A DNA stretch of 64,000 bases, from the sequence record OQ718158.1. One strand, given 5' to 3'. This document shows, in pieces, positions 1-64,000 of this stretch. Positions within the stretch are counted from its first letter, which is position 1. Each line of letters begins with the position of its first letter. This DNA comes from Escherichia phage vB_Ec-M-J. The translations under genes and the position numbers were made by a program. Under the pieces are notes generated by a model. The model was not told where the DNA came from. It was given only the letters and a program-made list of their open reading frames with translations, and did no database searches.

Positions 1-2
1 AA

Positions 3-149
3 GAAGAATTCTTCCAAATGCAATGTGTGCTTGACACAAAAGGATTTGATGTGCTATTATTAAAGAATATACAGAAAGCTGTTAACGAATTAATATCCAA
101 TGACGAGTTAGGCAAAGTGAGGCTGTTCCATGATCTCGAAGTACAATGA
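3..149 (+). CDS. family-A paralog, 5'-truncated at window edge
   Basis: frame-3 ORF open from window start to TGA 147-149; translation begins EEFFQMQCVLD (family motif). Confidence 0.5.
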   Translation, partial: EEFFQMQCVLDTKGFDVLLLKNIQKAVNELISNDELGKVRLFHDLEVQ

Positions 150-705
150 AAGCAATGAGTACAATGAAATTCAGTACACCTACGCTAATGCAATCCTTAT
201 GGGACAAAAGTTAGCTTGTATTGTTGCAGCCTTATATAATGCACAGAAAGATTACAAGCGTCACATCCACAAATGTATTGGTATTATTCCATCGAAGTAC
301 AATACATATATTGCGTGCACGAGACATTTTGATAAACGATTCAATACACCTGATACCCCAAATGCCCATAGTGTTATTGGTCTTTTGGATTTTGCCCCTG
401 GTGCTGTTATTGGAAAGAATGATTTAGAGTACGCATGGTATAATAAAAATGCCCCGTTAGTAATGGTAAAATATGATACAGAAACGAACAAAGCAATAGA
501 GTACAATACATATAAATCAGAGGAAGAATTTTTCCAAGGTTCATTGCTTGTGCCAGTGCGTTTGTTATTTTATAATGTCATAATGAGTACAGTACACGAT
601 AGTCCATTACACAAGAATCACAAAATTAATTTCAATTTTTGTGCTTATGCGATTGATGGTGTTTATGAGTGCTTAATGGAGGTATTGAGTTATGAAGCTG
701 AATAA
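130..705 (+). CDS. hypothetical protein, family A
   Basis: 191-aa ORF; GAGG RBS upstream; motif EEEFFQGSLL. Confidence 0.65.
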   Translation: MISKYNESNEYNEIQYTYANAILMGQKLACIVAALYNAQKDYKRHIHKCIGIIPSKYNTYIACTRHFDKRFNTPDTPNAHSVIGLLDFAPGAVIGKNDLEYAWYNKNAPLVMVKYDTETNKAIEYNTYKSEEEFFQGSLLVPVRLLFYNVIMSTVHDSPLHKNHKINFNFCAYAIDGVYECLMEVLSYEAE

Positions 706-1033
706 TACATTTGATATTAAGAAGTTAAGAGAATGGTTTAATAGTATTGAAATTGACGCCATTCCTTATCATACATATGAACAAAGTGATTTACAAAGTA
801 TTGATATCAGTGAGTTGTACAAATATTATCAGAGTGCATTAGAGATGCATAAGTTATTTTTGAGTACAAATTTCATTCTAAATTACAATTTTGAGGAATT
901 TAATAATTATAATTTAGTACAGAAATATGTAGTAGCAAAGTACATGTACAATCAAGGAATTAAAGATTGCCTCGAATTCAATACCGTTCTTATTTTAGTT
1001 GAGGTAATTTTATGCACCGCATGTCTGATTTAG
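692..1033 (+). CDS. hypothetical protein
   Basis: 113-aa ORF overlapping the upstream stop; no family motif seen. Confidence 0.5.
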   Translation: MKLNNTFDIKKLREWFNSIEIDAIPYHTYEQSDLQSIDISELYKYYQSALEMHKLFLSTNFILNYNFEEFNNYNLVQKYVVAKYMYNQGIKDCLEFNTVLILVEVILCTACLI

Positions 1034-1509
1034 AGTTCAGTTTAGATGCAGCCTTTAAATTTGTTCACAAAATAGAAACAATATATCGTACATTATGTGC
1101 AATAACATCAGTATCAAAAGAGTTTGATGTTGGTGAAAGGTATCAGGTGTGGAATAATTCATTTTATAATAAAGAACATTCTGCGACGGCATTTTATATT
1201 TTAGCATTTAATCCCAGCAATTGTTACCCAGAGAAGCATGAACGTTATCCAAATGACGACATGTGGTTTGAGTACAAAGAAGATGCTGATATGTCGTCAA
1301 TTGTAGTTCCTGATGATTTTAATGCACAAGATTTAACAGAAGAGTGGTGGTTCCAGCAGAATTTAGTACATGATGATATTGATTTATTTTTCTATATTGC
1401 ATTTAAAATGCTTTATCACAACAATATAGTTAAAGAAAGTTTATCGTTTTCATGTCTATATATTGATGATTTGTACAATGAAATTCAAATAAACATGCCT
1501 GTATCGTAA
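1012..1509 (+). CDS. hypothetical protein, family A
   Basis: 165-aa ORF; GAGG RBS; motif EEWWFQQNLV. Confidence 0.6.
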   Translation: MHRMSDLEFSLDAAFKFVHKIETIYRTLCAITSVSKEFDVGERYQVWNNSFYNKEHSATAFYILAFNPSNCYPEKHERYPNDDMWFEYKEDADMSSIVVPDDFNAQDLTEEWWFQQNLVHDDIDLFFYIAFKMLYHNNIVKESLSFSCLYIDDLYNEIQINMPVS

Positions 1510-1581
1510 GATATGGGCTTTTTTTGTTTGACACGAGTACAAATGCATGGTACAATGTGTAATCATTTTAAGGAGATACCT

Positions 1582-2157
1582 ATGGAAAATTTTAAAATAC
1601 CAGATGATTTCAATTCAGTACAAGAGATTGTACACAAGGTTCATTATATTTTTAATGAATTAATTATTGCCAATTCATCCGGTATGCAAATTGAGTTAAA
1701 GGATATTGATAGAGAAGAAGTTTTTTTGGGTTCCCCAAATTCAATCATTCCTTTTTATGGTCAGGACCGTTTATGGTTCATGAGAGATACCCCAATTGAC
1801 AAATACAAAATACAAACAAAATCAGAGTTTTATTCTATTTTTGAATATCTTAATATTACATTACAAACACAAGATATAAATGCAATAAGTGCCATGAGTG
1901 CTGAGGAATATTTTCAGTACAGTACATTGCATAGTCCAGAAGAAATCTTTGTTGTTATGCTCGTTGCAAAATTGAGTACAGTTGATTTTGGGACGTACCC
2001 AAATAAATCATTCAAGATTATTATTCCTGCATTCGTTGATCTTTATGATTTCATTGTGCACAAGAAAGAAAGTACAGTGTACGATATGTATCGTTCAAAT
2101 ATCAGTTTATTTGCATCAAGTGCAGTAAATGCAGTGATTACAGGGGAATTAAAATGA
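1582..2157 (+). CDS. hypothetical protein, family A
   Basis: ATG 1582 preceded by AGGAG at 1571-1575 (ORF-track start 1513 lacks RBS); motif EEYFQYSTL. Confidence 0.65.
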   Translation: MENFKIPDDFNSVQEIVHKVHYIFNELIIANSSGMQIELKDIDREEVFLGSPNSIIPFYGQDRLWFMRDTPIDKYKIQTKSEFYSIFEYLNITLQTQDINAISAMSAEEYFQYSTLHSPEEIFVVMLVAKLSTVDFGTYPNKSFKIIIPAFVDLYDFIVHKKESTVYDMYRSNISLFASSAVNAVITGELK

Positions 2158-2762
2158 ACATAGATCAATTAATGAAGTACAGTACAAATACAATTCCAGT
2201 GCTAAGTAAAGCATTAGATGCATTCAATGCTAAGTACCCTGAAGGTTCAGAGTTAAATATTCCTTTTACCACAGAAGGGATTGTTGATACGTACATTGTA
2301 AACATCAGTAGTACAGGTATTGTTTTGAAGCAAAAGTACGGCGAAAGTGAATATTATGGATTGAAGCTGGATAATATTTCAGGAGAGAAGACACCTTATG
2401 AGTTTTGGGTTCCGAATAACATTGAGTCATGGAAAACAAATATTAATAAGAGAGACGAAAGAAATTTACCTCTTGTACAAAATAATGAAAAAAGAATTGA
2501 TGTATTTTATTATTACAGTACAGCCCAGTTTCCAGAAGAGATTTATTTAAATTCAGAGGTGCATGAAGATATTGAATCATTTTTCTTTCAGTTATCATTG
2601 GTACAGGATATCATGCCTGTGCAAATGTTCAGGGATGAAATAAATTTAGCGAAAGAGATTTCGGATATGTTACCTGAATTTAGTGTTCTTTATGGTAGTA
2701 GAGCTTTACCTGAAAATGTTTACAAAGAATTTATTTCCATTGTTAAAGGGTTGAATATATAA
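2154..2762 (+). CDS. hypothetical protein, family A
   Basis: 202-aa ORF, ATGA overlap with upstream gene; motif ESFFFQLSLV. Confidence 0.6.
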   Translation: MNIDQLMKYSTNTIPVLSKALDAFNAKYPEGSELNIPFTTEGIVDTYIVNISSTGIVLKQKYGESEYYGLKLDNISGEKTPYEFWVPNNIESWKTNINKRDERNLPLVQNNEKRIDVFYYYSTAQFPEEIYLNSEVHEDIESFFFQLSLVQDIMPVQMFRDEINLAKEISDMLPEFSVLYGSRALPENVYKEFISIVKGLNI

Positions 2763-2763
2763 T

Positions 2764-2958
2764 ATGACCGCCTATGATATCAAACAAAGGCATACGAAGT
2801 TTGATTTGTTCACATACCAATTCCACAATGATATAGTGAATTTTAACATCAATGCGTCCTTGCATCCTACATCACAAGATGATTTTGACAACAGAGTGCT
2901 TAACATCGTGGTGCTTTTGTGTTATAATCATTTCAGTGAATATTTTAACGCCAAATGA
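2764..2958 (+). CDS. hypothetical small protein
   Basis: 64-aa ORF filling the gap between family-A genes. Confidence 0.4.
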   Translation: MTAYDIKQRHTKFDLFTYQFHNDIVNFNINASLHPTSQDDFDNRVLNIVVLLCYNHFSEYFNAK

Positions 2959-2965
2959 GGCACAC

Positions 2966-3484
2966 ATGTATCAGGCCAAGTACAATACATCATATGCATT
3001 TGCACACAACATTTTGAAGATCATCAAAGCGTTAGAGGGTGGATTGCTTAGTCATAAGTACACCAAAGTAGGTGACAATTGGTTCAGAAATGATGATGAG
3101 TTCAGAAGTCATAAGATTGTTTACAGCAATAATTACAGTGCCAATTACCTTCAGGATGTTGCTATGTGCTTCGAATACGTGTTACAGTTCAGGGGTTCCA
3201 TCAGTCCTGATCTAAGAGAACACATGTACATTCGATACCTACCAATGCTTAAGGATGAGAAATCAATATTCAATTCAGTACACCACAGAGTACGAGAGAG
3301 AACATTCAGGGATATTTTAGAAGATGAAGCTGCATATTTCCAGCAATCATTGATTGATGCTCCTGATGTGTTACAGATGCAGAATTTGTATAATGTATTA
3401 GATGCGAACATCGATACGGATATCTTTTTTTCCTTAAGTGATTATGAAACATTTTTGGAAGATTTAAAGGAAATAGGATTATGA
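2966..3484 (+). CDS. hypothetical protein, family A
   Basis: ATG 2966 with GAGG RBS at 2957-2960; motif EAAYFQQSLI. Confidence 0.6.
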   Translation: MYQAKYNTSYAFAHNILKIIKALEGGLLSHKYTKVGDNWFRNDDEFRSHKIVYSNNYSANYLQDVAMCFEYVLQFRGSISPDLREHMYIRYLPMLKDEKSIFNSVHHRVRERTFRDILEDEAAYFQQSLIDAPDVLQMQNLYNVLDANIDTDIFFSLSDYETFLEDLKEIGL

Positions 3485-3825
3485 GTAGATTTTCAGTTTA
3501 TATAGTAAACGTCAGTAAAGATGGTAGTTTAATTGAATTTGATGTAGTTGATAACAATGATAATTCATATGGTATTAAGGTACAGGACAATGATGTACAG
3601 TTCAGTACAAGGACAAATTTTGAGAATCCAGTCCAAGTTCCGAATTTCATAGAAGATGAAGCTGCACGATTCCAACACGAAACGGCCTTTGATAATTTAG
3701 CGATGCATATTATTATGCAACAGAGTTTAGTTCAATTGCTTCAGGTATTCAGACAAAATATATATGTACATGAAGTGTCGATTAATGGCATTCAAAGTTC
3801 CGTTTTGTTCGGTACAAATATGTAA
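3481..3825 (+). CDS. hypothetical protein, divergent family A
   Basis: 114-aa ORF; degenerate motif EAARFQHETA. Confidence 0.5.
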   Translation: MSRFSVYIVNVSKDGSLIEFDVVDNNDNSYGIKVQDNDVQFSTRTNFENPVQVPNFIEDEAARFQHETAFDNLAMHIIMQQSLVQLLQVFRQNIYVHEVSINGIQSSVLFGTNM

Positions 3826-3835
3826 GGAAAGTACA

Positions 3836-4390
3836 ATGAGTTCAATGAGTTTATTAGATACATTAGAAAAAGACAGAAGTGCCATTAAGAGATTAAAAAA
3901 TCTTGTCCAGAGCATTGCGAACAACGCTGAGAAGTTCAGTGACAATCTTAGTATAGGTGATATAACCAGTACAGGAATAAAAACCCTGAAGTCAGATTTA
4001 TTAATTCATAAGGAAGATAAATTATTATTTGTATTGAGTTCAGATTTAATGGTTGCAAGTAATGGTTTCAATTCGATATCAACACAAGATGGTAGCACAG
4101 GATTATATCTATCACAGGGTGTCCAGACGAACGAACAAAAGTGTTTTAGTTCAGGAGTACAGAATCCCTTTAAGTTCAGTACAGAACAAGCTACAGAGCT
4201 TTTAGATGCTTCAGAAGAGATGTTATTTCAGTACAAAACGGTTCATACAGATTTTGAATTACGATGCATGTACGCTGTTAAGCATTATGTTCAGGAGTTC
4301 GAGAATTTAAGTTATCTTTTAGTTCGAACGAATACAAAGAACATTGGTGCATTAGAAGATTACATTTCAAAAGTTGTTAAAGGGTGCTAA
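3836..4390 (+). CDS. hypothetical protein, family A
   Basis: ATG 3836 after AGGAAAG; motif EEMLFQYKTV. Confidence 0.6.
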   Translation: MSSMSLLDTLEKDRSAIKRLKNLVQSIANNAEKFSDNLSIGDITSTGIKTLKSDLLIHKEDKLLFVLSSDLMVASNGFNSISTQDGSTGLYLSQGVQTNEQKCFSSGVQNPFKFSTEQATELLDASEEMLFQYKTVHTDFELRCMYAVKHYVQEFENLSYLLVRTNTKNIGALEDYISKVVKGC

Positions 4391-4399
4391 AGGGTGCTG

Positions 4400-4561
4400 A
4401 TGAAAGAGTTATTTGAAGAACAGTTCGATACATATGTGGATAATATTCTTTATTCTAGTCGTGCTAGTCAACGAGGAAATCGTGCTTACAACATAGATTA
4501 CCTATTAACGGTGCTGAGTTCACAGTACACCTACGCTGTGCAGAGGACATATTATGGATAA
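4400..4561 (+). CDS. hypothetical small protein (53 aa)
   Basis: short ORF not in the ORF track, ATG 4400 directly after a 9-bp tandem duplication; weak support. Confidence 0.3.
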   Translation: MKELFEEQFDTYVDNILYSSRASQRGNRAYNIDYLLTVLSSQYTYAVQRTYYG

Positions 4562-4757
4562 TTTTAGAGATGTTGCAAAGGAGAAGTTCAAGTGCAGTTT
4601 AGATTACGGTTTAAATGATTTTCTTACATGCACAATGTACAGGAATGATGATTATGAGCAATCCGTAATTTCGTTGCACAGATATTTCGAAATAATTTAC
4701 GCAAGATATCTTAGAAGGTTAGATGGGACAGGGGATTGGAATTATGATTACGTTTGA
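4554..4757 (+). CDS. hypothetical protein
   Basis: 67-aa ORF; GAGGA RBS 4543-4547. Confidence 0.5.
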   Translation: MDNFRDVAKEKFKCSLDYGLNDFLTCTMYRNDDYEQSVISLHRYFEIIYARYLRRLDGTGDWNYDYV

Positions 4758-4968
4758 AGAGCCGGAAGTGGTATATTGCTTTAGTGTGAAAGGTTTTGAA
4801 TACATGATGGATTCGATTTTGAAGGATACATATTTGGTTCAGATTGAAGTTACAGATAATACAGATAATGCATTACAGCGAGTATTGAATATATACGAGA
4901 GGACGAGTCGAAGGCTTTGTGCGATGAAAAGGATTGAAGAAATCAAGCTTTCTAGGCTGAATAAATAG
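4744..4968 (+). CDS. hypothetical protein
   Basis: ATG 4744 (MITFEEPE...) overlapping the upstream stop; GGGGA RBS-like. Confidence 0.45.
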   Translation: MITFEEPEVVYCFSVKGFEYMMDSILKDTYLVQIEVTDNTDNALQRVLNIYERTSRRLCAMKRIEEIKLSRLNK

Positions 4969-5174
4969 AGACGTTTCATTTTCACAGGCCGCAGGAGGGG
5001 GGGTCAAAAAAATTTTCGCTGAAAAACATGTTAAGGTATATGTTTAATATAAAGTTTTAAAATGTGTTCACAGAGTACAGTTCATGTTTCCTTAAACAAA
5101 AAAATACCCAGCCGCCGAACGTGCTCCTTATATTGGAGTTTACCTTATTAATTACAGTAGAGATTACAATTGAA

Positions 5175-5558
5175 ATGAAGATGCAAATAAAATATAATGA
5201 ATTTTGTGCAAGGACATTCATGTACACTGGTGAATTAGTTACGCACTGTAACTTATACAAGGGTGATTTAAACTACACAAGGGACAAGCTTATAAAATAC
5301 GAAAATGCTGACTTTTATTTGATGGATTTTAGTACTGGGTTTCATGGGATATCTATCGAGATGCCGGACTATACCGTACTTGATGATGCTGCACTGTTTC
5401 AGGAGGCATTAGTATTTGATAAGAAGTACATCTGTACATTAGAAGAGATAGTTGAAATCCAGCGTAGAATTAAATGTATTCACAGGGAATGTATAGATAT
5501 CTGGTGCAGGACTGGTGAGGCTGATTTCTGGAAATTTTTTAATCTAGGGGAAGAGTGA
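5175..5558 (+). CDS. hypothetical protein, family A (ELFQESL subfamily)
   Basis: start chosen by alignment to the next two paralogs (CNLYKGD); motif PDYTVLDDAALFQEALVFDKKY. Confidence 0.6.
   Translation: MKMQIKYNEFCARTFMYTGELVTHCNLYKGDLNYTRDKLIKYENADFYLMDFSTGFHGISIEMPDYTVLDDAALFQEALVFDKKYICTLEEIVEIQRRIKCIHRECIDIWCRTGEADFWKFFNLGEE
5361..5462 (+). repeat. nucleotide-level paralogous repeat, copy 1 of 3
   Basis: ~85% identical by eye to 5726-5827 and 6103-6186 (atgccggactata...gataagaagtac...). Confidence 0.6.
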
Positions 5559-5914
5559 TGGAATTTGATTTTGTAATATCAGTACATTCTTTTAAGAACA
5601 GTTTTCAGTACTTTTGTAATTTAAACAAAGGTGATTTAATGCACAGTGCAAATGAGTATATTCATTACACTCAGGGTAAATTTACATTCATTGATTACAA
5701 TTCATTACAGTATCCACATCAAGATATGCCGGACTATACAGTAATGGATGCCGCTGAACTATTTCAGGAGTCATTAGTATTTGATAAGAAGTACTTGTGT
5801 ACATTTGAAGAAGTAATTGCAATACAAAATGAAATGAAAGAGTATGACTCTTTGAATAAAGGCAATGTCAGTATTAATCAAGAATACAAATTCAATATAG
5901 GAATTCCAGAATGA
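5555..5914 (+). CDS. hypothetical protein, family A (ELFQESL subfamily)
   Basis: tandem paralog; motif PDYTVMDAAELFQESLVFDKKY. Confidence 0.7.
   Translation: MMEFDFVISVHSFKNSFQYFCNLNKGDLMHSANEYIHYTQGKFTFIDYNSLQYPHQDMPDYTVMDAAELFQESLVFDKKYLCTFEEVIAIQNEMKEYDSLNKGNVSINQEYKFNIGIPE
5726..5827 (+). repeat. nucleotide-level paralogous repeat, copy 2 of 3
   Basis: matches 5361-5462. Confidence 0.6.
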
Positions 5915-6255
5915 CATTTGATTTTTCTATGTTTATACCTAAGATTAGTACTTCACTGGAAGTGTATTGCAATCTTAACAAAGGTGATTATGAACACAAA
6001 ATGGATCAGTACATTAAATTTAATGGTTCTTACTTTAGCTTCATTGATTATCAGGCCAAAGGAACAGTTGTAGAAAATATGAAAGACTATGCAACTGTAC
6101 ATGGTGAGGCTGAAATATTTCAAGAGTCATTAATATTTGACAAGAAGTACTTGTGTACACTAGAGGAAGTTATTGAACTCCAACAGAAGATGAAAGAATA
6201 TAGAAGAATCTGCATAGAGACTGATTCCAAAGATAGGTATTGTTTTAAGCTATGA
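5911..6255 (+). CDS. hypothetical protein, family A (ELFQESL subfamily)
   Basis: tandem paralog; motif AEIFQESLIFDKKY. Confidence 0.7.
   Translation: MTFDFSMFIPKISTSLEVYCNLNKGDYEHKMDQYIKFNGSYFSFIDYQAKGTVVENMKDYATVHGEAEIFQESLIFDKKYLCTLEEVIELQQKMKEYRRICIETDSKDRYCFKL
6103..6186 (+). repeat. nucleotide-level paralogous repeat, copy 3 of 3
   Basis: matches 5400-5462 region (ttcaagagtcattaatatttgacaagaagtac). Confidence 0.5.
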
Positions 6256-6437
6256 ATAAAAAAGAACAAATGGAATCATTCATGAATACAATACTTCGAC
6301 GATTCGTAATTGATATTAGACATAACAACAGCATTAGGAATGATATGTACTTCGGTACATATGATATTAGTGAATTGTATATAGCTAATATTCACATGGT
6401 GTACCGAGATTATATCAAGACACAACACAGGAGTTGA
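6252..6437 (+). CDS. hypothetical small protein
   Basis: 61-aa ORF with ATGA overlap to upstream gene. Confidence 0.4.
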   Translation: MNKKEQMESFMNTILRRFVIDIRHNNSIRNDMYFGTYDISELYIANIHMVYRDYIKTQHRS

Positions 6438-6438
6438 T

Positions 6439-6909
6439 ATGAGTTTTTCAAGAGCATTAGAAATTGCTAAGTTAATTGATTTATGTAAAAAGGAAATAGT
6501 ACTCAATCGTCTCAATGGGTATCTATTCAAGGAAGGTAAAGCTTATTGTCGAATGATATACGATGACAGTAGTGAGTACATTCACATGTACGAAGAAAAC
6601 TTAGATTCTTCTGAAACAACACTCACTGGGTGTGATGTTAATCTGGAAGATAATTACATGTACTTCTGTCGTGATGCTGATATTTTAATACAATATACTG
6701 ACATTATAACTGGTGCAGCAGAAAAACATCTTCCGTATTCAGTACTGGATAATGACTGGGGAAGTGAAGAGTTCTACTTCCAGCAGAATACTATCTACGA
6801 GGAATATGTGCTTGACAAGCTTGTCATTCTGTGGTACTTTAATAATACCGATTGTCCTAGCTTCTATCTGGACTTGGATCTACTACGAGTTATTAAAGAG
6901 GATATATGA
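6439..6909 (+). CDS. hypothetical protein, family A (MSxxSAL subfamily)
   Basis: AGGAG RBS; N-terminus MSFSRALEIAK; motif SEEFYFQQNTIY ... LVILWYF. Confidence 0.7.
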   Translation: MSFSRALEIAKLIDLCKKEIVLNRLNGYLFKEGKAYCRMIYDDSSEYIHMYEENLDSSETTLTGCDVNLEDNYMYFCRDADILIQYTDIITGAAEKHLPYSVLDNDWGSEEFYFQQNTIYEEYVLDKLVILWYFNNTDCPSFYLDLDLLRVIKEDI

Positions 6910-7346
6910 GTTTAGCAAGTGCACTTAAACTGGCACACAAAATACATCACTTCCACGATAACATAAAAAGTGGTTTCTATGGTGATAAAGTAAGTGCATT
7001 TGGTAATGAGTATTATCTATCAGGTATAAAGACATACTCTGATGATATTTTACTTATGGGCCATGATAAAGACAATACTATACAGTACTCTTCATGTAGT
7101 CAATATACTAGTTTTTTTGTATATATTCCAGGTACTAAGATTACTTTTGACACATCAAATACACCTGTTGACTTCGGGATACTTGATGGGCCGTGGGGTA
7201 CTGAAGAGTATTACTTCCAACAGAGTCTTATTTTTAACCAAGAAATGCTTGATTCCTTGGTTGTTTTGTGGTACTTTAAGGAATTGAATTTTGAACCCTT
7301 CTTCCTTGACTGGGGAGCATGTGAATATTTAAGTACAGGGGATTAG
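6906..7346 (+). CDS. hypothetical protein, family A (MSxxSAL subfamily)
   Basis: N-terminus MSLASALKLAHK; motif GPWGTEEYYFQQSLIF ... LVVLWYFK. Confidence 0.7.
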   Translation: MSLASALKLAHKIHHFHDNIKSGFYGDKVSAFGNEYYLSGIKTYSDDILLMGHDKDNTIQYSSCSQYTSFFVYIPGTKITFDTSNTPVDFGILDGPWGTEEYYFQQSLIFNQEMLDSLVVLWYFKELNFEPFFLDWGACEYLSTGD

Positions 7347-7348
7347 TA

Positions 7349-7837
7349 ATGTCATTACAAAGTGCATTGAAAGAAGCAAAGAAGATTCATGAGTACATGA
7401 TTATGGTACAAGAAGGTTCAGTGCCTGGTGTGTATAAAACATCTGATACTGAATTTTTTGTAAAAGACCGCGACGATTATGATGAGTCAGAGATACATGC
7501 AGAAACGTTAGTACTACACACTGATACGGGTGATACTGATGACTGTGAATATCATATGTACAATCAATACATTAGTTATTGTAGAGATGAAGATATTATA
7601 ATTTACAGCCCTGATTACGATGATTATGACACAATCATTCCGTATTCAGTACTGGAAGGTCCGTGGGACAGTGAGGAATATTACTTCCAGAACAGTACTG
7701 TGTACAATGAAGAAGAATTAGATGTTATTGTAATTATGTGGTACTTTAAAAGTATTGGTTCTGGTAGTTTCTATTTCGATTATGAATACGTAGAGAATAC
7801 TGTAGGGGAAGATAATGTCATTACGAAGTGCTCTTGA
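7349..7837 (+). CDS. hypothetical protein, family A (MSxxSAL subfamily)
   Basis: N-terminus MSLQSALKEAKK; motif GPWDSEEYYFQNSTVY ... IMWYFKSI. Confidence 0.7.
   Translation: MSLQSALKEAKKIHEYMIMVQEGSVPGVYKTSDTEFFVKDRDDYDESEIHAETLVLHTDTGDTDDCEYHMYNQYISYCRDEDIIIYSPDYDDYDTIIPYSVLEGPWDSEEYYFQNSTVYNEEELDVIVIMWYFKSIGSGSFYFDYEYVENTVGEDNVITKCS
7631..7775 (+). repeat. nucleotide-level paralogous repeat, copy 1 of 2
   Basis: ~80% identical by eye to 8094-8233 (ggtccgtgggaYagtgaRgaRtattacttYcagaaYagtact...). Confidence 0.6.
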
Positions 7838-8258
7838 TAAAGCAAAAGAACTACAGGCATATATTGAAGATATTAAGGCTGGGAAGTTCGAAGAAGTATA
7901 CAAAGCCGAGAATGGTAACTACTACAAGGATTGTGATTTTGCTACAACTACAGTTATTCTTGGGTTGAATTCCAAAAGTCCCGCAGATTTTTCACAATAC
8001 AATCCAGATGCAGAATTTATCAGTTATGCTTATGGTGGTGAAATCCGTTTTTATAATCGCAGCAGACCTTTAAAATTGAACTTTGAAGTACTGAAAGGTC
8101 CGTGGGATAGTGAAGAGTATTACTTTCAGAATAGTACTTTGTATGATGATGAAGTACTAGATACTTTAGTTATTATGTGGTACTTTAAAAGTATTGATAG
8201 CACAAGATTTTATTTGGATTATGAATATGTACGTGCAGCACATAAGGGTAAACGATGA
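7815..8258 (+). CDS. hypothetical protein, family A (MSxxSAL subfamily)
   Basis: N-terminus MSLRSALDKAKE; motif GPWDSEEYYFQNSTLY ... IMWYFKSI. Confidence 0.7.
   Translation: MSLRSALDKAKELQAYIEDIKAGKFEEVYKAENGNYYKDCDFATTTVILGLNSKSPADFSQYNPDAEFISYAYGGEIRFYNRSRPLKLNFEVLKGPWDSEEYYFQNSTLYDDEVLDTLVIMWYFKSIDSTRFYLDYEYVRAAHKGKR
8094..8233 (+). repeat. nucleotide-level paralogous repeat, copy 2 of 2
   Basis: matches 7631-7775. Confidence 0.6.
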
Positions 8259-8569
8259 AATTCTTATACAGTATTCAGTACATTCCAGGTACAATTAGTT
8301 TAATGTATTTCTTCGATCATGATAATTTCCAGCACCTTGCCGTTAGAAGATGTAATGAATCTTTAATGATTGAATATCTTCACGATTGTGATTATATTCC
8401 CGACTTTCTTGAATGTGATTACAGAGATGATCATGAAACATTTCTTTTTCAGGAATCACTTATATGGGATAAGAGAATTAATTTTCATGCCTTAATTGAG
8501 ATACAAAAACAAGTGAAGTACTACTGGGATTACTTAATTACCCAAGAATATATAGAGATTGAAATATAA
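8255..8569 (+). CDS. hypothetical protein, family A (ELFQESL subfamily)
   Basis: 104-aa ORF; motif ETFLFQESLIWDK. Confidence 0.65.
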   Translation: MKFLYSIQYIPGTISLMYFFDHDNFQHLAVRRCNESLMIEYLHDCDYIPDFLECDYRDDHETFLFQESLIWDKRINFHALIEIQKQVKYYWDYLITQEYIEIEI

Positions 8570-9012
8570 TGTACGAAAGTGATCTTAAGCACGCTGAAGA
8601 ATTAGTTAATATAGTAAAGTTCTTTCAAAATAATATAAAGTACTTAGACTATAAAGGGGCATATATTAGTACTATAAGTGTTGGTACTGATATTCTAGGA
8701 TTAGGTAATGAATATAAGTACGAGTCACATGATTATGATTTGGAATTCAAGTACTTCGTATGGGATTCTGGAACTTTCTATTATATAGAGGAAGGTGGAA
8801 AATATTTTGAATTCACAGAAGAAGAAGTACTATTTTTAAATTCAGAAGATGCTTACTTCCAGTACAGTACTATATACCCAAATGGGGCGTTAAGAGCTTT
8901 AGTAGTTTTTAATGCATTCCTGAAAGAGAACTTTAATAATTCTATATTCATTGATTTAGATTATGTATATGAACTAAATCAGGTGATATATATGGAGTCC
9001 AGAGAAAAATGA
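8569..9012 (+). CDS. hypothetical protein, family A
   Basis: 147-aa ORF; motif EDAYFQYSTIY. Confidence 0.65.
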   Translation: MYESDLKHAEELVNIVKFFQNNIKYLDYKGAYISTISVGTDILGLGNEYKYESHDYDLEFKYFVWDSGTFYYIEEGGKYFEFTEEEVLFLNSEDAYFQYSTIYPNGALRALVVFNAFLKENFNNSIFIDLDYVYELNQVIYMESREK

Positions 9013-9455
9013 GTTATGAAAGTGCACTAAAAAAGGCTAATGATATTCTACGCGTTGTTCAGTTCTTAAAGGACTATCCTGATTATGTAGATGATGAACG
9101 AAGAGAAGTTTCTAATGGCACGAAGATTACAATTGATTCTTTATTTGACACTAGCAACGACAACTGTAGTACTATTGAATTAGCATACGATTATATTTCA
9201 TTGAACAGAAAATATGATGAAGTTACGATAGAGCGTCATGAGAATGAAGAATCTTTTAAAATTTCTGATATTTTATCTCTGAGTACAGAAGAAGGGTACT
9301 TCCAGGGAAGTACTGTTTATAATGAAGGAACACTTGACAATCTATGTACATTTAGTGTACTATATCAGAAGTCAGTACTGGATATATTTTATCTAGACAC
9401 TGAAAAACTTGATAGGTTAGTTGATTTCGTTACTATAGAAGAGGCATCCTTTTGA
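9009..9455 (+). CDS. hypothetical protein, family A
   Basis: N-terminus MSYESALKKAND; motif EEGYFQGSTVY. Confidence 0.65.
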   Translation: MSYESALKKANDILRVVQFLKDYPDYVDDERREVSNGTKITIDSLFDTSNDNCSTIELAYDYISLNRKYDEVTIERHENEESFKISDILSLSTEEGYFQGSTVYNEGTLDNLCTFSVLYQKSVLDIFYLDTEKLDRLVDFVTIEEASF

Positions 9456-9985
9456 GAAAAATTAACATTAATGATTATGATGCATTACAAGATTTATCAA
9501 AAAAGATTCGCACTATCGTACCAGTACTGAAAAAATGCAGTACTGGATTAATTGATCCTAGTACAGTTATTAGTGAGAAGTACGATTTCCATAAACTGTT
9601 ACAAGGGAATGGTGCATTCCAGAAGTGTGAGATACGTGAGAAACACGTCATTGATACATCATTGCTTTCAATTGGTTCAGCCGTTCATAAGAATGTTGTA
9701 TACCTTGAATCCAGATCTGAAACTATTCGACAGATGACTTTTAAGAAAAAGTGTACTGAAATTGACGTGTACACTATGATATGGGGTTATCCAGAGTTAT
9801 ATCGTACTATTAATATTCCTAAGTACAATTACAATTCATTTGAAGAACAGTGCTTTCAACTATCTTGTACTGATCCTGACTATGCTATTATTCAGTTCTA
9901 TATGGAATTACAGATGGCATTTAACAGTAATTTAAATATCAATTTATTAAAGGTTGATTTCGATGAAGTATTCAAAAACATTTAA
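9452..9985 (+). CDS. hypothetical protein, family A
   Basis: TTG start overlapping the upstream TGA, GAAGAGG RBS; motif EEQCFQLSCT. Confidence 0.55.
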   Translation: MRKININDYDALQDLSKKIRTIVPVLKKCSTGLIDPSTVISEKYDFHKLLQGNGAFQKCEIREKHVIDTSLLSIGSAVHKNVVYLESRSETIRQMTFKKKCTEIDVYTMIWGYPELYRTINIPKYNYNSFEEQCFQLSCTDPDYAIIQFYMELQMAFNSNLNINLLKVDFDEVFKNI

Positions 9986-10181
9986 TCGAATTGAATACAT
10001 GAGAACTGTGAGTGCAGTGTGGGACATATGGTTCACTACTAAACCAAAAATGGATTACCATGACTTTAAGCTATTGTTCTTCGTTGGCTCTAACAAACAG
10101 GATGTTGCAATGAAGGGTTATATTCAGCACTTACAGGAACTAATCCAGAAGAGAATATATGAAAATAATAGACCAAGATGA
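9954..10181 (+). CDS. hypothetical small protein
   Basis: 75-aa ORF; weak similarity to the next small ORF. Confidence 0.45.
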   Translation: MISMKYSKTFNRIEYMRTVSAVWDIWFTTKPKMDYHDFKLLFFVGSNKQDVAMKGYIQHLQELIQKRIYENNRPR

Positions 10182-10350
10182 TATTGCTAAACTATTCAAT
10201 ATATATTCTTCTAAAATGATGCAAACCGACTCATATAGTACTGAATTCAAAGAATTAAAAGTACTGATGTATTTGGGCACACAGTATCAGGAACAAGTTG
10301 TTAAAGAATATATTGATTCTTTACAGAAGGATATCCGTTATGTACAATGA
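10159..10350 (+). CDS. hypothetical small protein
   Basis: 63-aa ORF. Confidence 0.45.
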   Translation: MKIIDQDDIAKLFNIYSSKMMQTDSYSTEFKELKVLMYLGTQYQEQVVKEYIDSLQKDIRYVQ

Positions 10351-10894
10351 ACTTGACTTAGCATTTGAGCGTGTAAAAATCTTCATTGAAACTTATCTTA
10401 TGCATGAAACTATACTGAAAACAAAAGGAATATGGTTCACTGATAAATTTCTTACTATGGCTATGAGAGGTGGAATGAAACATCTGTACTGCACAGATAA
10501 TGCAAGAATTTCAGTACTGAATTATGATGAAAGTGTAGCATCCAGTACCAGTTTAATTTCTACATACAATGATAATGTTATTAGTATTATGTGCAATATG
10601 AATGTCCCATCTATTTCTGTATATAAAAACTGTGATAGTTCATTGGAGTACAAGATTGAGCAGTACTTATATCCTAACACAGAAGAAAACATCTTTCAAA
10701 ATAGTCTTATGTGGGATGATACATCTACTAAGTGCATATATCTTTATAATAAATTAAAAGAGTACATTGTTGATAGTTCAATTAGTACTGCTGTATTCAG
10801 TGTTACTGTTTTTAATGATAATCGTGAAGATATGAGTTATTACAGAGACATTGTAAGAATACATGCAATGTATAAGGATCTACTATGTTATTAA
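10340..10894 (+). CDS. hypothetical protein, family A
   Basis: ATG 10340 after AGAAGGA; motif EENIFQNSLMW. Confidence 0.6.
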   Translation: MYNELDLAFERVKIFIETYLMHETILKTKGIWFTDKFLTMAMRGGMKHLYCTDNARISVLNYDESVASSTSLISTYNDNVISIMCNMNVPSISVYKNCDSSLEYKIEQYLYPNTEENIFQNSLMWDDTSTKCIYLYNKLKEYIVDSSISTAVFSVTVFNDNREDMSYYRDIVRIHAMYKDLLCY

Positions 10895-11487
10895 ATGCAA
10901 ATAAATGTTGTAGTACTGAGGTTCATTTGTATTTTAAGAAATTAGTAAATGATATTATCTATATGCAAGAAATCATTTATCACAAAAGAATGGACTTAGA
11001 AAAAGCATTAGTTCAGTTCTCTTTTAATCTCGATGGTGATATATCGTTAGATGGTGATGGATTGCGTATAGCATTTGACGGTAATACAAATAGGGTTTTC
11101 TTTTGGATAGATAATAAATTATGTTCATCAATATGTCGTACTTTTTATAACCCTATTTCGGACTTATATCAATTGGTGTATTCTAAAGGTGCAGTTGAAG
11201 CATCATACGGTGATAGCTTTGCACTAGGGAAGAGTATCCCATATATGCAATCATTTGATATTGAATTAGTCAGTACTGATGAAGATGCAATGTTCACAAA
11301 TGATATAACAATGCAGCGTGAATCTGCAATGAGATATATTACAAATTCTATGCATACATTCTTCGAAAGAGCAGAATTTGATAATGTGTACATAGCAAAT
11401 GTAAATATTTTTACTGACCTTTGTCAGTTCTTGAGAAGTATTTTTGATTTCGATGAAAGCTATTGTAAGCTTTATACTGAGGTTTAA
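10885..11487 (+). CDS. hypothetical protein (possibly degenerate family A)
   Basis: 200-aa ORF; weak motif DAMFTNDITMQ. Confidence 0.5.
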   Translation: MLLNANKCCSTEVHLYFKKLVNDIIYMQEIIYHKRMDLEKALVQFSFNLDGDISLDGDGLRIAFDGNTNRVFFWIDNKLCSSICRTFYNPISDLYQLVYSKGAVEASYGDSFALGKSIPYMQSFDIELVSTDEDAMFTNDITMQRESAMRYITNSMHTFFERAEFDNVYIANVNIFTDLCQFLRSIFDFDESYCKLYTEV

Positions 11488-11492
11488 ATGCC

Positions 11493-11852
11493 ATGAATAC
11501 CATTAGTATTACGTACTACACAACGAAAAAATACGTTTGTTGTTTACTTTCATTAAAGACAAATGATGATATGTTTGAAATGGCGGCATATACATTAGGA
11601 TTATCCGAGGATGGTTTTCAATGTCATGAAGCGTACTCAAATACACGTGAAGATACAATTGATACTACTTTAATGCAAGAAGATGAGTTGTTTCAAGAAA
11701 GTTTAGTATGGGATAAAAAATACTATTGTGATTTTGATTTTCTTTGTTTAATCCAGAAAGAAATGAAAAGGATCTTCGACAATTATCCGGTGAAGAGATT
11801 GAGTACTAAGCCGGAGCAGTACAGGAGAATTTTATTCCGTTATGAAGACTGA
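11493..11852 (+). CDS. hypothetical protein, family A (ELFQESL subfamily)
   Basis: motif EDELFQESLVWDKKY. Confidence 0.65.
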   Translation: MNTISITYYTTKKYVCCLLSLKTNDDMFEMAAYTLGLSEDGFQCHEAYSNTREDTIDTTLMQEDELFQESLVWDKKYYCDFDFLCLIQKEMKRIFDNYPVKRLSTKPEQYRRILFRYED

Positions 11853-12180
11853 ATTAGTAAAAATAATGTACGCAACTCACACCAAGTTATTATTGGTTAA
11901 AATGGATTACAACAGAAAACATAATGAATTCTGTACATTAATCCGAAATGAGGAATCATTTACATTGCGTACAAATGATAAGCCAATGCTAACTATAAAT
12001 GATTTTTCAGGTTTAGATACAGGTGAATTGTTTCAGGAGTCATTAGTACTGGATAGTAGTATACATTTGGAAATTGAAGTACTACAACAGTACCAGATAC
12101 TTTTGAATCGTATTATGGAAAATTATCCATGTGAAGTTGGTGGACCAATGCAATTCAAATCAAAGATGTATGAACTATGA
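11842..12180 (+). CDS. hypothetical protein, family A (ELFQESL subfamily)
   Basis: motif TGELFQESLVLD. Confidence 0.65.
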   Translation: MKTELVKIMYATHTKLLLVKMDYNRKHNEFCTLIRNEESFTLRTNDKPMLTINDFSGLDTGELFQESLVLDSSIHLEIEVLQQYQILLNRIMENYPCEVGGPMQFKSKMYEL

Positions 12181-12187
12181 GGTTAGT

Positions 12188-12721
12188 ATGTTAGATAAAA
12201 TAAAGAACGAGGGAACTCTATACAATCATCTTAAGTTGGATACGTTCGAGGCAGCAATCAGTACTGCACAAGATATAATTGATATTATCAAGTACATTAA
12301 AGAAAATAAGTTAAAATGTGTGAAAACGCCAGAACGTACAATGTACAAAGATGACGACCTTCACGTATCAGTTGTTAAGCCAAAAGATAAGGATGGTAAT
12401 AGAGATTTCTATAATAACAGTGCACAGTATGAATGTGAATATGATCCCGAATTTAGAGGTGGATTCATGTGCTTCAGTAAAACAGATACTTCACATGTTG
12501 AGATACGTACATTAAAAGGTCTAGGTAGATTTGAGTTCATGGATATAGAACTAAATGAAGAAAACTACTTCCAACAATCATTACTTAATACTGAATACAA
12601 TTTAGGTGTACTATTCATGTACAAGTACTTATATGAGCACTTAAATGAAGACTTCTATCTGGACTTAGAAGATTACCATTTAGTATGGAAAGAAATGGTA
12701 GAACTTCGTGAGAACTCTTGA
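12188..12721 (+). CDS. hypothetical protein, family A
   Basis: ATG 12188 with GAGG RBS 12179-12182; motif EENYFQQSLL. Confidence 0.65.
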   Translation: MLDKIKNEGTLYNHLKLDTFEAAISTAQDIIDIIKYIKENKLKCVKTPERTMYKDDDLHVSVVKPKDKDGNRDFYNNSAQYECEYDPEFRGGFMCFSKTDTSHVEIRTLKGLGRFEFMDIELNEENYFQQSLLNTEYNLGVLFMYKYLYEHLNEDFYLDLEDYHLVWKEMVELRENS

Positions 12722-12747
12722 CACCCTCCAAATCTTTGTGATATAAT
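12718..12747 (+). promoter_or_regulatory. sigma70-like promoter (TTGACA-N18-TGATATAAT)
   Basis: -35 TTGACA 12718-12723, extended -10 TGATATAAT ending 12747, 34 nt upstream of the gene at 12781. Confidence 0.6.
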
Positions 12748-12780
12748 CTCTTTATATTAATTGTAAAGGGTTATATCACA

Positions 12781-13263
12781 ATGTCCAAAGACCTATCATT
12801 TAGCAATGCACAAAAAATCGCACAAAATATCATTAAACTTCATAAGTTCCTTTTAACAGTTAAAGAGAATATAATTCTCCCACGATGCACACTTTATGCG
12901 TACAAAAATTATTTGTCAATGAATAGCAATTTGTTGCATACTACAGATGAGAATTTCTGTGGTATTCGTGTACTTGACGATGCACCAACAGGGGATTTTA
13001 TCTCATATTGTTTCCATACATCTGATAGTTTTAAGTACTATCATCCTAGATTTAATGATGATGAATATGAATATGACACATTTAATGTTAGATCAGAAGA
13101 AGAATTCTTCCAGTACAGTACTTTGTACAATGAGAGAATCGTGTTTAGTTCTACAATTTTTACAGTACTTAAAGATGAACTCAATGACGCAGATGATAGA
13201 TTCTATATGGATTTAAACTTCGTAGATGAAATCATTGAGTACATGGAGAAAAATGGTCTATGA
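12781..13263 (+). CDS. hypothetical protein, family A
   Basis: motif SEEEFFQYSTLY. Confidence 0.7.
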   Translation: MSKDLSFSNAQKIAQNIIKLHKFLLTVKENIILPRCTLYAYKNYLSMNSNLLHTTDENFCGIRVLDDAPTGDFISYCFHTSDSFKYYHPRFNDDEYEYDTFNVRSEEEFFQYSTLYNERIVFSSTIFTVLKDELNDADDRFYMDLNFVDEIIEYMEKNGL

Positions 13264-13742
13264 TTACAACAGAATATGATTACGATGGTGTTTTAGAATT
13301 TGCATCTAACATTCATCGCATTGCAAAGGAGTTCAGAAGTCCCCAACCTTTCGGTGGAATGCCTTTTGGTGGAATGTTCCAATATGACCAATTCAGTTCA
13401 ACCAAAGGAAGACTTGCCTTTAAAAATAATAAGGGCAATCAAGTATATGCTGAGTTCTTTGACGATAATGACTTTCACTACAGAGCTGAATATATTTCAT
13501 ATTGCCAAGGGTCTGATTTGAAGATTAACATTGATACATTTAGAGATTCAGTGTTTATCCCTTATAGTGAGTTAGTTTTCATGACAGAAGAAATGTACTT
13601 CCAAGGGTCTTGTATTCATGATGCAAAAGTACTTAATGCTATATTACTTTATGGTGCACTACTTCATCATTACAAATACAAACAACGATTCTTTATAGAT
13701 TTAGTTGTATACCATCAATGCGTGGATTATTTGAATGCATAA
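13260..13742 (+). CDS. hypothetical protein, family A
   Basis: motif TEEMYFQGSCIH. Confidence 0.65.
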   Translation: MITTEYDYDGVLEFASNIHRIAKEFRSPQPFGGMPFGGMFQYDQFSSTKGRLAFKNNKGNQVYAEFFDDNDFHYRAEYISYCQGSDLKINIDTFRDSVFIPYSELVFMTEEMYFQGSCIHDAKVLNAILLYGALLHHYKYKQRFFIDLVVYHQCVDYLNA

Positions 13743-14097
13743 TACAACAACAATTCAGTACATGACGGATGGCAATGATTGCTTTGCTTCAAGATATGAA
13801 TTCATCAAGAACCATTTTGTAACCTATATCCCTGAATATAATCAGTTTTATCTACAGATTTACCAAAATGATTCATATATGAATGAGATATATTCTGAAA
13901 TAAAAATCCCTGATTATAGTACTTTATCAGAAGAGGAATTGTTTCAGGAGAGCACTGTCAATACTGAAGATGTGTACGAACTAATGGAATACCAGAAGGT
14001 ACTTAAATATTTCCATGAAGTTCAGGATATACAAATGGATAGTGTTAAAACGTGGAATTATAACACATACGAGGTAAATTATGTTCGAAATGATTAA
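13735..14097 (+). CDS. hypothetical protein, family A (ELFQESL subfamily)
   Basis: motif EEELFQESTV. Confidence 0.65.
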   Translation: MHNTTTIQYMTDGNDCFASRYEFIKNHFVTYIPEYNQFYLQIYQNDSYMNEIYSEIKIPDYSTLSEEELFQESTVNTEDVYELMEYQKVLKYFHEVQDIQMDSVKTWNYNTYEVNYVRND

Positions 14098-14494
14098 AAT
14101 TATGCAACGATGCATTGTTGACCAACATGGAATATATGGATATAGTTTAAGTGCAGCTATTGACAAAAACAAAACAACCTATGTAAGCTATAATTCAGTA
14201 CTTGGATTTGATATATTCATTGATGCCAACAATAAAATCAAACAAGCCAAGGATGTATCTATAATGACCCCTGATGAGCTATTTCAGTACAGCTTAGTTC
14301 TGCCCACCTGTATTGATTTACAACGCCTAGGAGCTATACAGAAGGTTTTACGCGAACATAAAGTACAACCAAATAAAATTACACACATTCCAGAAACATT
14401 CTACAAACCCATAGAAGTAGAAACACCTGATTATATGTTAAGTGATGATGAGTTCTACAAGAAACACTTCCCTGGTAAAGTTTGGAGAGATTAA
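14081..14494 (+). CDS. hypothetical protein, family A
   Basis: GAGG RBS; motif PDELFQYSLV. Confidence 0.6.
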   Translation: MFEMIKIMQRCIVDQHGIYGYSLSAAIDKNKTTYVSYNSVLGFDIFIDANNKIKQAKDVSIMTPDELFQYSLVLPTCIDLQRLGAIQKVLREHKVQPNKITHIPETFYKPIEVETPDYMLSDDEFYKKHFPGKVWRD

Positions 14495-14976
14495 TGAACC
14501 GAAAGTACAGAGAAACTATGAAGTTCGCTAAGGAGTGTTTAGAGACAGTTGATTTCATTTTCGATAACAAAGACTCATTGGGTCGCCACTTCGTAATTAC
14601 AAAGAAAGAAGATAAGAGATACAAATGTCAACGATTAGGATACAGTATTGAGTTCTCCTTAATGATTGATGGCATGATAAACTCCTTATATGAATGTGGT
14701 AAGACTGATTACATTTCATTTAGATCTTGGAGTGAACGTGTCATGTTCTTGACTCCAAATGGAGTTGTATATCCTTTTCTTGATGATTTATCAGAAGAAA
14801 GTTACTTTCAAAATAGTTTAATTTACACAGAAAAAGAACTCAAAATGCTATTCATTATGTCGTACTTTAAAAAGTACTGCAATTTTAAATCATTATCTTT
14901 TGAGATCTCTGCAATGAAAGTATTCATTAAAAATGTAAAAGAATTAAAGAGGATTTACGATGTACATAGAAAATGA
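14494..14976 (+). CDS. hypothetical protein, family A
   Basis: ATG 14494 overlapping upstream TAA, GGAGAG RBS; motif EESYFQNSLIY ... IMSYFKKY. Confidence 0.6.
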   Translation: MNRKYRETMKFAKECLETVDFIFDNKDSLGRHFVITKKEDKRYKCQRLGYSIEFSLMIDGMINSLYECGKTDYISFRSWSERVMFLTPNGVVYPFLDDLSEESYFQNSLIYTEKELKMLFIMSYFKKYCNFKSLSFEISAMKVFIKNVKELKRIYDVHRK

Positions 14977-15502
14977 TAATGTAAAATGCATTGCCGACAT
15001 TTGTATAAAATTAATGAAAATTTTCATTAACCCAAAATACAAGACTCGTTCTTTACGTCATAATATTGATGATCATTGTGTAATTACTATTCTAGGTAGT
15101 ATGCTTGATGTAAAGTACGATGGTAAATTGTTATTCGGTGTCCGAGAAGAGAAGATAGATGATGTCTTCTTTTCTCCTAAAGATAAGTTTGAACCTTCTG
15201 ATTATAAAGTAATTATTCGTGATGATAGTATCTACATTAGTAGTGACTATTCAAATTACGTCGAACAGATATACACTGAAAATGTTGACTACAACCATGA
15301 ACTACTAGATTTACCAACATCAGACATAGATATGGAGAGAATCAAATTTTCATTATCAAATAATGAGTACTTAGGTATACAAACATATTATGCACTTCAG
15401 GGAAAGATTCCACCTGCGATGTATATAAGAATTGAGATTGGTAATGTATTCAGTGATACGGTTATATCAATTGCTGATAAAATATTGAAGGTACAATTAT
15501 GA
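14960..15502 (+). CDS. hypothetical protein
   Basis: 180-aa ORF; AGAGGA RBS; family motif not evident. Confidence 0.5.
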   Translation: MYIENDNVKCIADICIKLMKIFINPKYKTRSLRHNIDDHCVITILGSMLDVKYDGKLLFGVREEKIDDVFFSPKDKFEPSDYKVIIRDDSIYISSDYSNYVEQIYTENVDYNHELLDLPTSDIDMERIKFSLSNNEYLGIQTYYALQGKIPPAMYIRIEIGNVFSDTVISIADKILKVQL

Positions 15503-16056
15503 ATTTTACTAATTATAATTTACATAGACTTGAATTACGTCATTGTATTGCATTTGCAAAAACATTAATGTGCATCATTGATACACTATCATCTAAAACT
15601 TTTCGAAAGGATAATGATTTATGCCTTAAAAAAGGTAAAGTACAAAAATACGATTATACAGATGAAACGTATTTTGATATCTTTTTGGGAACAAATGATA
15701 GTACAAGAGTAGGATGTTTGGGAACAGTTGGAACACATTGCTTTACATGGAATCCAAATTCAAGTAAAGTACGAATTGACACCAACGATACATGTTATGC
15801 TGACCTTAGTACTGAATCTGATTTAGAATCAGTTATGTTCCAACACATGTTAATTCATAAACCAAATGAAATTCTTTATCTTGTTGCTTTTAGTTATCTC
15901 TTACAAAATTATAAATCAGGTTTTACTATTGAAACTGATATCGATGAGATTATGGATGAGATTCCTAGTTTAAAAGATATTCTTGAAGAAAAAGATTTCT
16001 ATCAGGACTTTAGAGATTTATACAACATGCACAGGGAGTTATCTGATAATGAATAA
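15499..16056 (+). CDS. hypothetical protein, family A
   Basis: motif ESVMFQHMLIH. Confidence 0.55.
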   Translation: MNFTNYNLHRLELRHCIAFAKTLMCIIDTLSSKTFRKDNDLCLKKGKVQKYDYTDETYFDIFLGTNDSTRVGCLGTVGTHCFTWNPNSSKVRIDTNDTCYADLSTESDLESVMFQHMLIHKPNEILYLVAFSYLLQNYKSGFTIETDIDEIMDEIPSLKDILEEKDFYQDFRDLYNMHRELSDNE

Positions 16057-16567
16057 AGATGATATTCTAATCAGACTAATCAACAGTCTGTTAAAATTCG
16101 TGAATAGTGATAGTGATACACACAATGTAGGTGACATTGAATTCAAATCATTTGGAATGTACGGTGAGGACAAAACATATTATGCATCAATGAAATTCCA
16201 AGATTATTATGAAATGTTAATTGCGTTAACATACGAAGATGTGGACCCAAGATGGAGTTCCAGTATTTCTCTGTCGAGAATGGTAATTCGTAGTAAACAT
16301 CGTTACATTTCGTCAAAGAATACTCCTAATTTGTTTGATATTGTTTTGAATGAAAATACCAACCCCCCATCTAAACATGATATCGTACCTTTAACTGATG
16401 AAGTACAGTTTCAATTGAGTACCATTTGTGATGAAGATGTGATATCATGTATGAAAATTTACGAGAAGATTGGTAGTGATATCCCTAAGAACTATTACAT
16501 AACAATAGATGGAACGTACCTCCGAGATGAGGCTCTAGCGTACATTGACAGCGTTTTACCAAAATAA
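16049..16567 (+). CDS. hypothetical protein, family A
   Basis: ATG 16049 overlapping upstream stop; motif DEVQFQLSTI. Confidence 0.55.
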   Translation: MNKDDILIRLINSLLKFVNSDSDTHNVGDIEFKSFGMYGEDKTYYASMKFQDYYEMLIALTYEDVDPRWSSSISLSRMVIRSKHRYISSKNTPNLFDIVLNENTNPPSKHDIVPLTDEVQFQLSTICDEDVISCMKIYEKIGSDIPKNYYITIDGTYLRDEALAYIDSVLPK

Positions 16568-16590
16568 AGACCCTTATGGGTCTTTTTGTG
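16568..16590 (+). terminator. rho-independent terminator
   Basis: hairpin AGACCC-ttat-GGGTCT followed by a T-run. Confidence 0.65.
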
Positions 16591-16598
16591 TTTAGTGC

Positions 16599-16627
16599 TT
16601 TACATGAGCATTCAGGTGTGTTATAAT
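16599..16627 (+). promoter_or_regulatory. sigma70-like promoter
   Basis: -35 TTTACA, 17-nt spacer, extended -10 TGTTATAAT; 28 nt upstream of the gene at 16655. Confidence 0.5.
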
Positions 16628-16654
16628 CGCTTTTAACAGAGTACAGGAGAAGAT

Positions 16655-17218
16655 ATGAGTACTGAATTAATTAAAGAAATCACATTGTTGGTAAAGCATT
16701 GTTTTAAGTTCATTGATGATAATGGTTCACGCCAGTACATTAAAGTTAATGAGAAATATAACATTAACGTCCTAAAGAATGAAACCGTTAACAGTTATGC
16801 AAACATTGAGTTAGATGTTGAGGACAAATACACAGCATTACACATCATTTCGTCCGGCGATAGAAAACAAGATTATCGTTCTACATTTTATGATGATAGT
16901 GTTACTGTTGGTTATAAATTTCATAAAAATAAAATTGCCTATAAGAATACATACACACATGAAGTAATTGAAGAGTACAATTATAAAATTAAAAAAGACG
17001 AGTACGATGTACTTTTATTCAATGCGAACCTCATACACAACGCTGGTACTGTTCGCAATCTTATGTTAGCATATGAAATTCCAAAGATTATAGAAAGAAA
17101 TGAATTGATAATCTTTAAAACTATATTAAAATTCAGTACAGAAGAATTAGAAGATCTAGTACTGGCTCTTAAGACGTTCATCAATGAACATGTACCTGTT
17201 AAATTAGAGGACTTATAA
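16655..17218 (+). CDS. hypothetical protein
   Basis: 187-aa ORF; AGGAGAAG RBS; first gene after a terminator-promoter pair. Confidence 0.6.
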   Translation: MSTELIKEITLLVKHCFKFIDDNGSRQYIKVNEKYNINVLKNETVNSYANIELDVEDKYTALHIISSGDRKQDYRSTFYDDSVTVGYKFHKNKIAYKNTYTHEVIEEYNYKIKKDEYDVLLFNANLIHNAGTVRNLMLAYEIPKIIERNELIIFKTILKFSTEELEDLVLALKTFINEHVPVKLEDL

Positions 17219-17802
17219 TGCAAGCTGAACACATTCAAATTATGAAATTGATGCATGACATTGCAGAACTATCTGAAAAGCACAACATTACTGAACATGA
17301 GCCTATTGGAAATTATCGTCTTAAAGTTGAATGCAAATCACCATATCGTTTTGGTTCAGTAGTACTGGAGTCTTATAAAGTTTACGATTATGGAACGACG
17401 AAAAAAGGTTCATGGGATACTATGGCAATGTATATCCGAACATCAAGGCATAGTGAGCAAATCGGTTCCATTACTCCAAACATGATATTTGTCAATGCTT
17501 TACACGAAGATATTAATCGAATTGTTGAATCTAATTTTGATGACGTAGAGAATGATACATATTTGGAAATTCCACCAGAACTAGATCAAAGTGAAGACAT
17601 TCGTGAAGCATACATTTTCCAGAGATCAGTACTTGACAACTTCAAGGAGTTTGAGTACATGATGCTTTGCTATGAAACTGCAAAAGCTATTGACACTGGT
17701 GAATTGGTAATGTATAGTAAGTTCATTAACTGTGAATCCGATACATTAAAAGAGCTACACACGGCAATCAAAAACATCAAGGATACATATGAACGCTTAT
17801 AG
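17218..17802 (+). CDS. hypothetical protein, family A
   Basis: motif EAYIFQRSVL. Confidence 0.6.
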   Translation: MQAEHIQIMKLMHDIAELSEKHNITEHEPIGNYRLKVECKSPYRFGSVVLESYKVYDYGTTKKGSWDTMAMYIRTSRHSEQIGSITPNMIFVNALHEDINRIVESNFDDVENDTYLEIPPELDQSEDIREAYIFQRSVLDNFKEFEYMMLCYETAKAIDTGELVMYSKFINCESDTLKELHTAIKNIKDTYERL

Positions 17803-18367
17803 TTATATGACAGCCCGACACCAACAGCTATATGATATCAGTACAAAGATGCTACACATTGTTGGTAGTGCCAAAGAAATTAACAAACATTACCTCATTC
17901 GTGATGTGTCATTTTCATCTAAATGTATGTCCAAAGAATATTACGATCACGGTATTCTTACTATTTCTGGTGCCAGGAATATTTGTATTGTAAAAAATAA
18001 TAGTAAAAGTAATGAAGAGTGCGAGATTAGATCCGATATCCAAATTAATGATGATGGAAGTTTTTCACACCATCCATTTCATATTAGTACTGTTGGTGTT
18101 TTATATAATATTAAAGTACTATTCGGTGATAAAGAGTATGAGTTAAAAGCTATCAATCCAGAATCAAGTACAGTTGATGAAGAACTGTTTCAGATGAGCA
18201 CCGTTATACCTGAAGAGGTTCTTAGTACTGTTATTTTTTGTAGTTTAATTTATCACACATACAAAAAGTTCCAGTTCGATTTCCACATTTTAGGAACGTA
18301 CATCTTCAATACTTTGAATGTTGATCGTTTAAAAGCATTAAATGCAGCAATGGATAAGGTGCTATAA
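17789..18367 (+). CDS. hypothetical protein, family A
   Basis: motif DEELFQMSTVI. Confidence 0.6.
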   Translation: MNAYSYMTARHQQLYDISTKMLHIVGSAKEINKHYLIRDVSFSSKCMSKEYYDHGILTISGARNICIVKNNSKSNEECEIRSDIQINDDGSFSHHPFHISTVGVLYNIKVLFGDKEYELKAINPESSTVDEELFQMSTVIPEEVLSTVIFCSLIYHTYKKFQFDFHILGTYIFNTLNVDRLKALNAAMDKVL

Positions 18368-18795
18368 TGACAAGAGATGAATGCTTATACATATGGGATA
18401 TAATTGAAACTACACTTTCAAATCCAGAAAATTATAAAACAAAAAAAAGACAACGACACAAAATATGGATAGATTTGTTCGTTGAGGGCATACACGCAGT
18501 GACTATTTGGGATTCACCGAGGGCATCATCATCTACTCTGTTGGACAATGAATGCATTGATTGCATTAATTCCAATTTTCATCTCCACGGTACTACATAT
18601 TTCGGCACATTTCTGGATATTGAAAGTAAAGATGATATTGATTCACTTGCGTTACAATACCAAGTACTGTATGATACTAAATTAATTTACGATTTAGTAC
18701 TAGCTTCTTATGTGTATAAATTAATGATGAAATATAATCATATTTCAGTTTCAGTTTATACTAAGGATATTCTTTCATTAAGAGACAAAACATGA
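18367..18795 (+). CDS. hypothetical protein
   Basis: 142-aa ORF; no clear family motif. Confidence 0.5.
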   Translation: MTRDECLYIWDIIETTLSNPENYKTKKRQRHKIWIDLFVEGIHAVTIWDSPRASSSTLLDNECIDCINSNFHLHGTTYFGTFLDIESKDDIDSLALQYQVLYDTKLIYDLVLASYVYKLMMKYNHISVSVYTKDILSLRDKT

Positions 18796-19298
18796 GTTTA
18801 TTAAATGCACGAGAATTAGTTGAGATGTATGAGATCTTATCTTCATATAAAAATTCCCCAAAAGATGTAATTCTCAACAAAAAGTTCCATGTCAATGTTG
18901 ATCATATGAAAAATATAGATATGATTTCTTTAGTGGAAAGTCGTAAATCGGGTCTTGAGCGTGATATCATGCGTTTGATTTATATTAACAAACCATCATA
19001 TACTAATGATAGTTCAATTAGTAATGAGACGTTTTTGTACACTCCTTATACTGATTGTACTTTAGTTTCAATGTCTAATCAGAAACAAGATACTATCCAA
19101 TTCATCAATACCAGTACTGATAACATTGAAGAAAATGAATTCCAAAACAATACATTAAGTTCATGTAGTAGTGTTATAACCTTTATGTCATATCTGTGGT
19201 CAATCAAATCAAATGCAATTGTATATAGTTCTAATTACACACAAGATAGTATTGTTGAATCATTTAAAGTTCTAAAGGAATACTATGAAAATAACTAA
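18792..19298 (+). CDS. hypothetical protein, family A
   Basis: motif EENEFQNNTL. Confidence 0.55.
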   Translation: MSLLNARELVEMYEILSSYKNSPKDVILNKKFHVNVDHMKNIDMISLVESRKSGLERDIMRLIYINKPSYTNDSSISNETFLYTPYTDCTLVSMSNQKQDTIQFINTSTDNIEENEFQNNTLSSCSSVITFMSYLWSIKSNAIVYSSNYTQDSIVESFKVLKEYYENN

Positions 19299-19866
19299 TG
19301 ATTTTATTAGAAGCTTAGTGCACCCTATGCTTGGTGTTATGAAAAAACTACAGACTCTACCTGAAGACAACGATTACAAGTTTAATCGTTTTGATTCGGA
19401 TGTGTTTTGTATTGAAATGGAAATTAATAACAATCGTTATTTTCATTTAAAATTCAAAGAATCGTCGAGTTCGCACTACAACTTTGACATGAATTTTAAA
19501 ATAAGCAATGATATTGAAGAAAACGCAATATCAAATCATATTAGCAGAAATGGTTTCATGCATAGAACTAATATGTTCAATAATAAAAACAGTATTATAT
19601 CTAAATGGAATCATCAATTCACTAAAATTTGTGATATTGATTGCAGTACATTTGGTGAAGAACAATACTTTCAGTTAAGTACAATACATGAACTTCCACC
19701 ATATGATTGTGTAAAAACATGGTTTGATATTCATAATATAATTGATGATGCAATCGTACTTCCATTTGGGTTGTCAATATCATATACTGCACCTAAAACG
19801 TTTGTTTTTACTGAAGATATGATTATGAAAAAGATATGGGCGATGATGCCACTTATGCTTGATTAA
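19285..19866 (+). CDS. hypothetical protein, family A
   Basis: motif GEEQYFQLSTIHEL; tandem paralog of the next gene. Confidence 0.65.
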   Translation: MKITNDFIRSLVHPMLGVMKKLQTLPEDNDYKFNRFDSDVFCIEMEINNNRYFHLKFKESSSSHYNFDMNFKISNDIEENAISNHISRNGFMHRTNMFNNKNSIISKWNHQFTKICDIDCSTFGEEQYFQLSTIHELPPYDCVKTWFDIHNIIDDAIVLPFGLSISYTAPKTFVFTEDMIMKKIWAMMPLMLD

Positions 19867-19877
19867 CGGAGAACTAC

Positions 19878-20429
19878 ATGAATCAAAGTCATGATCTTTT
19901 TAAATTATGTGCATCCAAAGATGTGGAAGGATGGGCAGATAAAATCAATACAATTATTAACCGTTATCTTGGCTTCTGTGCACGATCACGAAGTGAAGGT
20001 TCAATGCGTTTCCAAATAACCATGACAATCGATGGTGTTACGATTTATGTCAACGAAGAACGTCTTGGTATTAATCTCTATGATAGTTGTGTCTTTGCTA
20101 TTCACCAGAAAATGGGGGCAGGTTGGGGTTGTAATAATATGAACACCAATGCATTTTTCTGGGTAGGTCATAGCAACACAGTACTTGATCCTTCAAAGAA
20201 ATCAAACCTTTTAGATGATAATTTGGTATATGATTTAGCTTACTCTGAAGAACAACATTTCCAGTTAAGTACAATACATAGCTTAGTTCAATATGACGAT
20301 TGTATCAAAGCATTAGAATTATGCCATTCACTTGAACTTAAAGAAAAATTGATACAAATTTACCCATTGTTCTTCCATGAAGAAGTACAATGCACACTAG
20401 ATCATATTTTATATGGGTACGACAAATGA
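19878..20429 (+). CDS. hypothetical protein, family A
   Basis: motif SEEQHFQLSTIHSL. Confidence 0.65.
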   Translation: MNQSHDLFKLCASKDVEGWADKINTIINRYLGFCARSRSEGSMRFQITMTIDGVTIYVNEERLGINLYDSCVFAIHQKMGAGWGCNNMNTNAFFWVGHSNTVLDPSKKSNLLDDNLVYDLAYSEEQHFQLSTIHSLVQYDDCIKALELCHSLELKEKLIQIYPLFFHEEVQCTLDHILYGYDK

Positions 20430-21028
20430 GAAAAAGTTATCAAGAAGCTATTGACCTAATTCGAGAAGTTATTAAGGCGGCTCCAGGTGCGATAGCATTC
20501 AAGAAGTCCCTATATAAAAAGTATGGTCCCATGTCAAGTATGTGCTGTCAAAAGAAACGTAGTAAATTTACTACGCAGTACTGGCATGATTCTATTATCC
20601 TGAGTAATGAACATCAGCGTATTTTAACAATCGAATCAGTAGATAATCAATATGGTGAAGGAATGATTTGTGTTCCTGACTATGATGAAATTAATTTCAA
20701 TTGTGGAGATTATGAGACAACATTATTATTACACGAGGGTTACCCTGAAGGTGATGTAATGGCAGAGTATAATCCAAAAACCAAAATACTGAAACGTGGT
20801 ATGCAGTTCAAAATCAATAACAAAGATGATGTGGAAGCAGCACTAATGCAACTTAGTACTAGTGAACCTATCACTATTGATGTAGAAGAGTTATGGGGCA
20901 TCATTTCAGTACTTAATGAGTGTTATAAAATTAAATCATTACATAAGTACTCTATCATTTTACATACTAATTGTGCAATGATAAAATGCAAGAACATACA
21001 AGAGATGGTGGTTCCAGATGAACTTTAA
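20426..21028 (+). CDS. hypothetical protein, family A (divergent)
   Basis: ATG 20426 overlapping upstream TGA; motif EAALMQLSTS. Confidence 0.55.
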   Translation: MRKSYQEAIDLIREVIKAAPGAIAFKKSLYKKYGPMSSMCCQKKRSKFTTQYWHDSIILSNEHQRILTIESVDNQYGEGMICVPDYDEINFNCGDYETTLLLHEGYPEGDVMAEYNPKTKILKRGMQFKINNKDDVEAALMQLSTSEPITIDVEELWGIISVLNECYKIKSLHKYSIILHTNCAMIKCKNIQEMVVPDEL

Positions 21029-21602
21029 AGAAATAGAAAGTAAAATTAAGTACTTCAAAGATATTAAAAAACTTTGGGAAAAGTATAAAATTGATTATCA
21101 GTTCCAAGATGATGATACTGTTCAAAACATTGATATTAATATTCGTGTGAAGTTCAAGAATGGTAGTTATGGTGAAGTTAAATTGAATGCTATTGGTGTA
21201 TTCCTTAAAGATTATGATGGTTCTTCACTTGCTCAATTCGATTTCACACCTGATCCTGATGATATGTTACTGAGTGAAATCAATGCATATGACCTTGAGA
21301 TGTTTAGTGGGAAGCCTTTACTATTCCGCTTATCAGATGAATGGGATGAGGTTTACTACACATACAAAGATGGAGTGATTCGAGACGTGAATGATGAAGT
21401 AGTAAATGATATGGAAGAACGTCTATTTCAAGAATCATGTGTGTCATCGGAGTCATATACATATCAATATCTTCTTGACATGTTCGATTTGTATAGTAAA
21501 ATAGATTCAGAAATGAGTACTTTAAGTATTCAATACCTTACAATCAACGACTATGCACAACTTGAAACAGTAGTGAAAGCTCTGGTCAAAGTACTGAAAT
21601 AG
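21018..21602 (+). CDS. hypothetical protein, family A
   Basis: motif EERLFQESCV. Confidence 0.6.
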   Translation: MNFKEIESKIKYFKDIKKLWEKYKIDYQFQDDDTVQNIDINIRVKFKNGSYGEVKLNAIGVFLKDYDGSSLAQFDFTPDPDDMLLSEINAYDLEMFSGKPLLFRLSDEWDEVYYTYKDGVIRDVNDEVVNDMEERLFQESCVSSESYTYQYLLDMFDLYSKIDSEMSTLSIQYLTINDYAQLETVVKALVKVLK

Positions 21603-21611
21603 GAATGAATT

Positions 21612-22025
21612 ATGAAACTGTATCATGCGAGTACTGTAAAAATTGATAACTTTTATATCCCGTATGGTGGCCTTCATATGGGAGGCAAACACAGTGCTCT
21701 AGAAGCTGCATTACGCAAGCTGAGAAGCCCACTAAACGTCGTTGACGCTGATACAGTATACTTGCATACCTTAGAAGTTGATGTTGATAACGTGCTTCTA
21801 TGGGAAGATTTAGGTAGTGATGATGAGTGGCGTGGGCTGATTGAACATTGTAATTCTAAAGGTTACGATGCTGTTCAGTACACAAATGAATACGAGCCGG
21901 ATAATGTTCCTAGTTATATGATTTGGGATACATCTAAAATTCGTATTATTGAAGTTGATGCGATGCATATGGATGATGCAGAAATGATCATCGAAGATTT
22001 CCTTGATGAATATGAAGGTGTATAA
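21612..22025 (+). CDS. hypothetical protein
   Basis: 137-aa acidic ORF; no family motif. Confidence 0.55.
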   Translation: MKLYHASTVKIDNFYIPYGGLHMGGKHSALEAALRKLRSPLNVVDADTVYLHTLEVDVDNVLLWEDLGSDDEWRGLIEHCNSKGYDAVQYTNEYEPDNVPSYMIWDTSKIRIIEVDAMHMDDAEMIIEDFLDEYEGV

Positions 22026-22543
22026 TGATTGAACCTATGACAGTACTAGCACGTACTAAACTATTATTGAAGATTGCTGAGATATTCACTGTTCTTATGT
22101 ACAAAAATAAAGACATAACTGACTTAGGTATTAAGCAACCTTGGTCTGTGTCAAGGTTCTCTGCATTCTACAGATTATCATATAATGGTGAAACTGTTCT
22201 TGATTTTAATCCAAAAGCCAAGTTTATGAATTACGCTGCATTATATGAATGTAATGGTGGATTAACAAATGACTTCACTGAAATAAAAGTACAATCAGAA
22301 TCATTAGAATTTAATGACTTACTATATCCAGAATTTAAGTTAACTGAAGAAATACTTTTCCAGTACTCTCTGATTCTCAAAGATACCAAAAGTCTTGAGT
22401 ACTACAAAGAGTTAGTAGATATTTTTAAGAATACTCGATTTACAAAAGATATTGTGATATTCTGGTATGCAGAGCATGTTACTGAGGAATTGCTTGAAGA
22501 ATTTCTTCTAAATATGACAGCAATCAAGGAGAAGTTATGTTAG
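22025..22543 (+). CDS. hypothetical protein, family A
   Basis: motif TEEILFQYSLIL. Confidence 0.6.
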   Translation: MIEPMTVLARTKLLLKIAEIFTVLMYKNKDITDLGIKQPWSVSRFSAFYRLSYNGETVLDFNPKAKFMNYAALYECNGGLTNDFTEIKVQSESLEFNDLLYPEFKLTEEILFQYSLILKDTKSLEYYKELVDIFKNTRFTKDIVIFWYAEHVTEELLEEFLLNMTAIKEKLC

Positions 22544-23010
22544 ACATTTTAGGAAACATCGATACAGCAAATTATTTTATTCAAGATGCACTGTTCAATA
22601 CAGTACAGAAAGGGTTGGATGTACGATGTAATATCCATCAGGGAGATGGGTATTTTGTTGATATCACTGAAACACGCAAGAACGTGTTCAATTTAAACAT
22701 TACCACATTGACACGTCAGAACATTGCACGTATTTTGGTCAATAAAGATGAAGTAGTTCTTCGTTATAATTCCAAATTCCTGTTCACATACAAGAAGAAG
22801 ACTGACATGTTCAGTACTAATTTGTTTGATGAACCCTTCAATCTGGAAGACTTAGAAGCAACATTCTTTACACAGAATACTATGCTGAAATTCAATGATG
22901 TTGAATTTTCATCAGAAGTAATGTCTGAAACACTACAAATGGTTAAGGTAGTATTCTATGCTTTTCAACAGTTTAACGAAGAACGAAACAAGGTTAACAA
23001 CAACAGATGA
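22537..23010 (+). CDS. hypothetical protein (degenerate family A)
   Basis: AGGAGAAG RBS; weak motif EATFFTQNTM. Confidence 0.5.
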   Translation: MLDILGNIDTANYFIQDALFNTVQKGLDVRCNIHQGDGYFVDITETRKNVFNLNITTLTRQNIARILVNKDEVVLRYNSKFLFTYKKKTDMFSTNLFDEPFNLEDLEATFFTQNTMLKFNDVEFSSEVMSETLQMVKVVFYAFQQFNEERNKVNNNR

Positions 23011-23371
23011 ACTAATCGCGGCGATGGGAGCCAATGAGAAATACTTCAATGGGATTCATTTTTTTAAAACGTATCTTAGTGAAAGTAAAGTACTATATGT
23101 ATACGGTTCCCAGTACTGCATTGTCGCAAAGCACCCAGATTCGATTTCACTAAAATTTAACACTTATTCAAAAAACTTCTTGACGATTAATAAAAGCAAT
23201 GTTACTATGTCTGGTATAGGGAATCAGGTTGTTGAGATTCCTTTGGACTCAATTGATTCTATTGAGTTCTTTCAATACGAGTGCTTAGGTGTTGATTTTG
23301 GTACTGTCAGTACTGAATCTATGCGAACATTAATTAATTTACTTAAAGGTAAAGTTCATGCTTTTAACTAA
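22958..23371 (+). CDS. hypothetical protein, family A
   Basis: motif SIEFFQYECL; start uncertain (alternative ATG 23024). Confidence 0.45.
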   Translation: MLFNSLTKNETRLTTTDELIAAMGANEKYFNGIHFFKTYLSESKVLYVYGSQYCIVAKHPDSISLKFNTYSKNFLTINKSNVTMSGIGNQVVEIPLDSIDSIEFFQYECLGVDFGTVSTESMRTLINLLKGKVHAFN

Positions 23372-23858
23372 TTCGATGAAGAATTCATTTAAAATTATCA
23401 AAGAAATACTAAATGGGTCTAAAACTTCTAGTGGGTCTTCCTTTACTAGTGACCAGATCCAACACAGTACAAAGGATTGTACTGTAATCTTTGGGTTACA
23501 TAGTCTGCGTTTGACAATAGTAAATAATATTGATAACACAGCAATTGTAATCACCCCATGTCATATTCAGAATGAAACAGGTGCATACTTACACCACATG
23601 GGGACTGTATTCTACATCTTCAATACTGAAGAAAACATTGTTAAAGAATACAACACACTCAATGTTGATGCAGGTGAGTTATTCCAATTGAGTACTGTCA
23701 ATGATTGTAACTTCAGTGACAATGCAGAAGTACTTCCATTGTTTCTAAGTCTTCTCAATAACATGGAAAAACTAACCACTGCATACAACAAAAGTGACGT
23801 ACCGCAAGCAGTATTGAATATCACCGAAGCAATGGAGAAATACAAAGCTGTGACCTAA
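23358..23858 (+). CDS. hypothetical protein, family A
   Basis: motif AGELFQLSTVN. Confidence 0.6.
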   Translation: MLLTNSMKNSFKIIKEILNGSKTSSGSSFTSDQIQHSTKDCTVIFGLHSLRLTIVNNIDNTAIVITPCHIQNETGAYLHHMGTVFYIFNTEENIVKEYNTLNVDAGELFQLSTVNDCNFSDNAEVLPLFLSLLNNMEKLTTAYNKSDVPQAVLNITEAMEKYKAVT

Positions 23859-23900
23859 TATATGTGCACATGGAGTGCCTTTGAAGATCAAGGATAGATC

Positions 23901-24374
23901 ATGGAGATTAAAACTGTTGAGAATGGAAAGATAGATGACATTTTAGAGTTGGACGCATTCAAAGTTCATGATATAATGTTCAATGTAAAGGACATAATTC
24001 AGTGCTTGTTTTTATGCAGTAAAACTATGCACGACTTCTTTCACAATCCAAATACTAATGTTTTCATACTAACAATCAGTACTAGCAATTCGTTTATCAT
24101 GGGTATGCCTATGAGTACAAATGACGAGTACATTGATTGTGTTATTCGTAACAATGATAATATTACCCCACAATCTGAAGTACGTAAGAAAAAGAATACA
24201 TACACTATCAAAGATGATAAAATCATGATGTGTTGTAGTAAAGGGTTTATTTTGGATAATTTTAAAGTGAAAGATAGTTATCATGATTTTAAAGTATCAG
24301 AGACACAAACTAATGTAGTTCTTTACGCAAGTGATATTGAAAGCCTAACAGTTAAAGATCCCGATTTGGAGTAA
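23901..24374 (+). CDS. hypothetical protein
   Basis: 157-aa ORF; AAGGA RBS. Confidence 0.55.
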   Translation: MEIKTVENGKIDDILELDAFKVHDIMFNVKDIIQCLFLCSKTMHDFFHNPNTNVFILTISTSNSFIMGMPMSTNDEYIDCVIRNNDNITPQSEVRKKKNTYTIKDDKIMMCCSKGFILDNFKVKDSYHDFKVSETQTNVVLYASDIESLTVKDPDLE

Positions 24375-24376
24375 GT

Positions 24377-24508
24377 ATGGCTAAAAATGTAAACAACTTT
24401 GTACAAAAGCATATGAATGAGTTTAATAAACCTCAAACACATGTGGACCGTAAAAAAGCAATGAAGAATGGTAAAGTAAAACACAAGTCGAGATTTATTC
24501 TCGACTAA
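24377..24508 (+). CDS. hypothetical small basic protein (43 aa)
   Basis: short Lys-rich ORF not in the ORF track, ending inside a terminator hairpin. Confidence 0.3.
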   Translation: MAKNVNNFVQKHMNEFNKPQTHVDRKKAMKNGKVKHKSRFILD

Positions 24509-24515
24509 TTTTTTA
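24487..24515 (+). terminator. rho-independent terminator
   Basis: hairpin GTCGAGA-tttat-TCTCGAC followed by TAATTTTTT. Confidence 0.65.
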
Positions 24516-24541
24516 TCCGAAATTTAGGAGATTGTATTACT

Positions 24542-25390
24542 ATGGATACAACAGATTTTCGTAATTTCAAAAAGTATTCAGTACTTGAACATATCAACGA
24601 ATTTCTGAATTCCCCAACACCATTTGGTATCAGTACATCAGATACATACGATGGATATAGAATCTTCCCATGCAATGACTTTCAAATTTCTGTCAAAAAA
24701 GGTACTTCAAAAGAAGTTGCAATTCGTGATGTAGTACTGTATAGCGATTCTTCTATTTCTTACTGTCATGATGTGAACAATTTTGAATCTCTTTCAACAC
24801 CTAATTGTTCATACTACAAATCCAATGACACAATGATGTACAAAGAAGAACACATCAATGGGGTTTCGTTTTATAAAACCGCCAGCGATAAATCATATAC
24901 ATCTAGAGATGATTTTGGAAAATATACATGCACTATGTATACGGATGATGAAAAATCAAATCGTATTCATTCATTCGAATCCAAATTCAAAGAGAGTGAA
25001 GTTTCAAATATCACTATACAAGAAAAGGTTACCGAAGATGGTGTTGTGTATCGTAGTACTGCATTCTTCCGAATGAAAGATATTGCAACTGGTCGCCCAA
25101 TGATGTATAATATTGACATATTCATGAAAGGTGAATCATCGGAAGTGGTGATTAGTACTGGTTATCGTGCCAACTACACATTTACAATGGAATCACCTGA
25201 TGCATCGTTGGTACATCTATTCAACAATTTATATACTTTCCAATTCGAACTTGGTTTCGAAACAAATGAATATCAAATATTTGAGATATTAAAAAGTAAT
25301 ATTATTAATAAATTGGAATATTACTTCAAGTTAGGCGGGAAGATGAACATAGTTAATACTATGTTACGCAACATAAAAGAAACAATGTAA
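24542..25390 (+). CDS. hypothetical protein
   Basis: 282-aa ORF; AGGAG RBS. Confidence 0.6.
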   Translation: MDTTDFRNFKKYSVLEHINEFLNSPTPFGISTSDTYDGYRIFPCNDFQISVKKGTSKEVAIRDVVLYSDSSISYCHDVNNFESLSTPNCSYYKSNDTMMYKEEHINGVSFYKTASDKSYTSRDDFGKYTCTMYTDDEKSNRIHSFESKFKESEVSNITIQEKVTEDGVVYRSTAFFRMKDIATGRPMMYNIDIFMKGESSEVVISTGYRANYTFTMESPDASLVHLFNNLYTFQFELGFETNEYQIFEILKSNIINKLEYYFKLGGKMNIVNTMLRNIKETM

Positions 25391-25406
25391 TTATGGAGGA
25401 TTTGGT

Positions 25407-25700
25407 ATGGATACTAAATTCAAACTTATGTTCAAAACAGAGCCGTATATCCCTTATACTGGTGAACGTTTTATTCCACCTGGTGCAGTGGAGATTGAGC
25501 ATCCTGATGGAACAAAATTGTATCTCAGCCCATGTTCGTATGAACGTGCAGTTGAAATGCTAATTATGAATAGTAAACATTGTAGTAATAAGTACATTAG
25601 CTACTTATACAATGAACATATTCTAGAATTTAATGATGAGAATATGTTCATGCTGGCTATTAACGATTTCAATAACTGGCACGAAAGTTTGACTATTTGA
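25407..25700 (+). CDS. hypothetical protein
   Basis: 97-aa ORF; GGAGGA RBS. Confidence 0.55.
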   Translation: MDTKFKLMFKTEPYIPYTGERFIPPGAVEIEHPDGTKLYLSPCSYERAVEMLIMNSKHCSNKYISYLYNEHILEFNDENMFMLAINDFNNWHESLTI

Positions 25701-25710
25701 TAAAATATTG

Positions 25711-25738
25711 TGGACATGACAATTCCTTGTGATATAAT
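25711..25738 (+). promoter_or_regulatory. sigma70-like promoter (TGGACA-N16-TGATATAAT)
   Basis: -35 TGGACA 25711-25716, -10 TATAAT 25733-25738 preceded by TGA. Confidence 0.55.
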
Positions 25739-25771
25739 GTTCACATCTTTTTTTGATAAATGGAGATATAG

Positions 25772-26158
25772 ATGAATACAAGTTCTGTTCTAAAAGCTAT
25801 TGGTGGTGTACTTCTGATTGAAGTCCAGGGTGAACCTAAGCTATGTTGCTTAGAAGACATGAAGAATACTAAACACTTCAGTACTGGACAGATTTTCAAT
25901 GCTATTCGTGTTCTTAACGACAAATCAGTACAAGACTATGGAAAGGTATGGCCTTCGTATGTAAATCCTGAAGGTGAAATTAGTGCTGATTGGAAAACAA
26001 TTGAAGCAGTACGTGTGAGTTGTGAGAGCGATTGGGATTTCATCGTTGAAGTATGTGACCAACTGCAAGAAGATGTGCCAGAGATTGTCGAACGTAAAGA
26101 AGTTCTAGCACAACTTGATAAATTCCGTCACGGTACTCTACCGTATGACGTAATCTAA
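25772..26158 (+). CDS. hypothetical protein
   Basis: 128-aa ORF; GGAGA RBS. Confidence 0.6.
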   Translation: MNTSSVLKAIGGVLLIEVQGEPKLCCLEDMKNTKHFSTGQIFNAIRVLNDKSVQDYGKVWPSYVNPEGEISADWKTIEAVRVSCESDWDFIVEVCDQLQEDVPEIVERKEVLAQLDKFRHGTLPYDVI

Positions 26159-26209
26159 TCTGATTTATTAAAAACTATCTAACTAACATTATATAAAAAG
26201 GAATTTAAA

Positions 26210-26515
26210 ATGGAAGACAACGGAATGAAATTTGATATGTTTGAAGGTGTACCAGAGTTCGATTTCAATAAACTTGAAAATGGTGAAGAATCAGAACTAG
26301 TAAGTGTTACACTAAAATCAGATACCAAAAAGAAATATTCCCCATCAGTTCGTGCTCGTTCTCAAGAAGAATATGAAACCTTCATTGAGAGTATTCATTA
26401 CGAAACGTTCCATCATGCAGATGGTACTCCGTATGAAGTTCGTGTTACAGTACTGAAGCCTGAAGTAAACCCAATGGAAAATCTACGTCCTGTTTACTGC
26501 TGGGCAAGCCACTAA
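26210..26515 (+). CDS. hypothetical protein
   Basis: 101-aa ORF; AGGAA RBS. Confidence 0.55.
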   Translation: MEDNGMKFDMFEGVPEFDFNKLENGEESELVSVTLKSDTKKKYSPSVRARSQEEYETFIESIHYETFHHADGTPYEVRVTVLKPEVNPMENLRPVYCWASH

Positions 26516-26523
26516 TAAACCAA

Positions 26524-26556
26524 AGGACGGGATATAATATCTCGTCCTTTTTTTGT
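26524..26556 (+). terminator. rho-independent terminator
   Basis: hairpin AGGACG...CGTCCT followed by TTTTTTT. Confidence 0.6.
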
Positions 26557-26566
26557 CGGGAGATAT

Positions 26567-27415
26567 ATGAAACTTTATCTAATCGTTGACTACAGTAAGG
26601 GTTATTATGACTACGCAGAAGAATCTGAAGGGTATTGCTCGTCTACTAATGTCAATGTACGCACAAGTAATACACATGAGCATGAATCTATTACAAGCCT
26701 AAAAGATTTCATCGCATATCGAGCATTTGAAAAGAATTTCTGTCGTAGTAGATATTCGAAGTTTGAGTACCCGTTAATTGATGTTCCTGATGAATTGATG
26801 TTCCAGTTAATGCTCACTGGAGTACAAGATTATGATTACATCGCGTACAATCACATTACTAAGAAAATTTATATCGGTACGTCAACACATGACATTTCTA
26901 TGTATGCATCATGCCCCGATGATCGAATGAATGATAGAAAATCATACTATAGTGGATCAGTTGGTTCAAATGATTCATTAAATGAAAATTTATTCTTTGA
27001 GTACGAGTTTGATAATCATCGAGGGAATAAAGACCGAGAAGATTATTGTACTGAAATTGATAGTACCAATGGATATGAAGAAGTGAAAGAAGCGTTAATG
27101 CCATATATCCTTGACAAGTACTACAAAGATTTTCAGTACTGTAGTAATTTTCTAATCAGAAATTCTATCATAATAGGTCGTCAAAGTACTGCATTCTCTA
27201 AGTACTACAATGATTCCCCTGTTGCTGAAAATGAAAACTGTAATGTTCTCTCAATCCCACGTGAAGATATGGTATTCATGTTCACATCTTTCATTGAAGA
27301 TGATGAGTTGTATGTAAAAAACAAGCACAGGTTCATGCCAAGTAAGATTGAGGTTATGAGAAGCTTAAGTGCAGATATCTTAACGAATTTCACTGAAAAA
27401 ACAGAATACAACTGA
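26567..27415 (+). CDS. hypothetical protein with family-A-like motif
   Basis: 282-aa ORF; GGGAGA RBS; motif PDELMFQLMLTG. Confidence 0.6.
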   Translation: MKLYLIVDYSKGYYDYAEESEGYCSSTNVNVRTSNTHEHESITSLKDFIAYRAFEKNFCRSRYSKFEYPLIDVPDELMFQLMLTGVQDYDYIAYNHITKKIYIGTSTHDISMYASCPDDRMNDRKSYYSGSVGSNDSLNENLFFEYEFDNHRGNKDREDYCTEIDSTNGYEEVKEALMPYILDKYYKDFQYCSNFLIRNSIIIGRQSTAFSKYYNDSPVAENENCNVLSIPREDMVFMFTSFIEDDELYVKNKHRFMPSKIEVMRSLSADILTNFTEKTEYN

Positions 27416-27441
27416 GACATACCATAAGTTTATGATATAAT
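27414..27441 (+). promoter_or_regulatory. sigma70-like promoter (GAGACA-N16-TGATATAAT)
   Basis: -35 GAGACA 27414-27419, -10 TATAAT 27436-27441 preceded by TGA; faces the ORF-free island. Confidence 0.45.
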
Positions 27442-27444
27442 GTA

Positions 27445-27478
27445 AGGTGACAGCAGAATATGTTGTCACCTTTTTTTA
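27445..27478 (+). terminator. rho-independent terminator-like hairpin
   Basis: AGGTGACAG...TTGTCACCT followed by TTTTTTTT. Confidence 0.6.
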
Positions 27479-28096
27479 ATCCTGAAAGGTTCCATATGGA
27501 AATGATTGAAGCCTAATCCACTCGAAAAGTAGAGGGTAGATGAGTAGTCCTTTCAGTACGAACAGCAAATGAAACCCGTTAGATGATGGCATAGTTTGAA
27601 CCACTCACGGCAATGCGGCTGTATAAAGAACTCCAATAGGATAAAGAGAGTTCCTCGATAGACATATAAGGATCGCACCTTACCAATTATCTAAGGGAGA
27701 TTTCATGAGAAATTTGCGGTCGTAATTTATACAAAATAGTTGCGTCCAAAATTCGTGAAATCAAATACAAGTACTGGTCATATGGTATTTGTATTATGTG
27801 TCGGGATGTTTAAGACCGACGACCGTTGCTACAAGAACCGCGATAGAGAGAAACAGAGCAACCCGCTTTCGCCTCGTAAGAGAATTCGTGATATGAACTA
27901 TGTGAAGGCCACCAGCGTCAAACTTTTTTTGTTCTTTCCCCTGCGGGGGGATGAAATATGCTCAAGCAAACCCCGTCAATATTAATTAAAACAAATCATA
28001 GTACTTTCGTTGAATTAGACATGCGAAGCGTGTATAATTCGACTGGTGTTGATGAAGTCAACGCCATGTACAGTCATTGATGTTTCCATAGGAATA
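27479..28096 (+). ncRNA. candidate structured non-coding RNA or regulatory island (identity unknown)
   Basis: ~600 bp with no credible ORF in a dense genome, visibly higher GC, palindrome TTCCATATGGAA, long-range complement CCTGAAAGG / CCTTTCAG, GC hairpin CCCCTGCGGGG. Confidence 0.25.
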
Positions 28097-28642
28097 ATGA
28101 TGTCATTTATTAAAAAATCTAAAAGCGTCACTTATAAAACACTAGAATTTGTTGATTCAGACAATCAGAACCAAGACCAGGAGAATTTTACTGGTTTTGT
28201 TGTGATTAAAGAAAAGGGATGTATTTCGTACATCAAAGAGTTGCAGTGCGGTTTTGAATTAACTTCCATTAAGTTATTCCCAACCAAGAAGCCTACAATT
28301 CTTAAAGCTCGTTATGGGAACTACTACGAAGAGCGTTATAGTAATAATCTAATCAGTGCGAAAGCACATATCGTCAATGGTGAACTAGAAGGAGAATATA
28401 GAAAATTCAACCCACAAGGAAAATGTGTTTGGGTTAAATACTTCAATTCAGGAAATGATGTAACATCAGAAATTATTGAGTTTTTAGGTTTAACATGTAC
28501 CCTTGAAACTCTTCATGATTACAAATTTAATACTGAAGAAGAGTTTAATCTGATGATGCGTTATGGATCACATTTTAAATTTTTATATGAATACAACATT
28601 GACAGTAGTACTTTTGATGACATAGTACTTAACTGTCTATAA
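28097..28642 (+). CDS. hypothetical protein
   Basis: ATG 28097 after AGGA; repeated G-x-Y/F motifs; C-terminal EEEFNLMM resembling family A. Confidence 0.55.
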   Translation: MMSFIKKSKSVTYKTLEFVDSDNQNQDQENFTGFVVIKEKGCISYIKELQCGFELTSIKLFPTKKPTILKARYGNYYEERYSNNLISAKAHIVNGELEGEYRKFNPQGKCVWVKYFNSGNDVTSEIIEFLGLTCTLETLHDYKFNTEEEFNLMMRYGSHFKFLYEYNIDSSTFDDIVLNCL

Positions 28643-28658
28643 TCAAAGGAAATTATGT

Positions 28659-29183
28659 ATGTCGAAGAAGGATGCTTCGAAGAAAAAACAATCAGTACAT
28701 TTCAGTACTGGAAAAGATAACTGGACTACTCCAAAGGATTTCTTTGAAGATTTGGATGAACTCTGGGAATTTACACTAGATGCAGCGTGTGTCAAAGAAA
28801 CTGCATTGTGTGATAAGTTCTTTACACCAGAAGACAATTCACTTGAACAGGACTGGGGAAACAATATCGTGTGGCTCAACCCACCGTACAGTGATTTGAA
28901 AACGTGGTTATCTAAGGCAGTTGATGCATATAATAACGGGGCAACTGTAGTTATTCTTGTACCCTCAAGAACCGATACAATTGCTTTTCAGGATTATGCT
29001 GCTAAAATATGTGATTGTATTTGTTTTATAAAAGGTCGCTTAAAGTTCGGCATTCCTGAAGAACCAGATAAAAAGACGGACAGTGCACCATTCCCTAGTT
29101 GTTTAATAGTACTTGATAAGTATTTGACTCCAGCTAAAATCAACTATCTTAAATCTCTTGGTCAGGTGATGAAGAACATATGA
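28659..29183 (+). CDS. dam: phage-type DNA N6-adenine methyltransferase (Dam family)
   Basis: NPPY catalytic motif (WLNPPYSD), 174 aa, layout typical of the small phage Dam family. Confidence 0.8.
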   Translation: MSKKDASKKKQSVHFSTGKDNWTTPKDFFEDLDELWEFTLDAACVKETALCDKFFTPEDNSLEQDWGNNIVWLNPPYSDLKTWLSKAVDAYNNGATVVILVPSRTDTIAFQDYAAKICDCICFIKGRLKFGIPEEPDKKTDSAPFPSCLIVLDKYLTPAKINYLKSLGQVMKNI

Positions 29184-29713
29184 AAGAAACATGTATATTA
29201 TCATTTATGCGATGTAACCCAATACATCACGGACATGGTTTAGTGTTTGAAAAAGCTCAAGCACTACAAGAACAGTACAATGCGGATTTGAAAATATTCC
29301 TTAGTACCAGTACTGATGCCGTCAAAAACCCATTACCTCCTGAACTGAAAATGTACTATACAGAAGGATTTTACCCATCTGTACAAGAAAATATCTATAC
29401 AGAAGATAATCTGTTTGATATAATGAGAGAACTGGATGGAAAGTACTTAGATGTTCTTTTCATATGTGGTTCAGATAGACTTGAACCATTCCAAAAAACA
29501 CTTGACACGTACAATGGGAAGTTATATAATTTTTGTTCAATCAAGGCAGTTCAAGCTGGAATTGACCGAAATGTAAGTCGCTACAGTTCCACACAGATGC
29601 GTGAGTTTGCCAAGAATGAAGATTTTAATAGCTTCAGTACTTTTCTACCTGGTAATGATGATGCACTGAAAATTAAACTATTTGAAGATGTAATAAAATA
29701 CATGAGGAAATAA
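29180..29713 (+). CDS. HxGH nucleotidyltransferase, NMN/NaMN adenylyltransferase-like
   Basis: N-terminal NPIHHGHG (H-x-G-H) and C-terminal SSTQMR (ISSTxxR-like) motifs. Confidence 0.6.
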   Translation: MKETCILSFMRCNPIHHGHGLVFEKAQALQEQYNADLKIFLSTSTDAVKNPLPPELKMYYTEGFYPSVQENIYTEDNLFDIMRELDGKYLDVLFICGSDRLEPFQKTLDTYNGKLYNFCSIKAVQAGIDRNVSRYSSTQMREFAKNEDFNSFSTFLPGNDDALKIKLFEDVIKYMRK

Positions 29714-29715
29714 CT

Positions 29716-30009
29716 ATGTCAGTACTGTTTAAAACTAACCCAGTACTTTGGGATCAGAATGAGGATTCGGGTTTCCGTTCAATCCATGTTGAATTCAAAG
29801 GTAATACGGTGGTTGCAATCATTGCAAACAAAACTTTAGGAAACTGGACTGCACAAGTTGTTCCTATGGGATATTCTTATACATCTGATGAAGTTGCGTT
29901 TCTGGCTGAATTATATAGTCAAACACCATTCATCATCAATGTTCTAGAGCGTAGTGATAAGTTAACACATGACGAAGTAATTGACTTCCTGGCGAACTTA
30001 CATGTCTGA
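29716..30009 (+). CDS. hypothetical protein
   Basis: 97-aa ORF; GAGGAA RBS. Confidence 0.5.
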   Translation: MSVLFKTNPVLWDQNEDSGFRSIHVEFKGNTVVAIIANKTLGNWTAQVVPMGYSYTSDEVAFLAELYSQTPFIINVLERSDKLTHDEVIDFLANLHV

Positions 30010-30289
30010 TGATTCGAATCTAACAGGTTATTTTTTGCAAGAATCAATGATCAAATTCAGTGAACATTTTCCAGTACTAGATGGTGTGGAGATGTGGCAT
30101 GTAAAACCACTCTTCCACACTTTCAGTAAAGAGCACAAAATGTTATTGACTGAGGCTTGTAAATCGAATAAAATATGCCAAATCAAGATTGGTGTAAATG
30201 TCTACAAAGGATTAGTCATCTTTTTTGACAACAACAGCAACTACTTTTATATTGTTAAGGAGCATTACGTTGACAAATACAAATACTAA
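30002..30289 (+). CDS. hypothetical protein
   Basis: ATG 30002 overlapping upstream TGA (ORF track offers 29981). Confidence 0.45.
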   Translation: MSDDSNLTGYFLQESMIKFSEHFPVLDGVEMWHVKPLFHTFSKEHKMLLTEACKSNKICQIKIGVNVYKGLVIFFDNNSNYFYIVKEHYVDKYKY

Positions 30290-30887
30290 TACATACTTTC
30301 GTTATCTTCGCCTAGGGCTTTCCCTACGCCCAATCCGTGGTAAGTGTGATTCACTTGCTGATTTGGATTATGCATATGCATTACATTGTGATGGTGTTCA
30401 ATATGTATTAGGTGACTATGGCACATTCGAAGAATCCAATGACAGTTCAGAAATTATTGCTGGTGTTGCTAACCTTAACAACATTGCCAATAGTTCTCGT
30501 CATGAAATCGTTCTTGAAATTCAGAACTTCATTGAGAAAAATACTGGCAAGCGTACATGGTCATATGTCGGTACTGATGCACAAATGTCAATCGCATTTG
30601 GTAACGAAGATGGTTATGTAGCACAACTTATTATGGATTTCGAATCAGAAGAGAAGTTCCTAGAATACAAGGAAAAAATCATCCAATCCTTGTTGCAAAT
30701 GGGTATTCCTGAAGATCGTATGCCTGAAATTCAAAGCATTGATGAGTTTGTTCTTATCCCATCTGATGAAAAATATGATGCGATGTTTACAGCACTGAAC
30801 ATTCCTGGTGTAGTTGTTGAGTACTTCGATGATGGTGATGCTGACATTTACCTAGATCTCGACGACGATGATGACGATGATGAATAA
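30270..30887 (+). CDS. hypothetical acidic protein with poly-Asp C-terminus
   Basis: TTG 30270 eight nt after AAGGAG (alternative ATG 30225); ends DLDDDDDDDE. Confidence 0.45.
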   Translation: MTNTNTNTYFRYLRLGLSLRPIRGKCDSLADLDYAYALHCDGVQYVLGDYGTFEESNDSSEIIAGVANLNNIANSSRHEIVLEIQNFIEKNTGKRTWSYVGTDAQMSIAFGNEDGYVAQLIMDFESEEKFLEYKEKIIQSLLQMGIPEDRMPEIQSIDEFVLIPSDEKYDAMFTALNIPGVVVEYFDDGDADIYLDLDDDDDDDE

Positions 30888-30893
30888 TACATA

Positions 30894-30923
30894 TAGCCCG
30901 ACATAAGTTCGGGCTATTTTTTT
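30894..30923 (+). terminator. rho-independent terminator
   Basis: hairpin TAGCCCGA-cataagt-TCGGGCTA followed by TTTTTTT. Confidence 0.7.
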
Positions 30924-30933
30924 AAGGGGAAAT

Positions 30934-31203
30934 ATGAATTACAAACATATACAATTCACTTATATGGAATTATTTAAATTACACCATAATCACAGAAGTA
31001 CTAACACAATTAATAAAAATGCGTTTACTCATAAATTATGGTCAAATTACCTAGAAGAATTACGTGAGTATTTTATTGATACTGAAATTTTCATTAATGG
31101 AAAAAAACGAAAGATACTTAGAGTCGATAGTTTTGGTGGTAGATTAGTACTTTCATATAAATTTGATAACGACTTATTCTCTGTTGATTTGGTGAATATA
31201 TGA
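30934..31203 (+). CDS. hypothetical small protein, family B
   Basis: 89-aa ORF; first of a tandem run of ~90-aa paralogs. Confidence 0.55.
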   Translation: MNYKHIQFTYMELFKLHHNHRSTNTINKNAFTHKLWSNYLEELREYFIDTEIFINGKKRKILRVDSFGGRLVLSYKFDNDLFSVDLVNI

Positions 31204-31460
31204 ATTATAAAGATTTCCAATTAACATTCAAGTGCATTCGTGACCTAGCAAATAAAAATAATAGTATATTTTTAGAAGATACATGTATTGAAATGATTAA
31301 TATTGTGCGTGAGAGGATTAAAGAAAAATTCAGTACTGTAATTATCAACAACGATCATGCAGAATTTTCAGATATAATCATTAAGCTCGATGGTAAAGTA
31401 GAGGTACAGTTCTACACTGATTTTGGATTTACGAGTGTTCCTCTGGAGATATTCCCTTGA
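31200..31460 (+). CDS. hypothetical small protein, family B
   Basis: 86-aa tandem paralog (MNYKDFQLTF). Confidence 0.55.
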   Translation: MNYKDFQLTFKCIRDLANKNNSIFLEDTCIEMINIVRERIKEKFSTVIINNDHAEFSDIIIKLDGKVEVQFYTDFGFTSVPLEIFP

Positions 31461-31768
31461 AATTAAATTTGAATGATGTTCAATTCACGTATAAAAATAT
31501 ATATGGTTTGTATGACATGTATCTTTTTAGTGGGAAGATTGGTGAACATGTCGAATCAAAAGAATCACCATTTATTAATAATTACTATGATTACTTAGAT
31601 TCTATTGCTGAATATATAAAAAAGAATTACAGTACTTACACTGATGGAGATGACATATTTGAATATTCAGGTGTAAAATCTTATCAAGGTATTATCCATG
31701 TAGAATTTCTTGAAAAAACTGATAGGGAATTTATGGAGATTAAAGTTATGAAGTTAACGGACCTATAA
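31457..31768 (+). CDS. hypothetical small protein, family B
   Basis: TTG start overlapping upstream TGA; tandem paralog (LNDVQFTYKNIY). Confidence 0.45.
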   Translation: MKLNLNDVQFTYKNIYGLYDMYLFSGKIGEHVESKESPFINNYYDYLDSIAEYIKKNYSTYTDGDDIFEYSGVKSYQGIIHVEFLEKTDREFMEIKVMKLTDL

Positions 31769-31778
31769 GAGTTGACAT

Positions 31779-32090
31779 ATGAATATTAATGATATACAAT
31801 TCACATACAAATTTTTGTATATCCAATACGCTACGGTTGATGCTGGAGAATATCTCTACGGTGAAATCTATCGTTCGGTATGGATAAAGTTTTTGGATGA
31901 ATTACATGAATATTACCATGATTTGTGTATAGTTCGTGATAATAAAATATACAAATTCCGCGATATTGTTAGTCATAGCGGTAAGCTACGATTGGAATTA
32001 AGTACCGATAGTGATGTTGATTGGATTGGTGTAAATTTACTGGAGTTGGAGAATGAAAAACAACTTAAAGGAAATACAAGTATTTTATAA
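31779..32090 (+). CDS. hypothetical small protein, family B
   Basis: tandem paralog (MNINDIQFTYKFLY). Confidence 0.55.
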   Translation: MNINDIQFTYKFLYIQYATVDAGEYLYGEIYRSVWIKFLDELHEYYHDLCIVRDNKIYKFRDIVSHSGKLRLELSTDSDVDWIGVNLLELENEKQLKGNTSIL

Positions 32091-32337
32091 ATTCTTATAC
32101 TTGTCATATGTAAAAGATGAGTACTATGAAAGTGTGTATTATTTTTTATGGCAACATTACCGTACTATAGTAAGAGATTTATATATAGGAAAATCTATCA
32201 TATCCAATGGTGAAAAATGTATATGTACTGATGTTGTTAGTTTTAATGGTTCTTTAACACTGTGTTTCAGATGCGATAATAATAGTGGGTCATTTTCATT
32301 AAACGTATATCAGTTAGAAGGAATAAATTTTGAATAA
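32053..32337 (+). CDS. hypothetical small protein, family B
   Basis: tandem paralog (LKEIQVFYKFLY). Confidence 0.5.
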   Translation: MKNNLKEIQVFYKFLYLSYVKDEYYESVYYFLWQHYRTIVRDLYIGKSIISNGEKCICTDVVSFNGSLTLCFRCDNNSGSFSLNVYQLEGINFE

Positions 32338-32530
32338 ATGTCCATATTGCAACAGTACTCAATTAGCTCGTTTCCGTTTAGATTCAGACTGGGCCACTGG
32401 TGCTGGTGATTTCTTTCCCATCAATGATGATTCGGAATACACTGAAGAACAGCACAAAGATTTTGATAAATCATGGCGACCTGACATTGAGTGCATTTAT
32501 TGCCTTAATTGTGAGCGTATCCATGACTAA
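32330..32530 (+). CDS. small zinc-ribbon protein
   Basis: CPYC ... CIYCLNC cysteine pairs; TTG start after AAGGA. Confidence 0.45.
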   Translation: MNKCPYCNSTQLARFRLDSDWATGAGDFFPINDDSEYTEEQHKDFDKSWRPDIECIYCLNCERIHD

Positions 32531-32786
32531 AGCTGAACTGATCGTGCAAACACTGCGTTTATTGAGGGATTTAGATATCCCACGCATGGATGTGAAACTT
32601 GAAGATATCTACATTGAATCTCTTAGTGAAGATTACACCGATACCGTAATGATGCTGAATGACGTGCTTTATCGTATAGATAGCATCAGTCGTCTTGGAA
32701 GTACTTTAAAAGTGAATATGGAAAGAGTTGATAAACTTTACGTACATATATATAGTCTACCCATTTCAATATTAAACTATAGATGA
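32523..32786 (+). CDS. hypothetical protein
   Basis: ATG 32523 overlapping upstream stop. Confidence 0.45.
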   Translation: MTKAELIVQTLRLLRDLDIPRMDVKLEDIYIESLSEDYTDTVMMLNDVLYRIDSISRLGSTLKVNMERVDKLYVHIYSLPISILNYR

Positions 32787-33073
32787 ATATTATATTGATA
32801 CAAAAAACATATGCGTTATTGATGAAAGAATATACTAATACTTATGATGAAAAGTGCAGTGCAAATCATAATATGTATAAATTCATCACTCAAGAGTACA
32901 GGGATTATATATATGCTGCGTTAGTTGGTAGATATTTCAGTACTAAAAAACGTAAAGAACTCAAAGTTGTAGATATTACTTTTTTCTACAACGGGCATAT
33001 AACAATTCATGGTGTGGAACATAATTCACAAATATATCGTAACTACTCATCCAATGAGGTAACATTTTTATGA
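32783..33073 (+). CDS. hypothetical small protein, family B
   Basis: 96-aa ORF (MNIILIQKTYALL). Confidence 0.5.
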   Translation: MNIILIQKTYALLMKEYTNTYDEKCSANHNMYKFITQEYRDYIYAALVGRYFSTKKRKELKVVDITFFYNGHITIHGVEHNSQIYRNYSSNEVTFL

Positions 33074-33243
33074 GAGCATTATTTTTTATCTGGAGTCTTT
33101 TTTCACTAGCAGTACTGACAGTAAGTGGGATTTGTTTCCTTTCGACAATGAATGTCTGGTACATTAATTTACTATTCCCATTCGTAGGTGTAGGTTTAGG
33201 ATTTACTTTACATAGTGTTTGTAAGGATTTTAATGGCAAATAA
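33070..33243 (+). CDS. hypothetical small membrane protein (57 aa)
   Basis: ORF not in the ORF track; two hydrophobic segments; ATGA overlap at both ends. Confidence 0.35.
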   Translation: MRALFFIWSLFSLAVLTVSGICFLSTMNVWYINLLFPFVGVGLGFTLHSVCKDFNGK

Positions 33244-33517
33244 ATCGAATGAAGTACTTGTTGCTGAAACAATGAAGATGGTTTATGCCATAACAACTAG
33301 TAATGATTTGTCTTACCCAATTAAGTCCAAGTTGAGGGATATAACTCTTCAGGTTATACAGCAGTACTACAAATCTAAACACAAAAGTATTATTAATGTT
33401 TATCGTGACTATGAAAGGATTCGCATTTTGTTCTGGAACAAGAATCGAGTTCGTTCGGAATGTGATATAGAAAACTTTAAATTTGAGAATCTTTATTGTT
33501 ACAAAGCGGGACAATAG
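33233..33517 (+). CDS. hypothetical small protein, family B-like
   Basis: ATG 33233 after AAGGA. Confidence 0.5.
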   Translation: MANKSNEVLVAETMKMVYAITTSNDLSYPIKSKLRDITLQVIQQYYKSKHKSIINVYRDYERIRILFWNKNRVRSECDIENFKFENLYCYKAGQ

Positions 33518-33535
33518 CTCAAGTAGTGATATAAT
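33508..33535 (+). promoter_or_regulatory. sigma70-like promoter (GGGACA-N16-TGATATAAT)
   Basis: -10 TATAAT 33530-33535 preceded by TGA; -35 GGGACA 33508-33513. Confidence 0.5.
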
Positions 33536-33575
33536 ATTGGGTATGGAACAATAACTAACACAAGGAGTGTGTAAA

Positions 33576-34499
33576 GTGCCAAGTAAAAAGCCAGATTCTG
33601 AAGTATTCAGACTGGTTGATGAAAAATTGAGTTCAATTGGTTCATCGGTAAAAATGGATAGAACAACATACACAACCATATCAAACAAATCAACTTTTTT
33701 CTGTGATGAATGTGGGTTTAGTAAAAATATCATAGTTAGGAATGTGTACAAAAATGGAATATTTTGTCATTGTCCCACATTTAAAACTTTATATAATAAA
33801 TTGGGTGAAATTAATTCAAAATTAAAATTAGATATTTCCACATTCACAACTACAAAAAACAAATCTAGATTTTATTGTGACGATTGTGCGTTTGAAAGAT
33901 ATATGACGGTGCATGATGTTAAGTCTAGAGGTGCATATTGTAAATGTCATTCATTATATTGTATGCCGTTAGATATCGACGAAGCATATAACACTATTAT
34001 GAATAAAATAAAAGATTACTCAAATACAATACATATGGATAAATCTACATACCGTGGTACACAATATAAGGTTAGATTTTATTGTACAGAGTGTAATTTT
34101 GACAAATATATTAATTATAGTAGAGTTAAATGTGGAACTCTTAACTGCAATTGTATCAGACCAATCCCAGAAGAAAGTAAATTATATATTTTAGGAATAT
34201 ATGAACAAAATATTTTAATAAAATATAAAGTTGGTATTTCTACAAAGATTGATAAATCAAGACTAATTAGTATTAGGTCAAAAACTAATTTTATAGTAGA
34301 GGAATTATATTATTTTACTGGAAATACCGAAGTTATTAAAAGTGTAGAATATAATATTTTAAATCTGCTTAAAAATAGTAGTAAATTGTCAAAGGATTAT
34401 TTTGGCGATGGGTATACTGAAACATTTGATTTACAAGATATAAATCTTGTTATTGATTATGTATGTAAATGTTTACTCGAAAATAAATTAAAAATATGA
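33576..34499 (+). CDS. T5orf172/GIY-YIG-like domain protein with three N-terminal zinc-ribbon repeats
   Basis: three ~45-aa repeats each with CxxC ... CxC; C-terminal LYILGIYEQNILIKYKVGIS ... FGDGYTETF; GTG 33576 eight nt after AAGGAG. Confidence 0.55.
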   Translation: MPSKKPDSEVFRLVDEKLSSIGSSVKMDRTTYTTISNKSTFFCDECGFSKNIIVRNVYKNGIFCHCPTFKTLYNKLGEINSKLKLDISTFTTTKNKSRFYCDDCAFERYMTVHDVKSRGAYCKCHSLYCMPLDIDEAYNTIMNKIKDYSNTIHMDKSTYRGTQYKVRFYCTECNFDKYINYSRVKCGTLNCNCIRPIPEESKLYILGIYEQNILIKYKVGISTKIDKSRLISIRSKTNFIVEELYYFTGNTEVIKSVEYNILNLLKNSSKLSKDYFGDGYTETFDLQDINLVIDYVCKCLLENKLKI

Positions 34500-34524
34500 A
34501 AATCATAAACACAAGGAATGTGAA

Positions 34525-35253
34525 ATGATAGATAATATAAAATTTGCAACAGAAATGGCGAATCAACTCAATATAGCAAATTTTCAAATGTTAACATCTG
34601 TTATGGCTGAACATGCTGCTGCATATTCATCTAGTGGTATACAATGTGGACAAGCTAACATGTTAGCTGATGTTTATAGTGAAGTTCAAAGCAAACAATA
34701 TAGCGTGAAGACATACAAGGATAAGTTCGTAAGTCTTTATATGAATGAAGATATTTCAGAAGACCGCAAATTCACCGATTTTATTATTGAACGCCGTATT
34801 AGTGGGGTTTCAGACCCAAATGCAGAAAGTGATATTGTATTCGATGAGGTATTAAAAGATATATACGAAAATGAATTGAAAAGTAAGAATCATTACAATG
34901 TACGTGAAACTAACACAGTGCTAGTTGGATATGATGAAGACGAACAATATTTCTATTTTCGTATAACAGAAGTTCCATTTGAATATAAAAAACCAACCAC
35001 TACATCTGTAAAAGAATTCACTGAGAAGAGTAAAAACTTCAAGAAACACGAAGGAAACCGTTGTAGTATTAATGGTTATGATGAAAATGGTGTTCATGTT
35101 TATGAATGGGTTTCACCTAATTGCCAGACATACACCCGTTGCTTGAAGAAACGTTATAATTTAGAAGACAATGAATCCTTCTACTTTAAAGTTAAGAAAC
35201 AAGGTTATACTCGCCCTGAAGATTCAGAATTGATGGGTATGGTATATTTCTAA
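34525..35253 (+). CDS. hypothetical protein
   Basis: 242-aa ORF; AAGGAA RBS. Confidence 0.6.
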   Translation: MIDNIKFATEMANQLNIANFQMLTSVMAEHAAAYSSSGIQCGQANMLADVYSEVQSKQYSVKTYKDKFVSLYMNEDISEDRKFTDFIIERRISGVSDPNAESDIVFDEVLKDIYENELKSKNHYNVRETNTVLVGYDEDEQYFYFRITEVPFEYKKPTTTSVKEFTEKSKNFKKHEGNRCSINGYDENGVHVYEWVSPNCQTYTRCLKKRYNLEDNESFYFKVKKQGYTRPEDSELMGMVYF

Positions 35254-35262
35254 GGAACTGTT

Positions 35263-35544
35263 ATGGATTTTTACCTACACACATGGTCATACGAACAATA
35301 CATTACATTATATCTTGAGATTATTAATACTGATCCCAGATATGGTTGTGATTTCGCTGATATTATAAAAGAGTATGCAGATGAGTTTGAGTTTGTATAT
35401 CTTGGTTCTGAACTATTTGTAAAGAGTGTAGGTAAAACCGGACGCATCACTGAAATTGATTATGATACTGTTAGTGTGAATTTCTATGTTGATTTTCCTT
35501 GTGATGGCGTTGATGGTGTATATTGTCTATATGAAATAATTTAA
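35263..35544 (+). CDS. hypothetical protein
   Basis: 93-aa ORF; AAGGAA RBS. Confidence 0.5.
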   Translation: MDFYLHTWSYEQYITLYLEIINTDPRYGCDFADIIKEYADEFEFVYLGSELFVKSVGKTGRITEIDYDTVSVNFYVDFPCDGVDGVYCLYEII

Positions 35545-35551
35545 ATTTTAA

Positions 35552-35576
35552 GGCCAGCGTTTGCTGGTCTTTTTTC
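35552..35576 (+). terminator. rho-independent terminator
   Basis: hairpin CCAGC-gtttg-GCTGG followed by TCTTTTTT. Confidence 0.55.
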
Positions 35577-35588
35577 GCAGGTACAAAG

Positions 35589-35891
35589 ATGCTCAGTATA
35601 GATTTAATTAACAGTACTATAAAGTTGTTGGCTGATGTAGTAAAAGAATCCAATGGAACTTTATACCCATCAATGTATAAAATCTTTGAACGATACATCA
35701 AGGATTGTAATATATCCTTATATGGACTGGCAGTTGATATAGACGACCACTATGAAATTAATACTTCATATAAAACTGGAATGTTAATTGGTATTAATAT
35801 AAAGATGGGATATTTTCCTTATTACTGTATAGGATTACCAGATAGTACTATGGTAGATTATCCAGCCAGTATTATTAAACTAAGAGGATAA
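35589..35891 (+). CDS. hypothetical protein
   Basis: 100-aa ORF. Confidence 0.5.
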   Translation: MLSIDLINSTIKLLADVVKESNGTLYPSMYKIFERYIKDCNISLYGLAVDIDDHYEINTSYKTGMLIGINIKMGYFPYYCIGLPDSTMVDYPASIIKLRG

Positions 35892-35898
35892 AACTAAA

Positions 35899-36477
35899 AT
35901 GAATGTATTAGAATTATGTACTAAGCTGATTACTATGCGTAATGAGTGGTACGATTGGTTTTATAATGGTACTGATATGGATTTTTCAAAATATCCATTT
36001 ATGGAATCAGGATGTGATGCAAGATACCGCTGGTTGAGCAAAAGTGGTTCTGGTTTATTCATTCGAATTGATGATAGTGGTCAAGGAATTATAAAAGATT
36101 TAATTCGAGTTGAAGAACTCGTCCATGACAATTGGTGTGATAATGATCCATACCTTGGAAATATGATTTATGTAAGTAAAAATGATTGCATATTCGTTAT
36201 CCAGCGTCATGGTGATTCTATGTTTTATGTAGCAGACAACAGTACACCTGACGGTGCAGCAGCCAATGGACTTATGCCTAAGATTGATATATTGAAATTT
36301 GGATTACCTGAGCACTTCCAGATTAGTACTTTATACGATATTCCACCACTTGAGTTCTTTGAAGAATTTAAATTGTACTTCAATGATCTTCAAAAATTGA
36401 GTACTGATCGACGCATGGAAATAACTGTTAAGTACATGGACGGAACGAAATTAACCGATACGGGGATAGAATTTTGA
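35899..36477 (+). CDS. hypothetical protein with family-A-like motif
   Basis: GAGGA RBS; motif PEHFQISTLYD. Confidence 0.55.
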   Translation: MNVLELCTKLITMRNEWYDWFYNGTDMDFSKYPFMESGCDARYRWLSKSGSGLFIRIDDSGQGIIKDLIRVEELVHDNWCDNDPYLGNMIYVSKNDCIFVIQRHGDSMFYVADNSTPDGAAANGLMPKIDILKFGLPEHFQISTLYDIPPLEFFEEFKLYFNDLQKLSTDRRMEITVKYMDGTKLTDTGIEF

Positions 36478-37163
36478 TTAAAGATTTAGATAGAATTTTA
36501 TATGTACTGAGAGGTGTAATTACATTACAACCACAGGTTAATCGTATGGAGAGAGCCTTTGAATTAAAATCAAGAGAAACTCCATATTCACATATATCAA
36601 ATGTAGTTGGATCATTCAGTACTGAAGACTCGCCTTATGATATTTGTGTATGTGAAGTACAGCCAAGTTCGGATCTTGGATTTGCTATTTTTGATAAAAA
36701 TCAAAATCTCATTAGTATGTTTCAGTGCAATAATCCTTTTTGGAAAACATGCCTGTATCCAGAGTGGGCTATGCTTGATCCAACAAAGAGTTCCATTAAA
36801 GTATATGACTCTAAAAATGATGAAGTCGTTATTGATTTGGATGAGTCAATGTCAGAGGAAGAACACTTTCAGCTAATGATGATGCGTGCTATGCCTGAGT
36901 ACAATGCAATGATTAACACTGTGCAATACATTAAGGATACCATGCCATCGTTGCGTACACATGAGTTTTGTCATCCGGTATTGTATGAACATTTGGATTT
37001 AGATTTCAGTACTATTAAATTTAAAGATAATGTTATTAATTACATTCAAGAGAATGTTAAATTTGATTTTATTAGTACAATGACAAATAATCCAAATACT
37101 AATTTCAGGCATCAGTACAATGAATCTTTGTCTGGTGGTCGTGATACAACTTGGTGGAAATAA
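36474..37163 (+). CDS. hypothetical protein with family-A-like motif
   Basis: TTG start overlapping upstream TGA; motif EEEHFQLMMMRA. Confidence 0.5.
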   Translation: MIKDLDRILYVLRGVITLQPQVNRMERAFELKSRETPYSHISNVVGSFSTEDSPYDICVCEVQPSSDLGFAIFDKNQNLISMFQCNNPFWKTCLYPEWAMLDPTKSSIKVYDSKNDEVVIDLDESMSEEEHFQLMMMRAMPEYNAMINTVQYIKDTMPSLRTHEFCHPVLYEHLDLDFSTIKFKDNVINYIQENVKFDFISTMTNNPNTNFRHQYNESLSGGRDTTWWK

Positions 37164-37164
37164 T

Positions 37165-37428
37165 ATGAATATCCAAGATAGATTGCAATTGTTGCACACA
37201 CTTGAAGAAGCTGCTTTTGAACTTGTTAATAAAATTGCACAAGAACTCCCAAAAGGAACCAAAGTTCGTGTTCGTGAAATGGATTATTTAACGGGAAAAA
37301 TTGATGAAAAAGTTCTAACAGTGATCAAAGTAACATACTATGAATCAGAGTTATCAATTCAATGTAATTCAGATAATGGTTACGTTTCCTACTATGGTAC
37401 AGATGTAGATATAGAGGTAATAAAATGA
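37165..37428 (+). CDS. hypothetical small protein, family B-like
   Basis: ATG 37165 after GGTGG; G-T-K-V-R-V ... G-K-I pattern. Confidence 0.5.
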   Translation: MNIQDRLQLLHTLEEAAFELVNKIAQELPKGTKVRVREMDYLTGKIDEKVLTVIKVTYYESELSIQCNSDNGYVSYYGTDVDIEVIK

Positions 37429-38567
37429 CCCTTTTACAAATATATGAAGATTTAATGCACTTATGTAATACCCGTGATGCTTTCTTTTATGTGGATCATA
37501 AAAGTCCTGCTGGTGGAACATATCGTGTATTCAGTTATCGTCTAGCATCATATACCGATTTCATGCAACCCAATGCATTAGAAACCCGTGGTTCTATGTG
37601 GGAAATTGATGAAGACGGTGATATGATTCGTTGTGCTGCTCGTACTATGAAAAAGTTCTTCAATGCTTACGAAAATCCTGCTACAATGTTCCCTGCTGAT
37701 ACCTCATTCGATGACATTGCAGTAGTGATGCCTAAGTTGGATGGTTCAGTAATCAGTACTTACCGTGATAATGATGGTGTAATTCGTTGTAAATCACATA
37801 CTGCATTGTATTCAGACCATGCGATTAACAGTACTCGTCTTCTCAATGAGAACCAAAATTTGTATCAATACATTGACGAAGCAGACCGTTTGGGCTATAC
37901 TGTTAATCTGGAGTATACAAGTCCAGAGTACCGTATTGTATTACCATATCAGGTTGAACAATTATTTGTACTAAACGTTCGCAATCGTAAGAGTGGTGAA
38001 CTATTATGTGGTTCTGCATTACGTAATAAGTTCCCATGCCTTGCACAGTACAGTACTAACATGACAGGTAAAGATATTCATTACACTTTCCCTGCTCGTG
38101 CTACATTCAAAGAAAGTGTTGAAGAAGTTAAGAAAATGCTTGACATTGAAGGTTTTGTGTGCATCCTAAATAATGGTACAATGTGCAAAATCAAAACCGA
38201 CTGGTATTGTTCTTTGCATTTAACGAAAGACAGTATTATAATCGATTCCCATTTATATGAAGCTGTATTAAATGGTTCGAGTGATGATTTAAAACAGTTG
38301 TTCAGTACTGACGAATATGCTACCCAAAAGATATTAAGAATGGAACAACTAGTCTTTTCGTGCTATAATGCTTTACAAGATGAAGTTGAAAGCTTCGTCA
38401 AGGAACACAAGCACTTGGAGCGAAAGGAATTCGCTAAGAAGGTTCAGGAGTGTTTAACTAATGAACTGAATCGTCAGGGCTTGGCCTTTGCAATGTACAA
38501 CAATAAGAAAGTCGATTACAAAGAGACTCTTATTAAGTACATGAAAATTGTACTAAAGGATTTTTAG
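37425..38567 (+). CDS. rnlA: RNA ligase 1 (T4 Rnl1/gp63-like)
   Basis: 380 aa; N-terminal FFYVDHKSPAGGTYRVFSY and lysine-nucleotidyltransferase motif I MPKLDGSVISTY align with T4 Rnl1. Confidence 0.9.
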   Translation: MTLLQIYEDLMHLCNTRDAFFYVDHKSPAGGTYRVFSYRLASYTDFMQPNALETRGSMWEIDEDGDMIRCAARTMKKFFNAYENPATMFPADTSFDDIAVVMPKLDGSVISTYRDNDGVIRCKSHTALYSDHAINSTRLLNENQNLYQYIDEADRLGYTVNLEYTSPEYRIVLPYQVEQLFVLNVRNRKSGELLCGSALRNKFPCLAQYSTNMTGKDIHYTFPARATFKESVEEVKKMLDIEGFVCILNNGTMCKIKTDWYCSLHLTKDSIIIDSHLYEAVLNGSSDDLKQLFSTDEYATQKILRMEQLVFSCYNALQDEVESFVKEHKHLERKEFAKKVQECLTNELNRQGLAFAMYNNKKVDYKETLIKYMKIVLKDF

Positions 38568-38596
38568 TACTATCTAGCCTAGCACAAGGAGAAGTG

Positions 38597-38851
38597 ATGG
38601 CTAAACCTAAGTATAAAAATGACGGTTCCCTTTCTCCGACAGAATTCAGGAAAATACAAGAAGAAATCGATGAATTACAGCACAAACGCTCTAAGAAAGG
38701 TGTGAAGATTAGTAAGAAACGAATCGAGAATACTTTCGGGTGTAGTAGTACTGAATACAAGAAGAAAAGGAAACCAAAAGGTGTTAAGCCGAGAATACAT
38801 GATGTAACTCGCTATACATCGAAACGTGAAAATAAATTCGACCCACTATAA
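38597..38851 (+). CDS. hypothetical small basic protein
   Basis: ATG 38597 after AAGGAG; Lys/Arg-rich. Confidence 0.5.
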   Translation: MAKPKYKNDGSLSPTEFRKIQEEIDELQHKRSKKGVKISKKRIENTFGCSSTEYKKKRKPKGVKPRIHDVTRYTSKRENKFDPL

Positions 38852-38860
38852 GGAGTTCAT

Positions 38861-39097
38861 ATGAAAGTTGAAGTTCAGCATAGTATTGTTCAGGATATGT
38901 CAGTAGTTAAATTTCTTTCCTTGAAAGATTATTTCAGATGTATCAAGTTCCTAGAAGAATCTCAATTACAGTGGACCCCATTAAAGTACAGTTCATCCAA
39001 TGATACTGCTAGTATTCGTTGTGATGAATCTGTACTTGTGAAAATCTCCAAGCGATTTGGGATTGGAAAATACAATGATAAACAATGCACAAAGTAA
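38861..39097 (+). CDS. hypothetical protein
   Basis: 78-aa ORF; AAGGAG RBS. Confidence 0.5.
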   Translation: MKVEVQHSIVQDMSVVKFLSLKDYFRCIKFLEESQLQWTPLKYSSSNDTASIRCDESVLVKISKRFGIGKYNDKQCTK

Positions 39098-39386
39098 TTT
39101 GCTATATATAAAGTCAGTTGAAGCTGAAATTAAAAATTCAGTTCAAACTATCGTCGAGGAAATGATTGACAAATACAAGAGCAATCTTATTGGAAAGAAA
39201 GTCAGATGTTGGGATTACACATTCAAACACTGGTACGATTCCGAGATTGTGAAAGTTGATGTGAATACTGATAGTAATGGTCTAATTAATGGTATTGCGT
39301 ATGTTGGTGTTTTAATACGCAAGGGAACGCCACAGGAATGGCTCACCTATCATAATATAGAGCATGTTAAATTTATAGAGGATTAA
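39075..39386 (+). CDS. hypothetical small protein, family B-like
   Basis: KYKSNLIGKKVRCWDY ... pattern; start uncertain (39057 or 39075). Confidence 0.45.
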   Translation: MINNAQSNLLYIKSVEAEIKNSVQTIVEEMIDKYKSNLIGKKVRCWDYTFKHWYDSEIVKVDVNTDSNGLINGIAYVGVLIRKGTPQEWLTYHNIEHVKFIED

Positions 39387-39389
39387 AGG

Positions 39390-40322
39390 ATGCCAACTAT
39401 CACACTAACAGTTGGATTGCCTGGGTGTGGTAAAACTACATGGGCAGTGCAAGAGATTAAAAAAGCCAAATCCAAGACTATCAACATCAACCGTGATGAT
39501 ATTCGTGAATCTATGGCTGGGTCACATGATGCTTACAAATTCAACGATGCTAATGAGCAGTACGTAACTAATTTACAGTTCAGTGCAGCAAATTCAGCCG
39601 CAGAGAATGGTTGGAACATCATCATATCCGATACGAACCTTAAACAACATTTCCGTAATCTATGGAAAGTATGGGCTATAGATAATGGTTATGATTACAA
39701 AGAAAAGAATTTCTATGATGATTTTGTACCTAATGAAGACCGTGGTGCAGATGTTCATGAATTCTTTAAGATTAAAGAGTTCGTAAAACTTTGTAAGAAA
39801 TATAACCTCCAGCGTGAGCGTTCAGTACAAGATAATATCATTGACACTATGGCAGATACGTACTATTATAGTAAGGCATTACACATTGGTTACTATGGTA
39901 ATTCACGAGAAGCTGCTATTATCGTTGATATCGACGGTACTCTTGCTCATAAATGGGGACGTAACCCGTTCGATGAAAGTACTGTACTCCAGGATACACC
40001 AGACGAAGAAGTTATTTTGTCGATTATCGCAGAAGCAGTTTTTCATAAACGCAAGATTATCGTCATGAGTGGGCGTACTGAAGGGTGTCGTGCTGATACC
40101 GAACAGTGGCTTAAGAATTGGGGTGTTCCTTACGATGCGTTGTTTATGCGAGGCATCGATGATAAACGTCCTGATGATGTTGTTAAATTCGACCTGTACA
40201 TGAAAAATGTGGTTGATCATTACGATGTTAAAAAGGTTTATGATGACCGCAATCAAGTTGTTTTTATGTGGCGTAAGCTACTTGGGTTGAAAGTTTTCCA
40301 AGTGGCAGAAGGAAATTTCTAA
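39390..40322 (+). CDS. pseT: polynucleotide 5'-kinase / 3'-phosphatase (T4 Pnk-like)
   Basis: 310 aa; Walker A GLPGCGKTT, NINRDD, ISDTNL, HAD motif DIDGTLA, C-terminal WRKLLGLKVFQVAEGNF match T4 PseT. Confidence 0.92.
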   Translation: MPTITLTVGLPGCGKTTWAVQEIKKAKSKTININRDDIRESMAGSHDAYKFNDANEQYVTNLQFSAANSAAENGWNIIISDTNLKQHFRNLWKVWAIDNGYDYKEKNFYDDFVPNEDRGADVHEFFKIKEFVKLCKKYNLQRERSVQDNIIDTMADTYYYSKALHIGYYGNSREAAIIVDIDGTLAHKWGRNPFDESTVLQDTPDEEVILSIIAEAVFHKRKIIVMSGRTEGCRADTEQWLKNWGVPYDALFMRGIDDKRPDDVVKFDLYMKNVVDHYDVKKVYDDRNQVVFMWRKLLGLKVFQVAEGNF

Positions 40323-40328
40323 TACAAA

Positions 40329-40358
40329 AGGGATCATATATTGGTCCCTTTTTCTTTT
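40329..40358 (+). terminator. rho-independent terminator
   Basis: hairpin GGGATCA...TGGTCCC followed by TTTTTCTTTT. Confidence 0.6.
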
Positions 40359-40389
40359 AAGGTACATTATAGTGAATGTAACAACACAG

Positions 40390-40548
40390 ATGTTATTACG
40401 AAAAGACTACTTAGAAAATATAGAAAGATACTACAGAATGTCTTTGTATGAAAATAAACATAAAAATTATAATTTTAATAAACTACTAAATTCCAGTACT
40501 GAAGATTATCTATTTTCATCAATGTTTTATGTGAGAGGATTATTGTAA
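40390..40548 (+). CDS. hypothetical small protein (52 aa)
   Basis: short ORF not in the ORF track, stop overlapping next start (TAATG); no clear RBS. Confidence 0.3.
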   Translation: MLLRKDYLENIERYYRMSLYENKHKNYNFNKLLNSSTEDYLFSSMFYVRGLL

Positions 40549-40808
40549 TGGATAAATTTCACACAGATATATCACAGATAGGTAATCTTATCAATAGTCT
40601 AATTACTGATTTAGAAGAAAAGTACTTAGGACGAAATGTATACTTAGAAATGTATGAAACATATGGTGTTATTGATATGATTTATTACAGTGCATTGAAG
40701 TATGAAATACGTTTAACTGTATGTTTATATGAAAAAGGTACATTTAAAAGAAGTACTGCAATTCGTCAAGTTGGAGTTGATGACATGGAATTATACGAGG
40801 AACACTGA
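40548..40808 (+). CDS. hypothetical small protein, family B-like
   Basis: AGAGGA RBS; EEKYLGRNVYLEMYETYG pattern. Confidence 0.5.
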   Translation: MDKFHTDISQIGNLINSLITDLEEKYLGRNVYLEMYETYGVIDMIYYSALKYEIRLTVCLYEKGTFKRSTAIRQVGVDDMELYEEH

Positions 40809-41059
40809 TGTTTGAGCAGGACTTAGAGCTATTCAAAAGTTATGTCGAGTACTTAGTTACATTAGAAAAAGAGCTAACGACAAAGTACAAAGGTATTCGT
40901 GTTCTGTGCTGGTATGATGATTCGGATTATAAACGTGAACTCACCATTGACCGAATCTATTTCATCGACGGTGTATTGAATGTGCATGGTGTAAATGATT
41001 TTGGACATTCATATACTTATTCGAATAATGCTAAATTCAAGAGGATTGACAATGAATGA
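40808..41059 (+). CDS. hypothetical small protein, family B-like
   Basis: KYKGIRVLCWYDDSDY pattern. Confidence 0.5.
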   Translation: MFEQDLELFKSYVEYLVTLEKELTTKYKGIRVLCWYDDSDYKRELTIDRIYFIDGVLNVHGVNDFGHSYTYSNNAKFKRIDNE

Positions 41060-41354
41060 GTACTATCAAAATTTATTCAATTACATAAAACTAATAGATG
41101 ATCTTGCTTTCGATTTTCTTAGTACTGATAAAGTTGGTGAGCCTTTATATTATGATTGTATTGGAACACTTTGTTCAGATGAAAAGAATATATTAGAAAA
41201 TAAATTACCGTCATCACAGTGCTTAATCAATGGTTCCAAAGCAGTAATAACTGATGTTAATTTTTATAAATCTCTTAATACTATTTGTTATGTATTCAAT
41301 AACACTGTGTTTAAACATGTAACAAGTAATATTAAATCTGTGAGGTTCTTATGA
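41052..41354 (+). CDS. hypothetical protein
   Basis: ATG 41052 after AAGAGGA. Confidence 0.5.
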   Translation: MNEYYQNLFNYIKLIDDLAFDFLSTDKVGEPLYYDCIGTLCSDEKNILENKLPSSQCLINGSKAVITDVNFYKSLNTICYVFNNTVFKHVTSNIKSVRFL

Positions 41355-41647
41355 ATTTAAAACTTTTGTTAGAACAGGTACATTTATTGTATAGCTGTGC
41401 TGATGGTTCTGATAAGGAGTATAGTGAAGTTTATTTAGAACTGTTTAGAACGGAAATACACATAATTAGAAGATACTTAATTGATAATAAAACTGAAGTA
41501 AAAGTTAGATACCATAATGGTACTTTAAAGAATGGTATAATTATTGGATTGATAGTTACACGAATGTCTAGTAATATTAAAGTTGCAGTTAGATTAATGA
41601 CTGATGATGGTGTCTACACCATAGAAGTAAGTGAGATTATATATTAA
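41351..41647 (+). CDS. hypothetical small protein, family B-like
   Basis: NKTEVKVRYHNGTLKNGIIIG pattern. Confidence 0.5.
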   Translation: MNLKLLLEQVHLLYSCADGSDKEYSEVYLELFRTEIHIIRRYLIDNKTEVKVRYHNGTLKNGIIIGLIVTRMSSNIKVAVRLMTDDGVYTIEVSEIIY

Positions 41648-41953
41648 ATGGATATACAAACATTCAATAAACTAAAGTACTATGACAATGGTTTTGCTAT
41701 TATCATTGATGAACTAGATGGAATACCATATGAGTATCATAATGATGTAATGAAGATAGTAAAAAGTATTTGTAATGATTTAAAAACTATTTTCGAAAAT
41801 GAATATGTATACGACTTAGGTACAAACAATAAGAAACTATACATAAAGAAATTCTGTGGAACGCATTGTGGTCTGATGGTTGATTTAGGTTTAAGTGCTG
41901 ACAACAATTTCGAAGCATGTAGTTTATATCTGGATGAAATGCGAATCTCATGA
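41648..41953 (+). CDS. hypothetical protein
   Basis: 101-aa ORF. Confidence 0.5.
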   Translation: MDIQTFNKLKYYDNGFAIIIDELDGIPYEYHNDVMKIVKSICNDLKTIFENEYVYDLGTNNKKLYIKKFCGTHCGLMVDLGLSADNNFEACSLYLDEMRIS

Positions 41954-41979
41954 GACATATCTTGATTCGGTGATATAAT
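41952..41979 (+). promoter_or_regulatory. sigma70-like promoter (GAGACA-N16-TGATATAAT)
   Basis: -10 TATAAT 41974-41979 preceded by TGA; -35 GAGACA 41952-41957. Confidence 0.5.
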
Positions 41980-42001
41980 TTCATTACAACACTGACATGG
42001 A

Positions 42002-42340
42002 GTGGTTGTTGTGAATAACGATTTTTTAAAAATGTGGGAAAAAACAATAGTAATTCTATCTAGTTCATTAATGCACATTTTCAGTACTGATAATTCTTAT
42101 AGTTCACATACATTTGATTTAATATGTAATAACTATGTAAATGGTATATCAGATGAAATATGTCCATTCATTGCGTATTCACCGGATGGTATTGAAGAAT
42201 TTAATATATGCAACATCAGTTGTGGTTTTGGTGATTGGCTTGTGTTAAATGATCGAGGTGGAATCTGTTTATACATCGAAGATATTGGTAAATTTATATA
42301 CAAAGGAGTAGAATATGTTAACAATCGCAGCAGTTATTAG
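42002..42340 (+). CDS. hypothetical protein
   Basis: GTG start; Cys-rich 112-aa ORF downstream of a promoter. Confidence 0.4.
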   Translation: MVVVNNDFLKMWEKTIVILSSSLMHIFSTDNSYSSHTFDLICNNYVNGISDEICPFIAYSPDGIEEFNICNISCGFGDWLVLNDRGGICLYIEDIGKFIYKGVEYVNNRSSY

Positions 42341-42911
42341 TGTACTTGGTGTAGTTATTGCAGGTATGCTTGCATACAATTACAATCGTAGTGTTATCGG
42401 CTATGTACTACTTAGTCTAGTACTAACCCCAGTACTCACCATCGTTACTTTATTAGTGCTAGGTGAACGTAATATCAACTTCATGATTAATGATAAACGT
42501 GATCAGGTTACACCAGAACCTGAAAAAGTTATTCCTGAAGAACAAGAAGAACTTAAAGTTGAAGTTCAAATGCAAGTGAATGTTCACAATGCACTTGATG
42601 AAACTGATCCAAAAGTTAATGTTACTGTTGTTCCTGTCGTCAATGAAGTAAAGCCTAAAGCAGCACCGAAAAGTACTAAAGCACCAAAGAGCACCAAGAC
42701 TACAAAGAAAGCTCGCTATACTAAAGGGAAGAATAAAAACAAAGTCCAAGATGAACCACAACAAGGTACACACGACCATACTTCCCATATTATTACAGCA
42801 GCCACCACCGCAGCAATCGTAACGCCATATATCTCTTCTGCTGATACTGGTTCATATGATAGCTCTAGCTGTGATTCAAGCTCTAGTTCAAGTTCCGGTA
42901 GCTGTGATTAA
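42315..42911 (+). CDS. membrane protein with Lys-rich linker and Ser-rich C-terminus
   Basis: AGGAG RBS; two N-terminal hydrophobic helices; KAPKSTK repeats; SSSSSSSGSCD tail. Confidence 0.55.
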   Translation: MLTIAAVISVLGVVIAGMLAYNYNRSVIGYVLLSLVLTPVLTIVTLLVLGERNINFMINDKRDQVTPEPEKVIPEEQEELKVEVQMQVNVHNALDETDPKVNVTVVPVVNEVKPKAAPKSTKAPKSTKTTKKARYTKGKNKNKVQDEPQQGTHDHTSHIITAATTAAIVTPYISSADTGSYDSSSCDSSSSSSSGSCD

Positions 42912-42913
42912 CA

Positions 42914-43246
42914 ATGAAACATCTTGCACAATATAATCAGTACTTGATTGCGTTGCATCAAATGAAAGATGATTTCTATAAAAGTGCAGAAACAGAACTC
43001 GTCGGTAAGATAGTAAAATTTACTGACGAGTACATCAACCGATATGCGGAAATGGACGATGATCCAGAGTATGAATCATACTACCAGTACATAAATCCCA
43101 ATACAAGAATGAGAATTATTGAAATTATGAAATACGGTATACGTTTAATTGCACAAGTAGAATACATCAATCACGATGCAATTGATGCCGCTGCCTTTGG
43201 TGATGAAATAAGTTTAGAATATCTTATTCAAGTTGATGAGGAATAA
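42914..43246 (+). CDS. hypothetical protein
   Basis: 110-aa ORF. Confidence 0.5.
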   Translation: MKHLAQYNQYLIALHQMKDDFYKSAETELVGKIVKFTDEYINRYAEMDDDPEYESYYQYINPNTRMRIIEIMKYGIRLIAQVEYINHDAIDAAAFGDEISLEYLIQVDEE

Positions 43247-43248
43247 TA

Positions 43249-43464
43249 ATGACTACATTTTTTGCAATATATGGATTTGTTGCGTTTTGCTCATTTATAT
43301 GTAACTTTCTAGTACTGAATTGGAAATGTTTCAAAGATGAAATCATAACTGCAATGAGTCTACAATCAGCAGCACTAATGGCTATAATTTGGCCTGTAAC
43401 TATGGTGTATCTTTTTATCTCAATAACAAAAGATATCATATCCCACTTCAAGAGAAAGAAATAA
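43249..43464 (+). CDS. hypothetical small membrane protein
   Basis: 71 aa; GAGGAA RBS; two hydrophobic segments. Confidence 0.45.
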   Translation: MTTFFAIYGFVAFCSFICNFLVLNWKCFKDEIITAMSLQSAALMAIIWPVTMVYLFISITKDIISHFKRKK

Positions 43465-43718
43465 TGTTCAACACCGACTATTCACATTTGCGATATCTTA
43501 TGTCTTTGGCTGATGATTTTATTAATGATTTGAAGCCGAAGTATATTGGACAAGAAGTACGTTTGATAAACTCAAGGGGTTATGGGAAGTACATTATCGC
43601 TGATATGTATATTAGCGGTGGTGAATGGCGTTTCAAAGTTAATACGTATCTTAAAGATGGTTCTTTTGCAGGTACACAAGTTACAAAACACACTAACATT
43701 ATATGGTTGGAACAATAA
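43464..43718 (+). CDS. hypothetical small protein, family B-like
   Basis: ATG 43464 overlapping upstream TAA; KYIGQEVRLINSRGYGKY pattern. Confidence 0.5.
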   Translation: MFNTDYSHLRYLMSLADDFINDLKPKYIGQEVRLINSRGYGKYIIADMYISGGEWRFKVNTYLKDGSFAGTQVTKHTNIIWLEQ

Positions 43719-44461
43719 TGAAACATTTTTTGGAAGTTACAGTACCGGATGATAAAGATTTATATATCGTTGGTGATTTACACGGCAATGGAAAACTGTG
43801 GGATGCTACCAAGAAAGAATTTGGTATCACCAATAATGACTATGTTTTTTGTGTAGGTGATGTTATTGACCGTGGTGACCAGAATTCCAAACTACTATTT
43901 GAATTCCTTTTCGGTGAAAACCGTTTTATGATTGCTGGGAACCACGAGATCATGTGTGTTGATTCTGAAACTCACCGTGACTGGCATCACTGTTGGGTAC
44001 AAAATGGTGGAGATAAGTTCATTGATGAAGTTGGTGAGACAGGTATACAGTTCTTCCGTCAGTACTTAAAGGATCTCCCTATGATTATCCAAATCAATCA
44101 CCGAGGATTGAAGATTGGACTGGTTCATGCTGGTGTTCCTTTGGAATATACCACATGGGAACGTTTCGTTAGTGGGACAAAATCACTTAGTGCTGATATA
44201 ATTGAGAAGTGCTTGTGGGACCGTGATACATTCGACTACTGCAAGAAAAATAACACATATTACGTCCCTAGACTTGATGGCATCCATTGCGTCTTTAGTG
44301 GTCATACCGCAGTATCCGACCCACTCATCTACGGTAATCGTATCTGGATTGATAGTCAGTTTTTAACTGGTGATTTGACTCTTGCAACTCCCCAAAGTGG
44401 CGGGATGAGATACTTACGTAAAGAAAAAGATGAGTATTCATTTAACCGCTTCAAAAGGTAA
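43718..44461 (+). CDS. Ser/Thr protein phosphatase (PPP family, lambda-PPase-like)
   Basis: GDLHGN, GDVIDRGD and GNHE metallophosphatase motifs in canonical order. Confidence 0.8.
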   Translation: MKHFLEVTVPDDKDLYIVGDLHGNGKLWDATKKEFGITNNDYVFCVGDVIDRGDQNSKLLFEFLFGENRFMIAGNHEIMCVDSETHRDWHHCWVQNGGDKFIDEVGETGIQFFRQYLKDLPMIIQINHRGLKIGLVHAGVPLEYTTWERFVSGTKSLSADIIEKCLWDRDTFDYCKKNNTYYVPRLDGIHCVFSGHTAVSDPLIYGNRIWIDSQFLTGDLTLATPQSGGMRYLRKEKDEYSFNRFKR

Positions 44462-44465
44462 TAAT

Positions 44466-44735
44466 ATGCATGATGATATTAAAAAATCATTGTATGATTT
44501 ATATATTATGAAAAAAACCATCAATTCTATACTTGCCGACCAGATCAAACAGGTACGTAACTTCCTATCAAAAAAACTTATTGGTGCAGAGGTTAAATTC
44601 TATTACAAAAAAAATGTCGTGGTTGATGGTGTTATTAGAAGAGTAGTTACAATTTCAGACCAAACAATATATGTTGAAGTTGAATATGATGGTAAATTAT
44701 CACAATTAAGTACTGAAGATTTAACATTTTTATAA
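44466..44735 (+). CDS. hypothetical small protein, family B-like
   Basis: KKLIGAEVKFYYKKNVVVDGVI pattern. Confidence 0.5.
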   Translation: MHDDIKKSLYDLYIMKKTINSILADQIKQVRNFLSKKLIGAEVKFYYKKNVVVDGVIRRVVTISDQTIYVEVEYDGKLSQLSTEDLTFL

Positions 44736-44745
44736 GGAAATAGAA

Positions 44746-44973
44746 ATGAAAGTAATTCAAGTTATGGTAGAAAAATACCAAACCGAAGATGGTCGTATTT
44801 TTGATTCAGCAAAACAAGCTGAACACCATGAACGTATTATTTCTGGAGCACGTAAAGTGTGCCCTACATGTAATGGTACACAACAAGTTCCATCTGAAGA
44901 CTATCGCAGTTATTATGCTTGTCCACATTGTGATGGTAAAGGGTTTGTAGAAAAACAAGAGGTATGGAAATGA
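44746..44973 (+). CDS. small zinc-ribbon protein
   Basis: CPTCNG ... CPHCDG; AAGGAAA RBS. Confidence 0.5.
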   Translation: MKVIQVMVEKYQTEDGRIFDSAKQAEHHERIISGARKVCPTCNGTQQVPSEDYRSYYACPHCDGKGFVEKQEVWK

Positions 44974-45383
44974 AATTATATTGCTTAACAAACATGTACT
45001 GTCAAGGTGTCCAAGCTGGCATTCAAGCATTTCATGCTGGTGTTAAACTAATTAAAGAATATGAAGGTACTGCTTTCAGTACTATTATTGATGAATGGTA
45101 TTATGACCACGAAACTATTGTAGTACTAAATGCTGGTGGTCATGATAAGTTAAATTCTTATTATGATGACCTTTGTAAGCAGGGGAAAGTTCCATTCGCT
45201 AAATTCAATGAAGCCGGATTAAATGATGCAACTACATGTGTAGCAGTACTATGTACATCTGAAATGGTTGAAGACATGTCTGTTATGCGTATGAATCTTC
45301 CTGCTGGGGATCAACTAATGCAAGTAAAATATGGTGCATTGTTTAACACATTAAAAGCAATTAGCACAATGAGGACTGTTTGA
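44964..45383 (+). CDS. hypothetical protein
   Basis: 139-aa ORF. Confidence 0.5.
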   Translation: MEMKLYCLTNMYCQGVQAGIQAFHAGVKLIKEYEGTAFSTIIDEWYYDHETIVVLNAGGHDKLNSYYDDLCKQGKVPFAKFNEAGLNDATTCVAVLCTSEMVEDMSVMRMNLPAGDQLMQVKYGALFNTLKAISTMRTV

Positions 45384-46582
45384 TGGATTTTCCAGAGAAG
45401 TTATTTGTGGCTCGTTCATATGTAAATCATAACCAAGTTACTGGTTACATTATAGATGCCACAAAATCACACACAAAAGCGTTTGAGACTAAAAAAGAAA
45501 AGGCCGAGTACTGGGCTAAGAAAAACAATCTACCGTCACTATGGATTGATAATGTGCCTACAATTGGATTTTCTGTGGTACATAAGCTCACTGTTCATGC
45601 TCGTGAAACATACTTCACCATTCGTCACCCTGAAGGTTTCGAGTTCTTGGTGAGTGCTAAAAACATGAACGACCTTATCATCAACAATGATATTGTTAAG
45701 GGTGTATTTGTTGAACCTATGTTCTTCAATAATAGTTTAGAACTAATTAACGGTAAAACTAAAACCTTTGCTAAATTGGTTGAGAAGGAGAATAAGAAAG
45801 AACAACAAAAAGAAGTTGTTTCTAAATTGAAAGTGGGTGATGGTTTTAGACACAATAAAGAAGATTACTATTATTGTGGTAAAGTAAATGCTATTTGTAT
45901 CAAGAAAACTAAAGAGTTTTCATTTTCTGATAAGAGTTCCAAGTATCACTTAGTATATAATACTACTCGTGGGACATATGCTCTTAATGCTCGTCTTGAA
46001 ACTTATGCGTTAGAACCAAGTGCTGCACTGAATGTAAAAACTACAGTTCAAGATGAAATTGTTAAAGCTAATGCATTTTGGCAAAATATCCAACGAAATC
46101 GCAGTAACCCATTATGTGAAAGCAATATTCCAGTACTGATAAGTGATAAGTCGTTTAAAGCACAAGATTTGAAAGTAAAGTACGAAGAAATCAATCCTGA
46201 TGATATAATGAGTAATGGACGATTCAATGAGAACGTACCGTTCATGTGTAAAGTTGATGAACAGGCATATCGTGTTTTCTTTGGTGTAAAGAACAATACA
46301 ACCAGAAGTTATTATGGTCGTAATGGTGATTATATTCTTCAATACACTGATGTATTTGAACGATACAGTGCGTATCCAGTTGAAATTGATGCTAATGGTA
46401 TTATGACAATGGATGTGGATTTAAACGAACATGTATCATTTGGTACATGGAACGGATACCGTTCTCCTTTCTTCCCACCGACTGAAAATAAAACATCATC
46501 AACTCGTTACTACCAAGAAAAACCTTGTCACGTCCAGCTATCACTAAGTAATAAACTTTATATTGGAAAGTATTATCTATAA
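45380..46582 (+). CDS. hypothetical protein
   Basis: 400-aa ORF; no recognisable motif. Confidence 0.6.
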   Translation: MMDFPEKLFVARSYVNHNQVTGYIIDATKSHTKAFETKKEKAEYWAKKNNLPSLWIDNVPTIGFSVVHKLTVHARETYFTIRHPEGFEFLVSAKNMNDLIINNDIVKGVFVEPMFFNNSLELINGKTKTFAKLVEKENKKEQQKEVVSKLKVGDGFRHNKEDYYYCGKVNAICIKKTKEFSFSDKSSKYHLVYNTTRGTYALNARLETYALEPSAALNVKTTVQDEIVKANAFWQNIQRNRSNPLCESNIPVLISDKSFKAQDLKVKYEEINPDDIMSNGRFNENVPFMCKVDEQAYRVFFGVKNNTTRSYYGRNGDYILQYTDVFERYSAYPVEIDANGIMTMDVDLNEHVSFGTWNGYRSPFFPPTENKTSSTRYYQEKPCHVQLSLSNKLYIGKYYL

Positions 46583-46593
46583 GGGAATATACA

Positions 46594-48012
46594 ATGAGCA
46601 TTTTAGCAATTCTTGAAAGCATTAAAAATACTAGCAGTACTCTGGGTAAAAAAGCTATTCTTGAACAAAACAAAGATAATCAAACATTACAAAAAGTACT
46701 GAAATATACACTAGACCCTTCAATTGTAAGTGGGTATAAAAAGCTACCACAAGCTGATGATGTATACCAACATATGACATTAGAAGAAGCAATTGATAAG
46801 CTAGAATGCATTTACAAACGTGGTGTGACCGGAAATGCTGGGCGTGACTTCATTGCTTCAGTACTGGGTTCAGTATCAGAAGATGACCAAGAAGTTCTTC
46901 GTAAAATGCTCACGAAGAACCTTGATTGTGGTATCCAAGAAAAGAACTGCAATGATGTGTTCGGGAAAGGTTTTATCAAAGACGAACCATACATGCGTTG
47001 TTCTTTGATTGACAAAAAGACTGCAAAGAACATTAACTTCAAAGATTATGGTTATGCTATATCAGAAGTGAAAATGGATGGTCAGTACTTGAACCACGTT
47101 GTCATTAATGGTTCATTAACTTCTACATCCCGTAATGGTAAACTATACGACTTCCTGGGTTGTCGTGATGGTGAAATGGCAGGTCTTGCTCACATCATCC
47201 AAAGTAAAGATGAACGTTTTAGTAGTGGTGTAGTCTTTATGGGTGAAGGTGTAGTACTGGACAATGATGGAGAAACCATTCTCCCACGCACTACTGGTAA
47301 CGGTATTATCCAGAAAGCTGGTAAAGATAGCATCAGTCAGAATGAAGCAATGCGTACTGTATTTGTTCTATGGGATGTTGTTCCATATGATGCATTTTGT
47401 GAAGGTGTATGGAATGTAAAACGTAAAGAACGTCGCGAGATCTTAGTAGATGCAATTAACGAACTCGGTAGTGATTTTGTTCGTATGGTTGGATTCCGTA
47501 AAGTTCTAAACATCAAAGAAGCATTTGAGTACAATAGTGAACTAATGAACGAAGGTGAAGAGGGTTCAGTACTGAAATGTGAAGATGGTATCTGGAAATC
47601 TCACACTTCTCCTAAGCAATTGAAAATGAAACTTAAAATGCAATTGGACTTGCGTATTGTTGGTTTCAATGAAGGTGAAGGTAAGCGTAAAGGTAGTCTT
47701 GGTTCTTTACAACTGGAAAGTGCTTGTGGTACATTGAAAGTTAATGTAGGTACTGGAATTAAAGAGAAAGACGCAGAATGGACGTTTAAAACCATTTGGG
47801 AAAGAATGCAAGAACTCATTGGTCAAGTAGTGACAGTAGAGTGCAATGATATTGTGTTCGATAAGCGAACTGGCGAGCCATCACTATTTTTACCAGTGTT
47901 TATTGAATTTAGATTTGACAAAAACACCTGTGACGACTATACTCGTATCTTAGAAATTCGTGATAGTGCTGTTGAGGTGTTCTCTAATAGTATTCTTGAA
48001 TCACTCGGTTAA
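46594..48012 (+). CDS. ATP-dependent DNA ligase (T4 gp30-like)
   Basis: 472 aa; N-terminal ILESIKNTSSTLGKKAILEQNKDN and motif I SEVKMDG match T4 DNA ligase; AAGGGAA RBS. Confidence 0.9.
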   Translation: MSILAILESIKNTSSTLGKKAILEQNKDNQTLQKVLKYTLDPSIVSGYKKLPQADDVYQHMTLEEAIDKLECIYKRGVTGNAGRDFIASVLGSVSEDDQEVLRKMLTKNLDCGIQEKNCNDVFGKGFIKDEPYMRCSLIDKKTAKNINFKDYGYAISEVKMDGQYLNHVVINGSLTSTSRNGKLYDFLGCRDGEMAGLAHIIQSKDERFSSGVVFMGEGVVLDNDGETILPRTTGNGIIQKAGKDSISQNEAMRTVFVLWDVVPYDAFCEGVWNVKRKERREILVDAINELGSDFVRMVGFRKVLNIKEAFEYNSELMNEGEEGSVLKCEDGIWKSHTSPKQLKMKLKMQLDLRIVGFNEGEGKRKGSLGSLQLESACGTLKVNVGTGIKEKDAEWTFKTIWERMQELIGQVVTVECNDIVFDKRTGEPSLFLPVFIEFRFDKNTCDDYTRILEIRDSAVEVFSNSILESLG

Positions 48013-48031
48013 TCATTTATAGGAGGTAATT

Positions 48032-48823
48032 ATGAAATTTGTTGTAACGTCAGACGTACACGGTGGCACTGATTACCTCCATAGTGGTGATTACAGTGAT
48101 ACAGTTCTGATTATTGCAGGGGACTTTGATGAAGCTAAACGCAGTCGTTATCGTACTGGTATCGAATCCCTGTGCAAGCAGTTCAAGAATGTAGTACTGG
48201 TTCCTGGTAATCATGAGTACTACGGTTCAAACATTCACAAGACTAATAAAGTACTGTCCGATATGCAAGATGAGATTCCAAATTTCATCTTTTTGCAAAA
48301 CAAATTTGTATGGCTGGATGGTGTACTGCTGGTTGGTAGTACACTGTGGACTGACTTTGATAAAGGCAATGCACTGGTTAAGTTTGATGCTCAACAAAAG
48401 ATGAATGATTATAAACACATTCGTCATGGAACAACATCAGAACCGTGGAAACGTAAGCTCAAACCTGATGATGTTGAGTTCATGCATTATCAGGATAAAC
48501 AATTTATCAAAAATTCAGTTAACACAGTTCGTCTAATGAATGATAATGATTTCAAGGTTGTGGTGGTAACACATCATGCACCAAGTTATCAGAGTGTATC
48601 TCCGAGATACAAGAATGACTCACTGAATGGATGTTATTGTTCTGATATGGACCAGTATATCGAAGATTTGGGTGCTGATGTTTGGATTCATGGTCACGTT
48701 CATAGTAGCTTTGACTACATCATTGGGAAAACTCGTATCATTTGTAACCCAAGAGGTTATGAATCTTACAGTGGTGCATGTGAGAACTTCGATTACGATC
48801 CTAAATTTGTATTTGAAATCTAA
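48032..48823 (+). CDS. calcineurin-like metallophosphoesterase
   Basis: DVHGG, AGDFD, GNHEY, THHAP and GHVH motifs. Confidence 0.8.
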   Translation: MKFVVTSDVHGGTDYLHSGDYSDTVLIIAGDFDEAKRSRYRTGIESLCKQFKNVVLVPGNHEYYGSNIHKTNKVLSDMQDEIPNFIFLQNKFVWLDGVLLVGSTLWTDFDKGNALVKFDAQQKMNDYKHIRHGTTSEPWKRKLKPDDVEFMHYQDKQFIKNSVNTVRLMNDNDFKVVVVTHHAPSYQSVSPRYKNDSLNGCYCSDMDQYIEDLGADVWIHGHVHSSFDYIIGKTRIICNPRGYESYSGACENFDYDPKFVFEI

Positions 48824-48832
48824 GGTAATGTT

Positions 48833-49228
48833 ATGATACATACACTTCACATTGATGATAAAATGCTTGTTATATTGGGTAGTTGTTATATGTTTCAACG
48901 ATTGGGTATGCGTATGCTATACTCTTGTGACAAAACCCAATACTACAATCCTGATGGTACTGGTACTGTGATGAAAGATAGGCATCACTTCACCAGTGAT
49001 GTAAAACAAGCAGACGATTTAGATTCATTTGCGGGAAAGGTGTATGTTCTAATTAATGATGATAGACGTGGTGGTGTGTTACCATTCAGTACTTTATCAA
49101 TTAATACGTTCTTTAAATACGAACAATTTTCAAATTCACTAAGAATGATTGAGATTGATTTTGATGACATCCCAGTTGGTATACGATATGAATTTCTTCA
49201 TGCTCTTGCATCAATAGGGGTGTACTGA
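48833..49228 (+). CDS. hypothetical protein
   Basis: 131-aa ORF; AAGGTAA RBS. Confidence 0.5.
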   Translation: MIHTLHIDDKMLVILGSCYMFQRLGMRMLYSCDKTQYYNPDGTGTVMKDRHHFTSDVKQADDLDSFAGKVYVLINDDRRGGVLPFSTLSINTFFKYEQFSNSLRMIEIDFDDIPVGIRYEFLHALASIGVY

Positions 49229-49611
49229 TGGAAAATATCGTTGTGTATGTAATTGAGTACAATGATGAAATAAAGTACGTAATTAATGGTTATAAACATT
49301 ACTCCAGTGCAGCCAGAAAGCTGGAAATATATTCAAAAGAAGCAAGAAACTACTGCTTAGATGATGATTCAGTTGAGGTTTGGATTGATGGAAATGCAGA
49401 GTACTTTGATGCTAACTTCTATGAAGATCTTGACAAATCAAATGAATTATACATTTATGTAGAAAATGAACGTTATTACACAAATTCTTTGTTTGACATT
49501 ACCGACTCTACGGTGTATGATAATGCTATGGTTAAGTTGTTAAAGATTGACCACGATATGTTTAATAAACATACAATTTGCGGTTTACTCGATTTTTTAA
49601 GAAACTTGTAG
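49228..49611 (+). CDS. hypothetical protein
   Basis: 127-aa ORF. Confidence 0.5.
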   Translation: MENIVVYVIEYNDEIKYVINGYKHYSSAARKLEIYSKEARNYCLDDDSVEVWIDGNAEYFDANFYEDLDKSNELYIYVENERYYTNSLFDITDSTVYDNAMVKLLKIDHDMFNKHTICGLLDFLRNL

Positions 49612-49636
49612 ACAAATACGAACACTGTGATATAAT
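49609..49636 (+). promoter_or_regulatory. sigma70-like promoter (TAGACA-N16-TGATATAAT)
   Basis: -35 TAGACA 49609-49614, -10 TATAAT 49631-49636 preceded by TGA; upstream of clpP. Confidence 0.6.
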
Positions 49637-49670
49637 ACTCACATCAATGAAACAATAGAGGAAAATAACA

Positions 49671-50366
49671 ATGGTTGAACAATTCAATTTTGGTGGTTAT
49701 GCTGGTGGTGAAGTTCGCAACATTTCTATTCCTTATGTAGTTGAAAAAGTTAATGGTGCAGAACGTACTTATGATCTAGCATCTCGTATGATGCAAGACC
49801 GTATCATTTTCCTTGATACTGACTTCAATGACCAAATGGCACATATCATCAAGCAACAATTGGTGTGGTTGGATTCTCAGGGTTCTGAACCAATTACCTT
49901 CTACATTAGTTCTCCTGGTGGTTCAGTACACGCAGGTTTGGGTATCGCTGACATTGCTAAGTCTTGTGTATCTCCTATCCGTACAGTAGTAATGGGTTAT
50001 GCAGCATCAATGGGTTGCTATACACAATCAGTAGTTGGGACTAAAGGTTTCCGTCTAGGTGGTAAGCGTTCTTACTTCATGTGTCATCAAGTAAGTTCCG
50101 GTACTCAGGGTCTGATTACCGATCAGAAGATTTCTTTGAAACACTCTGACGCATTGAACACACTATTGACGAAAGAAATTGCTGAAGCAGTTGGTGTATC
50201 ACACGAACAACTACTGAAAGATGCTGACCGTGACCTGTGGTTGAACGCTGAAGAAGCACTCGAATACGGTGAACATGGTTTCATTGATGGTATCATCCTT
50301 GGTCCACGCAACGAAGAAGGTAAGTATCTCGTCAAACGTCGCGGTGGCGTGGAAGAGTGGGTCTAA
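49671..50366 (+). CDS. clpP: ClpP-family serine protease subunit
   Basis: RIIFLDTDFNDQMAHIIKQQLVWL, ISSPGG, catalytic Ser in GYAASMG and His in FMCHQ align with bacterial ClpP. Confidence 0.9.
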   Translation: MVEQFNFGGYAGGEVRNISIPYVVEKVNGAERTYDLASRMMQDRIIFLDTDFNDQMAHIIKQQLVWLDSQGSEPITFYISSPGGSVHAGLGIADIAKSCVSPIRTVVMGYAASMGCYTQSVVGTKGFRLGGKRSYFMCHQVSSGTQGLITDQKISLKHSDALNTLLTKEIAEAVGVSHEQLLKDADRDLWLNAEEALEYGEHGFIDGIILGPRNEEGKYLVKRRGGVEEWV

Positions 50367-50380
50367 TTTGAATTTCATTT

Positions 50381-50408
50381 GATGCCTCATTTGGGGCATC
50401 TTATTTCT
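50381..50408 (+). terminator. rho-independent terminator
   Basis: hairpin GATGCC...GGCATC followed by TTATTTCT. Confidence 0.6.
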
Positions 50409-50417
50409 GGAGATTAT

Positions 50418-50708
50418 ATGAAAGTTCTTGTACGTAATAATACTGAAGTCAATGATGTGTTGGATGATTCAGAGTTTATTAATGTCGCATTAGATCAGAT
50501 TAGTGCAGTAGCTCTTGAATTGAAAGGTGTTGACGAGGCAGAACGAGTACTCAATGGTTTTTCTATTGTTCTCGAACTAATGCAAGAAGTTCTTATTAAA
50601 AAGAACATTAATCCAATTAACGCAGTTCAACACGCAGAAGCTATGCGTCAAGAACATGGCACATTCTCAGATAAAAAATTCATCAGTACTGACGAGGGGA
50701 AAGAATAA
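50418..50708 (+). CDS. hypothetical protein
   Basis: ATG 50418 after GGAG. Confidence 0.5.
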   Translation: MKVLVRNNTEVNDVLDDSEFINVALDQISAVALELKGVDEAERVLNGFSIVLELMQEVLIKKNINPINAVQHAEAMRQEHGTFSDKKFISTDEGKE

Positions 50709-50709
50709 T

Positions 50710-51156
50710 ATGTCTAATGCACAATACAAAGAAGGTTCTGCCGCGTTTAAAAACAAAGTAGTTTTTAACAATGAACAGCTAAAATCACAGCACCCACTAT
50801 TCCGTCAAGGTTATCGTGCTGCACAAGCTGAAGCTATGAAGAAAAACAACGTAACATTCCCAACAACTCTGTATGATATTCCTAAACGTCCATCAGTGTT
50901 TAAAGCAGAATGGACTGACATTATGGCAGCAACTAAACGTCCTCGTTTTGCTAAACTTCACACTGATGAAGGTCGCTGGATGTTGATGGGTATTATGAAA
51001 GCAGTTGAGAAACAGGCACATACCATCGTTCGTTACAAAGACGTTGTAGCTATGGTTGATAAAGCATTTGATCTTATTCTCCAGTACGGTTATGATGAAG
51101 GTGTACTAACTGTATCTGATTGTGAGCAGTACCAGTACACTCCATTCCAGAAATAA
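50710..51156 (+). CDS. hypothetical protein
   Basis: ATG 50710 after GAGGGGAAAG. Confidence 0.55.
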   Translation: MSNAQYKEGSAAFKNKVVFNNEQLKSQHPLFRQGYRAAQAEAMKKNNVTFPTTLYDIPKRPSVFKAEWTDIMAATKRPRFAKLHTDEGRWMLMGIMKAVEKQAHTIVRYKDVVAMVDKAFDLILQYGYDEGVLTVSDCEQYQYTPFQK

Positions 51157-51163
51157 TTACTTA

Positions 51164-51192
51164 GGGAATCTTTCATGATTCCCATTTTATTT
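51164..51192 (+). terminator. rho-independent terminator
   Basis: hairpin GGGAATC-tttcat-GATTCCC followed by ATTTTATTT. Confidence 0.7.
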
Positions 51193-51428
51193 GCTGCATA
51201 TCAAAAATTATTGATCAAAAATTGATCCATACGAGGTAAATACCCAAGGTGTAATTGTTAATAGGGTAGGTGGATATGCAGCAATATAAATTATCTGAAG
51301 ATCAAAGTGATTTATTTTTCAATCACATGTTTTTAATTGATGAATTTGCCGAAAGTTAAAATTCAGAGGCAATAGCTATAGTTAAAAAGTGGTATTCTTG
51401 CTATAACAAGAACAAAAAATGGTATTGG

Positions 51429-51794
51429 TTGAATAGAAATTTAAAATCATTTCTAGGAACAATAACTAGTACTGATAGTATTGAACTAATATATAGTTCC
51501 ATTGGCTATAGTTACTTAACCAAGCATAATAATACGTCAATAGAGTCTGGCTTTAAAATCAAGCGTCTAATGAAATTGACGGGATTGAGTGCAGAAACTA
51601 TACAAAACGATACAGAAAAGTTATGGAAGATTATAGAATTCATGAATAAAAATATGTCATTTATATATAGAAACTATGATATATTCACTGATGTACGACA
51701 ATTTTATAAGAGTCCATATTCACTTAATGAGAAATATTTCCGACACATGGAATTATGCTCAACTATGGTTGATGAATGGAATTTAGAGGATTAA
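51429..51794 (+). CDS. hypothetical protein
   Basis: ORF begins at TTG with no ATG; reading frame is open upstream back to a TAA at 51357-51359. Confidence 0.4.
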   Translation: MNRNLKSFLGTITSTDSIELIYSSIGYSYLTKHNNTSIESGFKIKRLMKLTGLSAETIQNDTEKLWKIIEFMNKNMSFIYRNYDIFTDVRQFYKSPYSLNEKYFRHMELCSTMVDEWNLED

Positions 51795-51795
51795 T

Positions 51796-52323
51796 ATGAA
51801 ATACACTGCTCTTAGCCCAACTGATACTAAAGTATGGTTGAGTAATTTGAACAAAACTATTATTTTAACCAAAAAAGTGATATCAACAGCTAATTCATTA
51901 GATGTAAATATCAAGAAGAATGTTCTTAAATATCATCACCGAAGTAAACTTAGTACTTGGTACTCCAATATTTTTTACGGCTTATATGGGATGGATGATA
52001 TTTTAATTGGTACATCATCTGGGTCATGCTTCAGTGCTGGTGGTATGTGCTTTATGGATTTGGGTTTTTCATTATCCGATGAAGAAATCGAGTTTAAACA
52101 ATTCCGTGACAAGTTACTGGGTTCGGGTGATATCAAGTTCTGTACAGAATTAATGGGAGCATGGGACGTTTATGCAGCGAAACCATTTGACATTGAAGAA
52201 TCAGATGTGCTAAACTACCTTCGTGTTCTTAAAATACATTCGAACTGTAAAACCAAATTACAATCCCTAGGAGTATATGATGAAACACTTGACGTGGTTG
52301 AAGATAGCCGAAGTCGTGGCTGA
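51796..52323 (+). CDS. hypothetical protein
   Basis: 175-aa ORF; GAGGA RBS. Confidence 0.55.
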   Translation: MKYTALSPTDTKVWLSNLNKTIILTKKVISTANSLDVNIKKNVLKYHHRSKLSTWYSNIFYGLYGMDDILIGTSSGSCFSAGGMCFMDLGFSLSDEEIEFKQFRDKLLGSGDIKFCTELMGAWDVYAAKPFDIEESDVLNYLRVLKIHSNCKTKLQSLGVYDETLDVVEDSRSRG

Positions 52324-52759
52324 AGAGAGTAAATGCATTTCACAGAAAGTTGGTTGTGTTATTGTTAAAAATAACCGAGTATTGAGTACTGGTTATAATG
52401 GCACTCCATCTAAACAACCTAACTGCTGTGACGCTAATGAGCACTTAGTTAATGGTGGACGTTTCCAAGACTGGGTTAGCGATGACGCAAAGCATGAACA
52501 CCATGAATGGAGTAATATCCATGAAATCCATGCTGAAATGAATGCATTGTTATACAGTTCACCTACCGAACGTCAGGGAGCAACACTTTACACAACGCTG
52601 CAACCATGCTATACTTGTTCTAAGTTGATCGCGGGAAGTGGTATTGCTCGCGTGATTTATCACAAAAGTTATCCTCGCACTCCACCAGAAGCTATTAAAG
52701 TACTGGAAGATGCTGGGATTATTGTAAATTGCATTTATGATAAGGGGTTGGGACTTTGA
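52277..52759 (+). CDS. dCMP deaminase (T4 Cd-like)
   Basis: N-terminus LKIAEVVAEESKC, then zinc-binding HAE and PCYTC motifs and STGYNGTPS, as in T4 Cd. Confidence 0.85.
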   Translation: MMKHLTWLKIAEVVAEESKCISQKVGCVIVKNNRVLSTGYNGTPSKQPNCCDANEHLVNGGRFQDWVSDDAKHEHHEWSNIHEIHAEMNALLYSSPTERQGATLYTTLQPCYTCSKLIAGSGIARVIYHKSYPRTPPEAIKVLEDAGIIVNCIYDKGLGL

Positions 52760-53016
52760 CTTTCTTGATTTTAGGTATCCCATTTGCAGTTGTGATTCTT
52801 GTACTTTTAGTGATGATGGTATTAAATGATAATACTACTCCACCAGTGATGCGTAATCATGAAGTACGATTTTCAGCACAAAACAACAAGTACTACATTG
52901 TAAATTGTTTAACTTGTAAAGAGTATAAAGTAACTGGTAAATTTGGTTTTACCATTTATTATAAAGACCGTGTTGAAGCTGACATGATTTGTCAGAAACT
53001 TAATACGGTAGAATAA
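52756..53016 (+). CDS. hypothetical small membrane protein
   Basis: TTG start after AAGGGG; N-terminal hydrophobic helix. Confidence 0.4.
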   Translation: MTFLILGIPFAVVILVLLVMMVLNDNTTPPVMRNHEVRFSAQNNKYYIVNCLTCKEYKVTGKFGFTIYYKDRVEADMICQKLNTVE

Positions 53017-53024
53017 AAAAAAAA

Positions 53025-53050
53025 GGAGCCATAAGGCTCCTTTTTCTTTT
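53025..53050 (+). terminator. rho-independent terminator
   Basis: A-run, hairpin GGAGCC-ataa-GGCTCC, then TTTTTCTTTT. Confidence 0.7.
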
Positions 53051-53137
53051 GTTAGTACACAACTTGTTTGAATTTCAGGAAAACTCTTAGATCCAACAAC
53101 GAGTTCAGTACTACCACGTTATTTGTTGACAAAAGCA

Positions 53138-53165
53138 TAGACATTATACATTAGTGTGATATAAT
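53138..53165 (+). promoter_or_regulatory. sigma70-like promoter (TAGACA-N16-TGATATAAT)
   Basis: -35 TAGACA 53138-53143, -10 TATAAT 53160-53165 preceded by TGTGA. Confidence 0.55.
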
Positions 53166-53232
53166 CATTCAAAAGAAGGTAAAAAGGTGGGATGATTCTG
53201 CGAGGGAATTTGTGAAGTGATATAAAAAACAA

Positions 53233-53260
53233 TTTGACTTAAGTTAAATCTTCCTATAAT
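53233..53260 (+). promoter_or_regulatory. sigma70-like promoter
   Basis: -35 TTTGAC(T) 53233-53239, -10 TATAAT 53255-53260. Confidence 0.45.
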
Positions 53261-53300
53261 ATTATTTATGTAATCAACAATCAACTAAGAGGGTTAACCA

Positions 53301-53909
53301 GTGGTACGATTATGTAAAGAAATCATCCAATCTATTATTATTATTTTCTTAATTAACTTTCCTGCAAGTGCAGGTGTTGAAAGAAAAAGTATCATTAGAT
53401 ATGATGAATCTAAACAGACAGTTCAGTTCATTTCAACTTTAACTGAAAATACTGTAAACCGTTTGATGGTTTTTAGAGAAACACACCCATTTGACACTAT
53501 CATCATTACGTCACCTGGTGGTGATTTTGATGCGGGAGTGGCACTAGGAAATTTTGTCAATGATAACAATTTAACAATTATTGTTGAAAGATATTGTAAT
53601 TCTTCTTGCACTATCGCATTCTTTAGTGCTAATATAGAAAACAGATACATGATGAAGGACTCAATTCTAGGTCTACATAATGTGTCAATCGAAAGTAAAG
53701 CACGAAATAGTGATGACACATACATATCAGTTCGCCAAATGACTATTTTTGCTGAACAGCTATCAACTAAGGTTGGTGTTCTATTTGCGTTATATGCAGC
53801 GAATGGTATTCCTCCAGAATTGTTAGTGGAGGTTAGTAAGGTTCGTGGTAATGAAGTTGTGAGACTTACACCAGATCAGTTGCTCGAATTAGGTAGTATC
53901 ATTCATTAG
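53301..53909 (+). CDS. exported ClpP/S49-like (crotonase-fold) peptidase-like protein
   Basis: GTG start after AGAGGG; N-terminal signal-like IIQSIIIIFLINFPASA; ITSPGGDFDAG ... CNSSCTIAFF ... LGLHN resembles the ClpP active-site scaffold. Confidence 0.45.
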   Translation: MVRLCKEIIQSIIIIFLINFPASAGVERKSIIRYDESKQTVQFISTLTENTVNRLMVFRETHPFDTIIITSPGGDFDAGVALGNFVNDNNLTIIVERYCNSSCTIAFFSANIENRYMMKDSILGLHNVSIESKARNSDDTYISVRQMTIFAEQLSTKVGVLFALYAANGIPPELLVEVSKVRGNEVVRLTPDQLLELGSIIH

Positions 53910-53941
53910 TATTAGATACAAAATAATAATATTATAATAAG

Positions 53942-53970
53942 AGGATGATAAAGTGGTACATCCTTTGTTA
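53942..53970 (+). terminator. possible terminator hairpin (weak T-run)
   Basis: AGGATG...CATCCT followed by TTGTTA. Confidence 0.3.
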
Positions 53971-54001
53971 TAAGTTCACATACACTAGGAGTGTATAAAC
54001 T

Positions 54002-54262
54002 ATGACAAATTTACAAAACTTAACATCTCTTGTTTTTTATGCAACAACTATTGTATATTGCATTACATTAGTTTTAACATGTTTCATCTATAAAGACTAC
54101 AAACGTGGTTTTATGGATTCCAGTACACACAAATTTGCATCCAAGTTAGAAGCAGGAATTTACTATGTTCTATCAATTTCTTATGGAGCATGTTTACTTA
54201 CACTAGGGTTGCTGATATACTGGTTGTATACGGCACTTTTTGCACAAGGAGTTATTTCATGA
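54002..54262 (+). CDS. hypothetical small membrane protein
   Basis: 86 aa; AGGAG RBS; hydrophobic helices. Confidence 0.5.
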   Translation: MTNLQNLTSLVFYATTIVYCITLVLTCFIYKDYKRGFMDSSTHKFASKLEAGIYYVLSISYGACLLTLGLLIYWLYTALFAQGVIS

Positions 54263-54852
54263 CTTGTATTATCGCTCACACAAATGGCACATCTTCCTTC
54301 ATCGCTGGTGATAAATTAGGAAGCAATGGTTTCACTAAAGCAGTTCAAACTGAGCCTAAAGTGTTTGAGAAAGAGTTCATTAAACTCAATGAGGATGGTC
54401 TTTCTCGCACTAAAGAAGTAATGGCGTTGGGGTATACTACCTCGTTCCGCATGGGACAGTTGTTGAATTACAACCTAACTCTACCAGAACAAGTTGCAGG
54501 GGAAACCTTTTCACAGTATCTAGTACTGAAAGTTATTCCTATCATTCGTCAAATGTTTAAAGATGAATGGGGTGCTCGTGATGCATCACAAGATGTTGGT
54601 GGTGGTCAGTTCATTATTCTTCATAATCATACGATTTATGAAGTTCAAGAAGACTTTTCAGTACTGCAACCTAAAACACAAATTACTGCTGTCGGAAGTG
54701 GGACTTATCATGCAATTGCATCCATGTCAGCGTATATTGAAGTTCAAGAAGAAACCAATGTTCAGTTACATGAACGTGTTGAGTCTATTTTCAAAATTGT
54801 TAGTGATAATGTAACAAGTGTTAGTCCAGAGTTTGATATTTTGAAATACTGA
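54259..54852 (+). CDS. HslV/proteasome-beta-like Ntn hydrolase
   Basis: N-terminus M-TCIIAHTNGTSSFIAGDKLGSNG aligns with HslV [23 protein letters not shown] (Thr would be residue 1 after Met removal); later ITAVGSGTYHAIAS resembles HslV GSGG region; AAGGAG RBS. Confidence 0.6.
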   Translation: MTCIIAHTNGTSSFIAGDKLGSNGFTKAVQTEPKVFEKEFIKLNEDGLSRTKEVMALGYTTSFRMGQLLNYNLTLPEQVAGETFSQYLVLKVIPIIRQMFKDEWGARDASQDVGGGQFIILHNHTIYEVQEDFSVLQPKTQITAVGSGTYHAIASMSAYIEVQEETNVQLHERVESIFKIVSDNVTSVSPEFDILKY

Positions 54853-54883
54853 GAATAATAATTATAAAGAGAGAGTGTATCTG

Positions 54884-55075
54884 ATGGCATACATAATTTA
54901 CGAGTGGATTTTTTGTTTCATAGTTGTGTTTATTTGTGTGGTGTTATACAATCACACTAAATGTTTATACCGAGAATTCAGGAATGGTAATAAACATGGA
55001 CACAATAAGTGGATGTATGTCTATCATATTGCTATCATTGTATTTTTAGTATTAAACTTGATACTTTTTATATAA
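54884..55075 (+). CDS. hypothetical small membrane protein
   Basis: hydrophobic ~63-aa ORF (alternative GTG 54875). Confidence 0.4.
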   Translation: MAYIIYEWIFCFIVVFICVVLYNHTKCLYREFRNGNKHGHNKWMYVYHIAIIVFLVLNLILFI

Positions 55076-55084
55076 GGAGTAAAT

Positions 55085-55837
55085 GTGATATCAGATAAAT
55101 TTATACAAAATGCTGGGAACAAAAGATTACTTATAATTTCAGGGGCAGGTCTTTCAGTTGAGAGCGGGATGGAACCATTCCGCTTTGATGATGGGTTGTG
55201 GGACAATTTCAAAATTAATGATGTTTGTAACATTGCACGACTTAGTTCTAAGTATCATGTAGTTCATTCATTTTATAATACATTGCGTGTAAAATTAGGT
55301 GAATGTCATCCTAATGAAATGCATTACTTTATTAAATCATTAGAAGATTTGTATGGTGATTGTTTTTTACACATGACTTCTAATATGGATGATCTATATA
55401 CTAGAATTGGTGGAACCGAACTCAAACTACACGGCAATTTATGTGAAGTAATTGAGAACTTTTCTATTAATACCGATGATTACAATGTCATTAATTGTGG
55501 TTATGAACCATATATTCCTAAAGCTGATGTTTTTGCAAAACCAAATGTAGTGATGATTGGTGAGTATCATCGCTACGTTGATGGGGTACGTCTCCCCATT
55601 TATGAAGAACGAAATGAAGTGTTGAAAAGTCTCACAGAAAATGATACAGTTGTAGTTATTGGAAGTAGTGATACAGTACTGGTATGGTCCAGACTAGCTG
55701 GTGCACTTCCATGCTATAGTGTAAATGTTAACATCCGAAAAAATGATAATGATTTTCTTTTTAATGAGAAGGTCATCAAACCTGCGACGAAAGCAATTCC
55801 ACAGATTGAAACTATAATTAAGGAACGAATGCGATGA
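55085..55837 (+). CDS. Sir2-family protein (sirtuin-like NAD-dependent enzyme)
   Basis: GTG start eight nt after AAGGAG; sirtuin motifs GAGLSVESGMEPFR, TSNMDDL (TQNID-like) and catalytic-His context KLHGNL. Confidence 0.75.
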   Translation: MISDKFIQNAGNKRLLIISGAGLSVESGMEPFRFDDGLWDNFKINDVCNIARLSSKYHVVHSFYNTLRVKLGECHPNEMHYFIKSLEDLYGDCFLHMTSNMDDLYTRIGGTELKLHGNLCEVIENFSINTDDYNVINCGYEPYIPKADVFAKPNVVMIGEYHRYVDGVRLPIYEERNEVLKSLTENDTVVVIGSSDTVLVWSRLAGALPCYSVNVNIRKNDNDFLFNEKVIKPATKAIPQIETIIKERMR

Positions 55838-56385
55838 GTAAAGCGGAAGTACCACTGGGGCAAATGGGGAAACGTGCAAATTTTGTATTCTGTTTCTTTT
55901 ATGCAAAAGAATGTACCCCATACGCTGGTTATGAACTAAATGATATCCCAGTGGTTAACTTAGTACTCCTACAAGTGCGTTGGGATGGATTGTTGGGTGC
56001 ATGTGGTGGAACAGTTGAAAGTACTGATAAGTCATTAGAAGATGCGTTACAGCGTGAAGTTCAAGAAGAAATGAACTATATCATTGACAAAAGTCGCCTG
56101 TCTCCATTAAAATCACTTGAATTGTTTCCAGAGGGACACTCACATAGCTATAGTTATGAAATGACTTATGCTGAACTTAAAAAACTTCGTGATAATTATG
56201 CATATGGCAAACATGCTAGTGCAGAGGTGGCTGGTGTAAATTTATGTCACATCTCTCGTTATTCGAAGGGACAAAATCGAGAAGCAGGATATAATAATCT
56301 TATGACACAGAACTTCATCGGAACTGCGAAACAAGAATTAGAGTATCTTGTACAAAAAGAAAACTTACTAATCAGCTATCTATAG
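55834..56385 (+). CDS. Nudix hydrolase
   Basis: Nudix box GACGGTVESTDKSLEDALQREVQEEMN (G-x5-E-x7-R-E-V-x-E-E); ATG overlaps the Sir2 stop. Confidence 0.75.
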   Translation: MSKAEVPLGQMGKRANFVFCFFYAKECTPYAGYELNDIPVVNLVLLQVRWDGLLGACGGTVESTDKSLEDALQREVQEEMNYIIDKSRLSPLKSLELFPEGHSHSYSYEMTYAELKKLRDNYAYGKHASAEVAGVNLCHISRYSKGQNREAGYNNLMTQNFIGTAKQELEYLVQKENLLISYL

Positions 56386-56394
56386 GAGTTTAAA

Positions 56395-56715
56395 ATGTCG
56401 TACTCAATGTTCTTGGATGATATTCGTGATTATCAAAAATATTATCCTGACCAAGAGATGGTATTGTGTCGTGACTACGAAAGTGCATGTGAATACGTAA
56501 TCAAAAATGGAATTCCAGCATTTGTCTCATTTGACCATGACTTGGGTGACTTGAGTACAGATGAGAAAACGGGATACACTTTTGCCAAATTTCTAATTGA
56601 TTATATGTTTGAGCATAATATTAAAGAACCATTTAAATACTATGTACATAGTAGTAATCCAGTAGGGAAAGTTAATATTGAAACTTACTTAACTAATGGA
56701 TTTAATGCACTATGA
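56395..56715 (+). CDS. hypothetical protein
   Basis: 106-aa ORF; AGGAG RBS. Confidence 0.5.
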   Translation: MSYSMFLDDIRDYQKYYPDQEMVLCRDYESACEYVIKNGIPAFVSFDHDLGDLSTDEKTGYTFAKFLIDYMFEHNIKEPFKYYVHSSNPVGKVNIETYLTNGFNAL

Positions 56716-57014
56716 TTTCAACACATATCAAGAGTCTTATTTGCACAACACTGTTAGGTATAGGTGTTCTATGGTTCAGTTCATATCATGAGAACACTAA
56801 ACGTTACAATATTCATTACAATGCAGCGACTGTAACAGGATTAGGTCAATGTAATGAAAATAAATGCTCATTTACTTATAAAACCAGTACTGGTGAAGTT
56901 CGTAATGGGTTATCAAGAGATCCAGTATCAATTGGTCAACTAGTTTACCAGGAATGCTGGGAGGAAAAGGCTCGTGGTTCAAGATGTTATGTTGAATACG
57001 AACCGAGCATGTAA
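56712..57014 (+). CDS. hypothetical exported or membrane-anchored small protein
   Basis: N-terminal hydrophobic segment LICTTLLGIGVLWFS; Cys-rich. Confidence 0.45.
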   Translation: MISTHIKSLICTTLLGIGVLWFSSYHENTKRYNIHYNAATVTGLGQCNENKCSFTYKTSTGEVRNGLSRDPVSIGQLVYQECWEEKARGSRCYVEYEPSM

Positions 57015-57075
57015 TATTCCGAGTCACTAACCATTAGTCGAGTACAAGGATGTACTCATAACTCAAGGATGTTTT

Positions 57076-58515
57076 ATGAAAAAATATACAATTGACACAA
57101 ACGTACTACTATCTGATCCAAATGCTACCATTGCTTTTGATGGAGCAGCTATCATTCTACCGTTCACAGTACTTGAAGAATTGGATTCAATTAAAAGTCG
57201 TAATGTGGATGTTTCCCGTGATGCTCGTGTTGCAATCCGTAACATTGAAGCTATCCTTTCTGATGCATCACATGAAGAAATTAGTAGTACTGGTGTTAAT
57301 ATTGCTGATGTTCATACTAATATGAGTCCTGAAAGCAAATTGTTTGTTATTACAAGCGAAGAAGCTGAAGCACTAATTCGTACTGCTGGTAACGAAGAGA
57401 AAGTTCAAACTCTTCTAAAAAGCACAGTACCAGATGATAAAATCATTTTAGTAGCATTAGCAACTGATTCAGTACTGGTTACCCGTGATATCAATATGCG
57501 TATCAAGGCTCTAAGCTACGGGGTGGAAGTTCAAGATTATCGTCATGATATCGTGATTGGTGATAGTGATTTGATTCACATTGGTCAACATCACCTTGAC
57601 CTACATTTCTGGGATGTGTATAGTAATCTGACTGATGTATCTATTCAGTCTGAACAAGTTGGTCGTCGTTTGTACCACTACATTCCAAAAAGCTTGATTG
57701 AACATATCATGCCACAAAATATTTGCATCGGTGATTACCTATATGATAATGCTGATGTTCTATTTGTGTACGAAGGTCAATCTGCAATTGAAGAAGATGA
57801 TGGTACTTTAACACCAGAAGATATTCTTGTATTCCAAGATATTGGACAATCTGTTGCTCTACGTGCTAAAGTGTGGGATATTAAGGCTAAGAATATTCAA
57901 CAAGCACTAGCAATCAACAGTATCCTAGATCCTGATGTTCATCTAACAGTACTGTTAGGTTCAGCAGGTACTGGTAAAACACTAATCACCATTGCAACTG
58001 CACTAGAGTTAGTTCTAGAGAAGAAAAAATACGACCGTATCATCTTCTCCAAAACACAAGATTCCCAATTCGAAGACATTGGTTTCTTGCCTGGTTCTGA
58101 AGCAGAGAAAGTGATTCCTTTCTGTGGTGCGGCAATCGATGCGTTGGAATTCCTACACAAAGATGATGCTAACCCACAAGGCAGTATCGAAGAAATCATG
58201 AAACGCAATGTTATCCAATTCAAAGCACTAAACTTCGTTCGTGGTCGTTCTTTCACAAATACTATCCTAGTAGTTGATGAATTCCAGAACATCACACCTG
58301 CTCAGGCAAAAACAATCTTGACTCGTGCAGGGATGAACTGTAAAGTGGTTATTATGGGCAACTTGAGCCAGATTGACTCTAAATTCATTAGTCCAGTAAA
58401 CAGCGGCCTAACTTATGTTACCGAGAAGTTCAAGAACTGGGACGGCTGTCGTGTAATCGAACTAGAAGGTGTCGTTCGTTCACCACTAGCAGAATTTGCA
58501 GAAGAAAATATGTAA
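57076..58515 (+). CDS. phoH: PhoH-like ATPase with N-terminal PIN domain
   Basis: N-terminal IDTNVLLSDPNA (PIN-like acidic pocket) and Walker A LLGSAGTGKT; 479 aa. Confidence 0.88.
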   Translation: MKKYTIDTNVLLSDPNATIAFDGAAIILPFTVLEELDSIKSRNVDVSRDARVAIRNIEAILSDASHEEISSTGVNIADVHTNMSPESKLFVITSEEAEALIRTAGNEEKVQTLLKSTVPDDKIILVALATDSVLVTRDINMRIKALSYGVEVQDYRHDIVIGDSDLIHIGQHHLDLHFWDVYSNLTDVSIQSEQVGRRLYHYIPKSLIEHIMPQNICIGDYLYDNADVLFVYEGQSAIEEDDGTLTPEDILVFQDIGQSVALRAKVWDIKAKNIQQALAINSILDPDVHLTVLLGSAGTGKTLITIATALELVLEKKKYDRIIFSKTQDSQFEDIGFLPGSEAEKVIPFCGAAIDALEFLHKDDANPQGSIEEIMKRNVIQFKALNFVRGRSFTNTILVVDEFQNITPAQAKTILTRAGMNCKVVIMGNLSQIDSKFISPVNSGLTYVTEKFKNWDGCRVIELEGVVRSPLAEFAEENM

Positions 58516-58581
58516 TAATGTGTGGGACATTCGTCCCATACATGATATAATAATATTGTTAACAACAAAGGAGAAATACTC

Positions 58582-58779
58582 ATGGCAAAGCAACCTAAGA
58601 AAAAAGAACCAGTAGCAAAAGTTAAGAAAGTTAAAGTTATTCAATCTAAAGAACAACGTAATTACGAACTACGTAAAGCAGAAACCCTATCAGGTCTTCA
58701 AGCTCTACGTAAACAAGGTGTTCTAACTCGTGCTCAATACCGTGAGATCGTAGCACAAAAAGGTTATTGGTCCATTTGA
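58582..58779 (+). CDS. hypothetical small basic protein
   Basis: AAGGAGAAA RBS; Lys-rich N-terminus. Confidence 0.5.
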   Translation: MAKQPKKKEPVAKVKKVKVIQSKEQRNYELRKAETLSGLQALRKQGVLTRAQYREIVAQKGYWSI

Positions 58780-58873
58780 GGCAATAAACTGGAGTTCATG
58801 ATAAATACTTTCATAAGAATAATAATACTTTTTATTAATTTAAAAAGAACTCCATGTGTTATTTCAGTTTTTC

Positions 58874-58903
58874 ATCCCTGTCTTTTGGCAGGGATTTTTT
58901 CTT
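58874..58903 (+). terminator. rho-independent terminator
   Basis: hairpin ATCCCTG-tcttttgg-CAGGGAT followed by TTTTTTCTTT. Confidence 0.7.
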
Positions 58904-58995
58904 TCTAGATATTGACAAAAGGATTAAACCATGAGAACATGTAGTAAAGGAAGAATGACATTCCATTAGGTTAGTTTAACTTAAAGGAGAAATAT

Positions 58996-59553
58996 ATGTT
59001 TTTTGACCAAACATTTACGTTGTACCATGATTCAGGTAAAGTTGAGATTATTGATAATCTGTTAGAGTACATTGCGGAACATGACGGTATAGACCGTTTC
59101 CACAGTAAGATGAAATTCGATTTAGCTGAATTCAACAAAAAGAATCGTGAAACATTTTGGAAGAACCGTTTCTATTACGAAATGTATCCAGAAAAGTTCG
59201 TAGGTTATTATCTTTGTACTGAAAAAGGATTACTTGTATCTCCTGATTTACTTATGGGTGAATACATGATACTCTATAATGAGTACTGGGAACATAAGCG
59301 TAATGCTCGTGACACTGAATGGCGACACAAGCGTTCGTATATGTACAAACATAACCACTCCAGATACAAACGTCCTAAGACCCAACAAGAGCGTCGTATG
59401 GCTTGTGCAGTACTGAAGGATGAGGGGGAACCTGAAATACGTGGAAGACGTAAGATGCGTTCATTGCCATCGTATTGGGATGATATCAGAACAAGACACA
59501 GTACTGGCTGGAAATACAGTACAAAACGTAAACATCAATACAAAGGGAGCTAA
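58996..59553 (+). CDS. hypothetical protein with basic C-terminus
   Basis: AAGGAGAAA RBS; Arg/Lys-rich tail. Confidence 0.55.
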   Translation: MFFDQTFTLYHDSGKVEIIDNLLEYIAEHDGIDRFHSKMKFDLAEFNKKNRETFWKNRFYYEMYPEKFVGYYLCTEKGLLVSPDLLMGEYMILYNEYWEHKRNARDTEWRHKRSYMYKHNHSRYKRPKTQQERRMACAVLKDEGEPEIRGRRKMRSLPSYWDDIRTRHSTGWKYSTKRKHQYKGS

Positions 59554-59569
59554 TGCTCCCTAATTTTAT
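59545..59569 (+). terminator. rho-independent terminator overlapping the stop codon
   Basis: hairpin GGGAGC-taat-GCTCCC followed by TAATTTTAT. Confidence 0.55.
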
Positions 59570-59580
59570 AGGTGAACTTT

Positions 59581-59910
59581 ATGAACAAAATTGACGTTAC
59601 TGTAGTGATTGGTTATATTGAAATTGAACCGTGTGGCATTGATACCTTTATTGACACTCTTAATAAGTATCGTGCTGAATATGACGGTCACATTAGTCTT
59701 TCACCAGACAGTGGTTACGGCGGTTTTCATGGATACAATGTAATTTGGACCAGAGAAGAAACTGACGAAGAATACCATGCACGAATTGAAGCTGAATCTA
59801 AAAGACGTGAAGAAATTGAACGTCAAGAAATGAAACACTTGATGAACAAGAAATCATTAAGTACCGAAGAGAAATCTAAACTTTTAAAATACATCAAGGA
59901 TTACATGTAA
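59581..59910 (+). CDS. hypothetical protein
   Basis: ATG 59581 after GGTGA; Glu/Lys-rich C-terminus. Confidence 0.5.
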   Translation: MNKIDVTVVIGYIEIEPCGIDTFIDTLNKYRAEYDGHISLSPDSGYGGFHGYNVIWTREETDEEYHARIEAESKRREEIERQEMKHLMNKKSLSTEEKSKLLKYIKDYM

Positions 59911-60557
59911 TGAAAAATGTATCACAAGAAAAGATTCTGTACCTTGCAAAGTACAATGGTGGATTTAATATTACCAGTTGTGAATATCATGGTAACATGG
60001 CTAAAATGATTGACGAGCTACTAGAAGGTAAAATGCTCCGTTGGGAGACAAATGACCTTTGGTACGAATATGCGGGTCAACAATGGGAAAGTGACTACGA
60101 TAATGCAATTCATACGTATACAATTACTAAAAGTGGTGAAGTACGTTTGGCTATCATGCGTTGTGCTTACACTTACAAAAATTTCAAAGATGAAGAAAAG
60201 CATATTCGCCGAAATGAAGAGTTAGTACACCTAATGGGTGAAGCTGGCATTACAATGCATGACTTGTTCAATGAACCAAGATGGACTGGGAATCTGACCA
60301 AAGCAGAATACAAAGCATTGCGATACATCCAAGTACCAGAAATCAACAAACCAAAAGAATGTATTGATGATGGTGAACTAAGCCTCAAAAATGTATTTGA
60401 AAGTACCAGTACTGAAAGTATTGCTGATCTTTCAGTTCAGATGGCTATCAAAGCTATGGAACTATTCAAAACACAATATGAAGGACACAGTGCTGAAGAA
60501 GTAGAGCGTGAGTTCATTACGCGAGTACAAATTGCATTACATAAATCAAAAAAGTAG
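59910..60557 (+). CDS. hypothetical protein
   Basis: 215-aa ORF. Confidence 0.55.
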   Translation: MKNVSQEKILYLAKYNGGFNITSCEYHGNMAKMIDELLEGKMLRWETNDLWYEYAGQQWESDYDNAIHTYTITKSGEVRLAIMRCAYTYKNFKDEEKHIRRNEELVHLMGEAGITMHDLFNEPRWTGNLTKAEYKALRYIQVPEINKPKECIDDGELSLKNVFESTSTESIADLSVQMAIKAMELFKTQYEGHSAEEVEREFITRVQIALHKSKK

Positions 60558-60563
60558 GTTCAT

Positions 60564-60743
60564 ATGAAAATTTTACTTGTACTAATCGCCGTTCTTATGG
60601 TATTATCTTGTTCAGTTAGTAATGGTTCATACATTTACGTATCAGTATTTGAAGAAGCACCAACGAACTGTGTATTAACTCACACTGGTATTGTGTTAGT
60701 TAATGGTAAACCATCAATCGAGTACTTATGTATAGGTGATTAA
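60564..60743 (+). CDS. putative small lipoprotein (59 aa)
   Basis: ORF not in the ORF track; signal peptide MKILLVLIAVLMVLSC with lipobox-like LSC. Confidence 0.45.
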   Translation: MKILLVLIAVLMVLSCSVSNGSYIYVSVFEEAPTNCVLTHTGIVLVNGKPSIEYLCIGD

Positions 60744-60746
60744 ATT

Positions 60747-60980
60747 ATGAAATTTATTTCTATTGCAATTGTTTCAGCACTCATGATGTTAGTAACAGGC
60801 TGTGCATCTAAAGTTCAGGAGGCTGATGCAGAGTTCATTCGCCAGAATTTGACTAAACTTAACTACGATGGCACATTGTATGCTTGCCATGAGATGCGTC
60901 ATGGGCAAGATCTTAATCTCATGTGCAGGAAGATTGTGAATCGCAAACGTCTTAATACTGTTCCGAAGGATGCACAATGA
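60747..60980 (+). CDS. putative lipoprotein
   Basis: signal peptide with lipobox LVTGC at residues 15-19. Confidence 0.55.
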   Translation: MKFISIAIVSALMMLVTGCASKVQEADAEFIRQNLTKLNYDGTLYACHEMRHGQDLNLMCRKIVNRKRLNTVPKDAQ

Positions 60981-61147
60981 AAGAAGTAATTGGTTACAAA
61001 TGTAAAAATTGTGGCAAAGATAAGGGTAAGCATTCAGTACAAGGGATGGCTTGTCCGAATCCAGGACGTGGTAATTTCAGAGGGTTCAGTACTGAAAAGT
61101 CTTACGAACTGGATCATACCAAACCTGTAATGGGTTATAAATTATGA
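60977..61147 (+). CDS. small zinc-ribbon protein (56 aa)
   Basis: ORF not in the ORF track; CKNCG ... CPNPG; ATGA overlaps at both ends. Confidence 0.4.
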   Translation: MKEVIGYKCKNCGKDKGKHSVQGMACPNPGRGNFRGFSTEKSYELDHTKPVMGYKL

Positions 61148-61503
61148 GTGATTATGTGGCATTTCTTCATCGCTTTGGTGAAGCTCAAGAAAAACACATT
61201 ATCCGTATGCCAGCTTATGGTGAAGAAGACTGGTACAAAAGTACTATCAGTGTAGGTGCATTTCGTGACCGTGAAGCTGAATTCTTTCTGGGTAAGCAAC
61301 ATGAACGAGAGGTACTTTGCTCACTTTGGCGTTTAGATGAATGGGATAGTGAAAATTCAAGAACGGCTAAATCAATGATGACTATTGTTGGTATTGCGAA
61401 CTATCAGCACCCATATGATCTATTACCTACATTTGAACATGCTTCTTTGTTTGACTTTTACAAAGCAGTAGGGTATGATTATAAAAAGAAACGTTACATT
61501 TAA
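61144..61503 (+). CDS. hypothetical protein
   Basis: 119-aa ORF. Confidence 0.5.
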   Translation: MSDYVAFLHRFGEAQEKHIIRMPAYGEEDWYKSTISVGAFRDREAEFFLGKQHEREVLCSLWRLDEWDSENSRTAKSMMTIVGIANYQHPYDLLPTFEHASLFDFYKAVGYDYKKKRYI

Positions 61504-61548
61504 TATCAGTACTGTTATAGTGGCAGTACTTTTTAATTGGAGATTACT

Positions 61549-62163
61549 ATGACTACATCTGAAAAGTACTGGTGGATTATGGGCCATCCTAAATTCATCA
61601 ACGGAGATATGGTTCCCCCAAGGATTGATATCGAACCACATGATGTGTGTCCAATCACAAACCGCATTGAATCATTTAAAGCTCTGAATACAAAGACACA
61701 ATTTTGGGTAGAATTCATCTCACCTATGTACGTTGAGCAAGATGATGAATGGGTACAAGCACATGATTATGAGTTAGATTGCGGTGGTGATACTTATGAT
61801 GAGGCAATTGATGAACTATACAAAAATGTGCTAAACACTTATGGTGATTACACCCAACAAGAAGCAGACGATACGTTTAATAAGATCCATGCAGTCATTC
61901 CTACATCATCAATTTACAATTCAGCAAAAACAGTTTGGGAAGAACGTCACGGGTGGAGTTCATCTGTAATTGATGCAGAAGCCAAAGAAACAATTCTCGA
62001 AGACATAAAAAATATAAAAAGTACAATAGAAGCCTTGCGTGAATTTATAAAGTCTTGTACAATAGAACAACAGAAAGAGGCAAAGATGCATTTGGAGAGT
62101 GAAGAATGTAAACTTTGGGTTCTAGAGAAATCATTTGAAAAGGGTATAGACTTAGACTTATGA
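61549..62163 (+). CDS. hypothetical protein
   Basis: ATG 61549 after GGAG. Confidence 0.55.
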   Translation: MTTSEKYWWIMGHPKFINGDMVPPRIDIEPHDVCPITNRIESFKALNTKTQFWVEFISPMYVEQDDEWVQAHDYELDCGGDTYDEAIDELYKNVLNTYGDYTQQEADDTFNKIHAVIPTSSIYNSAKTVWEERHGWSSSVIDAEAKETILEDIKNIKSTIEALREFIKSCTIEQQKEAKMHLESEECKLWVLEKSFEKGIDLDL

Positions 62164-62528
62164 ATCGTAAACTTGAGAAACTAATTGAAGAACTACGCCG
62201 GATGCCACCCATCGAGCAAGTGGGGAGCTACAAACGTTATCGTGTGATTGCTCGTGCACTAGATAAGAAAGGTCGTGTATTGGCAACACGTACTAATTCT
62301 TACACACATACTCACCCAGTACAGAAAGGTTTTGCAATCCGTGCTGGGCGTCCACAAGGTGAATTTCTTCATGCTGAAATCTCATGTTTGCTGGCTTCTC
62401 GTGCTGAAGTTCATACTTTGTTGATTGCACGGGTAAGTAAAGATGGTATTCCAGTCCCTGCCAAGCCTTGTGAGATTTGTACGTTGGCAATTCTGGAATA
62501 TGGGGTAAAAGAAATTATTCACACATGA
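62160..62528 (+). CDS. cytidine/deoxycytidylate-deaminase-fold zinc protein
   Basis: HAE ... PCEIC zinc-binding signature in a 122-aa protein. Confidence 0.6.
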   Translation: MNRKLEKLIEELRRMPPIEQVGSYKRYRVIARALDKKGRVLATRTNSYTHTHPVQKGFAIRAGRPQGEFLHAEISCLLASRAEVHTLLIARVSKDGIPVPAKPCEICTLAILEYGVKEIIHT

Positions 62529-62746
62529 AGAAAATTGAACGCTACCAAAACCATACAGTTGTGACTGAAGATGATATATTTTATTATTATATTTTCAGAC
62601 CCACACACTGTTTACAAATAACGACATATGAGAATGGTAAATTCAAAGATGTCAACTTCCATATAACAGATTTAGCAAAATATTCCAGTACTGAATACTT
62701 TAGTAATTTAGTATTTGTGTACTGTATACCACATCATAACATTTAA
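62525..62746 (+). CDS. hypothetical protein
   Basis: ATG 62525 overlapping upstream TGA. Confidence 0.45.
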   Translation: MKKIERYQNHTVVTEDDIFYYYIFRPTHCLQITTYENGKFKDVNFHITDLAKYSSTEYFSNLVFVYCIPHHNI

Positions 62747-62756
62747 GGAGTCAACT

Positions 62757-63116
62757 ATGGCTAAAACTATTTCTTTAAAAAATGAAAATGTAGGACAACG
62801 CAAAGATGGGTTCTTTGGATTCTCATGGACAACATTGTTCTTTGGTCCGTTCCCTGCATTGTTTCGTGGTGACTTTATTACGTTCATCGGTGCATTTGTA
62901 ATTTACTTCATCCTCAACGCAGTGTCTTTTTGGATTGTGGGTACAGTTGCAATGGTCGTGTGGGCATTTCTTTATAATAAGTACTACACTGTGAATCTCA
63001 TCAAGAATGGGTATAAATTCAATGGTACACATGAAGAAAATGCTGAAGCTGCAATGGCGTTACAAATTGATCTAAACAAAAACAATACTGTAGATAAAAA
63101 CAAAGAACCAGAATAA
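62757..63116 (+). CDS. hypothetical membrane protein
   Basis: AAGGAG RBS; two hydrophobic helices. Confidence 0.5.
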   Translation: MAKTISLKNENVGQRKDGFFGFSWTTLFFGPFPALFRGDFITFIGAFVIYFILNAVSFWIVGTVAMVVWAFLYNKYYTVNLIKNGYKFNGTHEENAEAAMALQIDLNKNNTVDKNKEPE

Positions 63117-63335
63117 ATGGATCAATATGAGATAACTTACGATTATTATGGTAAGGCTTATATGAAGTGTGGTCGTTTTATTGAACTATCGAATAGAGAA
63201 GCAATCGACCCACAAACCATTATATCCATCCATAACTCGTACTATAAAAAAATTACCATAGCTAATTTTGCAACATACGTAGATAATCCTATATTTCCGT
63301 ATATTATTCAGTTCTATTGTAGAGCTATAAAATAA
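63117..63335 (+). CDS. hypothetical protein
   Basis: 72-aa ORF. Confidence 0.45.
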   Translation: MDQYEITYDYYGKAYMKCGRFIELSNREAIDPQTIISIHNSYYKKITIANFATYVDNPIFPYIIQFYCRAIK

Positions 63336-63346
63336 GGTAAAACGAA

Positions 63347-63757
63347 ATGTTAGCCGATGATTTTATGTCTCTAAGTATCAAGATATTTGATATATTAGGT
63401 GATGAAATAGATTTCCATCTAAATGATAAAACTATACCACACGAAGATGGTGGGTATTTTTTCGCATTTGGTAATAAGTTCAATGTTGATTTTTCAATTC
63501 CGGTTCCTGATGGAAGTGATTATGCAGCATCAACATATTTTGAATTTCAGTTCAGTGGTCATACCGAGCGTTTACTAACATATAGACGTAAAGGAAATTT
63601 CAGTAGGCCAGAGATTATATTAATGGATTTTGAAAAACGCATAGAACTTGCCAAGAATAATCCATTCATCAGTACTTATGCGTTAAACCAATTCATTGAT
63701 CTATTTGATGGATATCCAGACAGAATACGAGGGTCGTTACGTATAAATGCAGAATGA
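63347..63757 (+). CDS. hypothetical protein
   Basis: 136-aa ORF; AAGGTAAAA RBS. Confidence 0.5.
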   Translation: MLADDFMSLSIKIFDILGDEIDFHLNDKTIPHEDGGYFFAFGNKFNVDFSIPVPDGSDYAASTYFEFQFSGHTERLLTYRRKGNFSRPEIILMDFEKRIELAKNNPFISTYALNQFIDLFDGYPDRIRGSLRINAE

Positions 63758-63932
63758 AATCTTTAAAAAAGAATACGATGGTGAAAGTCTCTATGATATT
63801 CAGCGAGACGTACATGAAGCATTCGATTCAAGATTTAACCCATTAGCTGGACAAATCCCACAAGATGAGTTTGGTTTCCAAGAAGGCACATTTACAGTGA
63901 CTATTACATGGAGTCCAGATGAGACTAGCTAA
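63747..63932 (+). CDS. hypothetical small protein
   Basis: 61-aa ORF. Confidence 0.4.
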   Translation: MQNEIFKKEYDGESLYDIQRDVHEAFDSRFNPLAGQIPQDEFGFQEGTFTVTITWSPDETS

Positions 63933-64000
63933 ACTTGTAATCGGATGCAGTGCAATTGCTGCATATATGTTTTTTGCCGCTCCAACCAATGTAGTACTGC
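63919..64000 (+). CDS. hypothetical membrane protein, 3'-truncated at window edge
   Basis: ATG 63919 opens MRLAKLVIGCSAIAAYMFFAAPTNVVL, running off the window. Confidence 0.35.
   Translation, partial: MRLAKLVIGCSAIAAYMFFAAPTNVVL

Follow-up and report, generated by a model that had tools for sequence, protein, structure and literature searches.

Natural RNAs longer than 500 nt with ribozyme-grade tertiary structure are few: the rRNAs, RNase P, group I and group II introns, OLE, GOLLD, ROOL and a handful more. With every new class of large structured RNA has come new biology or new structural principles. Genes for GOLLD and ROOL often lie in phage or prophage genomes (PMC7567579; PMC12286853). 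Abundant long non-coding RNAs whose role is unknown have also been described in lytic phages, namely a transcript of ~800 nt in ICP1 (PMC7567579) and ncRNA001-004 in PA5oct (PMC7318152).

The stretch of DNA analysed here, referred to as the window, comprises 64,000 nucleotides of Escherichia phage vB_Ec-M-J (record OQ718158.1). At 27414-28075, on the + strand, it carries a sigma-70-type phage promoter followed by a ~630-nt RNA gene, with no conserved ORF, no Rfam match and no tRNA or tmRNA match. The RNA resembles GOLLD, ROOL and OLE in being several hundred nt long, with many conserved helices and pseudoknots. It differs from them in that their Rfam models do not match it, in having no tRNA linkage, and in occurring four to five times per lytic jumbo-phage genome and also in integrative defence islands. 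It shares with the ICP1 and PA5oct RNAs a location in large genomes of lytic phages, in ORF-free gaps 0.3-1 kb long, but those RNAs were defined by expression, and this one by structure. A comparison using nhmmer showed no homology to PA5oct ncRNA001 or ncRNA002, and no prior description of the RNA was found.

The gene-free gap and its promoter

Between the end of the upstream ORF (26567..27415), at its stop codon, and an ATG at ~28100 there is no credible ORF. The sole ORF of more than 60 aa in the gap is the TTG-started frame listed in Table 1, and no CDS is annotated in the equivalent gap of G17 (same genus), GAP32 or RaK2. An earlier note, made from the sequence of the window, had described an ORF-free, GC-rich island here. 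All of the features that it described are present, with small corrections to coordinates. GC content in 200-nt windows over 27500-28099 is 0.40-0.45, as opposed to 0.33-0.35 on either side, which bears out the elevated GC content. The long-range complement formed by CCTGAAAGG (27481-27489) and CCTTTCAG (27549-27556) was placed exactly, and the GC hairpin corresponds to CCCC-TGC-GGGG at 27938-27948. The palindrome TTCCATATGGAA is also present, but its true position is 27490-27501, one base to the right of the position first given. These features exceed chance: the MFE z-score of 27445-28075 is -4.26 and, more importantly, the long-range complement covaries among paralogues and the region as a whole is conserved from one phage genus to another.

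A protein-coding gene or pseudogene was ruled out using 46 copies of the element, among which the reading frame is unconserved and gaps are out of frame. The median length of the longest + strand ORF is 38 aa; gap runs sorted by length modulo 3 number 280, 823 and 547, with only 280 of 1650 being multiples of 3. The jumbo-phage records examined leave such gaps unannotated or fill them with spurious small ORFs. The RNA gene accounts for the ORF-free gaps of 0.6-0.7 kb at these loci.

The promoter at the start of the gap has 10 of 12 matches in a consensus scan, together with the TG extension, and shares bases with the upstream gene's stop codon (27413-27415). Transcription is predicted to start at ~27444-27447. 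The promoter-like element recognized in the earlier note turned out to be conserved, with a TGnTATAAT-like extended -10 in 38 of 45 copies, preceded in the family usually by the hexamer GGGACA, GGAACA, GAGACA or GAAACG. The + strand of the window holds 18 TGnTATAAT elements, most of them with such a hexamer upstream, and the RNA promoter is a member of this general promoter class of the phage. The transcription of the RNA, its ends and its abundance are inferred. The downstream motif AACGAAGTGA was considered as a genome-wide promoter or iteron, and showed no enrichment in the window (5 matches versus 4.9 expected).

Directly after the promoter stands a hairpin followed by a T-run. Its initial description as terminator-like holds, but since it lies 3' of the promoter it is probably both the terminator of the upstream gene and the first hairpin of the RNA. 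A terminator is annotated at the equivalent place in G17 and GAP32, and the order of promoter and then hairpin recurs in many copies. A strong terminator-like hairpin immediately after the promoter in this copy, and a second one inside the RNA in most other copies, is odd for a simple RNA gene.

Fold and covariation

Comparison of the copies shows that the sequence is constrained to form no fewer than 19 helices, which six or more long-range or pseudoknot helices (PKa-PKf; Table 1) link to one another. RNAalifold, applied to 27 non-redundant copies, gave 70 pairs, 40 of which have compensatory changes. A 90-pair model that includes the pseudoknots is 94.0% paired across the 27 copies, compared with 37-45% in slid controls; two-sided changes occur in 58 of the 90 pairs, compared with 18-19; and the covariation score is 0.519, compared with 0.05-0.09. 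None of 500 shuffles matched any observed measure. The alignments were made with MAFFT, which is not structure-aware. Detection and testing of the pseudoknots drew on overlapping alignments, a weakness mitigated only partly by held-out copies from islands and RaK2; these copies, which share 61-65% identity with the window copy, retain 72-81 of 84-89 pairs (84-91%), versus ~35-50% in slid controls. A separate covariation scan of 46 representatives gave runs of covarying pairs for each of PKa-PKf. The covarying variants of the long-range complement include CTGTAGC/GCTACAG, CTGTTGAA/TTCAACAG, CAACGG/CCGTTG and CUGAAU/AUUCAG, among others, and the variants of PKf are AUGA/UCAU, AGAA/UUCU, AAGGAU/AUCCUU and GAAC/GUUC. 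The long-range complement first noticed by eye is a genuine covarying pseudoknot, PKa, and the compensatory double changes across the model strongly support the earlier reading of the island as a structured non-coding RNA.

Table 1. Features of the RNA gene and its predicted fold; positions are those of the window
Feature	Position	Strand	Description
Promoter	27414..27441	+	-35-like GAGACA (27414-27419), 16-nt spacer, TG-extended -10 TGATATAAT (27433-27441; TATAAT)
5' hairpin	27444..27479	+	AAGGTGACA...TGTCACCTT, then T-run; 12 pairs; stem-loop 27444-27472
PKa 5' strand CCUGAAAGG	27481..27489	+	pairs with H2 loop (27549-27556); covaries among paralogues and genera
Small palindromic hairpin UUCCAUAUGGAA	27490..27501	+	leader hairpin, varies between copies; a different small hairpin there in other copies
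Helix H1	27513..27539	+	core 27518-27523/27532-27536; conserved loop GAAAAGUA; compensatory changes in 5/5 pairs
Helix H2	27544..27559	+	loop 27549-27556 (CCUUUCAG) is PKa 3' strand
Domain H3	27562..27622	+	H3a 27562-27566/27618-27622; H3b 27576-27579/27607-27610; variable inner hairpin
PKb 5' strand AUG	27613-27615	+	within domain H3
Helix H4 (GAACUC/GAGUUC)	27628..27653	+	all pairs covary, up to 4 pair types per position
PKc 5' strand GGAUAA	27639-27644	+	H4 loop
Junction region	27654..27699	+	holds the next five features
Invariant GAUAGA	27657-27662	+	junction region
PKb 3' strand CAU	27663-27665	+	junction region
Hairpin H5 UAAGG/CCUUA	27667-27682	+	junction region
PKc 3' strand UUAUCU	27687-27692	+	junction region
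Invariant SD-like UAAGGGAG	27692-27699	+	junction region
Helix H6	27699..27762	+	27699-27702/27759-27762; compensatory in 4/4 pairs; encloses optional hairpin module
Optional hairpin module	~27710-27755	+	inside H6; other copies lack it or have it at a second insertion site
TTG ORF, 81 codons	27740..27985	+	wholly within RNA; not a gene; unconserved
Helix H7	27764..27795	+	compensatory in 9/9 stem pairs
PKd 5' strand UCAUAU	27778-27783	+	H7 loop; PKd compensatory in 6/6 pairs, 100% paired
Hairpin H8	27799..27821	+	alignment-based pairs
Invariant GACCGUU segment	27821..27838	+	holds PKe and PKf 5' strands
PKe 5' strand GUUGC	27825-27829	+	covaries with GCAAC of H10 loop
PKf 5' strand AAGAAC	27833-27838	+	covariation
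Domain H9	27839..27890	+	27839-27843/27886-27890; encloses H10 (27846-27850/27866-27870) and H11 (27873-27875/27880-27882)
H10 loop AAACAGAGCAACCCG, 15 nt	27858-27862 (PKe 3' strand GCAAC)	+	inside domain H9
PKd 3' strand AUAUGA	27891..27896	+	covariation
First CGUCAA box (AGCGUCAAA), then U-run	27914..27930	+	extra terminator-like hairpin here in most other copies; absent from window copy
PKf 3' strand GUUCUU	27931-27936	+	followed by H12
Hairpin H12 (U)CCCC-UGC-GGGG(G)	27931..27950 (segment)	+	G6 run; varies on one side only
Conserved AUGAAA...CAAACCCCGUCAA and AT-rich linker	27951..28011	+	linker of variable sequence; second CGUCAA box 27971-27979
3' module	28012..28075	+	P-a 28012-28017/28035-28040 enclosing P-b 28019-28033; P-c 28045-28065; possible outer helix 28041-28045/28071-28075

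Several invariant boxes between the helices are unpaired in the model: GAUAGA, UAAGGGAG, GACCGUU, AAACAGAGCAACCCG and the two CGUCAR boxes. Family members were gathered by conserved-motif patterns, so that for the columns of those motifs invariance is in part built in. The two CGUCAR boxes vary in concert, the last base being G in both or A in both, and RaK2 has CUUCA in both. Some candidate pairings were discarded. The alifold helix UAAGGG/ACCGUUG, whose columns are all invariant, was replaced by PKe because GUUGC covaries with the GCAAC in the H10 loop. Pairing of a 5' UGA with a 3' UCA was dropped, again with all columns invariant, and pairing of the CGUCA boxes with GAUGA boxes was rejected because it is not maintained in Asteriusvirus or RaK2 sequences.

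The RNA reaches ~28075 by way of a structured 3' module, farther than the earlier note supposed. The two-part shape of this module was predicted independently in 27 of 27 copies that have a GA[AU]UU...AA[AU]UC junction motif (27 of 44 copies), with stem sequences that differ. It overlaps a sigma-70-like TTGAAT-17-TATAAT element (28010-28038) just upstream of the next gene, whose RBS is at ~28090.

Pairing patterns alone cannot separate an RNA from single-stranded DNA of the same sense, and in bacterial islands the element adjoins integrases. It could accordingly be imagined as a DNA or ssDNA element (a site of recombination, packaging or single-strand initiation), or else as a decayed protein gene, but we give such readings almost no credence. 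The + strand tolerates G-U pairs, a conserved promoter stands at a constant place upstream, and the integrases that accompany the same RNA in islands belong to two unrelated families, serine and tyrosine; the frame and gap data stand against a decayed ORF. These data show that 27414-28075 is a free-standing + strand gene for a ~630-nt non-coding RNA.

Known RNA classes

The RNA family matches no known RNA family. The Rfam scan proposed in the earlier note found no known family even at E<=10: nothing relevant appeared at gathering thresholds over the whole window or at E<=10 over 27300-28200, where the matches were at chance level (DapZ on the terminator, snoRNAs and Hatchet; E 2.6-8.8). ARAGORN detected no tRNA or tmRNA in the window, and neither covariance models nor ARAGORN matched RNase P RNA, tmRNA, SRP RNA, 6S RNA or tRNA. 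By-eye likenesses to conserved regions of RNase P, to 16S rRNA 1065-1110 and to the 5' end of tmRNA were dropped, as no model supported them. The covariance models for GOLLD, ROOL, OLE, HEARO and raiA gave no match, even at E<=10. tRNA genes are found in 1 of 42 loci with family members, several kb from the RNA, and nowhere in the window.

The size of the RNA and the number of its pseudoknots are in the range of large ribozymes, and HNH-like endonuclease genes, identified by eye, lie near two of the copies in the near-identical phage TH47. It is nonetheless extremely unlikely that the RNA is a diverged form of a known catalytic RNA, such as a group I or group II intron or an RNase P-like RNA, given that no Rfam family matches at E<=10 and that the unit has its own promoter between flanking ORFs that are complete, each having a stop or RBS of its own and homologues equal in length. 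The group I intron contemplated in the earlier note finds no support: RF00028 is unmatched even at E<=10, and neither flanking gene lacks a part. An intron interrupting a gene was ruled out, as the upstream ORF has its own stop codon, the downstream gene its own RBS and ATG, and the RNA its own promoter; homologues of the upstream ORF are similar in length (GAP32_066, 260 aa; RaK2_445, 286 aa; 282 aa here). Likewise, no model of group II intron domains V/VI or D1-D4 matched at E<=10.

Distribution and mode of action

Phage TH47 has four dispersed, co-oriented paralogues of the RNA, one of which is the window copy; blastn and nhmmer found no second copy within the 64-kb window. Two upstream ORFs of 282 aa were considered as paralogues of each other and rejected. 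In other genera BLAST matched four to five places in each genome, and all the genera of RaK2-like jumbo phages that were examined have homologues, at conserved positions in the genome. The paralogues have diversified and carry optional modules. The syntenic site of RaK2 carries a homologue of full length (nhmmer, E=5e-54). The RNAs of the window phage and GAP32 share 71% identity over 512 nt, while the flanking proteins are 31-42% identical and unalignable at the DNA level. Scans of IMG/VR and metagenomes found copies on phage contigs of ~350 kb, on shorter contigs and on island-bearing contigs, and a looser motif scan of IMG/VR for ordinary-sized phages returned only eight unrelated chance matches. 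Dispersed, co-oriented copies at conserved positions would suit a cis-acting function at least as well as a trans-acting one.

The window copy precedes an operon for a hypothetical protein, a Dam methylase and a cytidylyltransferase, and its place upstream of the hypothetical gene and dam is kept in GAP32 and RaK2. There is no terminator before the next gene, the 3' module abuts the RBS of that gene, and terminator-like hairpins lie inside the transcription unit. All of this would fit a cis-regulatory 5' leader of the downstream operon, whether a riboswitch, an attenuator or a processive antiterminator. Such a function is very unlikely for the family, however, because other paralogues precede unrelated genes and the same invariant boxes occur in all contexts. 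Moreover, the copies adjacent to endonuclease VII genes in TH47, UE-S1 and CBB are flanked by genes on the opposite strand and followed by a terminator, and the RNA in islands converges on a repressor gene. Because the endonuclease VII-adjacent copies have opposite-strand neighbours, the RNA is a free-standing unit and probably not the leader of a neighbouring gene.

Outside phages, single copies stand beside an integrase in low-GC integrative islands of Enterobacterales, ~10 kb or larger. Strains with such an island are Enterobacter chinensis 170198, Silvania hatchlandensis H19S6, Serratia sp. 2723 and E. coli LR-29-1. The core of these islands beside the RNA includes a cI/LexA-like repressor, a membrane protein and an LprI-type lysozyme inhibitor, and the variable cargo is a Lamassu, Kiwa or DarT-like defence system. 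The island copies thus resemble P4-like satellites and integrative islands in being accompanied by an integrase, a cI-like repressor and swappable defence systems; they differ from P4-like satellites in that, one DUF4326 protein in one island apart, the sole element common to the islands and their putative helper phage is an RNA gene, in place of a cos/pac site or a capsid gene. The examined parts of the ~10-kb islands showed no genes for replication or packaging. When island ORFs were compared with TH47 by tblastn, the only protein in common was one DUF4326 protein in a single island; the other matches were ORFs inside the RNA gene and one weak 55-aa match from a chromosomal flank. That jumbo phages and defence islands share almost nothing except the RNA suggests a link to jumbo-phage DNA replication or to phage-island conflict.

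We consider it probable that the RNA, one of four paralogues in this phage, acts in trans as a compact folded particle. Host RNA polymerase would transcribe it, probably in the early or middle period of infection, and the product may serve as an RNP scaffold, an RNA-only assembly, a ribozyme or a decoy. The invariant boxes would form the contact surface for a partner. This partner may be supplied in trans, by the infecting phage or the host, because the CGUCAR boxes change together in RaK2 and because islands keep the RNA without phage proteins. From these patterns we infer both the action in trans and the kind of partner.

A decoy acting against defence is one specific form of a trans-acting RNA. 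The phage RNA would sequester or mimic the target of an immune effector, and the copy in the island would, the other way round, titrate a factor of the phage and belong to an anti-jumbo-phage core. Phages can acquire ToxI-like antitoxin RNAs from defence loci. The sigma-70-type promoter would permit early expression, the paralogues have diversified and carry optional modules, and the core and cargo of the islands are consistent with this proposal. On the other hand, anti-defence genes are usually accessory and turn over fast, whereas this RNA looks like a core gene, keeps its synteny from genus to genus and is strongly conserved, and no effector protein is consistently linked to it in islands. 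A decoy role is doubtful.

An RNA-primed replication origin, in which the transcript would act in cis on its own template, is possible but clearly less probable than the trans-acting particle. ColE1 RNA II is a folded pre-primer of ~550 nt, and T4 oriF and oriG use promoter-driven R-loops. The RNA would similarly be a structured pre-primer or an R-loop transcript, the jumbo phages would have four to five origins, and islands would carry one in order to be replicated by the phage machinery or to titrate it. As with these systems, a promoter would drive a folded transcript of ~0.5 kb in which a G-run is followed by AT-rich DNA (here the invariant C4/G6 hairpin and the stretch after it). The several dispersed loci per genome, co-oriented and conserved in position, recall the T4 origins, and, as with origin transcripts, the RNA occurs on elements whose examined parts showed no replication gene. 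In the CBB paper a TGAAACG/-10 promoter class is found mainly before DNA-synthesis genes, and the promoters of GAP32-like copies belong to this class. One TH47 copy lies at the cumulative GC-skew minimum and a switch in gene orientation, beside gp46/47-like and endonuclease VII genes, and the concerted change of the CGUCA boxes in RaK2 suggests a co-evolving, phage-encoded partner. However, tertiary covariation in six helices, with a structured 3' module following the G-run, goes far beyond what the known origin transcripts need. Unlike those transcripts, the RNA has no identifiable site of RNA-DNA transition and no antisense regulator. The element matched none of 72,556 plasmid records in PLSDB, which speaks against its supporting autonomous rep-less replicons. 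Skew is uniform around the other three TH47 copies and in any case tracks gene orientation. The origin-like element named as an option in the earlier note is kept as a rival to a trans-acting particle.

In its broadest form, the proposal is that the RNA represents an undescribed class of giant, multiply pseudoknotted RNA, core and multi-copy in all RaK2-like jumbo phages, which acts at origins or at another phage machine and was captured by defence islands as a single handle for replication or interference. We put this forward tentatively and think it unlikely to hold in full; if true, it would be the first RNA-based link between jumbo phages and satellite-like islands. The RNA is tractable, as it is carried by PBECO4, 121Q, G17, phAPEC6, Sharanji and other cultured coliphages, for which E. 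coli is the host. Each genome offers four to five diverged natural variants, and the existing alignment defines ~90 base pairs and six pseudoknots.

An RNA gene with multiple pseudoknots

The window belongs to a PBECO4/121Q-like jumbo coliphage of the genus Asteriusvirus. Over the region, identity is 99.8% with phage Turkey3 and 99.7% with the near-identical phage TH47. In line with the earlier note, no credible ORF is present after the stop of ORF 26567..27415 and before the next ATG, at ~28100, and GC content is raised in this gap, to 0.40–0.45 versus 0.33–0.35 on both sides. Phage G17, from the same genus, has no annotated ORF in the equivalent gap. The promoter-like element, the terminator-like hairpin, the GC hairpin and the long-range complement described previously were all recovered; the palindrome is present too, one base away from the position first assigned to it.

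The proposal that the gap encodes a structured non-coding RNA is strongly supported by covariation across homologues. Taken together, the comparisons show a strongly constrained RNA gene with multiple pseudoknots and its own promoter. Family members were collected via conserved motifs, giving 73 full-length copies with 57 unique sequences, which reduce to 46 representatives at 97% identity; none of the alignments takes structure into account. RNAalifold predicted 70 pairs for A1, an alignment of 27 non-redundant copies, with compensatory changes in 40. A double-sided covariation scan of 46 copies recovered the nested helices together with runs of covarying long-range pairs (PKa–PKf), PKa being the previously noted complement. 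A 90-pair model without PKa, since A1 does not include the 5' strand of that helix, was 94.0% paired in A1 versus 37–45% in slid controls, with changes on both sides in 58 pairs versus 18–19 and a covariation score of 0.519 versus 0.05–0.09; the observed values were reached in none of 500 shuffles. Eight held-out copies from bacterial contigs and phage RaK2, 61–65% identical to the window copy, kept 72–81 of 84–89 pairs, versus ~35–50% when slid. Since PKf covaries, the conserved tail is part of the same RNA, even though it lies past a terminator-like hairpin in most copies.

Downstream of the second of two conserved CGUCAR boxes and an AT-rich linker, minimum free energy folds predict a 3' module of three stems (P-a, P-b and P-c). 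Its shape agrees in all 27 copies that carry the P-a junction motif (27/44), and the stem sequences differ. A structured module at this position indicates that the RNA occupies the entire gap, ~27445–28075; the fold of 27445–28075 has a z-score of −4.26. Within 28010–28050, the next gene has an apparently good sigma-70 promoter (TTGAAT-17-TATAAT), wholly inside the conserved, structured P-a/P-b part of the module. This match may simply follow from the RNA sequence, or it may serve double duty; other copies have TGAATTGAG... at this site, without such a promoter. An optional hairpin module of ~45 nt (A1 columns ~265–320 and ~455–488) occurs at one or both of two insertion points, depending on the copy, and resembles a movable structural cassette.

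Features of the RNA gene and related elements (window coordinates, + strand)
Feature	Position	Description
Promoter-like element	27414-27441	GAGACA-16 nt-TATAAT with TG extension; consensus scan
Terminator-like hairpin	27444-27472	followed by T-run; consensus scan
Palindrome	27490-27501	
PKa	27481-27489 / 27549-27556	covariation; CCTGAAAGG / CCTTTCAG
PKb	27613-27615 / 27663-27665	covariation
PKc	27639-27644 / 27687-27692	covariation
PKd	27778-27783 / 27891-27896	covariation; 6/6 compensatory, 100% paired
PKe	27825-27829 / 27858-27862	covariation
PKf	27833-27838 / 27931-27936	covariation
Optional module	27710-27755	UUGCGRUNG...UACAAUAUAG...CCGUCCAAAAUU
CCCC/GGGG hairpin	27938-27948	
P-a	28012-28017 / 28035-28040	MFE folds
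P-b	28019-28033	MFE folds
P-c	28045-28065	MFE folds
TGnTATAAT elements	436, 2920, 12739, 16619, 18360, 23969, 25730, 27433, 29416, 33527, 38361, 41533, 41971, 44194, 46201, 49628, 53157, 58543	candidate promoters

Readings of the region as a leader, a known ribozyme, a coding sequence or a DNA element are each contradicted by specific tests. The covariance-model scan proposed in the earlier note was run with Rfam, which matched nothing in the whole window at gathering thresholds and gave only chance-level matches in the RNA region at E<=10; ARAGORN found no tRNA or tmRNA. No reading frame is conserved among 46 non-redundant homologues, where the longest + strand ORF has a median of 38 aa and only 280 of 1650 gap runs have a length divisible by three. 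An intron was excluded because both flanking genes are intact: phages GAP32 and RaK2 encode homologues of the upstream protein that are similar in length, and an RBS precedes the downstream gene. Full-text searches turned up no description of the RNA, and as far as the searchable library goes it represents an undescribed class with no matching Rfam family. The genome papers and records consulted leave the region blank, fill it with spurious small ORFs or mark part of it as 'repeat_region'. The last label, given without explanation, is that of Escherichia phage UE-S1 (ON568341.1 311350-311507; positions 1174-1331 of locus L113), the only examined record to mark any part of the element; several others call small hypothetical ORFs there.

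Transcription signals

A TGnTATAAT-like extended −10 lies at a fixed upstream distance in 38 of 45 copies, usually preceded by GGGACA, GGAACA, GAGACA or GAAACG. Within the window, TGnTATAAT occurs eighteen times on the + strand and twice on the − strand, mostly with GGGACA, GAGACA, GGAACA or TTGACA ~16 nt upstream, and the + strand elements provide a candidate promoter map of the region from sequence. In phage CBB, the TGAAACG/−10 class has been described as a divergent RpoD-like promoter enriched upstream of DNA-synthesis genes (PMC5259590).

At window 27414–27479, the order is gene stop, promoter, terminator-like hairpin with T-run, and RNA. The stop-promoter-hairpin order is also found in GAP32 (locus L010, ~1430–1490) and at many other loci, and is conserved in several subfamilies. 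Because the promoter lies upstream of the preceding gene's terminator, the RNA would start with a hairpin resembling an intrinsic terminator. In the window copy and its GAP32-like counterparts, this hairpin comes immediately after the promoter, and most other copies have a second terminator-like hairpin inside the RNA. Both placements are odd for an RNA gene.

Copies in jumbo phages and bacterial islands

Jumbo phages carry the RNA in several copies and bacterial integrative islands in one. Sensitive BLAST matched window ~27506–27990 at ~70% DNA identity to distant RaK2-like jumbo phages (GAP32, BF, CBB, fHe-Yen9-04, 7t3/Munch, XbC2/XaC1, fENko-Kae01 and Erwinia phages), at four to five mostly unannotated places per genome. 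Among the matches listed, all phage records are 310–386-kb jumbo phages except one 23-kb record, and none of 72,556 plasmid records (PLSDB) matched. Motif scans retrieved loci from IMG/VR (32) and metagenomes (51), located on phage contigs of ~350 kb, shorter contigs and island-bearing contigs; the extra matches in a looser scan were unrelated chance matches. Over 512 nt of the RNA, the window phage and GAP32 share 71% identity; the neighbouring proteins share only 31–42% and do not align at the DNA level. In RaK2, a full-length homologue (nhmmer E=5e-54) occupies the syntenic position, a 739-bp gap free of annotation that precedes a hypothetical gene and dam; GAP32 has a matching arrangement. 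Another paralogue is consistently found beside the genes for endonuclease VII and gp46/47-like proteins in TH47, UE-S1 and CBB.

The window has no second copy. The whole TH47 genome (MT446416.1) has four on a single strand, at ~49.6, 146.3, 262.2 and 345.8 kb, which have conserved blocks in common with variable or insertable hairpins between them, a pattern characteristic of a structured RNA. The copy at 261.9–262.5 kb (~90 kb in the reverse complement) lies at the cumulative GC-skew minimum and a gene-orientation switch, between the endonuclease VII/gp46-47-like genes and an opposite-strand gene block; the other three are in regions of uniform skew. Outside the window, TH47 also has two homologous ORFs of ~213 aa at ~146.6 and ~344.8 kb (MEFNMKLVYGFGINDVKGD... 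and MDKLMKKFYGHGICDIKGD...), putative HNH/AP2-type homing endonucleases. One of them directly precedes an RNA paralogue; the other lies two genes after a different paralogue.

When bacteria were scanned with one genome for each species, seven full-length copies were recovered: in Silvania, Enterobacter chinensis, Serratia, an Enterobacteriaceae isolate, two Enterobacterales MAGs and a contig of 2.8 kb assigned to a Clostridium MAG. In all except this contig, the RNA is inside a 33–36% GC island abutting 55–60% GC chromosome, and a TPP riboswitch at one locus and STnc450 at another confirm the chromosomal context. Such an island is found in 2 of 5426 complete E. coli genomes; in E. coli LR-29-1 it lies between ffs and ybaA, with the RNA in an unannotated 1.4-kb gap. 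The RNA is always directly downstream of and co-oriented with an integrase (large serine recombinase or tyrosine integrase). In most islands it is convergent with a cI/LexA-like repressor gene; the genes after this repressor encode a membrane protein, an LprI-type lysozyme inhibitor and a small resolvase. Cargo varies (Lamassu, Kiwa, or a DarT-like protein with a helicase). Except for one DUF4326 protein in a single island, TH47 lacks counterparts of the island ORFs, which leaves the RNA as almost the sole element in common. The islands may be jumbo-phage satellites, or they may be defence islands aimed at these phages. The low-GC Enterobacterales family comprises bacterial and metagenome loci L049, L051, L059 and L097–L104; its core also includes a Ner-like protein, and the membrane protein has 286 aa.

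Possible functions

We favour a model in which the RNA would act in trans as a folded particle. This model is attractive because the fold has the complexity of ribozymes and ornate RNAs, because invariant boxes, unpaired in the model, recur in every paralogue and context, and because some copies are free-standing among opposite-strand genes. By analogy, large lytic phages elsewhere have large abundant non-coding RNAs with no assigned role. The main competing model is an RNA-primed replication origin. In its favour, the copies are dispersed and co-oriented at conserved positions, they have a promoter class in common with DNA-synthesis genes, a G-run precedes an AT-rich stretch, and one copy lies at a GC-skew minimum beside recombination genes; moreover, the RNA occurs in islands, where the parts examined show no replication gene. 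However, the tertiary structure is extreme, the 3' module is structured and the element is missing from plasmids, all of which argues against an origin.

The last base of the two CGUCAR boxes is matched across the family (G/G or A/A), and in RaK2 (L114 1489-1977; JQ513383.1 ~279.7-280.2 kb) both CGUCA boxes are CUUCA. This concerted change suggests that the two boxes share a partner co-evolving with the RNA. Several further 'invariant' blocks are changed in RaK2, including CACGGCAAUGCGGC and CGAUAGACAUAU.

Follow-up and report, generated by a model that had tools for sequence, protein, structure and literature searches.

A conserved acidic protein with a poly-aspartate tail and an apparently new fold in RaK2-like jumbo phages

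Within the 64,000 nucleotides of Escherichia phage vB_Ec-M-J (OQ718158.1) analysed here (the window) lies a real, well delimited and conserved gene for a strongly acidic protein, which belongs to the conserved core of RaK2-like jumbo phages and has an apparently new fold. The protein combines a folded domain with a 19-residue tail, disordered in the structural model, that ends in a run of aspartates. A decoy role for this flexible polyanionic tail is plausible, and if any mimicry is involved, the disordered tail is a better candidate than the fold. The explanation we favour, which we offer tentatively and would not yet call probable, is a two-part binder in which the domain docks on a nucleic-acid-binding partner and the flexible acidic tail competes for that partner's basic groove.

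The gene and its acidic product

The gene and the parts of its product are as follows.
30257..30262, plus strand: Shine-Dalgarno sequence AAGGAG, seen directly in the sequence
30270..30887, plus strand, stop codon included: coding sequence of the acidic protein, PHROG 15575 (ORF call, homologue matches and dN/dS)
30270..30353, plus strand: residues 1–28, N-terminal element MTNTNTNTYFRYLRLGLSLRPIRGKC, net charge +4, the best conserved part (alignment and model)
30354..30827, plus strand: residues 29–186, alpha/beta core, net charge −20 (AlphaFold and BFVD models)
30828..30884, plus strand: residues 187–205, disordered polyanionic tail DDGDADIYLDLDDDDDDDE (pLDDT and composition)
30861..30881, plus strand: Asp7 run within the tail

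The reading frame proposed in the initial annotation is present on the plus strand and encodes 205 residues. Its start codon is TTG, with 7 nt between AAGGAG and the TTG, and the N-terminus is supported by orthologues from other genera, which start exactly at the same conserved peptide; in RaK2 the orthologue starts with ATG (MNTNSNTYFRYLRLG). A TTG in the same frame at 30225, which would yield a 220-aa ORF, was rejected as the start since it has no ribosome-binding site and the orthologues begin at the conserved peptide. The dN/dS ratio is 0.064 against phAPEC6, which points to purifying selection on the gene, and 0.15 against RaK2. Segment 29000-32500 is 96–99% identical to eight Escherichia jumbo phages (Turkey3, EC.P1, TH47, Ecwhy_1, fEgEco12, WPEC3, CMSTMSU and WPEC5) and ~84% identical to 121Q, PBECO4 and phAPEC6, the last of the genus Asteriusvirus. 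The practical yield of the analysis is a corrected gene start and a domain map.

Two deposited orthologues differ from this gene model. The phAPEC6 protein gp390c (L002 2909-3385) is annotated from an internal ATG as a 158-aa product, without the conserved N-terminal 47 residues that are encoded from a TTG start. The CMSTMSU orthologue (MH494197.1, 70624-71134) aligns in three pieces, and the protein deposited for it (P0024, 'UNVERIFIED_ORG'), of pI 9.7, is a chimera produced by a frameshift; this broken copy is probably a sequencing error or a pseudogene.

The initial annotation described the product as highly acidic, Asp/Glu-rich throughout and ending in poly-aspartate. Overall acidity was confirmed by computation (43 D+E and 14 K+R residues, net charge −29, pI ~3.8), and the ending DLDDDDDDDE was borne out, the C-terminus reading ...DIYLDLDDDDDDDE. 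Enrichment throughout holds for the tail, which is 68% D/E and contains no K, R or H, and fails for the basic residues 1–28. The core at residues 29–186 is moderately acidic (18% D/E vs a window average of ~14%). The tail carries 13 of the 43 acidic residues and 13 of the 29 net negative charges; the folded part as a whole (residues 1–186) has 30 acidic and 14 basic residues, or −0.085 charge per residue, and 17 positions of conserved acidic character.

A seven-aspartate run is expected 1.5e-4 times in the proxy proteome of the window, where it is the sole acidic run of at least 5 residues. Its length varies among close relatives, from 7 in this phage to 6 in phAPEC6 and 5 in Turkey3, and the tails of orthologues vary both in length and in composition. 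Some homologues end in only 3–5 acidic residues, and the long tails always contain embedded aromatic or hydrophobic residues.

Genomic context and expression signals

The gene closes, as its last cistron, a block conserved from Asteriusvirus to Mimasvirus, with the following features around it.
28010..28038, plus strand: candidate sigma-70-like promoter TTGAAT-17-TATAAT before the first gene of the Dam operon (consensus scan, 10/12)
28100..30289, plus strand: upstream cistrons of the conserved block (Pfam, PHROG and synteny), comprising the next five entries
first gene of the block, plus strand: 180-aa protein (phrog_16210, by PHROG)
28659-29183, plus strand: Dam methylase (Pfam E 1e-32)
29180-29713, plus strand: cytidylyltransferase-like nucleotidyltransferase (PHROG cytidyltransferase match, E 3.7e-52)
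29716-30009, plus strand: 97-aa protein
30002-30289, plus strand: 95-aa protein, overlapping the acidic-protein gene by 20 nt
30225..30253, plus strand: candidate sigma-70-like promoter TTGACA-17-TATATT inside the upstream cistron (11/12 matches)
30893..30924, plus strand: intrinsic terminator with a 9-bp stem (5 G-C pairs), a 7-nt loop and T7 (folding and shuffles)

Gene order in the block is the same in RaK2, CBB and GAP32; the 95-aa cistron occurs in this phage and RaK2 and is absent in CBB and GAP32. In the records of several relatives (121Q, Ecwhy_1 and fEgEco12) the adjacent nucleotidyltransferase is misannotated as 'ribonucleotide reductase A'.

The gene had been described as directly followed by a strong terminator and as preceding an array of related genes termed family B, and both descriptions hold. 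The GC-rich stem at 30893-30917, followed by T7, folds with −13.6 kcal/mol (z = −4.75), none of 200 shuffles folds as well, and the stem is identical in Turkey3 and phAPEC6. The terminator scan also returned a hairpin within the coding sequence at 30338-30360 (TGGTAAGTGTGATTCACTTGCTG plus a weak T-run), probably a chance match, given that just 3 of its pairs are G-C and that it falls where the conserved N-terminus is encoded. The family-B array consists of six divergent paralogues at 30934-33073. Its members are 86–103 aa long and 16–30% identical, have an N-terminal MNxxDIQFTYK motif in common, and match PHROGs without an assigned function.

Candidate promoters upstream of the gene resemble sigma-70 sites. 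The one at 28010-28038 is identical in Turkey3, and the one at 30225-30253 is kept in phAPEC6, with TTGACA-17-TACTAT and TTGACA-17-TAGCAT upstream of the orthologues in CBB and GAP32, respectively; promoter function of the 30225-30253 site is uncertain because the leader would be only ~10 nt. The excerpted table of RpoD-like promoters from the CBB authors lists none before CBB_75. Across the window, the pattern TTGACA-N16-18-TAnnnT occurs 21 times vs 7.2 expected, a count that none of 100 shuffles reaches, and 19 of the 21 sites lie on the plus (coding) strand. Examples are at 31-60, 1528-1556, 12718-12747, 29502-29530 and 31772-31800. This pattern suggests that the whole window is a region transcribed by the host RNA polymerase. 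The acidic-protein gene itself is probably transcribed by the host sigma-70 RNA polymerase in early or middle infection, as judged from promoter-like motifs only. A literature search found no functional, transcriptomic or anti-defence data on this gene.

Upstream of the block, ~630 nt at 27416-28045 contain no convincing ORF and reach a GC content of 0.45 vs ~0.33 around them. This gap is flanked by a terminator-like hairpin (~27448-27475) on one side and the opening gene of the Dam operon on the other, and Turkey3, RaK2, CBB and GAP32 have gaps of similar size (~660–740 nt) at the corresponding position. Scanning the gap against Rfam by E-value gave no match; a conserved regulatory function or a non-coding RNA is possible.

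The 62 proteins of the phAPEC6 virion proteome (PMC7247149 Table 1) do not include the orthologue gp390c, which indicates that the protein acts inside the cell. The same virions hold many 'DNA condensation' proteins and a single-stranded-DNA-binding protein, which raises the possibility of an escort resembling the histone chaperones: by analogy, the acidic protein might shield basic phage DNA-binding proteins, such as these condensation proteins or the phage single-stranded-DNA-binding protein, from premature DNA binding while itself remaining unpackaged. The acidic tail and acidic core resemble the acidic disordered regions of histone chaperones (PMC10987829), and a phage-encoded partner would explain the conserved core-gene status. 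However, the argument is purely analogical, and the gene is remote from the structural genes, in a region of early type; we regard an escort function as unlikely.

Predicted fold and family distribution

An AlphaFold2 model built from a 23-sequence alignment (mean pLDDT 82, pTM 0.75) shows a compact alpha/beta domain of seven helices and eight strands, followed by residues 188–205 at pLDDT <50, which are disordered. BFVD models of the RaK2 and CBB orthologues superpose on it with TM 0.93 and 0.76–0.85. The catalytic-core fold of class II aminoacyl-tRNA synthetases and BirA was among the candidate folds considered for the domain. Residues 1–28 are predicted to form a helix and a strand that pack onto the domain (pLDDT 82–90), and are not a free peptide. 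A signal peptide or virion-targeting N-terminus was considered and rejected, as the segment lacks hydrophobic character, is packed against the domain in the model, and belongs to a protein whose orthologue is absent from virions. G16, R20, P21, R23 and G24 are invariant among the 23 homologues; in the wider family G16 and G24 are nearly invariant, and P21 is common without being conserved. The near-invariant residues of the wide family are mostly glycine and aromatic, the polar ones being mainly H78 and Y45 only, and with so few invariant polar residues a binding scaffold fits better than an enzyme.

Sequence-homology searches gave no link from the protein to any function. PDB sequence searches with the protein and with family profiles returned no match, the profile searches being empty at E ≤ 10; Pfam gave no family for the protein at E ≤ 1; and neither NCBIfam nor Pfam yielded a usable match to the protein or to two family profiles.

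T7 Ocr (gp0.3) and ArdA are rigid double-stranded DNA mimics that block Type I restriction-modification. The initial annotation raised DNA mimicry as a possible function, and on this reading the folded protein would be a rigid mimic of the Ocr/ArdA type, made early against Type I restriction-modification, BREX or other DNA-binding host enzymes. The very low pI and the net charge are compatible with such a role, as are the 17 conserved acidic positions of the folded part, the sigma-70-like promoter candidates upstream and the operon shared with Dam methylase, another anti-restriction device; like Ocr and ArdA, this is a mobile-element gene beside other anti-restriction functions and is possibly expressed early. 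Absence of early expression had been named as counter-evidence in the initial annotation; the promoter-like motifs suggest, by contrast, early or middle expression. Since DNA mimics share, to our knowledge, no common fold, the absence of structural matches is not decisive. The structure prediction nevertheless speaks against an Ocr-like geometry. The model is globular alpha/beta, unlike the elongated helical dimer of Ocr with its surface carboxylates tracing bent B-DNA, and its helices carry mixed E/K pairs with no arrays of acidic residues. Much of the charge, in contrast to Ocr and ArdA, is in the disordered tail. No DNA mimic is found among the structural matches listed, which contain neither Ocr nor ArdA nor the three-domain elongated fold of ArdA, and Pfam gave no Ocr or ArdA match at E ≤ 1. 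The relatives of the fold are neutral, as detailed below, and the gene is a single-copy core gene over nine host genera that differ in their restriction-modification repertoires. Charge density in the folded part is about a third of that of Ocr, for which PMC3439906 gives 34 acidic and 6 basic residues per 116 aa, or −0.24 per residue. We find no support for rigid double-stranded DNA mimicry of the Ocr/ArdA kind and consider it improbable; for DNA mimicry or anti-restriction in general, no finding ties the protein to such a role and none refutes it.

The sole family match is PHROG 15575, to which no function is assigned (E 5.2e-86, residues 1–200 vs profile positions 1–193 of 193). The 23 homologues are 43–99% identical to the protein, and by tblastn 69 phage records, covering nine host genera, contain the gene; among the matches listed (40 of 69 records), all are 326–386 kb in length. 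The members for which taxonomy or synteny was examined (phAPEC6, RaK2, CBB and GAP32) are all RaK2-like jumbo phages. Named orthologues are RaK2 ORF451 (H6X4Q8), GAP32_071, CBB_75, phAPEC6 gp390c and 121Q gene 421, every one annotated as hypothetical only.

A profile search of 1.84 billion representative proteins recovered 48 relatives, none of them annotated. The distant ones are ~175–300 aa long and have the core motifs GVQY, RHH, WV..GGG.Q and FGN..GY in common with the phage members. They sit on the Pseudomonas megaplasmids pBASL58 and pMPPla107, on viral contigs of 141–425 kb and on one 1.9-Mb metagenomic contig; a related-loci search with a narrower alignment gave 5 loci. The neighbouring genes of the distant relatives include none in common with the phage block, and the megaplasmid and metagenome neighbourhoods consist mostly of genes without a Pfam match. 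The distant relatives are near neutral and have no acidic tail, which indicates that acidity is not a property of the fold. All full-length jumbo-phage-type members recovered have a net-negative core (−8 to −24) and net-negative last 20 residues (−3 to −14). Thus, the polyanionic character is derived and maintained in the phage clade.

The 1.9-Mb contig (JGI 3300034157 Ga0370506_000001, 1,917,244 bp) holds two paralogues of the family, together with tandem paralogue arrays and almost no genes with a Pfam match. It also encodes a protein with a PTH2 peptidyl-tRNA hydrolase domain and carries a gene with weak TnpB / Cas12f1-like Pfam matches. An aminoacyl-tRNA hydrolase gene lies near the homologue on megaplasmid pMPPla107.

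These distributions bear on our main alternative explanation, in which the function lies with the conserved globular domain, the acidic tail being incidental. The domain would then act as a binding module, scaffold or enzyme connected with the biology of very large replicons or with the neighbouring nucleotidyltransferase and Dam genes, and the tail would be a solubility-enhancing or drifting low-complexity appendage. First, the family reaches near-neutral, tail-less relatives on megaplasmids, the viral contigs and the 1.9-Mb contig, and the core motifs are kept in all of them. Second, the tail may be incidental low-complexity sequence because it is short (19 aa), its polymorphic D-run drifts between 5 and 7 residues, and several homologues have short tails, some with 3–5 acidic residues. 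On the other hand, every full-length jumbo-phage member keeps a net-negative tail, and the core became acidic in the same clade as the tail. Near-invariant polar residues limited to H78 and Y45 lend weak support to catalysis, and the phage and distant loci have no conserved neighbours in common. An incidental tail is a serious possibility, which we rate only slightly below the two-part binder.

A further signal comes from the PADLOC models. Nine of 34 family members match the Cas8c or Cas8b models locally, over ~55–95 residues and in a constant register (family residues ~23–108, typically 34–96, vs profile positions ~60–141), and no other PADLOC family is matched by more than one member. The best match scores 24 bits (E 4.1e-6) and that of this protein, which is weak, 16 bits (E 8.6e-4). 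The domain could accordingly be imagined as a free-standing protein related to the N-terminal part of Cas8c, the large subunit of type I-C Cascade, that interferes with, or derives from, CRISPR effector assembly. Against this, Pfam, which has a Cas8c/Csd1 model, gave no recurrent match among the matches listed (25 of 28 families), the family profiles matched no PDB sequence at E ≤ 10, and no Cas8c is among the structural matches listed. The whole-library profile search of 1.84 billion representatives gave no protein of >422 aa at E ≤ 0.001, and a second search, indexed by words and run at E ≤ 10, contributed neither a Cas8c nor any protein with a Pfam domain. No cas genes lie nearby, the neighbours being Dam, the nucleotidyltransferase and small ORFs, and the protein has 205 residues vs the ~525–540 profile positions of full-length Cas8c. 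Moreover, the CRISPR systems of the hosts are mostly of types I-E and I-F rather than I-C. A relationship of this kind is in our estimate very improbable.

A broader synthesis would treat the domain as a hitherto unrecognised family confined to giant replicons (the 326–386-kb jumbo phages, the 141–425-kb viral contigs, the ~1-Mb megaplasmids and the 1.9-Mb contig) and only remotely related to Cas8c, in its N-terminal region; in the RaK2-like clade the domain would have become a polyanionic decoy. The conversion would consist of acidification and the addition of a poly-Asp tail to the scaffold, with a conserved nucleic-acid-binding partner as the target. We judge this combination unlikely to be correct.

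The tail as a candidate decoy

In the two-part binder that we tentatively favour, the gene product would be a cytoplasmic, non-virion protein made from the last cistron of the Dam-methylase operon. Residues ~5–186 would form a compact alpha/beta domain presenting a specific, conserved docking surface made up of R20-P21-x-R23-G24, Q44-Y45, D49, E54, D58, R77-H78, W97, Q105 and D123. The last 19 residues, with their embedded aromatic and hydrophobic residues, would fill the basic nucleic-acid-binding groove of the bound partner, and the tail could thus act as a flexible competitor resembling single-stranded nucleic acid that blocks or regulates the partner. Possible partners are a host DNA- or RNA-binding protein, such as a restriction enzyme, a nucleoid protein or RNA polymerase, or a phage DNA-binding protein.

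Several observations are counted in favour of this decoy reading: purifying selection on the gene, its synteny with the Dam and nucleotidyltransferase genes, the non-virion orthologue, the sigma-70-like sites, the maintained polyanionic character, the confidently modelled domain with a disordered tail, and the aromatic or hydrophobic residues embedded in that tail. Counted against it is the status as a core gene over many host genera, which is atypical of fast-evolving anti-defence genes.

Acidic C-terminal tails serve as protein-docking and DNA-competing elements in E. coli SSB, T7 gp2.5 and T4 gp32. The tail described here is likewise short, disordered, acidic and C-terminal, with embedded aromatic or hydrophobic residues. 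It differs from these in ending with DDDDDDDE instead of a hydrophobic tip, in being attached to a core that is itself acidic, and in that no OB-fold was detected for the protein among the structural matches listed.

The nearest precedent is Gp44 of phage SPO1. In this protein a disordered acidic region follows the folded N-terminal domain; the region has been proposed from simulation to mimic single-stranded DNA by flexible rather than rigid mimicry, and its interaction with RNA polymerase subunits has been shown (PMC8208478). Both proteins join a folded domain to a disordered segment that is mostly D/E and has no basic residues. However, the tail here is 19 aa long and C-terminal whereas the Gp44 region is 67 aa long and central, and the two are not homologous, PDB sequence searches having returned no Gp44 chain.

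If the decoy reading is true, RaK2-like jumbo phages carry a conserved inhibitor or regulator that works via a flexible acidic tail, joining a very small set of such cases, and its target would be one common to many enterobacterial hosts or belong to the phage itself. At present, the protein is one more conserved hypothetical protein; modest leads are offered by the confinement of its family to very large mobile replicons and by the Cas8c-like signal.

Acidic proteins also occur elsewhere in the window. A second tandem array, at 6439-9455, contains at least 6 paralogous proteins of ~146–162 aa, most of which start with MSxxSALKxA and which have a GPWxSEEYYFQ motif in common. Per residue, several of them exceed the folded part of the protein described here in acidity, for example the 162-aa product of 7349-7837, with a net charge of −28.

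Follow-up and report, generated by a model that had tools for sequence, protein, structure and literature searches.

T4-like phages carry small early or middle open reading frames (ORFs) between their enzyme genes, such as those of the pseT.1–3 and cd.1–5 type. To our knowledge, these small ORFs do not form paralogous arrays. Multigene families or gene "accordions" are a feature of large eukaryotic DNA viruses, such as the ASFV MGF genes and the amplified K3L gene of poxviruses, and have demonstrated roles in immune evasion.

We analyzed a 64,000-nt stretch (hereafter the window) of Escherichia phage vB_Ec-M-J (OQ718158.1), a 121Q/PBECO4-type jumbo coliphage (Asteriusvirus). Genomes in this group of jumbo phages have more than 500 protein-coding genes, and over 80% of the products are without known function. 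Two families of non-virion proteins of 83–110 residues, both lineage-restricted, were found at ~30.9–44.7 kb: one forms a tandem array (family B) and the other is dispersed (family D). Like the T4 small ORFs, these genes are short, non-virion, tightly packed, on one strand, and located among genes for RNA ligase, polynucleotide kinase, and nucleotide metabolism. However, no sequence similarity was found between the two sets: tblastn with D6 matched only Asteriusvirus records.

Layout of the Region

All 14 small ORFs listed in an initial annotation of the region are in frame at their coordinates (table 1). Thirteen of them start with ATG and the third tandem ORF (B3) with TTG at 31457, and a Shine–Dalgarno-like sequence was observed 5' of most. 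Their placement between T4-like enzyme genes was borne out (RNA ligase, polynucleotide kinase, and Ser/Thr phosphatase), and the suggested expansion of small genes was confirmed as a seven-gene tandem array of paralogs plus a second family with seven or more dispersed genes. On the other hand, the proposal of a single 14-member family fails: there are two families, 33233 is unrelated to them, and 41351 had been placed on the wrong side of the split.

A terminator-like hairpin is located 16 nt upstream of B1, and its sequence continues into AAGGGGAAAT-ATG of B1. The second such hairpin is 3' of the polynucleotide kinase gene and 5' of the 40372/D3/D4 block. A promoter scan returned 89 sites versus 94 expected by chance, an absence of excess for which its sites were not taken as evidence. 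The terminator directly 5' of B1 and the chance-level promoter scan were counted against the binder proposal discussed below.

Table 1. Positions in the window and sequence-based assignment of the features discussed in the text.
Feature	Position	Strand	Assignment	Properties
Hairpin	30893..30917	+	Intrinsic-terminator-like hairpin and T-run	9-bp stem, 5 GC pairs, then TTTTTTT
B1	30934..31203	+	Family B paralog	89 aa, pI 9.3
B2	31200..31460	+	Family B paralog	86 aa; most divergent of B1–B5
B3	31457..31768	+	Family B paralog	103 aa; TTG start overlaps B2 stop
B4	31779..32090	+	Family B paralog	103 aa; phrog_21004 at 3.2e-44
B5	32053..32337	+	Family B paralog	94 aa; overlaps B4 tail by 38 nt in other frame
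32523	32523..32786	+	Extra family B member, absent from initial annotation	87 aa
B6	32783..33073	+	Divergent family B member	96 aa, pI 8.9
B7	33233..33517	+	Outside family B; separate small family phrog_32563	hhalign <=6% in all comparisons
35263	35263..35544	+	Possible remote family D relative, weak	93 aa
D1	37165..37428	+	Family D	87 aa; stop overlaps RNA ligase start
D2	39075..39386	+	Family D	103 aa; directly upstream of polynucleotide kinase, ends 3 nt before
Hairpin	40326..40352	+	Second terminator-like hairpin	11-bp stem, then T-run
D3	40548..40808	+	Family D	86 aa
D4	40808..41059	+	Family D	83 aa
41052	41052..41354	+	B-like remote member, absent from initial annotation	100 aa
41351	41351..41647	+	D5 of initial annotation; closer to family B	98 aa; ambiguous or bridging
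42914	42914..43246	+	Extra family D member, absent from initial annotation	110 aa, pI 4.5
D6	43464..43718	+	Family D hub	84 aa; overlaps Ser/Thr phosphatase start by 16 nt
D7	44466..44735	+	Family D	89 aa; directly downstream of phosphatase

The Tandem Family

The five back-to-back ORFs at 30934–32337 (B1–B5) proved to be true paralogs by blastp, phrog_21004, hhalign, and leave-one-out HMM analyses, as had been supposed. They share an N-terminal M-N-x-x-D-I-Q-F-T-Y-K-x-L-Y motif and an invariant glycine in the beta part. Mutual blastp E-values range from 1e-6 to 5e-4, phrog_21004 is matched by all five, and hhalign probabilities reach 75–99% in nine of the ten pairs (~0 for B2–B5). Leave-one-out scores of 19–62 bits were equaled by none of 500 shuffled sequences; being outside the shuffled range, they indicate similarity beyond composition.

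Individual values vary considerably. B1 matches phrog_32291 at 3.5e-29 and phrog_21004 at 4.7e-6, aligns with B4 at 98.9% in hhalign, and has a leave-one-out score of 51.5 bits. B2, which shares 4 nt with the end of B1, matches phrog_21004 at 1.2e-4 and B3 at 95% (19.2 bits, 0/500 shuffles as high). The corresponding values are 4.8e-35, 97% (to B4), and 34.3 bits for B3, and B5 aligns with B4 at 99% and scores 51.3 bits. The 32053 start of B5 is supported by the conserved N-terminal motif; the annotation of 121Q gp426 is 16 codons short.

The initial annotation also included 32783 (B6) and 33233 (B7) in this family. The former was retained as a divergent member: it scores 19.8 bits with the family B HMM (0/500 shuffles as high), aligns with the family profile over 75 columns (hhalign 74%, E = 3e-5), and has a 29-nt 5' repeat in common with B1–B4. 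In addition, genes at the B6 position in Turkey5 and in an ENA contig, which were not used in training, match the B profile at ~1e-6. The latter was rejected by hhalign and by shuffling (55 and 209 of 500 shuffles score as high), and its own iterative search picked up only its own orthologs.

The previously unlisted gene at 32523 is a further member. Its ortholog group aligns with the B profile at 70% in hhalign, and the score of 29.7 was reached by 0/100 column shuffles. Used as the seed of an iterative search, 32523 picks up B1, B4, and B5, and EHYIGKSLILNN is present in its 121Q and A4 versions. Based on profile matches over most of the length and the N-terminal motif, B1–B5, 32523, and B6 constitute family B. 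The only interruption of this array is a conserved zinc-ribbon gene, and most of its genes are coupled via overlapping stop and start codons. The array arose by repeated local duplication.

The Dispersed Family and Borderline ORFs

Seven dispersed ORFs had been assigned to the same family as the tandem genes. Six of them (37165, 39075, 40548, 40808, 43464, and 44466) belong together in a second, looser family, with leave-one-out scores of about 9–21 bits and at most one of 500 shuffles as high, and the remaining one (41351) leans to the tandem family. The family is marked by a K-Y-x-G-x-x-V junction motif, in which G29 is invariant (nearly so in a wider alignment) and V32 nearly invariant. Judged by leave-one-group-out profile scores against shuffled and real-protein controls and by the junction motif, family D consists of these six ORFs and 42914. 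Its genes lie dispersed between those for RNA ligase, polynucleotide kinase, and phosphatase.

D6 is the hub, with leave-one-out scores of 17.6–23.2 bits (0/500 shuffles as high). D3 is linked to it by blastp (5e-4) and hhalign (87%) and scores 14.4 bits (0/500), and D7 reaches 21.2 bits in leave-one-out analysis and 19.0 bits when it is a target outside the training set (0/500 in both). D2 (12.0 bits, 1/500) aligns with D4 at 51% and with D6 at 44%, and D4 (9.1 bits, 1/500) with D2 and D6 at 46–51%. D1 scores 11.5 bits (0/500); gp155 of Klebsiella phage Muenster, which has the same position 5' of RNA ligase, matches the D profile at 4.7e-10. The extra member 42914 contains an insertion behind the first beta-strand. 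Its ortholog group aligns with the D profile over 87 columns (87%, score 35.4, 0/100 column shuffles as high), and its A4 ortholog matches the D HMM at 4e-8.

Several other ORFs are less clear. In hhalign, 41351 matches the B profile at 73% (E = 3e-5, 84 columns) versus 1% for the D profile, and it was picked up in iteration 1 of the B-seeded search; its HMM scores are weak for both families (11.8 bits to B, 1/500 shuffles; 10.2 bits to D, 2/500). The neighboring 41052 was picked up at 1.1e-4 in iteration 2 of the same search, which was without false positives, and has 9.5 bits with the B-family HMM (4/500 shuffles as high). 35263 aligns with D6 at 38% and with the D profile at 26%; its A4 ortholog was picked up by the D-seeded iterative search at 6e-4, and a search seeded with 35263 itself picks up orthologs only. 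Membership of ORFs 35589, 41648, and 42002 was unsupported by hhalign, HMM scores against shuffles, and iterative searches.

Relationship between the Two Families

A direct hhalign comparison of the B and D profiles gave a probability of only 0.6% and a score that 3 of 200 column shuffles equaled, and the two sets could not be joined as one family on this basis. Iterative searches in both directions pick up members of the other family (1e-4 to 8e-4), and no false positive was picked up from the 1,166 ORFs. Both AlphaFold models (see below) also place N-terminal helices before a small beta-sheet. The D6 model also resembles the BFVD model of 121Q gp426, a confirmed B5 ortholog (TM 0.57/0.61), but the Foldseek E-value of 0.02 is no better than for unrelated small phage proteins. 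Taken together, a single superfamily is suggestively supported, and we infer that the two families rather probably share one ancestor.

It could be argued that the similarity within the dispersed set, like that to the tandem genes, reflects nothing but composition and a common alpha-then-beta layout, and that only B1–B5 are a real family. The weakness of the dispersed pairs (hhalign 15–87% for linked pairs, blastp mostly nonsignificant), the low B–D profile probability, and the fact that the D6 model scores equally well against unrelated ~60-aa phage proteins would all fit this view. However, every one of the six D members beats at least 499 of 500 shuffles in leave-one-out analysis, untrained orthologs in other phages match at 4e-8 to 5e-10, and no score was ever obtained for control small proteins or for ~580 ORFs on the minus strand of this AT-rich DNA. 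We consider this explanation quite unlikely as a whole, and for family D it is already largely refuted by the sequence comparisons.

Distribution and Predicted Structure

When 1.84 billion representatives were searched exhaustively with HMMER, 19 matches were obtained at E <= 0.001, 17 of which are genuine relatives of ~50–100 aa; all those with a checked source come from this phage group. The same narrow distribution was observed in searches of a 5.8-billion-protein collection, and further 121Q-group proteins were all that an enriched D profile contributed in another large-database search. As far as database sequences indicate, families B and D are confined to 121Q-type phages, with faint relatives in Klebsiella RaK2-like phages.

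Neither single proteins nor every member of both alignments gave anything above threshold in Pfam, NCBIfam, or PADLOC; there was no match to PADLOC defense components, and NCBIfam gave sub-threshold noise only. The recurrent weak matches (SPAN, DUF4196, Cwp8_D2, and Cdc13_OB2) are inconsistent and below cut-off. Orthologs are already present in PHROGs as function-less groups: phrog_21004, phrog_32291, and phrog_35943 for family B, phrog_28826 for B6, and phrog_28139, 31355, 29519, 33398, 37322, and 38615 for family D. PHROGs splits these proteins into ~12 unconnected clusters and does not show that the tandem genes are paralogs, that B6 and 32523 belong with them, that family D is a group, or that a superfamily is possible. 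A literature search found no description of either family and no transcriptome of this phage group.

AlphaFold predicted a common fold plan: an N-terminal helix (D) or helical hairpin (B) precedes an antiparallel beta-sheet of four or five strands, and the boundary between helix and first strand is marked by a junction of the type Y-[IVF]-G-[KQR]-x-[IV]. The B4 model (pLDDT 81, pTM 0.72) contains helices 3–22 and 25–45, strands 49–53, 56–66, 69–75, and 82–86, and a low-confidence tail. The D6 model (pLDDT 83, pTM 0.69; two of five models confident) contains a helix at 6–27 and strands at 31–34, 42–51, 54–62, 68–75, and 79–81. B4 is similar to a 96-aa slurp01 protein (TM 0.68/0.72), which is probably the B6 ortholog, and more weakly to several ~90-aa RaK2 proteins. 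Foldseek found no match for D6 in BFVD at E <= 0.001, and a profile search against PDB sequences gave only unrelated proteins (best E 0.038–0.3).

Selection and Gene Exchange

Most informative comparisons of the small genes gave dN/dS values of ~0.15–0.6, compared with ~0.04–0.15 for the enzymes; both families are under purifying selection, which is several-fold more relaxed than on the neighboring enzymes. With one low-divergence exception, gene-wide dN/dS is below 1 in all comparisons, so that these values give no sign of positive selection.

Families B and D evolve via gain and loss of copies and via whole-gene allele replacement, in the form of cassettes, between co-circulating phages. Copy number varies between phages, with lineage-specific expansion. 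B1–B3 are 87–90% identical to ph0011 and 69–79% to 121Q, whereas B4–B5 are 99–100% identical to 121Q and 74–75% to ph0011. For the most part, the DNA of the D2 allele could not be aligned with that of the comparison phages, while enzymes keep 74–92% identity in the same comparison; D2 is 34–40% identical between phages versus 78–95% for the kinase. The record of P0025 (Salmonella phage SD-6_S16), an apparent B2/B3 recombinant, is full of fragmentary gene calls and for this reason was not used as evidence of unequal crossing-over.

Possible Function

Searches of Pfam, NCBIfam, and PADLOC revealed no catalytic or known domain, and no match to a characterized anti-defense or host-takeover protein was found. 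The products of phAPEC6 gp358c–gp392c are absent from the 62 virion proteins detected by mass spectrometry (PMC7247149), and packaged internal or injected proteins of the T4 IPI type were discarded as candidates, having no counterpart among these proteins. Acidic DNA-mimic anti-restriction proteins (Ocr/ArdA type) were also discarded, as pI values range from 4.5 to 9.4, several members are basic, and Pfam gave no match. Such a non-conserved net charge fits many targets, and it fits the lack of a common mechanism equally well. The RNA-repair genes of the neighborhood were linked by the phAPEC6 authors to countering the Prr abortive-infection system.

We tentatively favor, at slightly less than an even chance, the hypothesis that these two expanding, lineage-restricted families have been diversified by duplication and exchange and act as small binders of host or defense proteins. 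An effector role is a plausible guess from circumstantial features (non-virion, lineage-restricted, fast-evolving, variable in copy number, and exchanged as cassettes). Most likely, the proteins would act without catalysis as stoichiometric binders: the helical part would be a conserved scaffold, the variable sheet surface would set the target, and duplication together with cassette exchange would diversify targets.

The close packing of dispersed genes and enzymes suggests another possibility, in which coupled translation delivers these proteins in step with the adjoining enzymes as accessory or regulatory partners (D1 with RNA ligase, D2 with polynucleotide kinase, and D6 and D7 with Ser/Thr phosphatase). 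The stop of D1 overlaps the ligase start, D6 overlaps the phosphatase gene by 16 nt, D2 ends 3 nt before the kinase gene, and a D1-like gene 5' of RNA ligase is kept in Klebsiella phage Muenster (gp155). However, conserved adjacency says little because these genomes are collinear throughout, enzyme and neighbor evolve at very different rates (as for D2 and kinase), and the tandem array, which adjoins no enzyme, is left unexplained. As far as we know, T4 RNA ligase and kinase work without such a subunit, which also speaks against partnership, and we regard it as improbable. The proteins might instead be nucleic-acid binders built on small SH3-like or Sm-like barrels, regulating phage transcripts or participating in RNA repair. 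Such barrels are five-stranded and strongly bent and carry a short helical turn between the fourth strand and the fifth; Sm proteins have an N-terminal helix and assemble into rings. The D6 model shows a helix and then five strands, the last of which is preceded by a short helical turn, so that its predicted secondary structure would fit, and the genes are in an RNA-repair neighborhood. No match to a solved SH3, Sm, Tudor, or KOW domain was found in sequence or fold-library searches, in which the D6 model was compared with BFVD. We judge this identity to be quite unlikely.

It is hardly credible that the array consists of decaying, functionless duplicates or non-genic ORFs. Variable copy number and highly divergent alleles might be expected of such remnants, but dN/dS is well below 1 with the single low-divergence exception, orthologs are kept across phages differing by 40–65% in these proteins, AlphaFold models are confident, and most genes have Shine–Dalgarno-like sequences and coupled stop/start junctions.

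Implications and Comparison with Multigene Families of Large Viruses

A sizeable block of orphan-like proteins can be reduced to one expanding family, or two, for which a fold plan is defined. No other genes in this enzyme region, which is otherwise stable, vary or are exchanged as much. The ~16 genes on two scaffolds provide a short rational list of candidates for host-range or counter-defense roles. Several annotations were corrected; this is useful for annotation and choice of candidates, and by itself leaves the understanding of phage biology unchanged.

A broader idea, which we consider unlikely at present, is that at least 16 of the ~40 genes at 30.9–44.7 kb belong to one old helix-plus-small-barrel superfamily, an exchangeable toolkit of binders across RaK2/121Q-type jumbo phages in which each allele has a different host defense or housekeeping protein as its target. 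The ASFV MGF genes and poxvirus K3L belong to eukaryotic viruses and have immune-evasion roles, whereas the phage families are known from sequences and models, and no homology is suggested. The likeness is that small accessory proteins of a very large virus duplicate in tandem, vary in copy number, and diverge fast. If true, the superfamily toolkit would give bacteriophages a counterpart to the multigene families found in large DNA viruses of eukaryotes.

Genomic Neighborhood of the Small Genes

The 30–46 kb part of the window matched Escherichia phage EC.P1 at 97.9%. It also matched, at 84–98%, 34 further jumbo phages from the genus Asteriusvirus (121Q/PBECO4 group; genomes of about 350 kb). 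The genes, as far as examined, lie on the + strand, and G+C content of the window is about 30–37%. The region containing the small genes is flanked on one side by genes for a Dam-type methyltransferase and a cytidylyltransferase, and on the other by those for RNA ligase 1, polynucleotide kinase/phosphatase, Ser/Thr phosphatase, peptidyl-tRNA hydrolase and DNA ligase. All 14 ORFs of the initial annotation were present, in frame, at their coordinates; the start codon is ATG in 13 of them and TTG, at 31457, in the third tandem ORF (B3), and a Shine-Dalgarno-like sequence precedes most. Many gene junctions in the region consist of overlapping stop/start codons. A strong terminator-like hairpin was found 16 nt upstream of B1 and a second one 3′ of the kinase gene, and a promoter scan revealed promoter-like sites at a frequency no higher than chance.

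Coordinates of small genes and other features; positions in other genomes are within each locus
Feature	Source	Position	Remark
Poly-Asp protein	Window	30225–30887	
B1–B5	Window	30934–32337	Tandem family B
Zinc-ribbon gene	Window	32330–32530	66 aa, four cysteines
ORF 32523	Window	32523–32786	Family B
B6	Window	32783–33073	Family B, divergent
B7	Window	33233–33517	Rejected from family B
B7-type pair	Turkey5 (L005)	10986–11255, 11256–11534	Tandem duplication
B7-type pair	Metagenomic contig (L006)	7175–7444, 7445–7723	Tandem duplication
Cys-rich ORF	Window	33567–34499	310 aa
D1	Window	37165	Family D
D2	Window	39075–39386	Family D
D3, D4	Window	40548, 40808	Family D
D5 neighbor	Window	41052–41354	
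D5	Window	41351–41647	Not a clean family D fit
D5 orthologue	ph0011 (L002)	15252–15548	98 aa
41648-type gene	Window	41648–41953	
41648-type pair	A4 (L003)	17599–18236	Adjacent copies
41648-type pair	Turkey5 (L005)	17605–18251	Adjacent copies; 17605–17937 weakly pulled in by family B iterative search
Ser/Cys-rich protein	Window	42315–42911	
ORF 42914	Window	42914	
D6, D7	Window	43464, 44466	Family D
gp426	121Q (L001)	5104–5340	B5 orthologue
B5 orthologue	phAPEC6 (L007)	2093–2427	No gene call (annotation error)
P0025	Salmonella phage SD-6_S16 (L008)	2119–2409	96 aa
Larger paralogous family	Window	about 5000–15000	105–200 aa; e.g., 7349–7837 and 7815–8258

The Tandem Family

All-against-all blastp of 135 window proteins linked B4–B5, B1–B5, B1–B4 and B3–B4 (E 9e-7 to 5e-4), and phrog_21004 was the common PHROG match of all five tandem ORFs. 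Using orthologue alignments built from five related phages and a large protein collection, hhalign gave 75–99% probability for nine of the ten B1–B5 pairs. When each group was left out in turn, B1–B5 scored 19–62 bits against the profile of the other four, and 0/500 shuffles scored as high. The features proposed for these ORFs were borne out: the helix M-N-x-x-D-I-Q-F-T-Y-K-x-L-Y at the N-terminus, then a beta-rich C-terminal part in which one glycine is invariant.

The initial annotation had also assigned 32783 (B6) and 33233 (B7) to this family, and only the former held. B6 is a divergent member, scoring 19.8 bits against family B (0/500 shuffles as high) and 74% over 75 columns against the enriched B profile. 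A 29-nt direct repeat, picked up independently by a repeat finder, links the 5′ end of B6 to those of B1–B4, and genes at the B6 position in Turkey5 and the metagenomic contig, which were outside the training set, matched the B profile at ~1e-6. B7, on the other hand, reached ≤6% in all comparisons, was indistinguishable from shuffles, and retrieved only its own orthologues when used as a seed for iterative search. ORF 32523, which had not been listed originally, is also a family B member: it matched the B profile at 70%, a score that none of 100 column shuffles equalled, and an iterative search from it pulled in B1, B4 and B5.

Several additional genes were observed in or near the array. The zinc-ribbon gene lies inside this hypervariable array yet is highly conserved (95–96% DNA identity to 121Q, ph0011 and A4), in sharp contrast with its neighbors; its protein is 70% identical to Klebsiella phage Muenster gp146. 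The Cys-rich ORF contains three repeats of a Cys-rich unit (F-x-C-D/T-E/D-C-x-F ... C-x-C) and has only a sub-threshold CoiA_N match in Pfam. 121Q, ph0011, A4 and Turkey5 all lack a DNA counterpart there; ph0011 has a different gene of 1485 nt in its place. This resembles a hot spot for insertions or a mobile gene. The protein upstream of the array has a low-complexity C-terminal tail with a poly-Asp run (DLDDDDDDDE). 121Q gp426 is annotated, in error, 16 codons too short relative to the conserved N-terminus of the family.

The Dispersed Family

Each of D1–D7 matched a separate PHROG, and hhalign similarities between them were weak (best D3–D6, 87%; D2–D4, D4–D6 and D2–D6, 44–51%). One reading is that such similarities are merely architectural. 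D1, D2, D3, D4, D6 and D7 each scored 9–21 bits against the profile of the others, with ≤1/500 shuffles as high, and small proteins of the same region used as controls gave no score against the family profiles. Two untrained proteins, the A4 orthologue of ORF 42914 and Klebsiella phage Muenster gp155 (encoded directly upstream of its RNA ligase), matched the D profile at 4e-8 and 4.7e-10, respectively, which confirmed family D; ORF 42914 with its orthologues reached 87% over 87 columns against this profile. The suggested K-Y-x-G-x-x-V pattern was recovered as [KL]-[YL]-x-G-x-x-V at the helix end, with Gly invariant or nearly so and Val nearly invariant in family alignments.

The recurrence of related dispersed proteins was thus upheld for six of the seven ORFs. 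D5 did not fit cleanly: it matched the B profile at 73% and the D profile at 1%, and B-seeded iterative search pulled it in together with its neighbor. Its ph0011 orthologue is named [quoted passage not shown], which is probably spurious because Pfam found nothing of this kind in the window copy. The nearby Ser/Cys-rich protein has hydrophobic stretches at the N-terminus and a low-complexity tail with a Ser/Cys-rich run (SSSCDSSSSSSSGSCD) after a Lys-rich segment.

Relationship between the Two Families

Compared directly, the enriched profiles of B and D gave 0.6% probability; their alignment was in the expected register but weak, with 3/200 column-shuffled controls scoring as high. B6, ORF 32523 and D5 were above the shuffled null against both profiles (0–1/100 shuffles as high). 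Iterative searches covered 1,166 ORFs, taken from the two strands of the window and of six loci. The B seed reached Turkey5 orthologues of D6 and D7 at 6–8e-4 and the D seed a Turkey5 family B gene at 1e-4; the searches converged, and no minus-strand ORF or protein >170 residues was ever included.

The AlphaFold model of B4 (pLDDT 81, pTM 0.72) opens with a two-helix hairpin and continues through a four-stranded meander and a short helix to a tail of low confidence; that of D6 (pLDDT 83, pTM 0.69; 2/5 models confident) has one long helix and then five strands. Against a viral structure library, the D6 model matched A0A097EY12 (TM 0.57/0.61, E 0.02), confirmed to be 121Q gp426, the B5 orthologue; unrelated ~60-residue phage proteins score equally well. 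The single family initially proposed for both sets is opposed by direct profile comparison; reciprocal recruitment and bridging sequences suggest, more weakly, a superfamily. Our conclusion is that B and D represent two families sharing one architectural plan, for which a common ancestry is somewhat probable.

Neither profile was linked to the larger paralogous family elsewhere in the window (blastp E down to 1e-31 between neighbors), presumably the other family of the initial annotation.

Copy Number, Mosaicism and Selection

Five core family B copies were detected each in the window, 121Q and ph0011. A4 also has five, three of them B1-like and none of B2 or B3 type, and Turkey5 has three plus one. 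In the tree, the paralogue lineages are old, and copies have been gained and lost in particular lineages. Per-gene DNA identity revealed sharp mosaic boundaries at gene borders: B1–B3 are 87–90% identical to ph0011 and 69–79% to 121Q, B4–B5 are 99–100% identical to 121Q and 74–75% to ph0011, and ORF 32523 and B6 are ph0011-like again. D1 shares 97% identity with A4. D2, for most of its length, has no DNA alignment to 121Q, ph0011, A4 or Turkey5, and its protein is 34–40% identical to the positional counterparts; the flanking genes are 86–95% identical to 121Q, ph0011 and A4 and 80–89% to Turkey5. The D2 allele is a clean whole-gene replacement. Enzyme genes of the region show 74–92% DNA identity throughout.

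In most of the informative comparisons, dN/dS was about 0.15–0.6 for the small genes versus about 0.04–0.15 for the enzymes; the small genes are therefore real genes under relaxed purifying selection, and no gene-wide positive selection was seen. P0025 combines an N-terminus of B2 type with segments of B3 type, perhaps through deletion or recombination between neighboring paralogues, but may equally be an assembly artefact, because the SD-6_S16 record is full of fragmentary gene calls.

Possible Function

The phAPEC6 authors linked this region to countering the Prr abortive-infection system, and mass spectrometry of the phAPEC6 virion found 62 proteins, none of which is a B/D counterpart (PMC7247149). 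Small, non-catalytic, non-virion proteins of one lineage that are duplicated, fast-evolving, cassette-exchanged and encoded in a region so linked to countering Prr are what would be expected of stoichiometric binders of host or defense proteins, a reading which we tentatively favor. The small proteins could instead be partners of adjacent enzymes, as the D1/RNA-ligase adjacency is conserved in a Klebsiella phage. They might also be nucleic-acid binders of the small-barrel type, which would suit the order of their structural elements, but most members are acidic. Charge is not conserved among the B/D proteins (pI 4.5–9.4).

Distribution

A B-profile HMMER search, run exhaustively on 1.84 billion cluster representatives, returned 19 hits at E ≤ 0.001: 17 relatives of 52–103 residues and two long repeat proteins that look spurious. 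Among the most divergent relatives is one from a metagenomic contig whose gene order is the same. Against a 5.8-billion-protein collection, the B and D profiles matched proteins of this phage group only; weak relatives occur in Klebsiella RaK2-type phages. The literature searched mentions paralogues in the 121Q/PBECO4 group in general terms only and does not describe these families, whose orthologues are catalogued only as PHROGs without assigned function. The B/D expansion therefore adds a new case to a familiar pattern, in which small accessory genes of a very large phage genome expand within one lineage.
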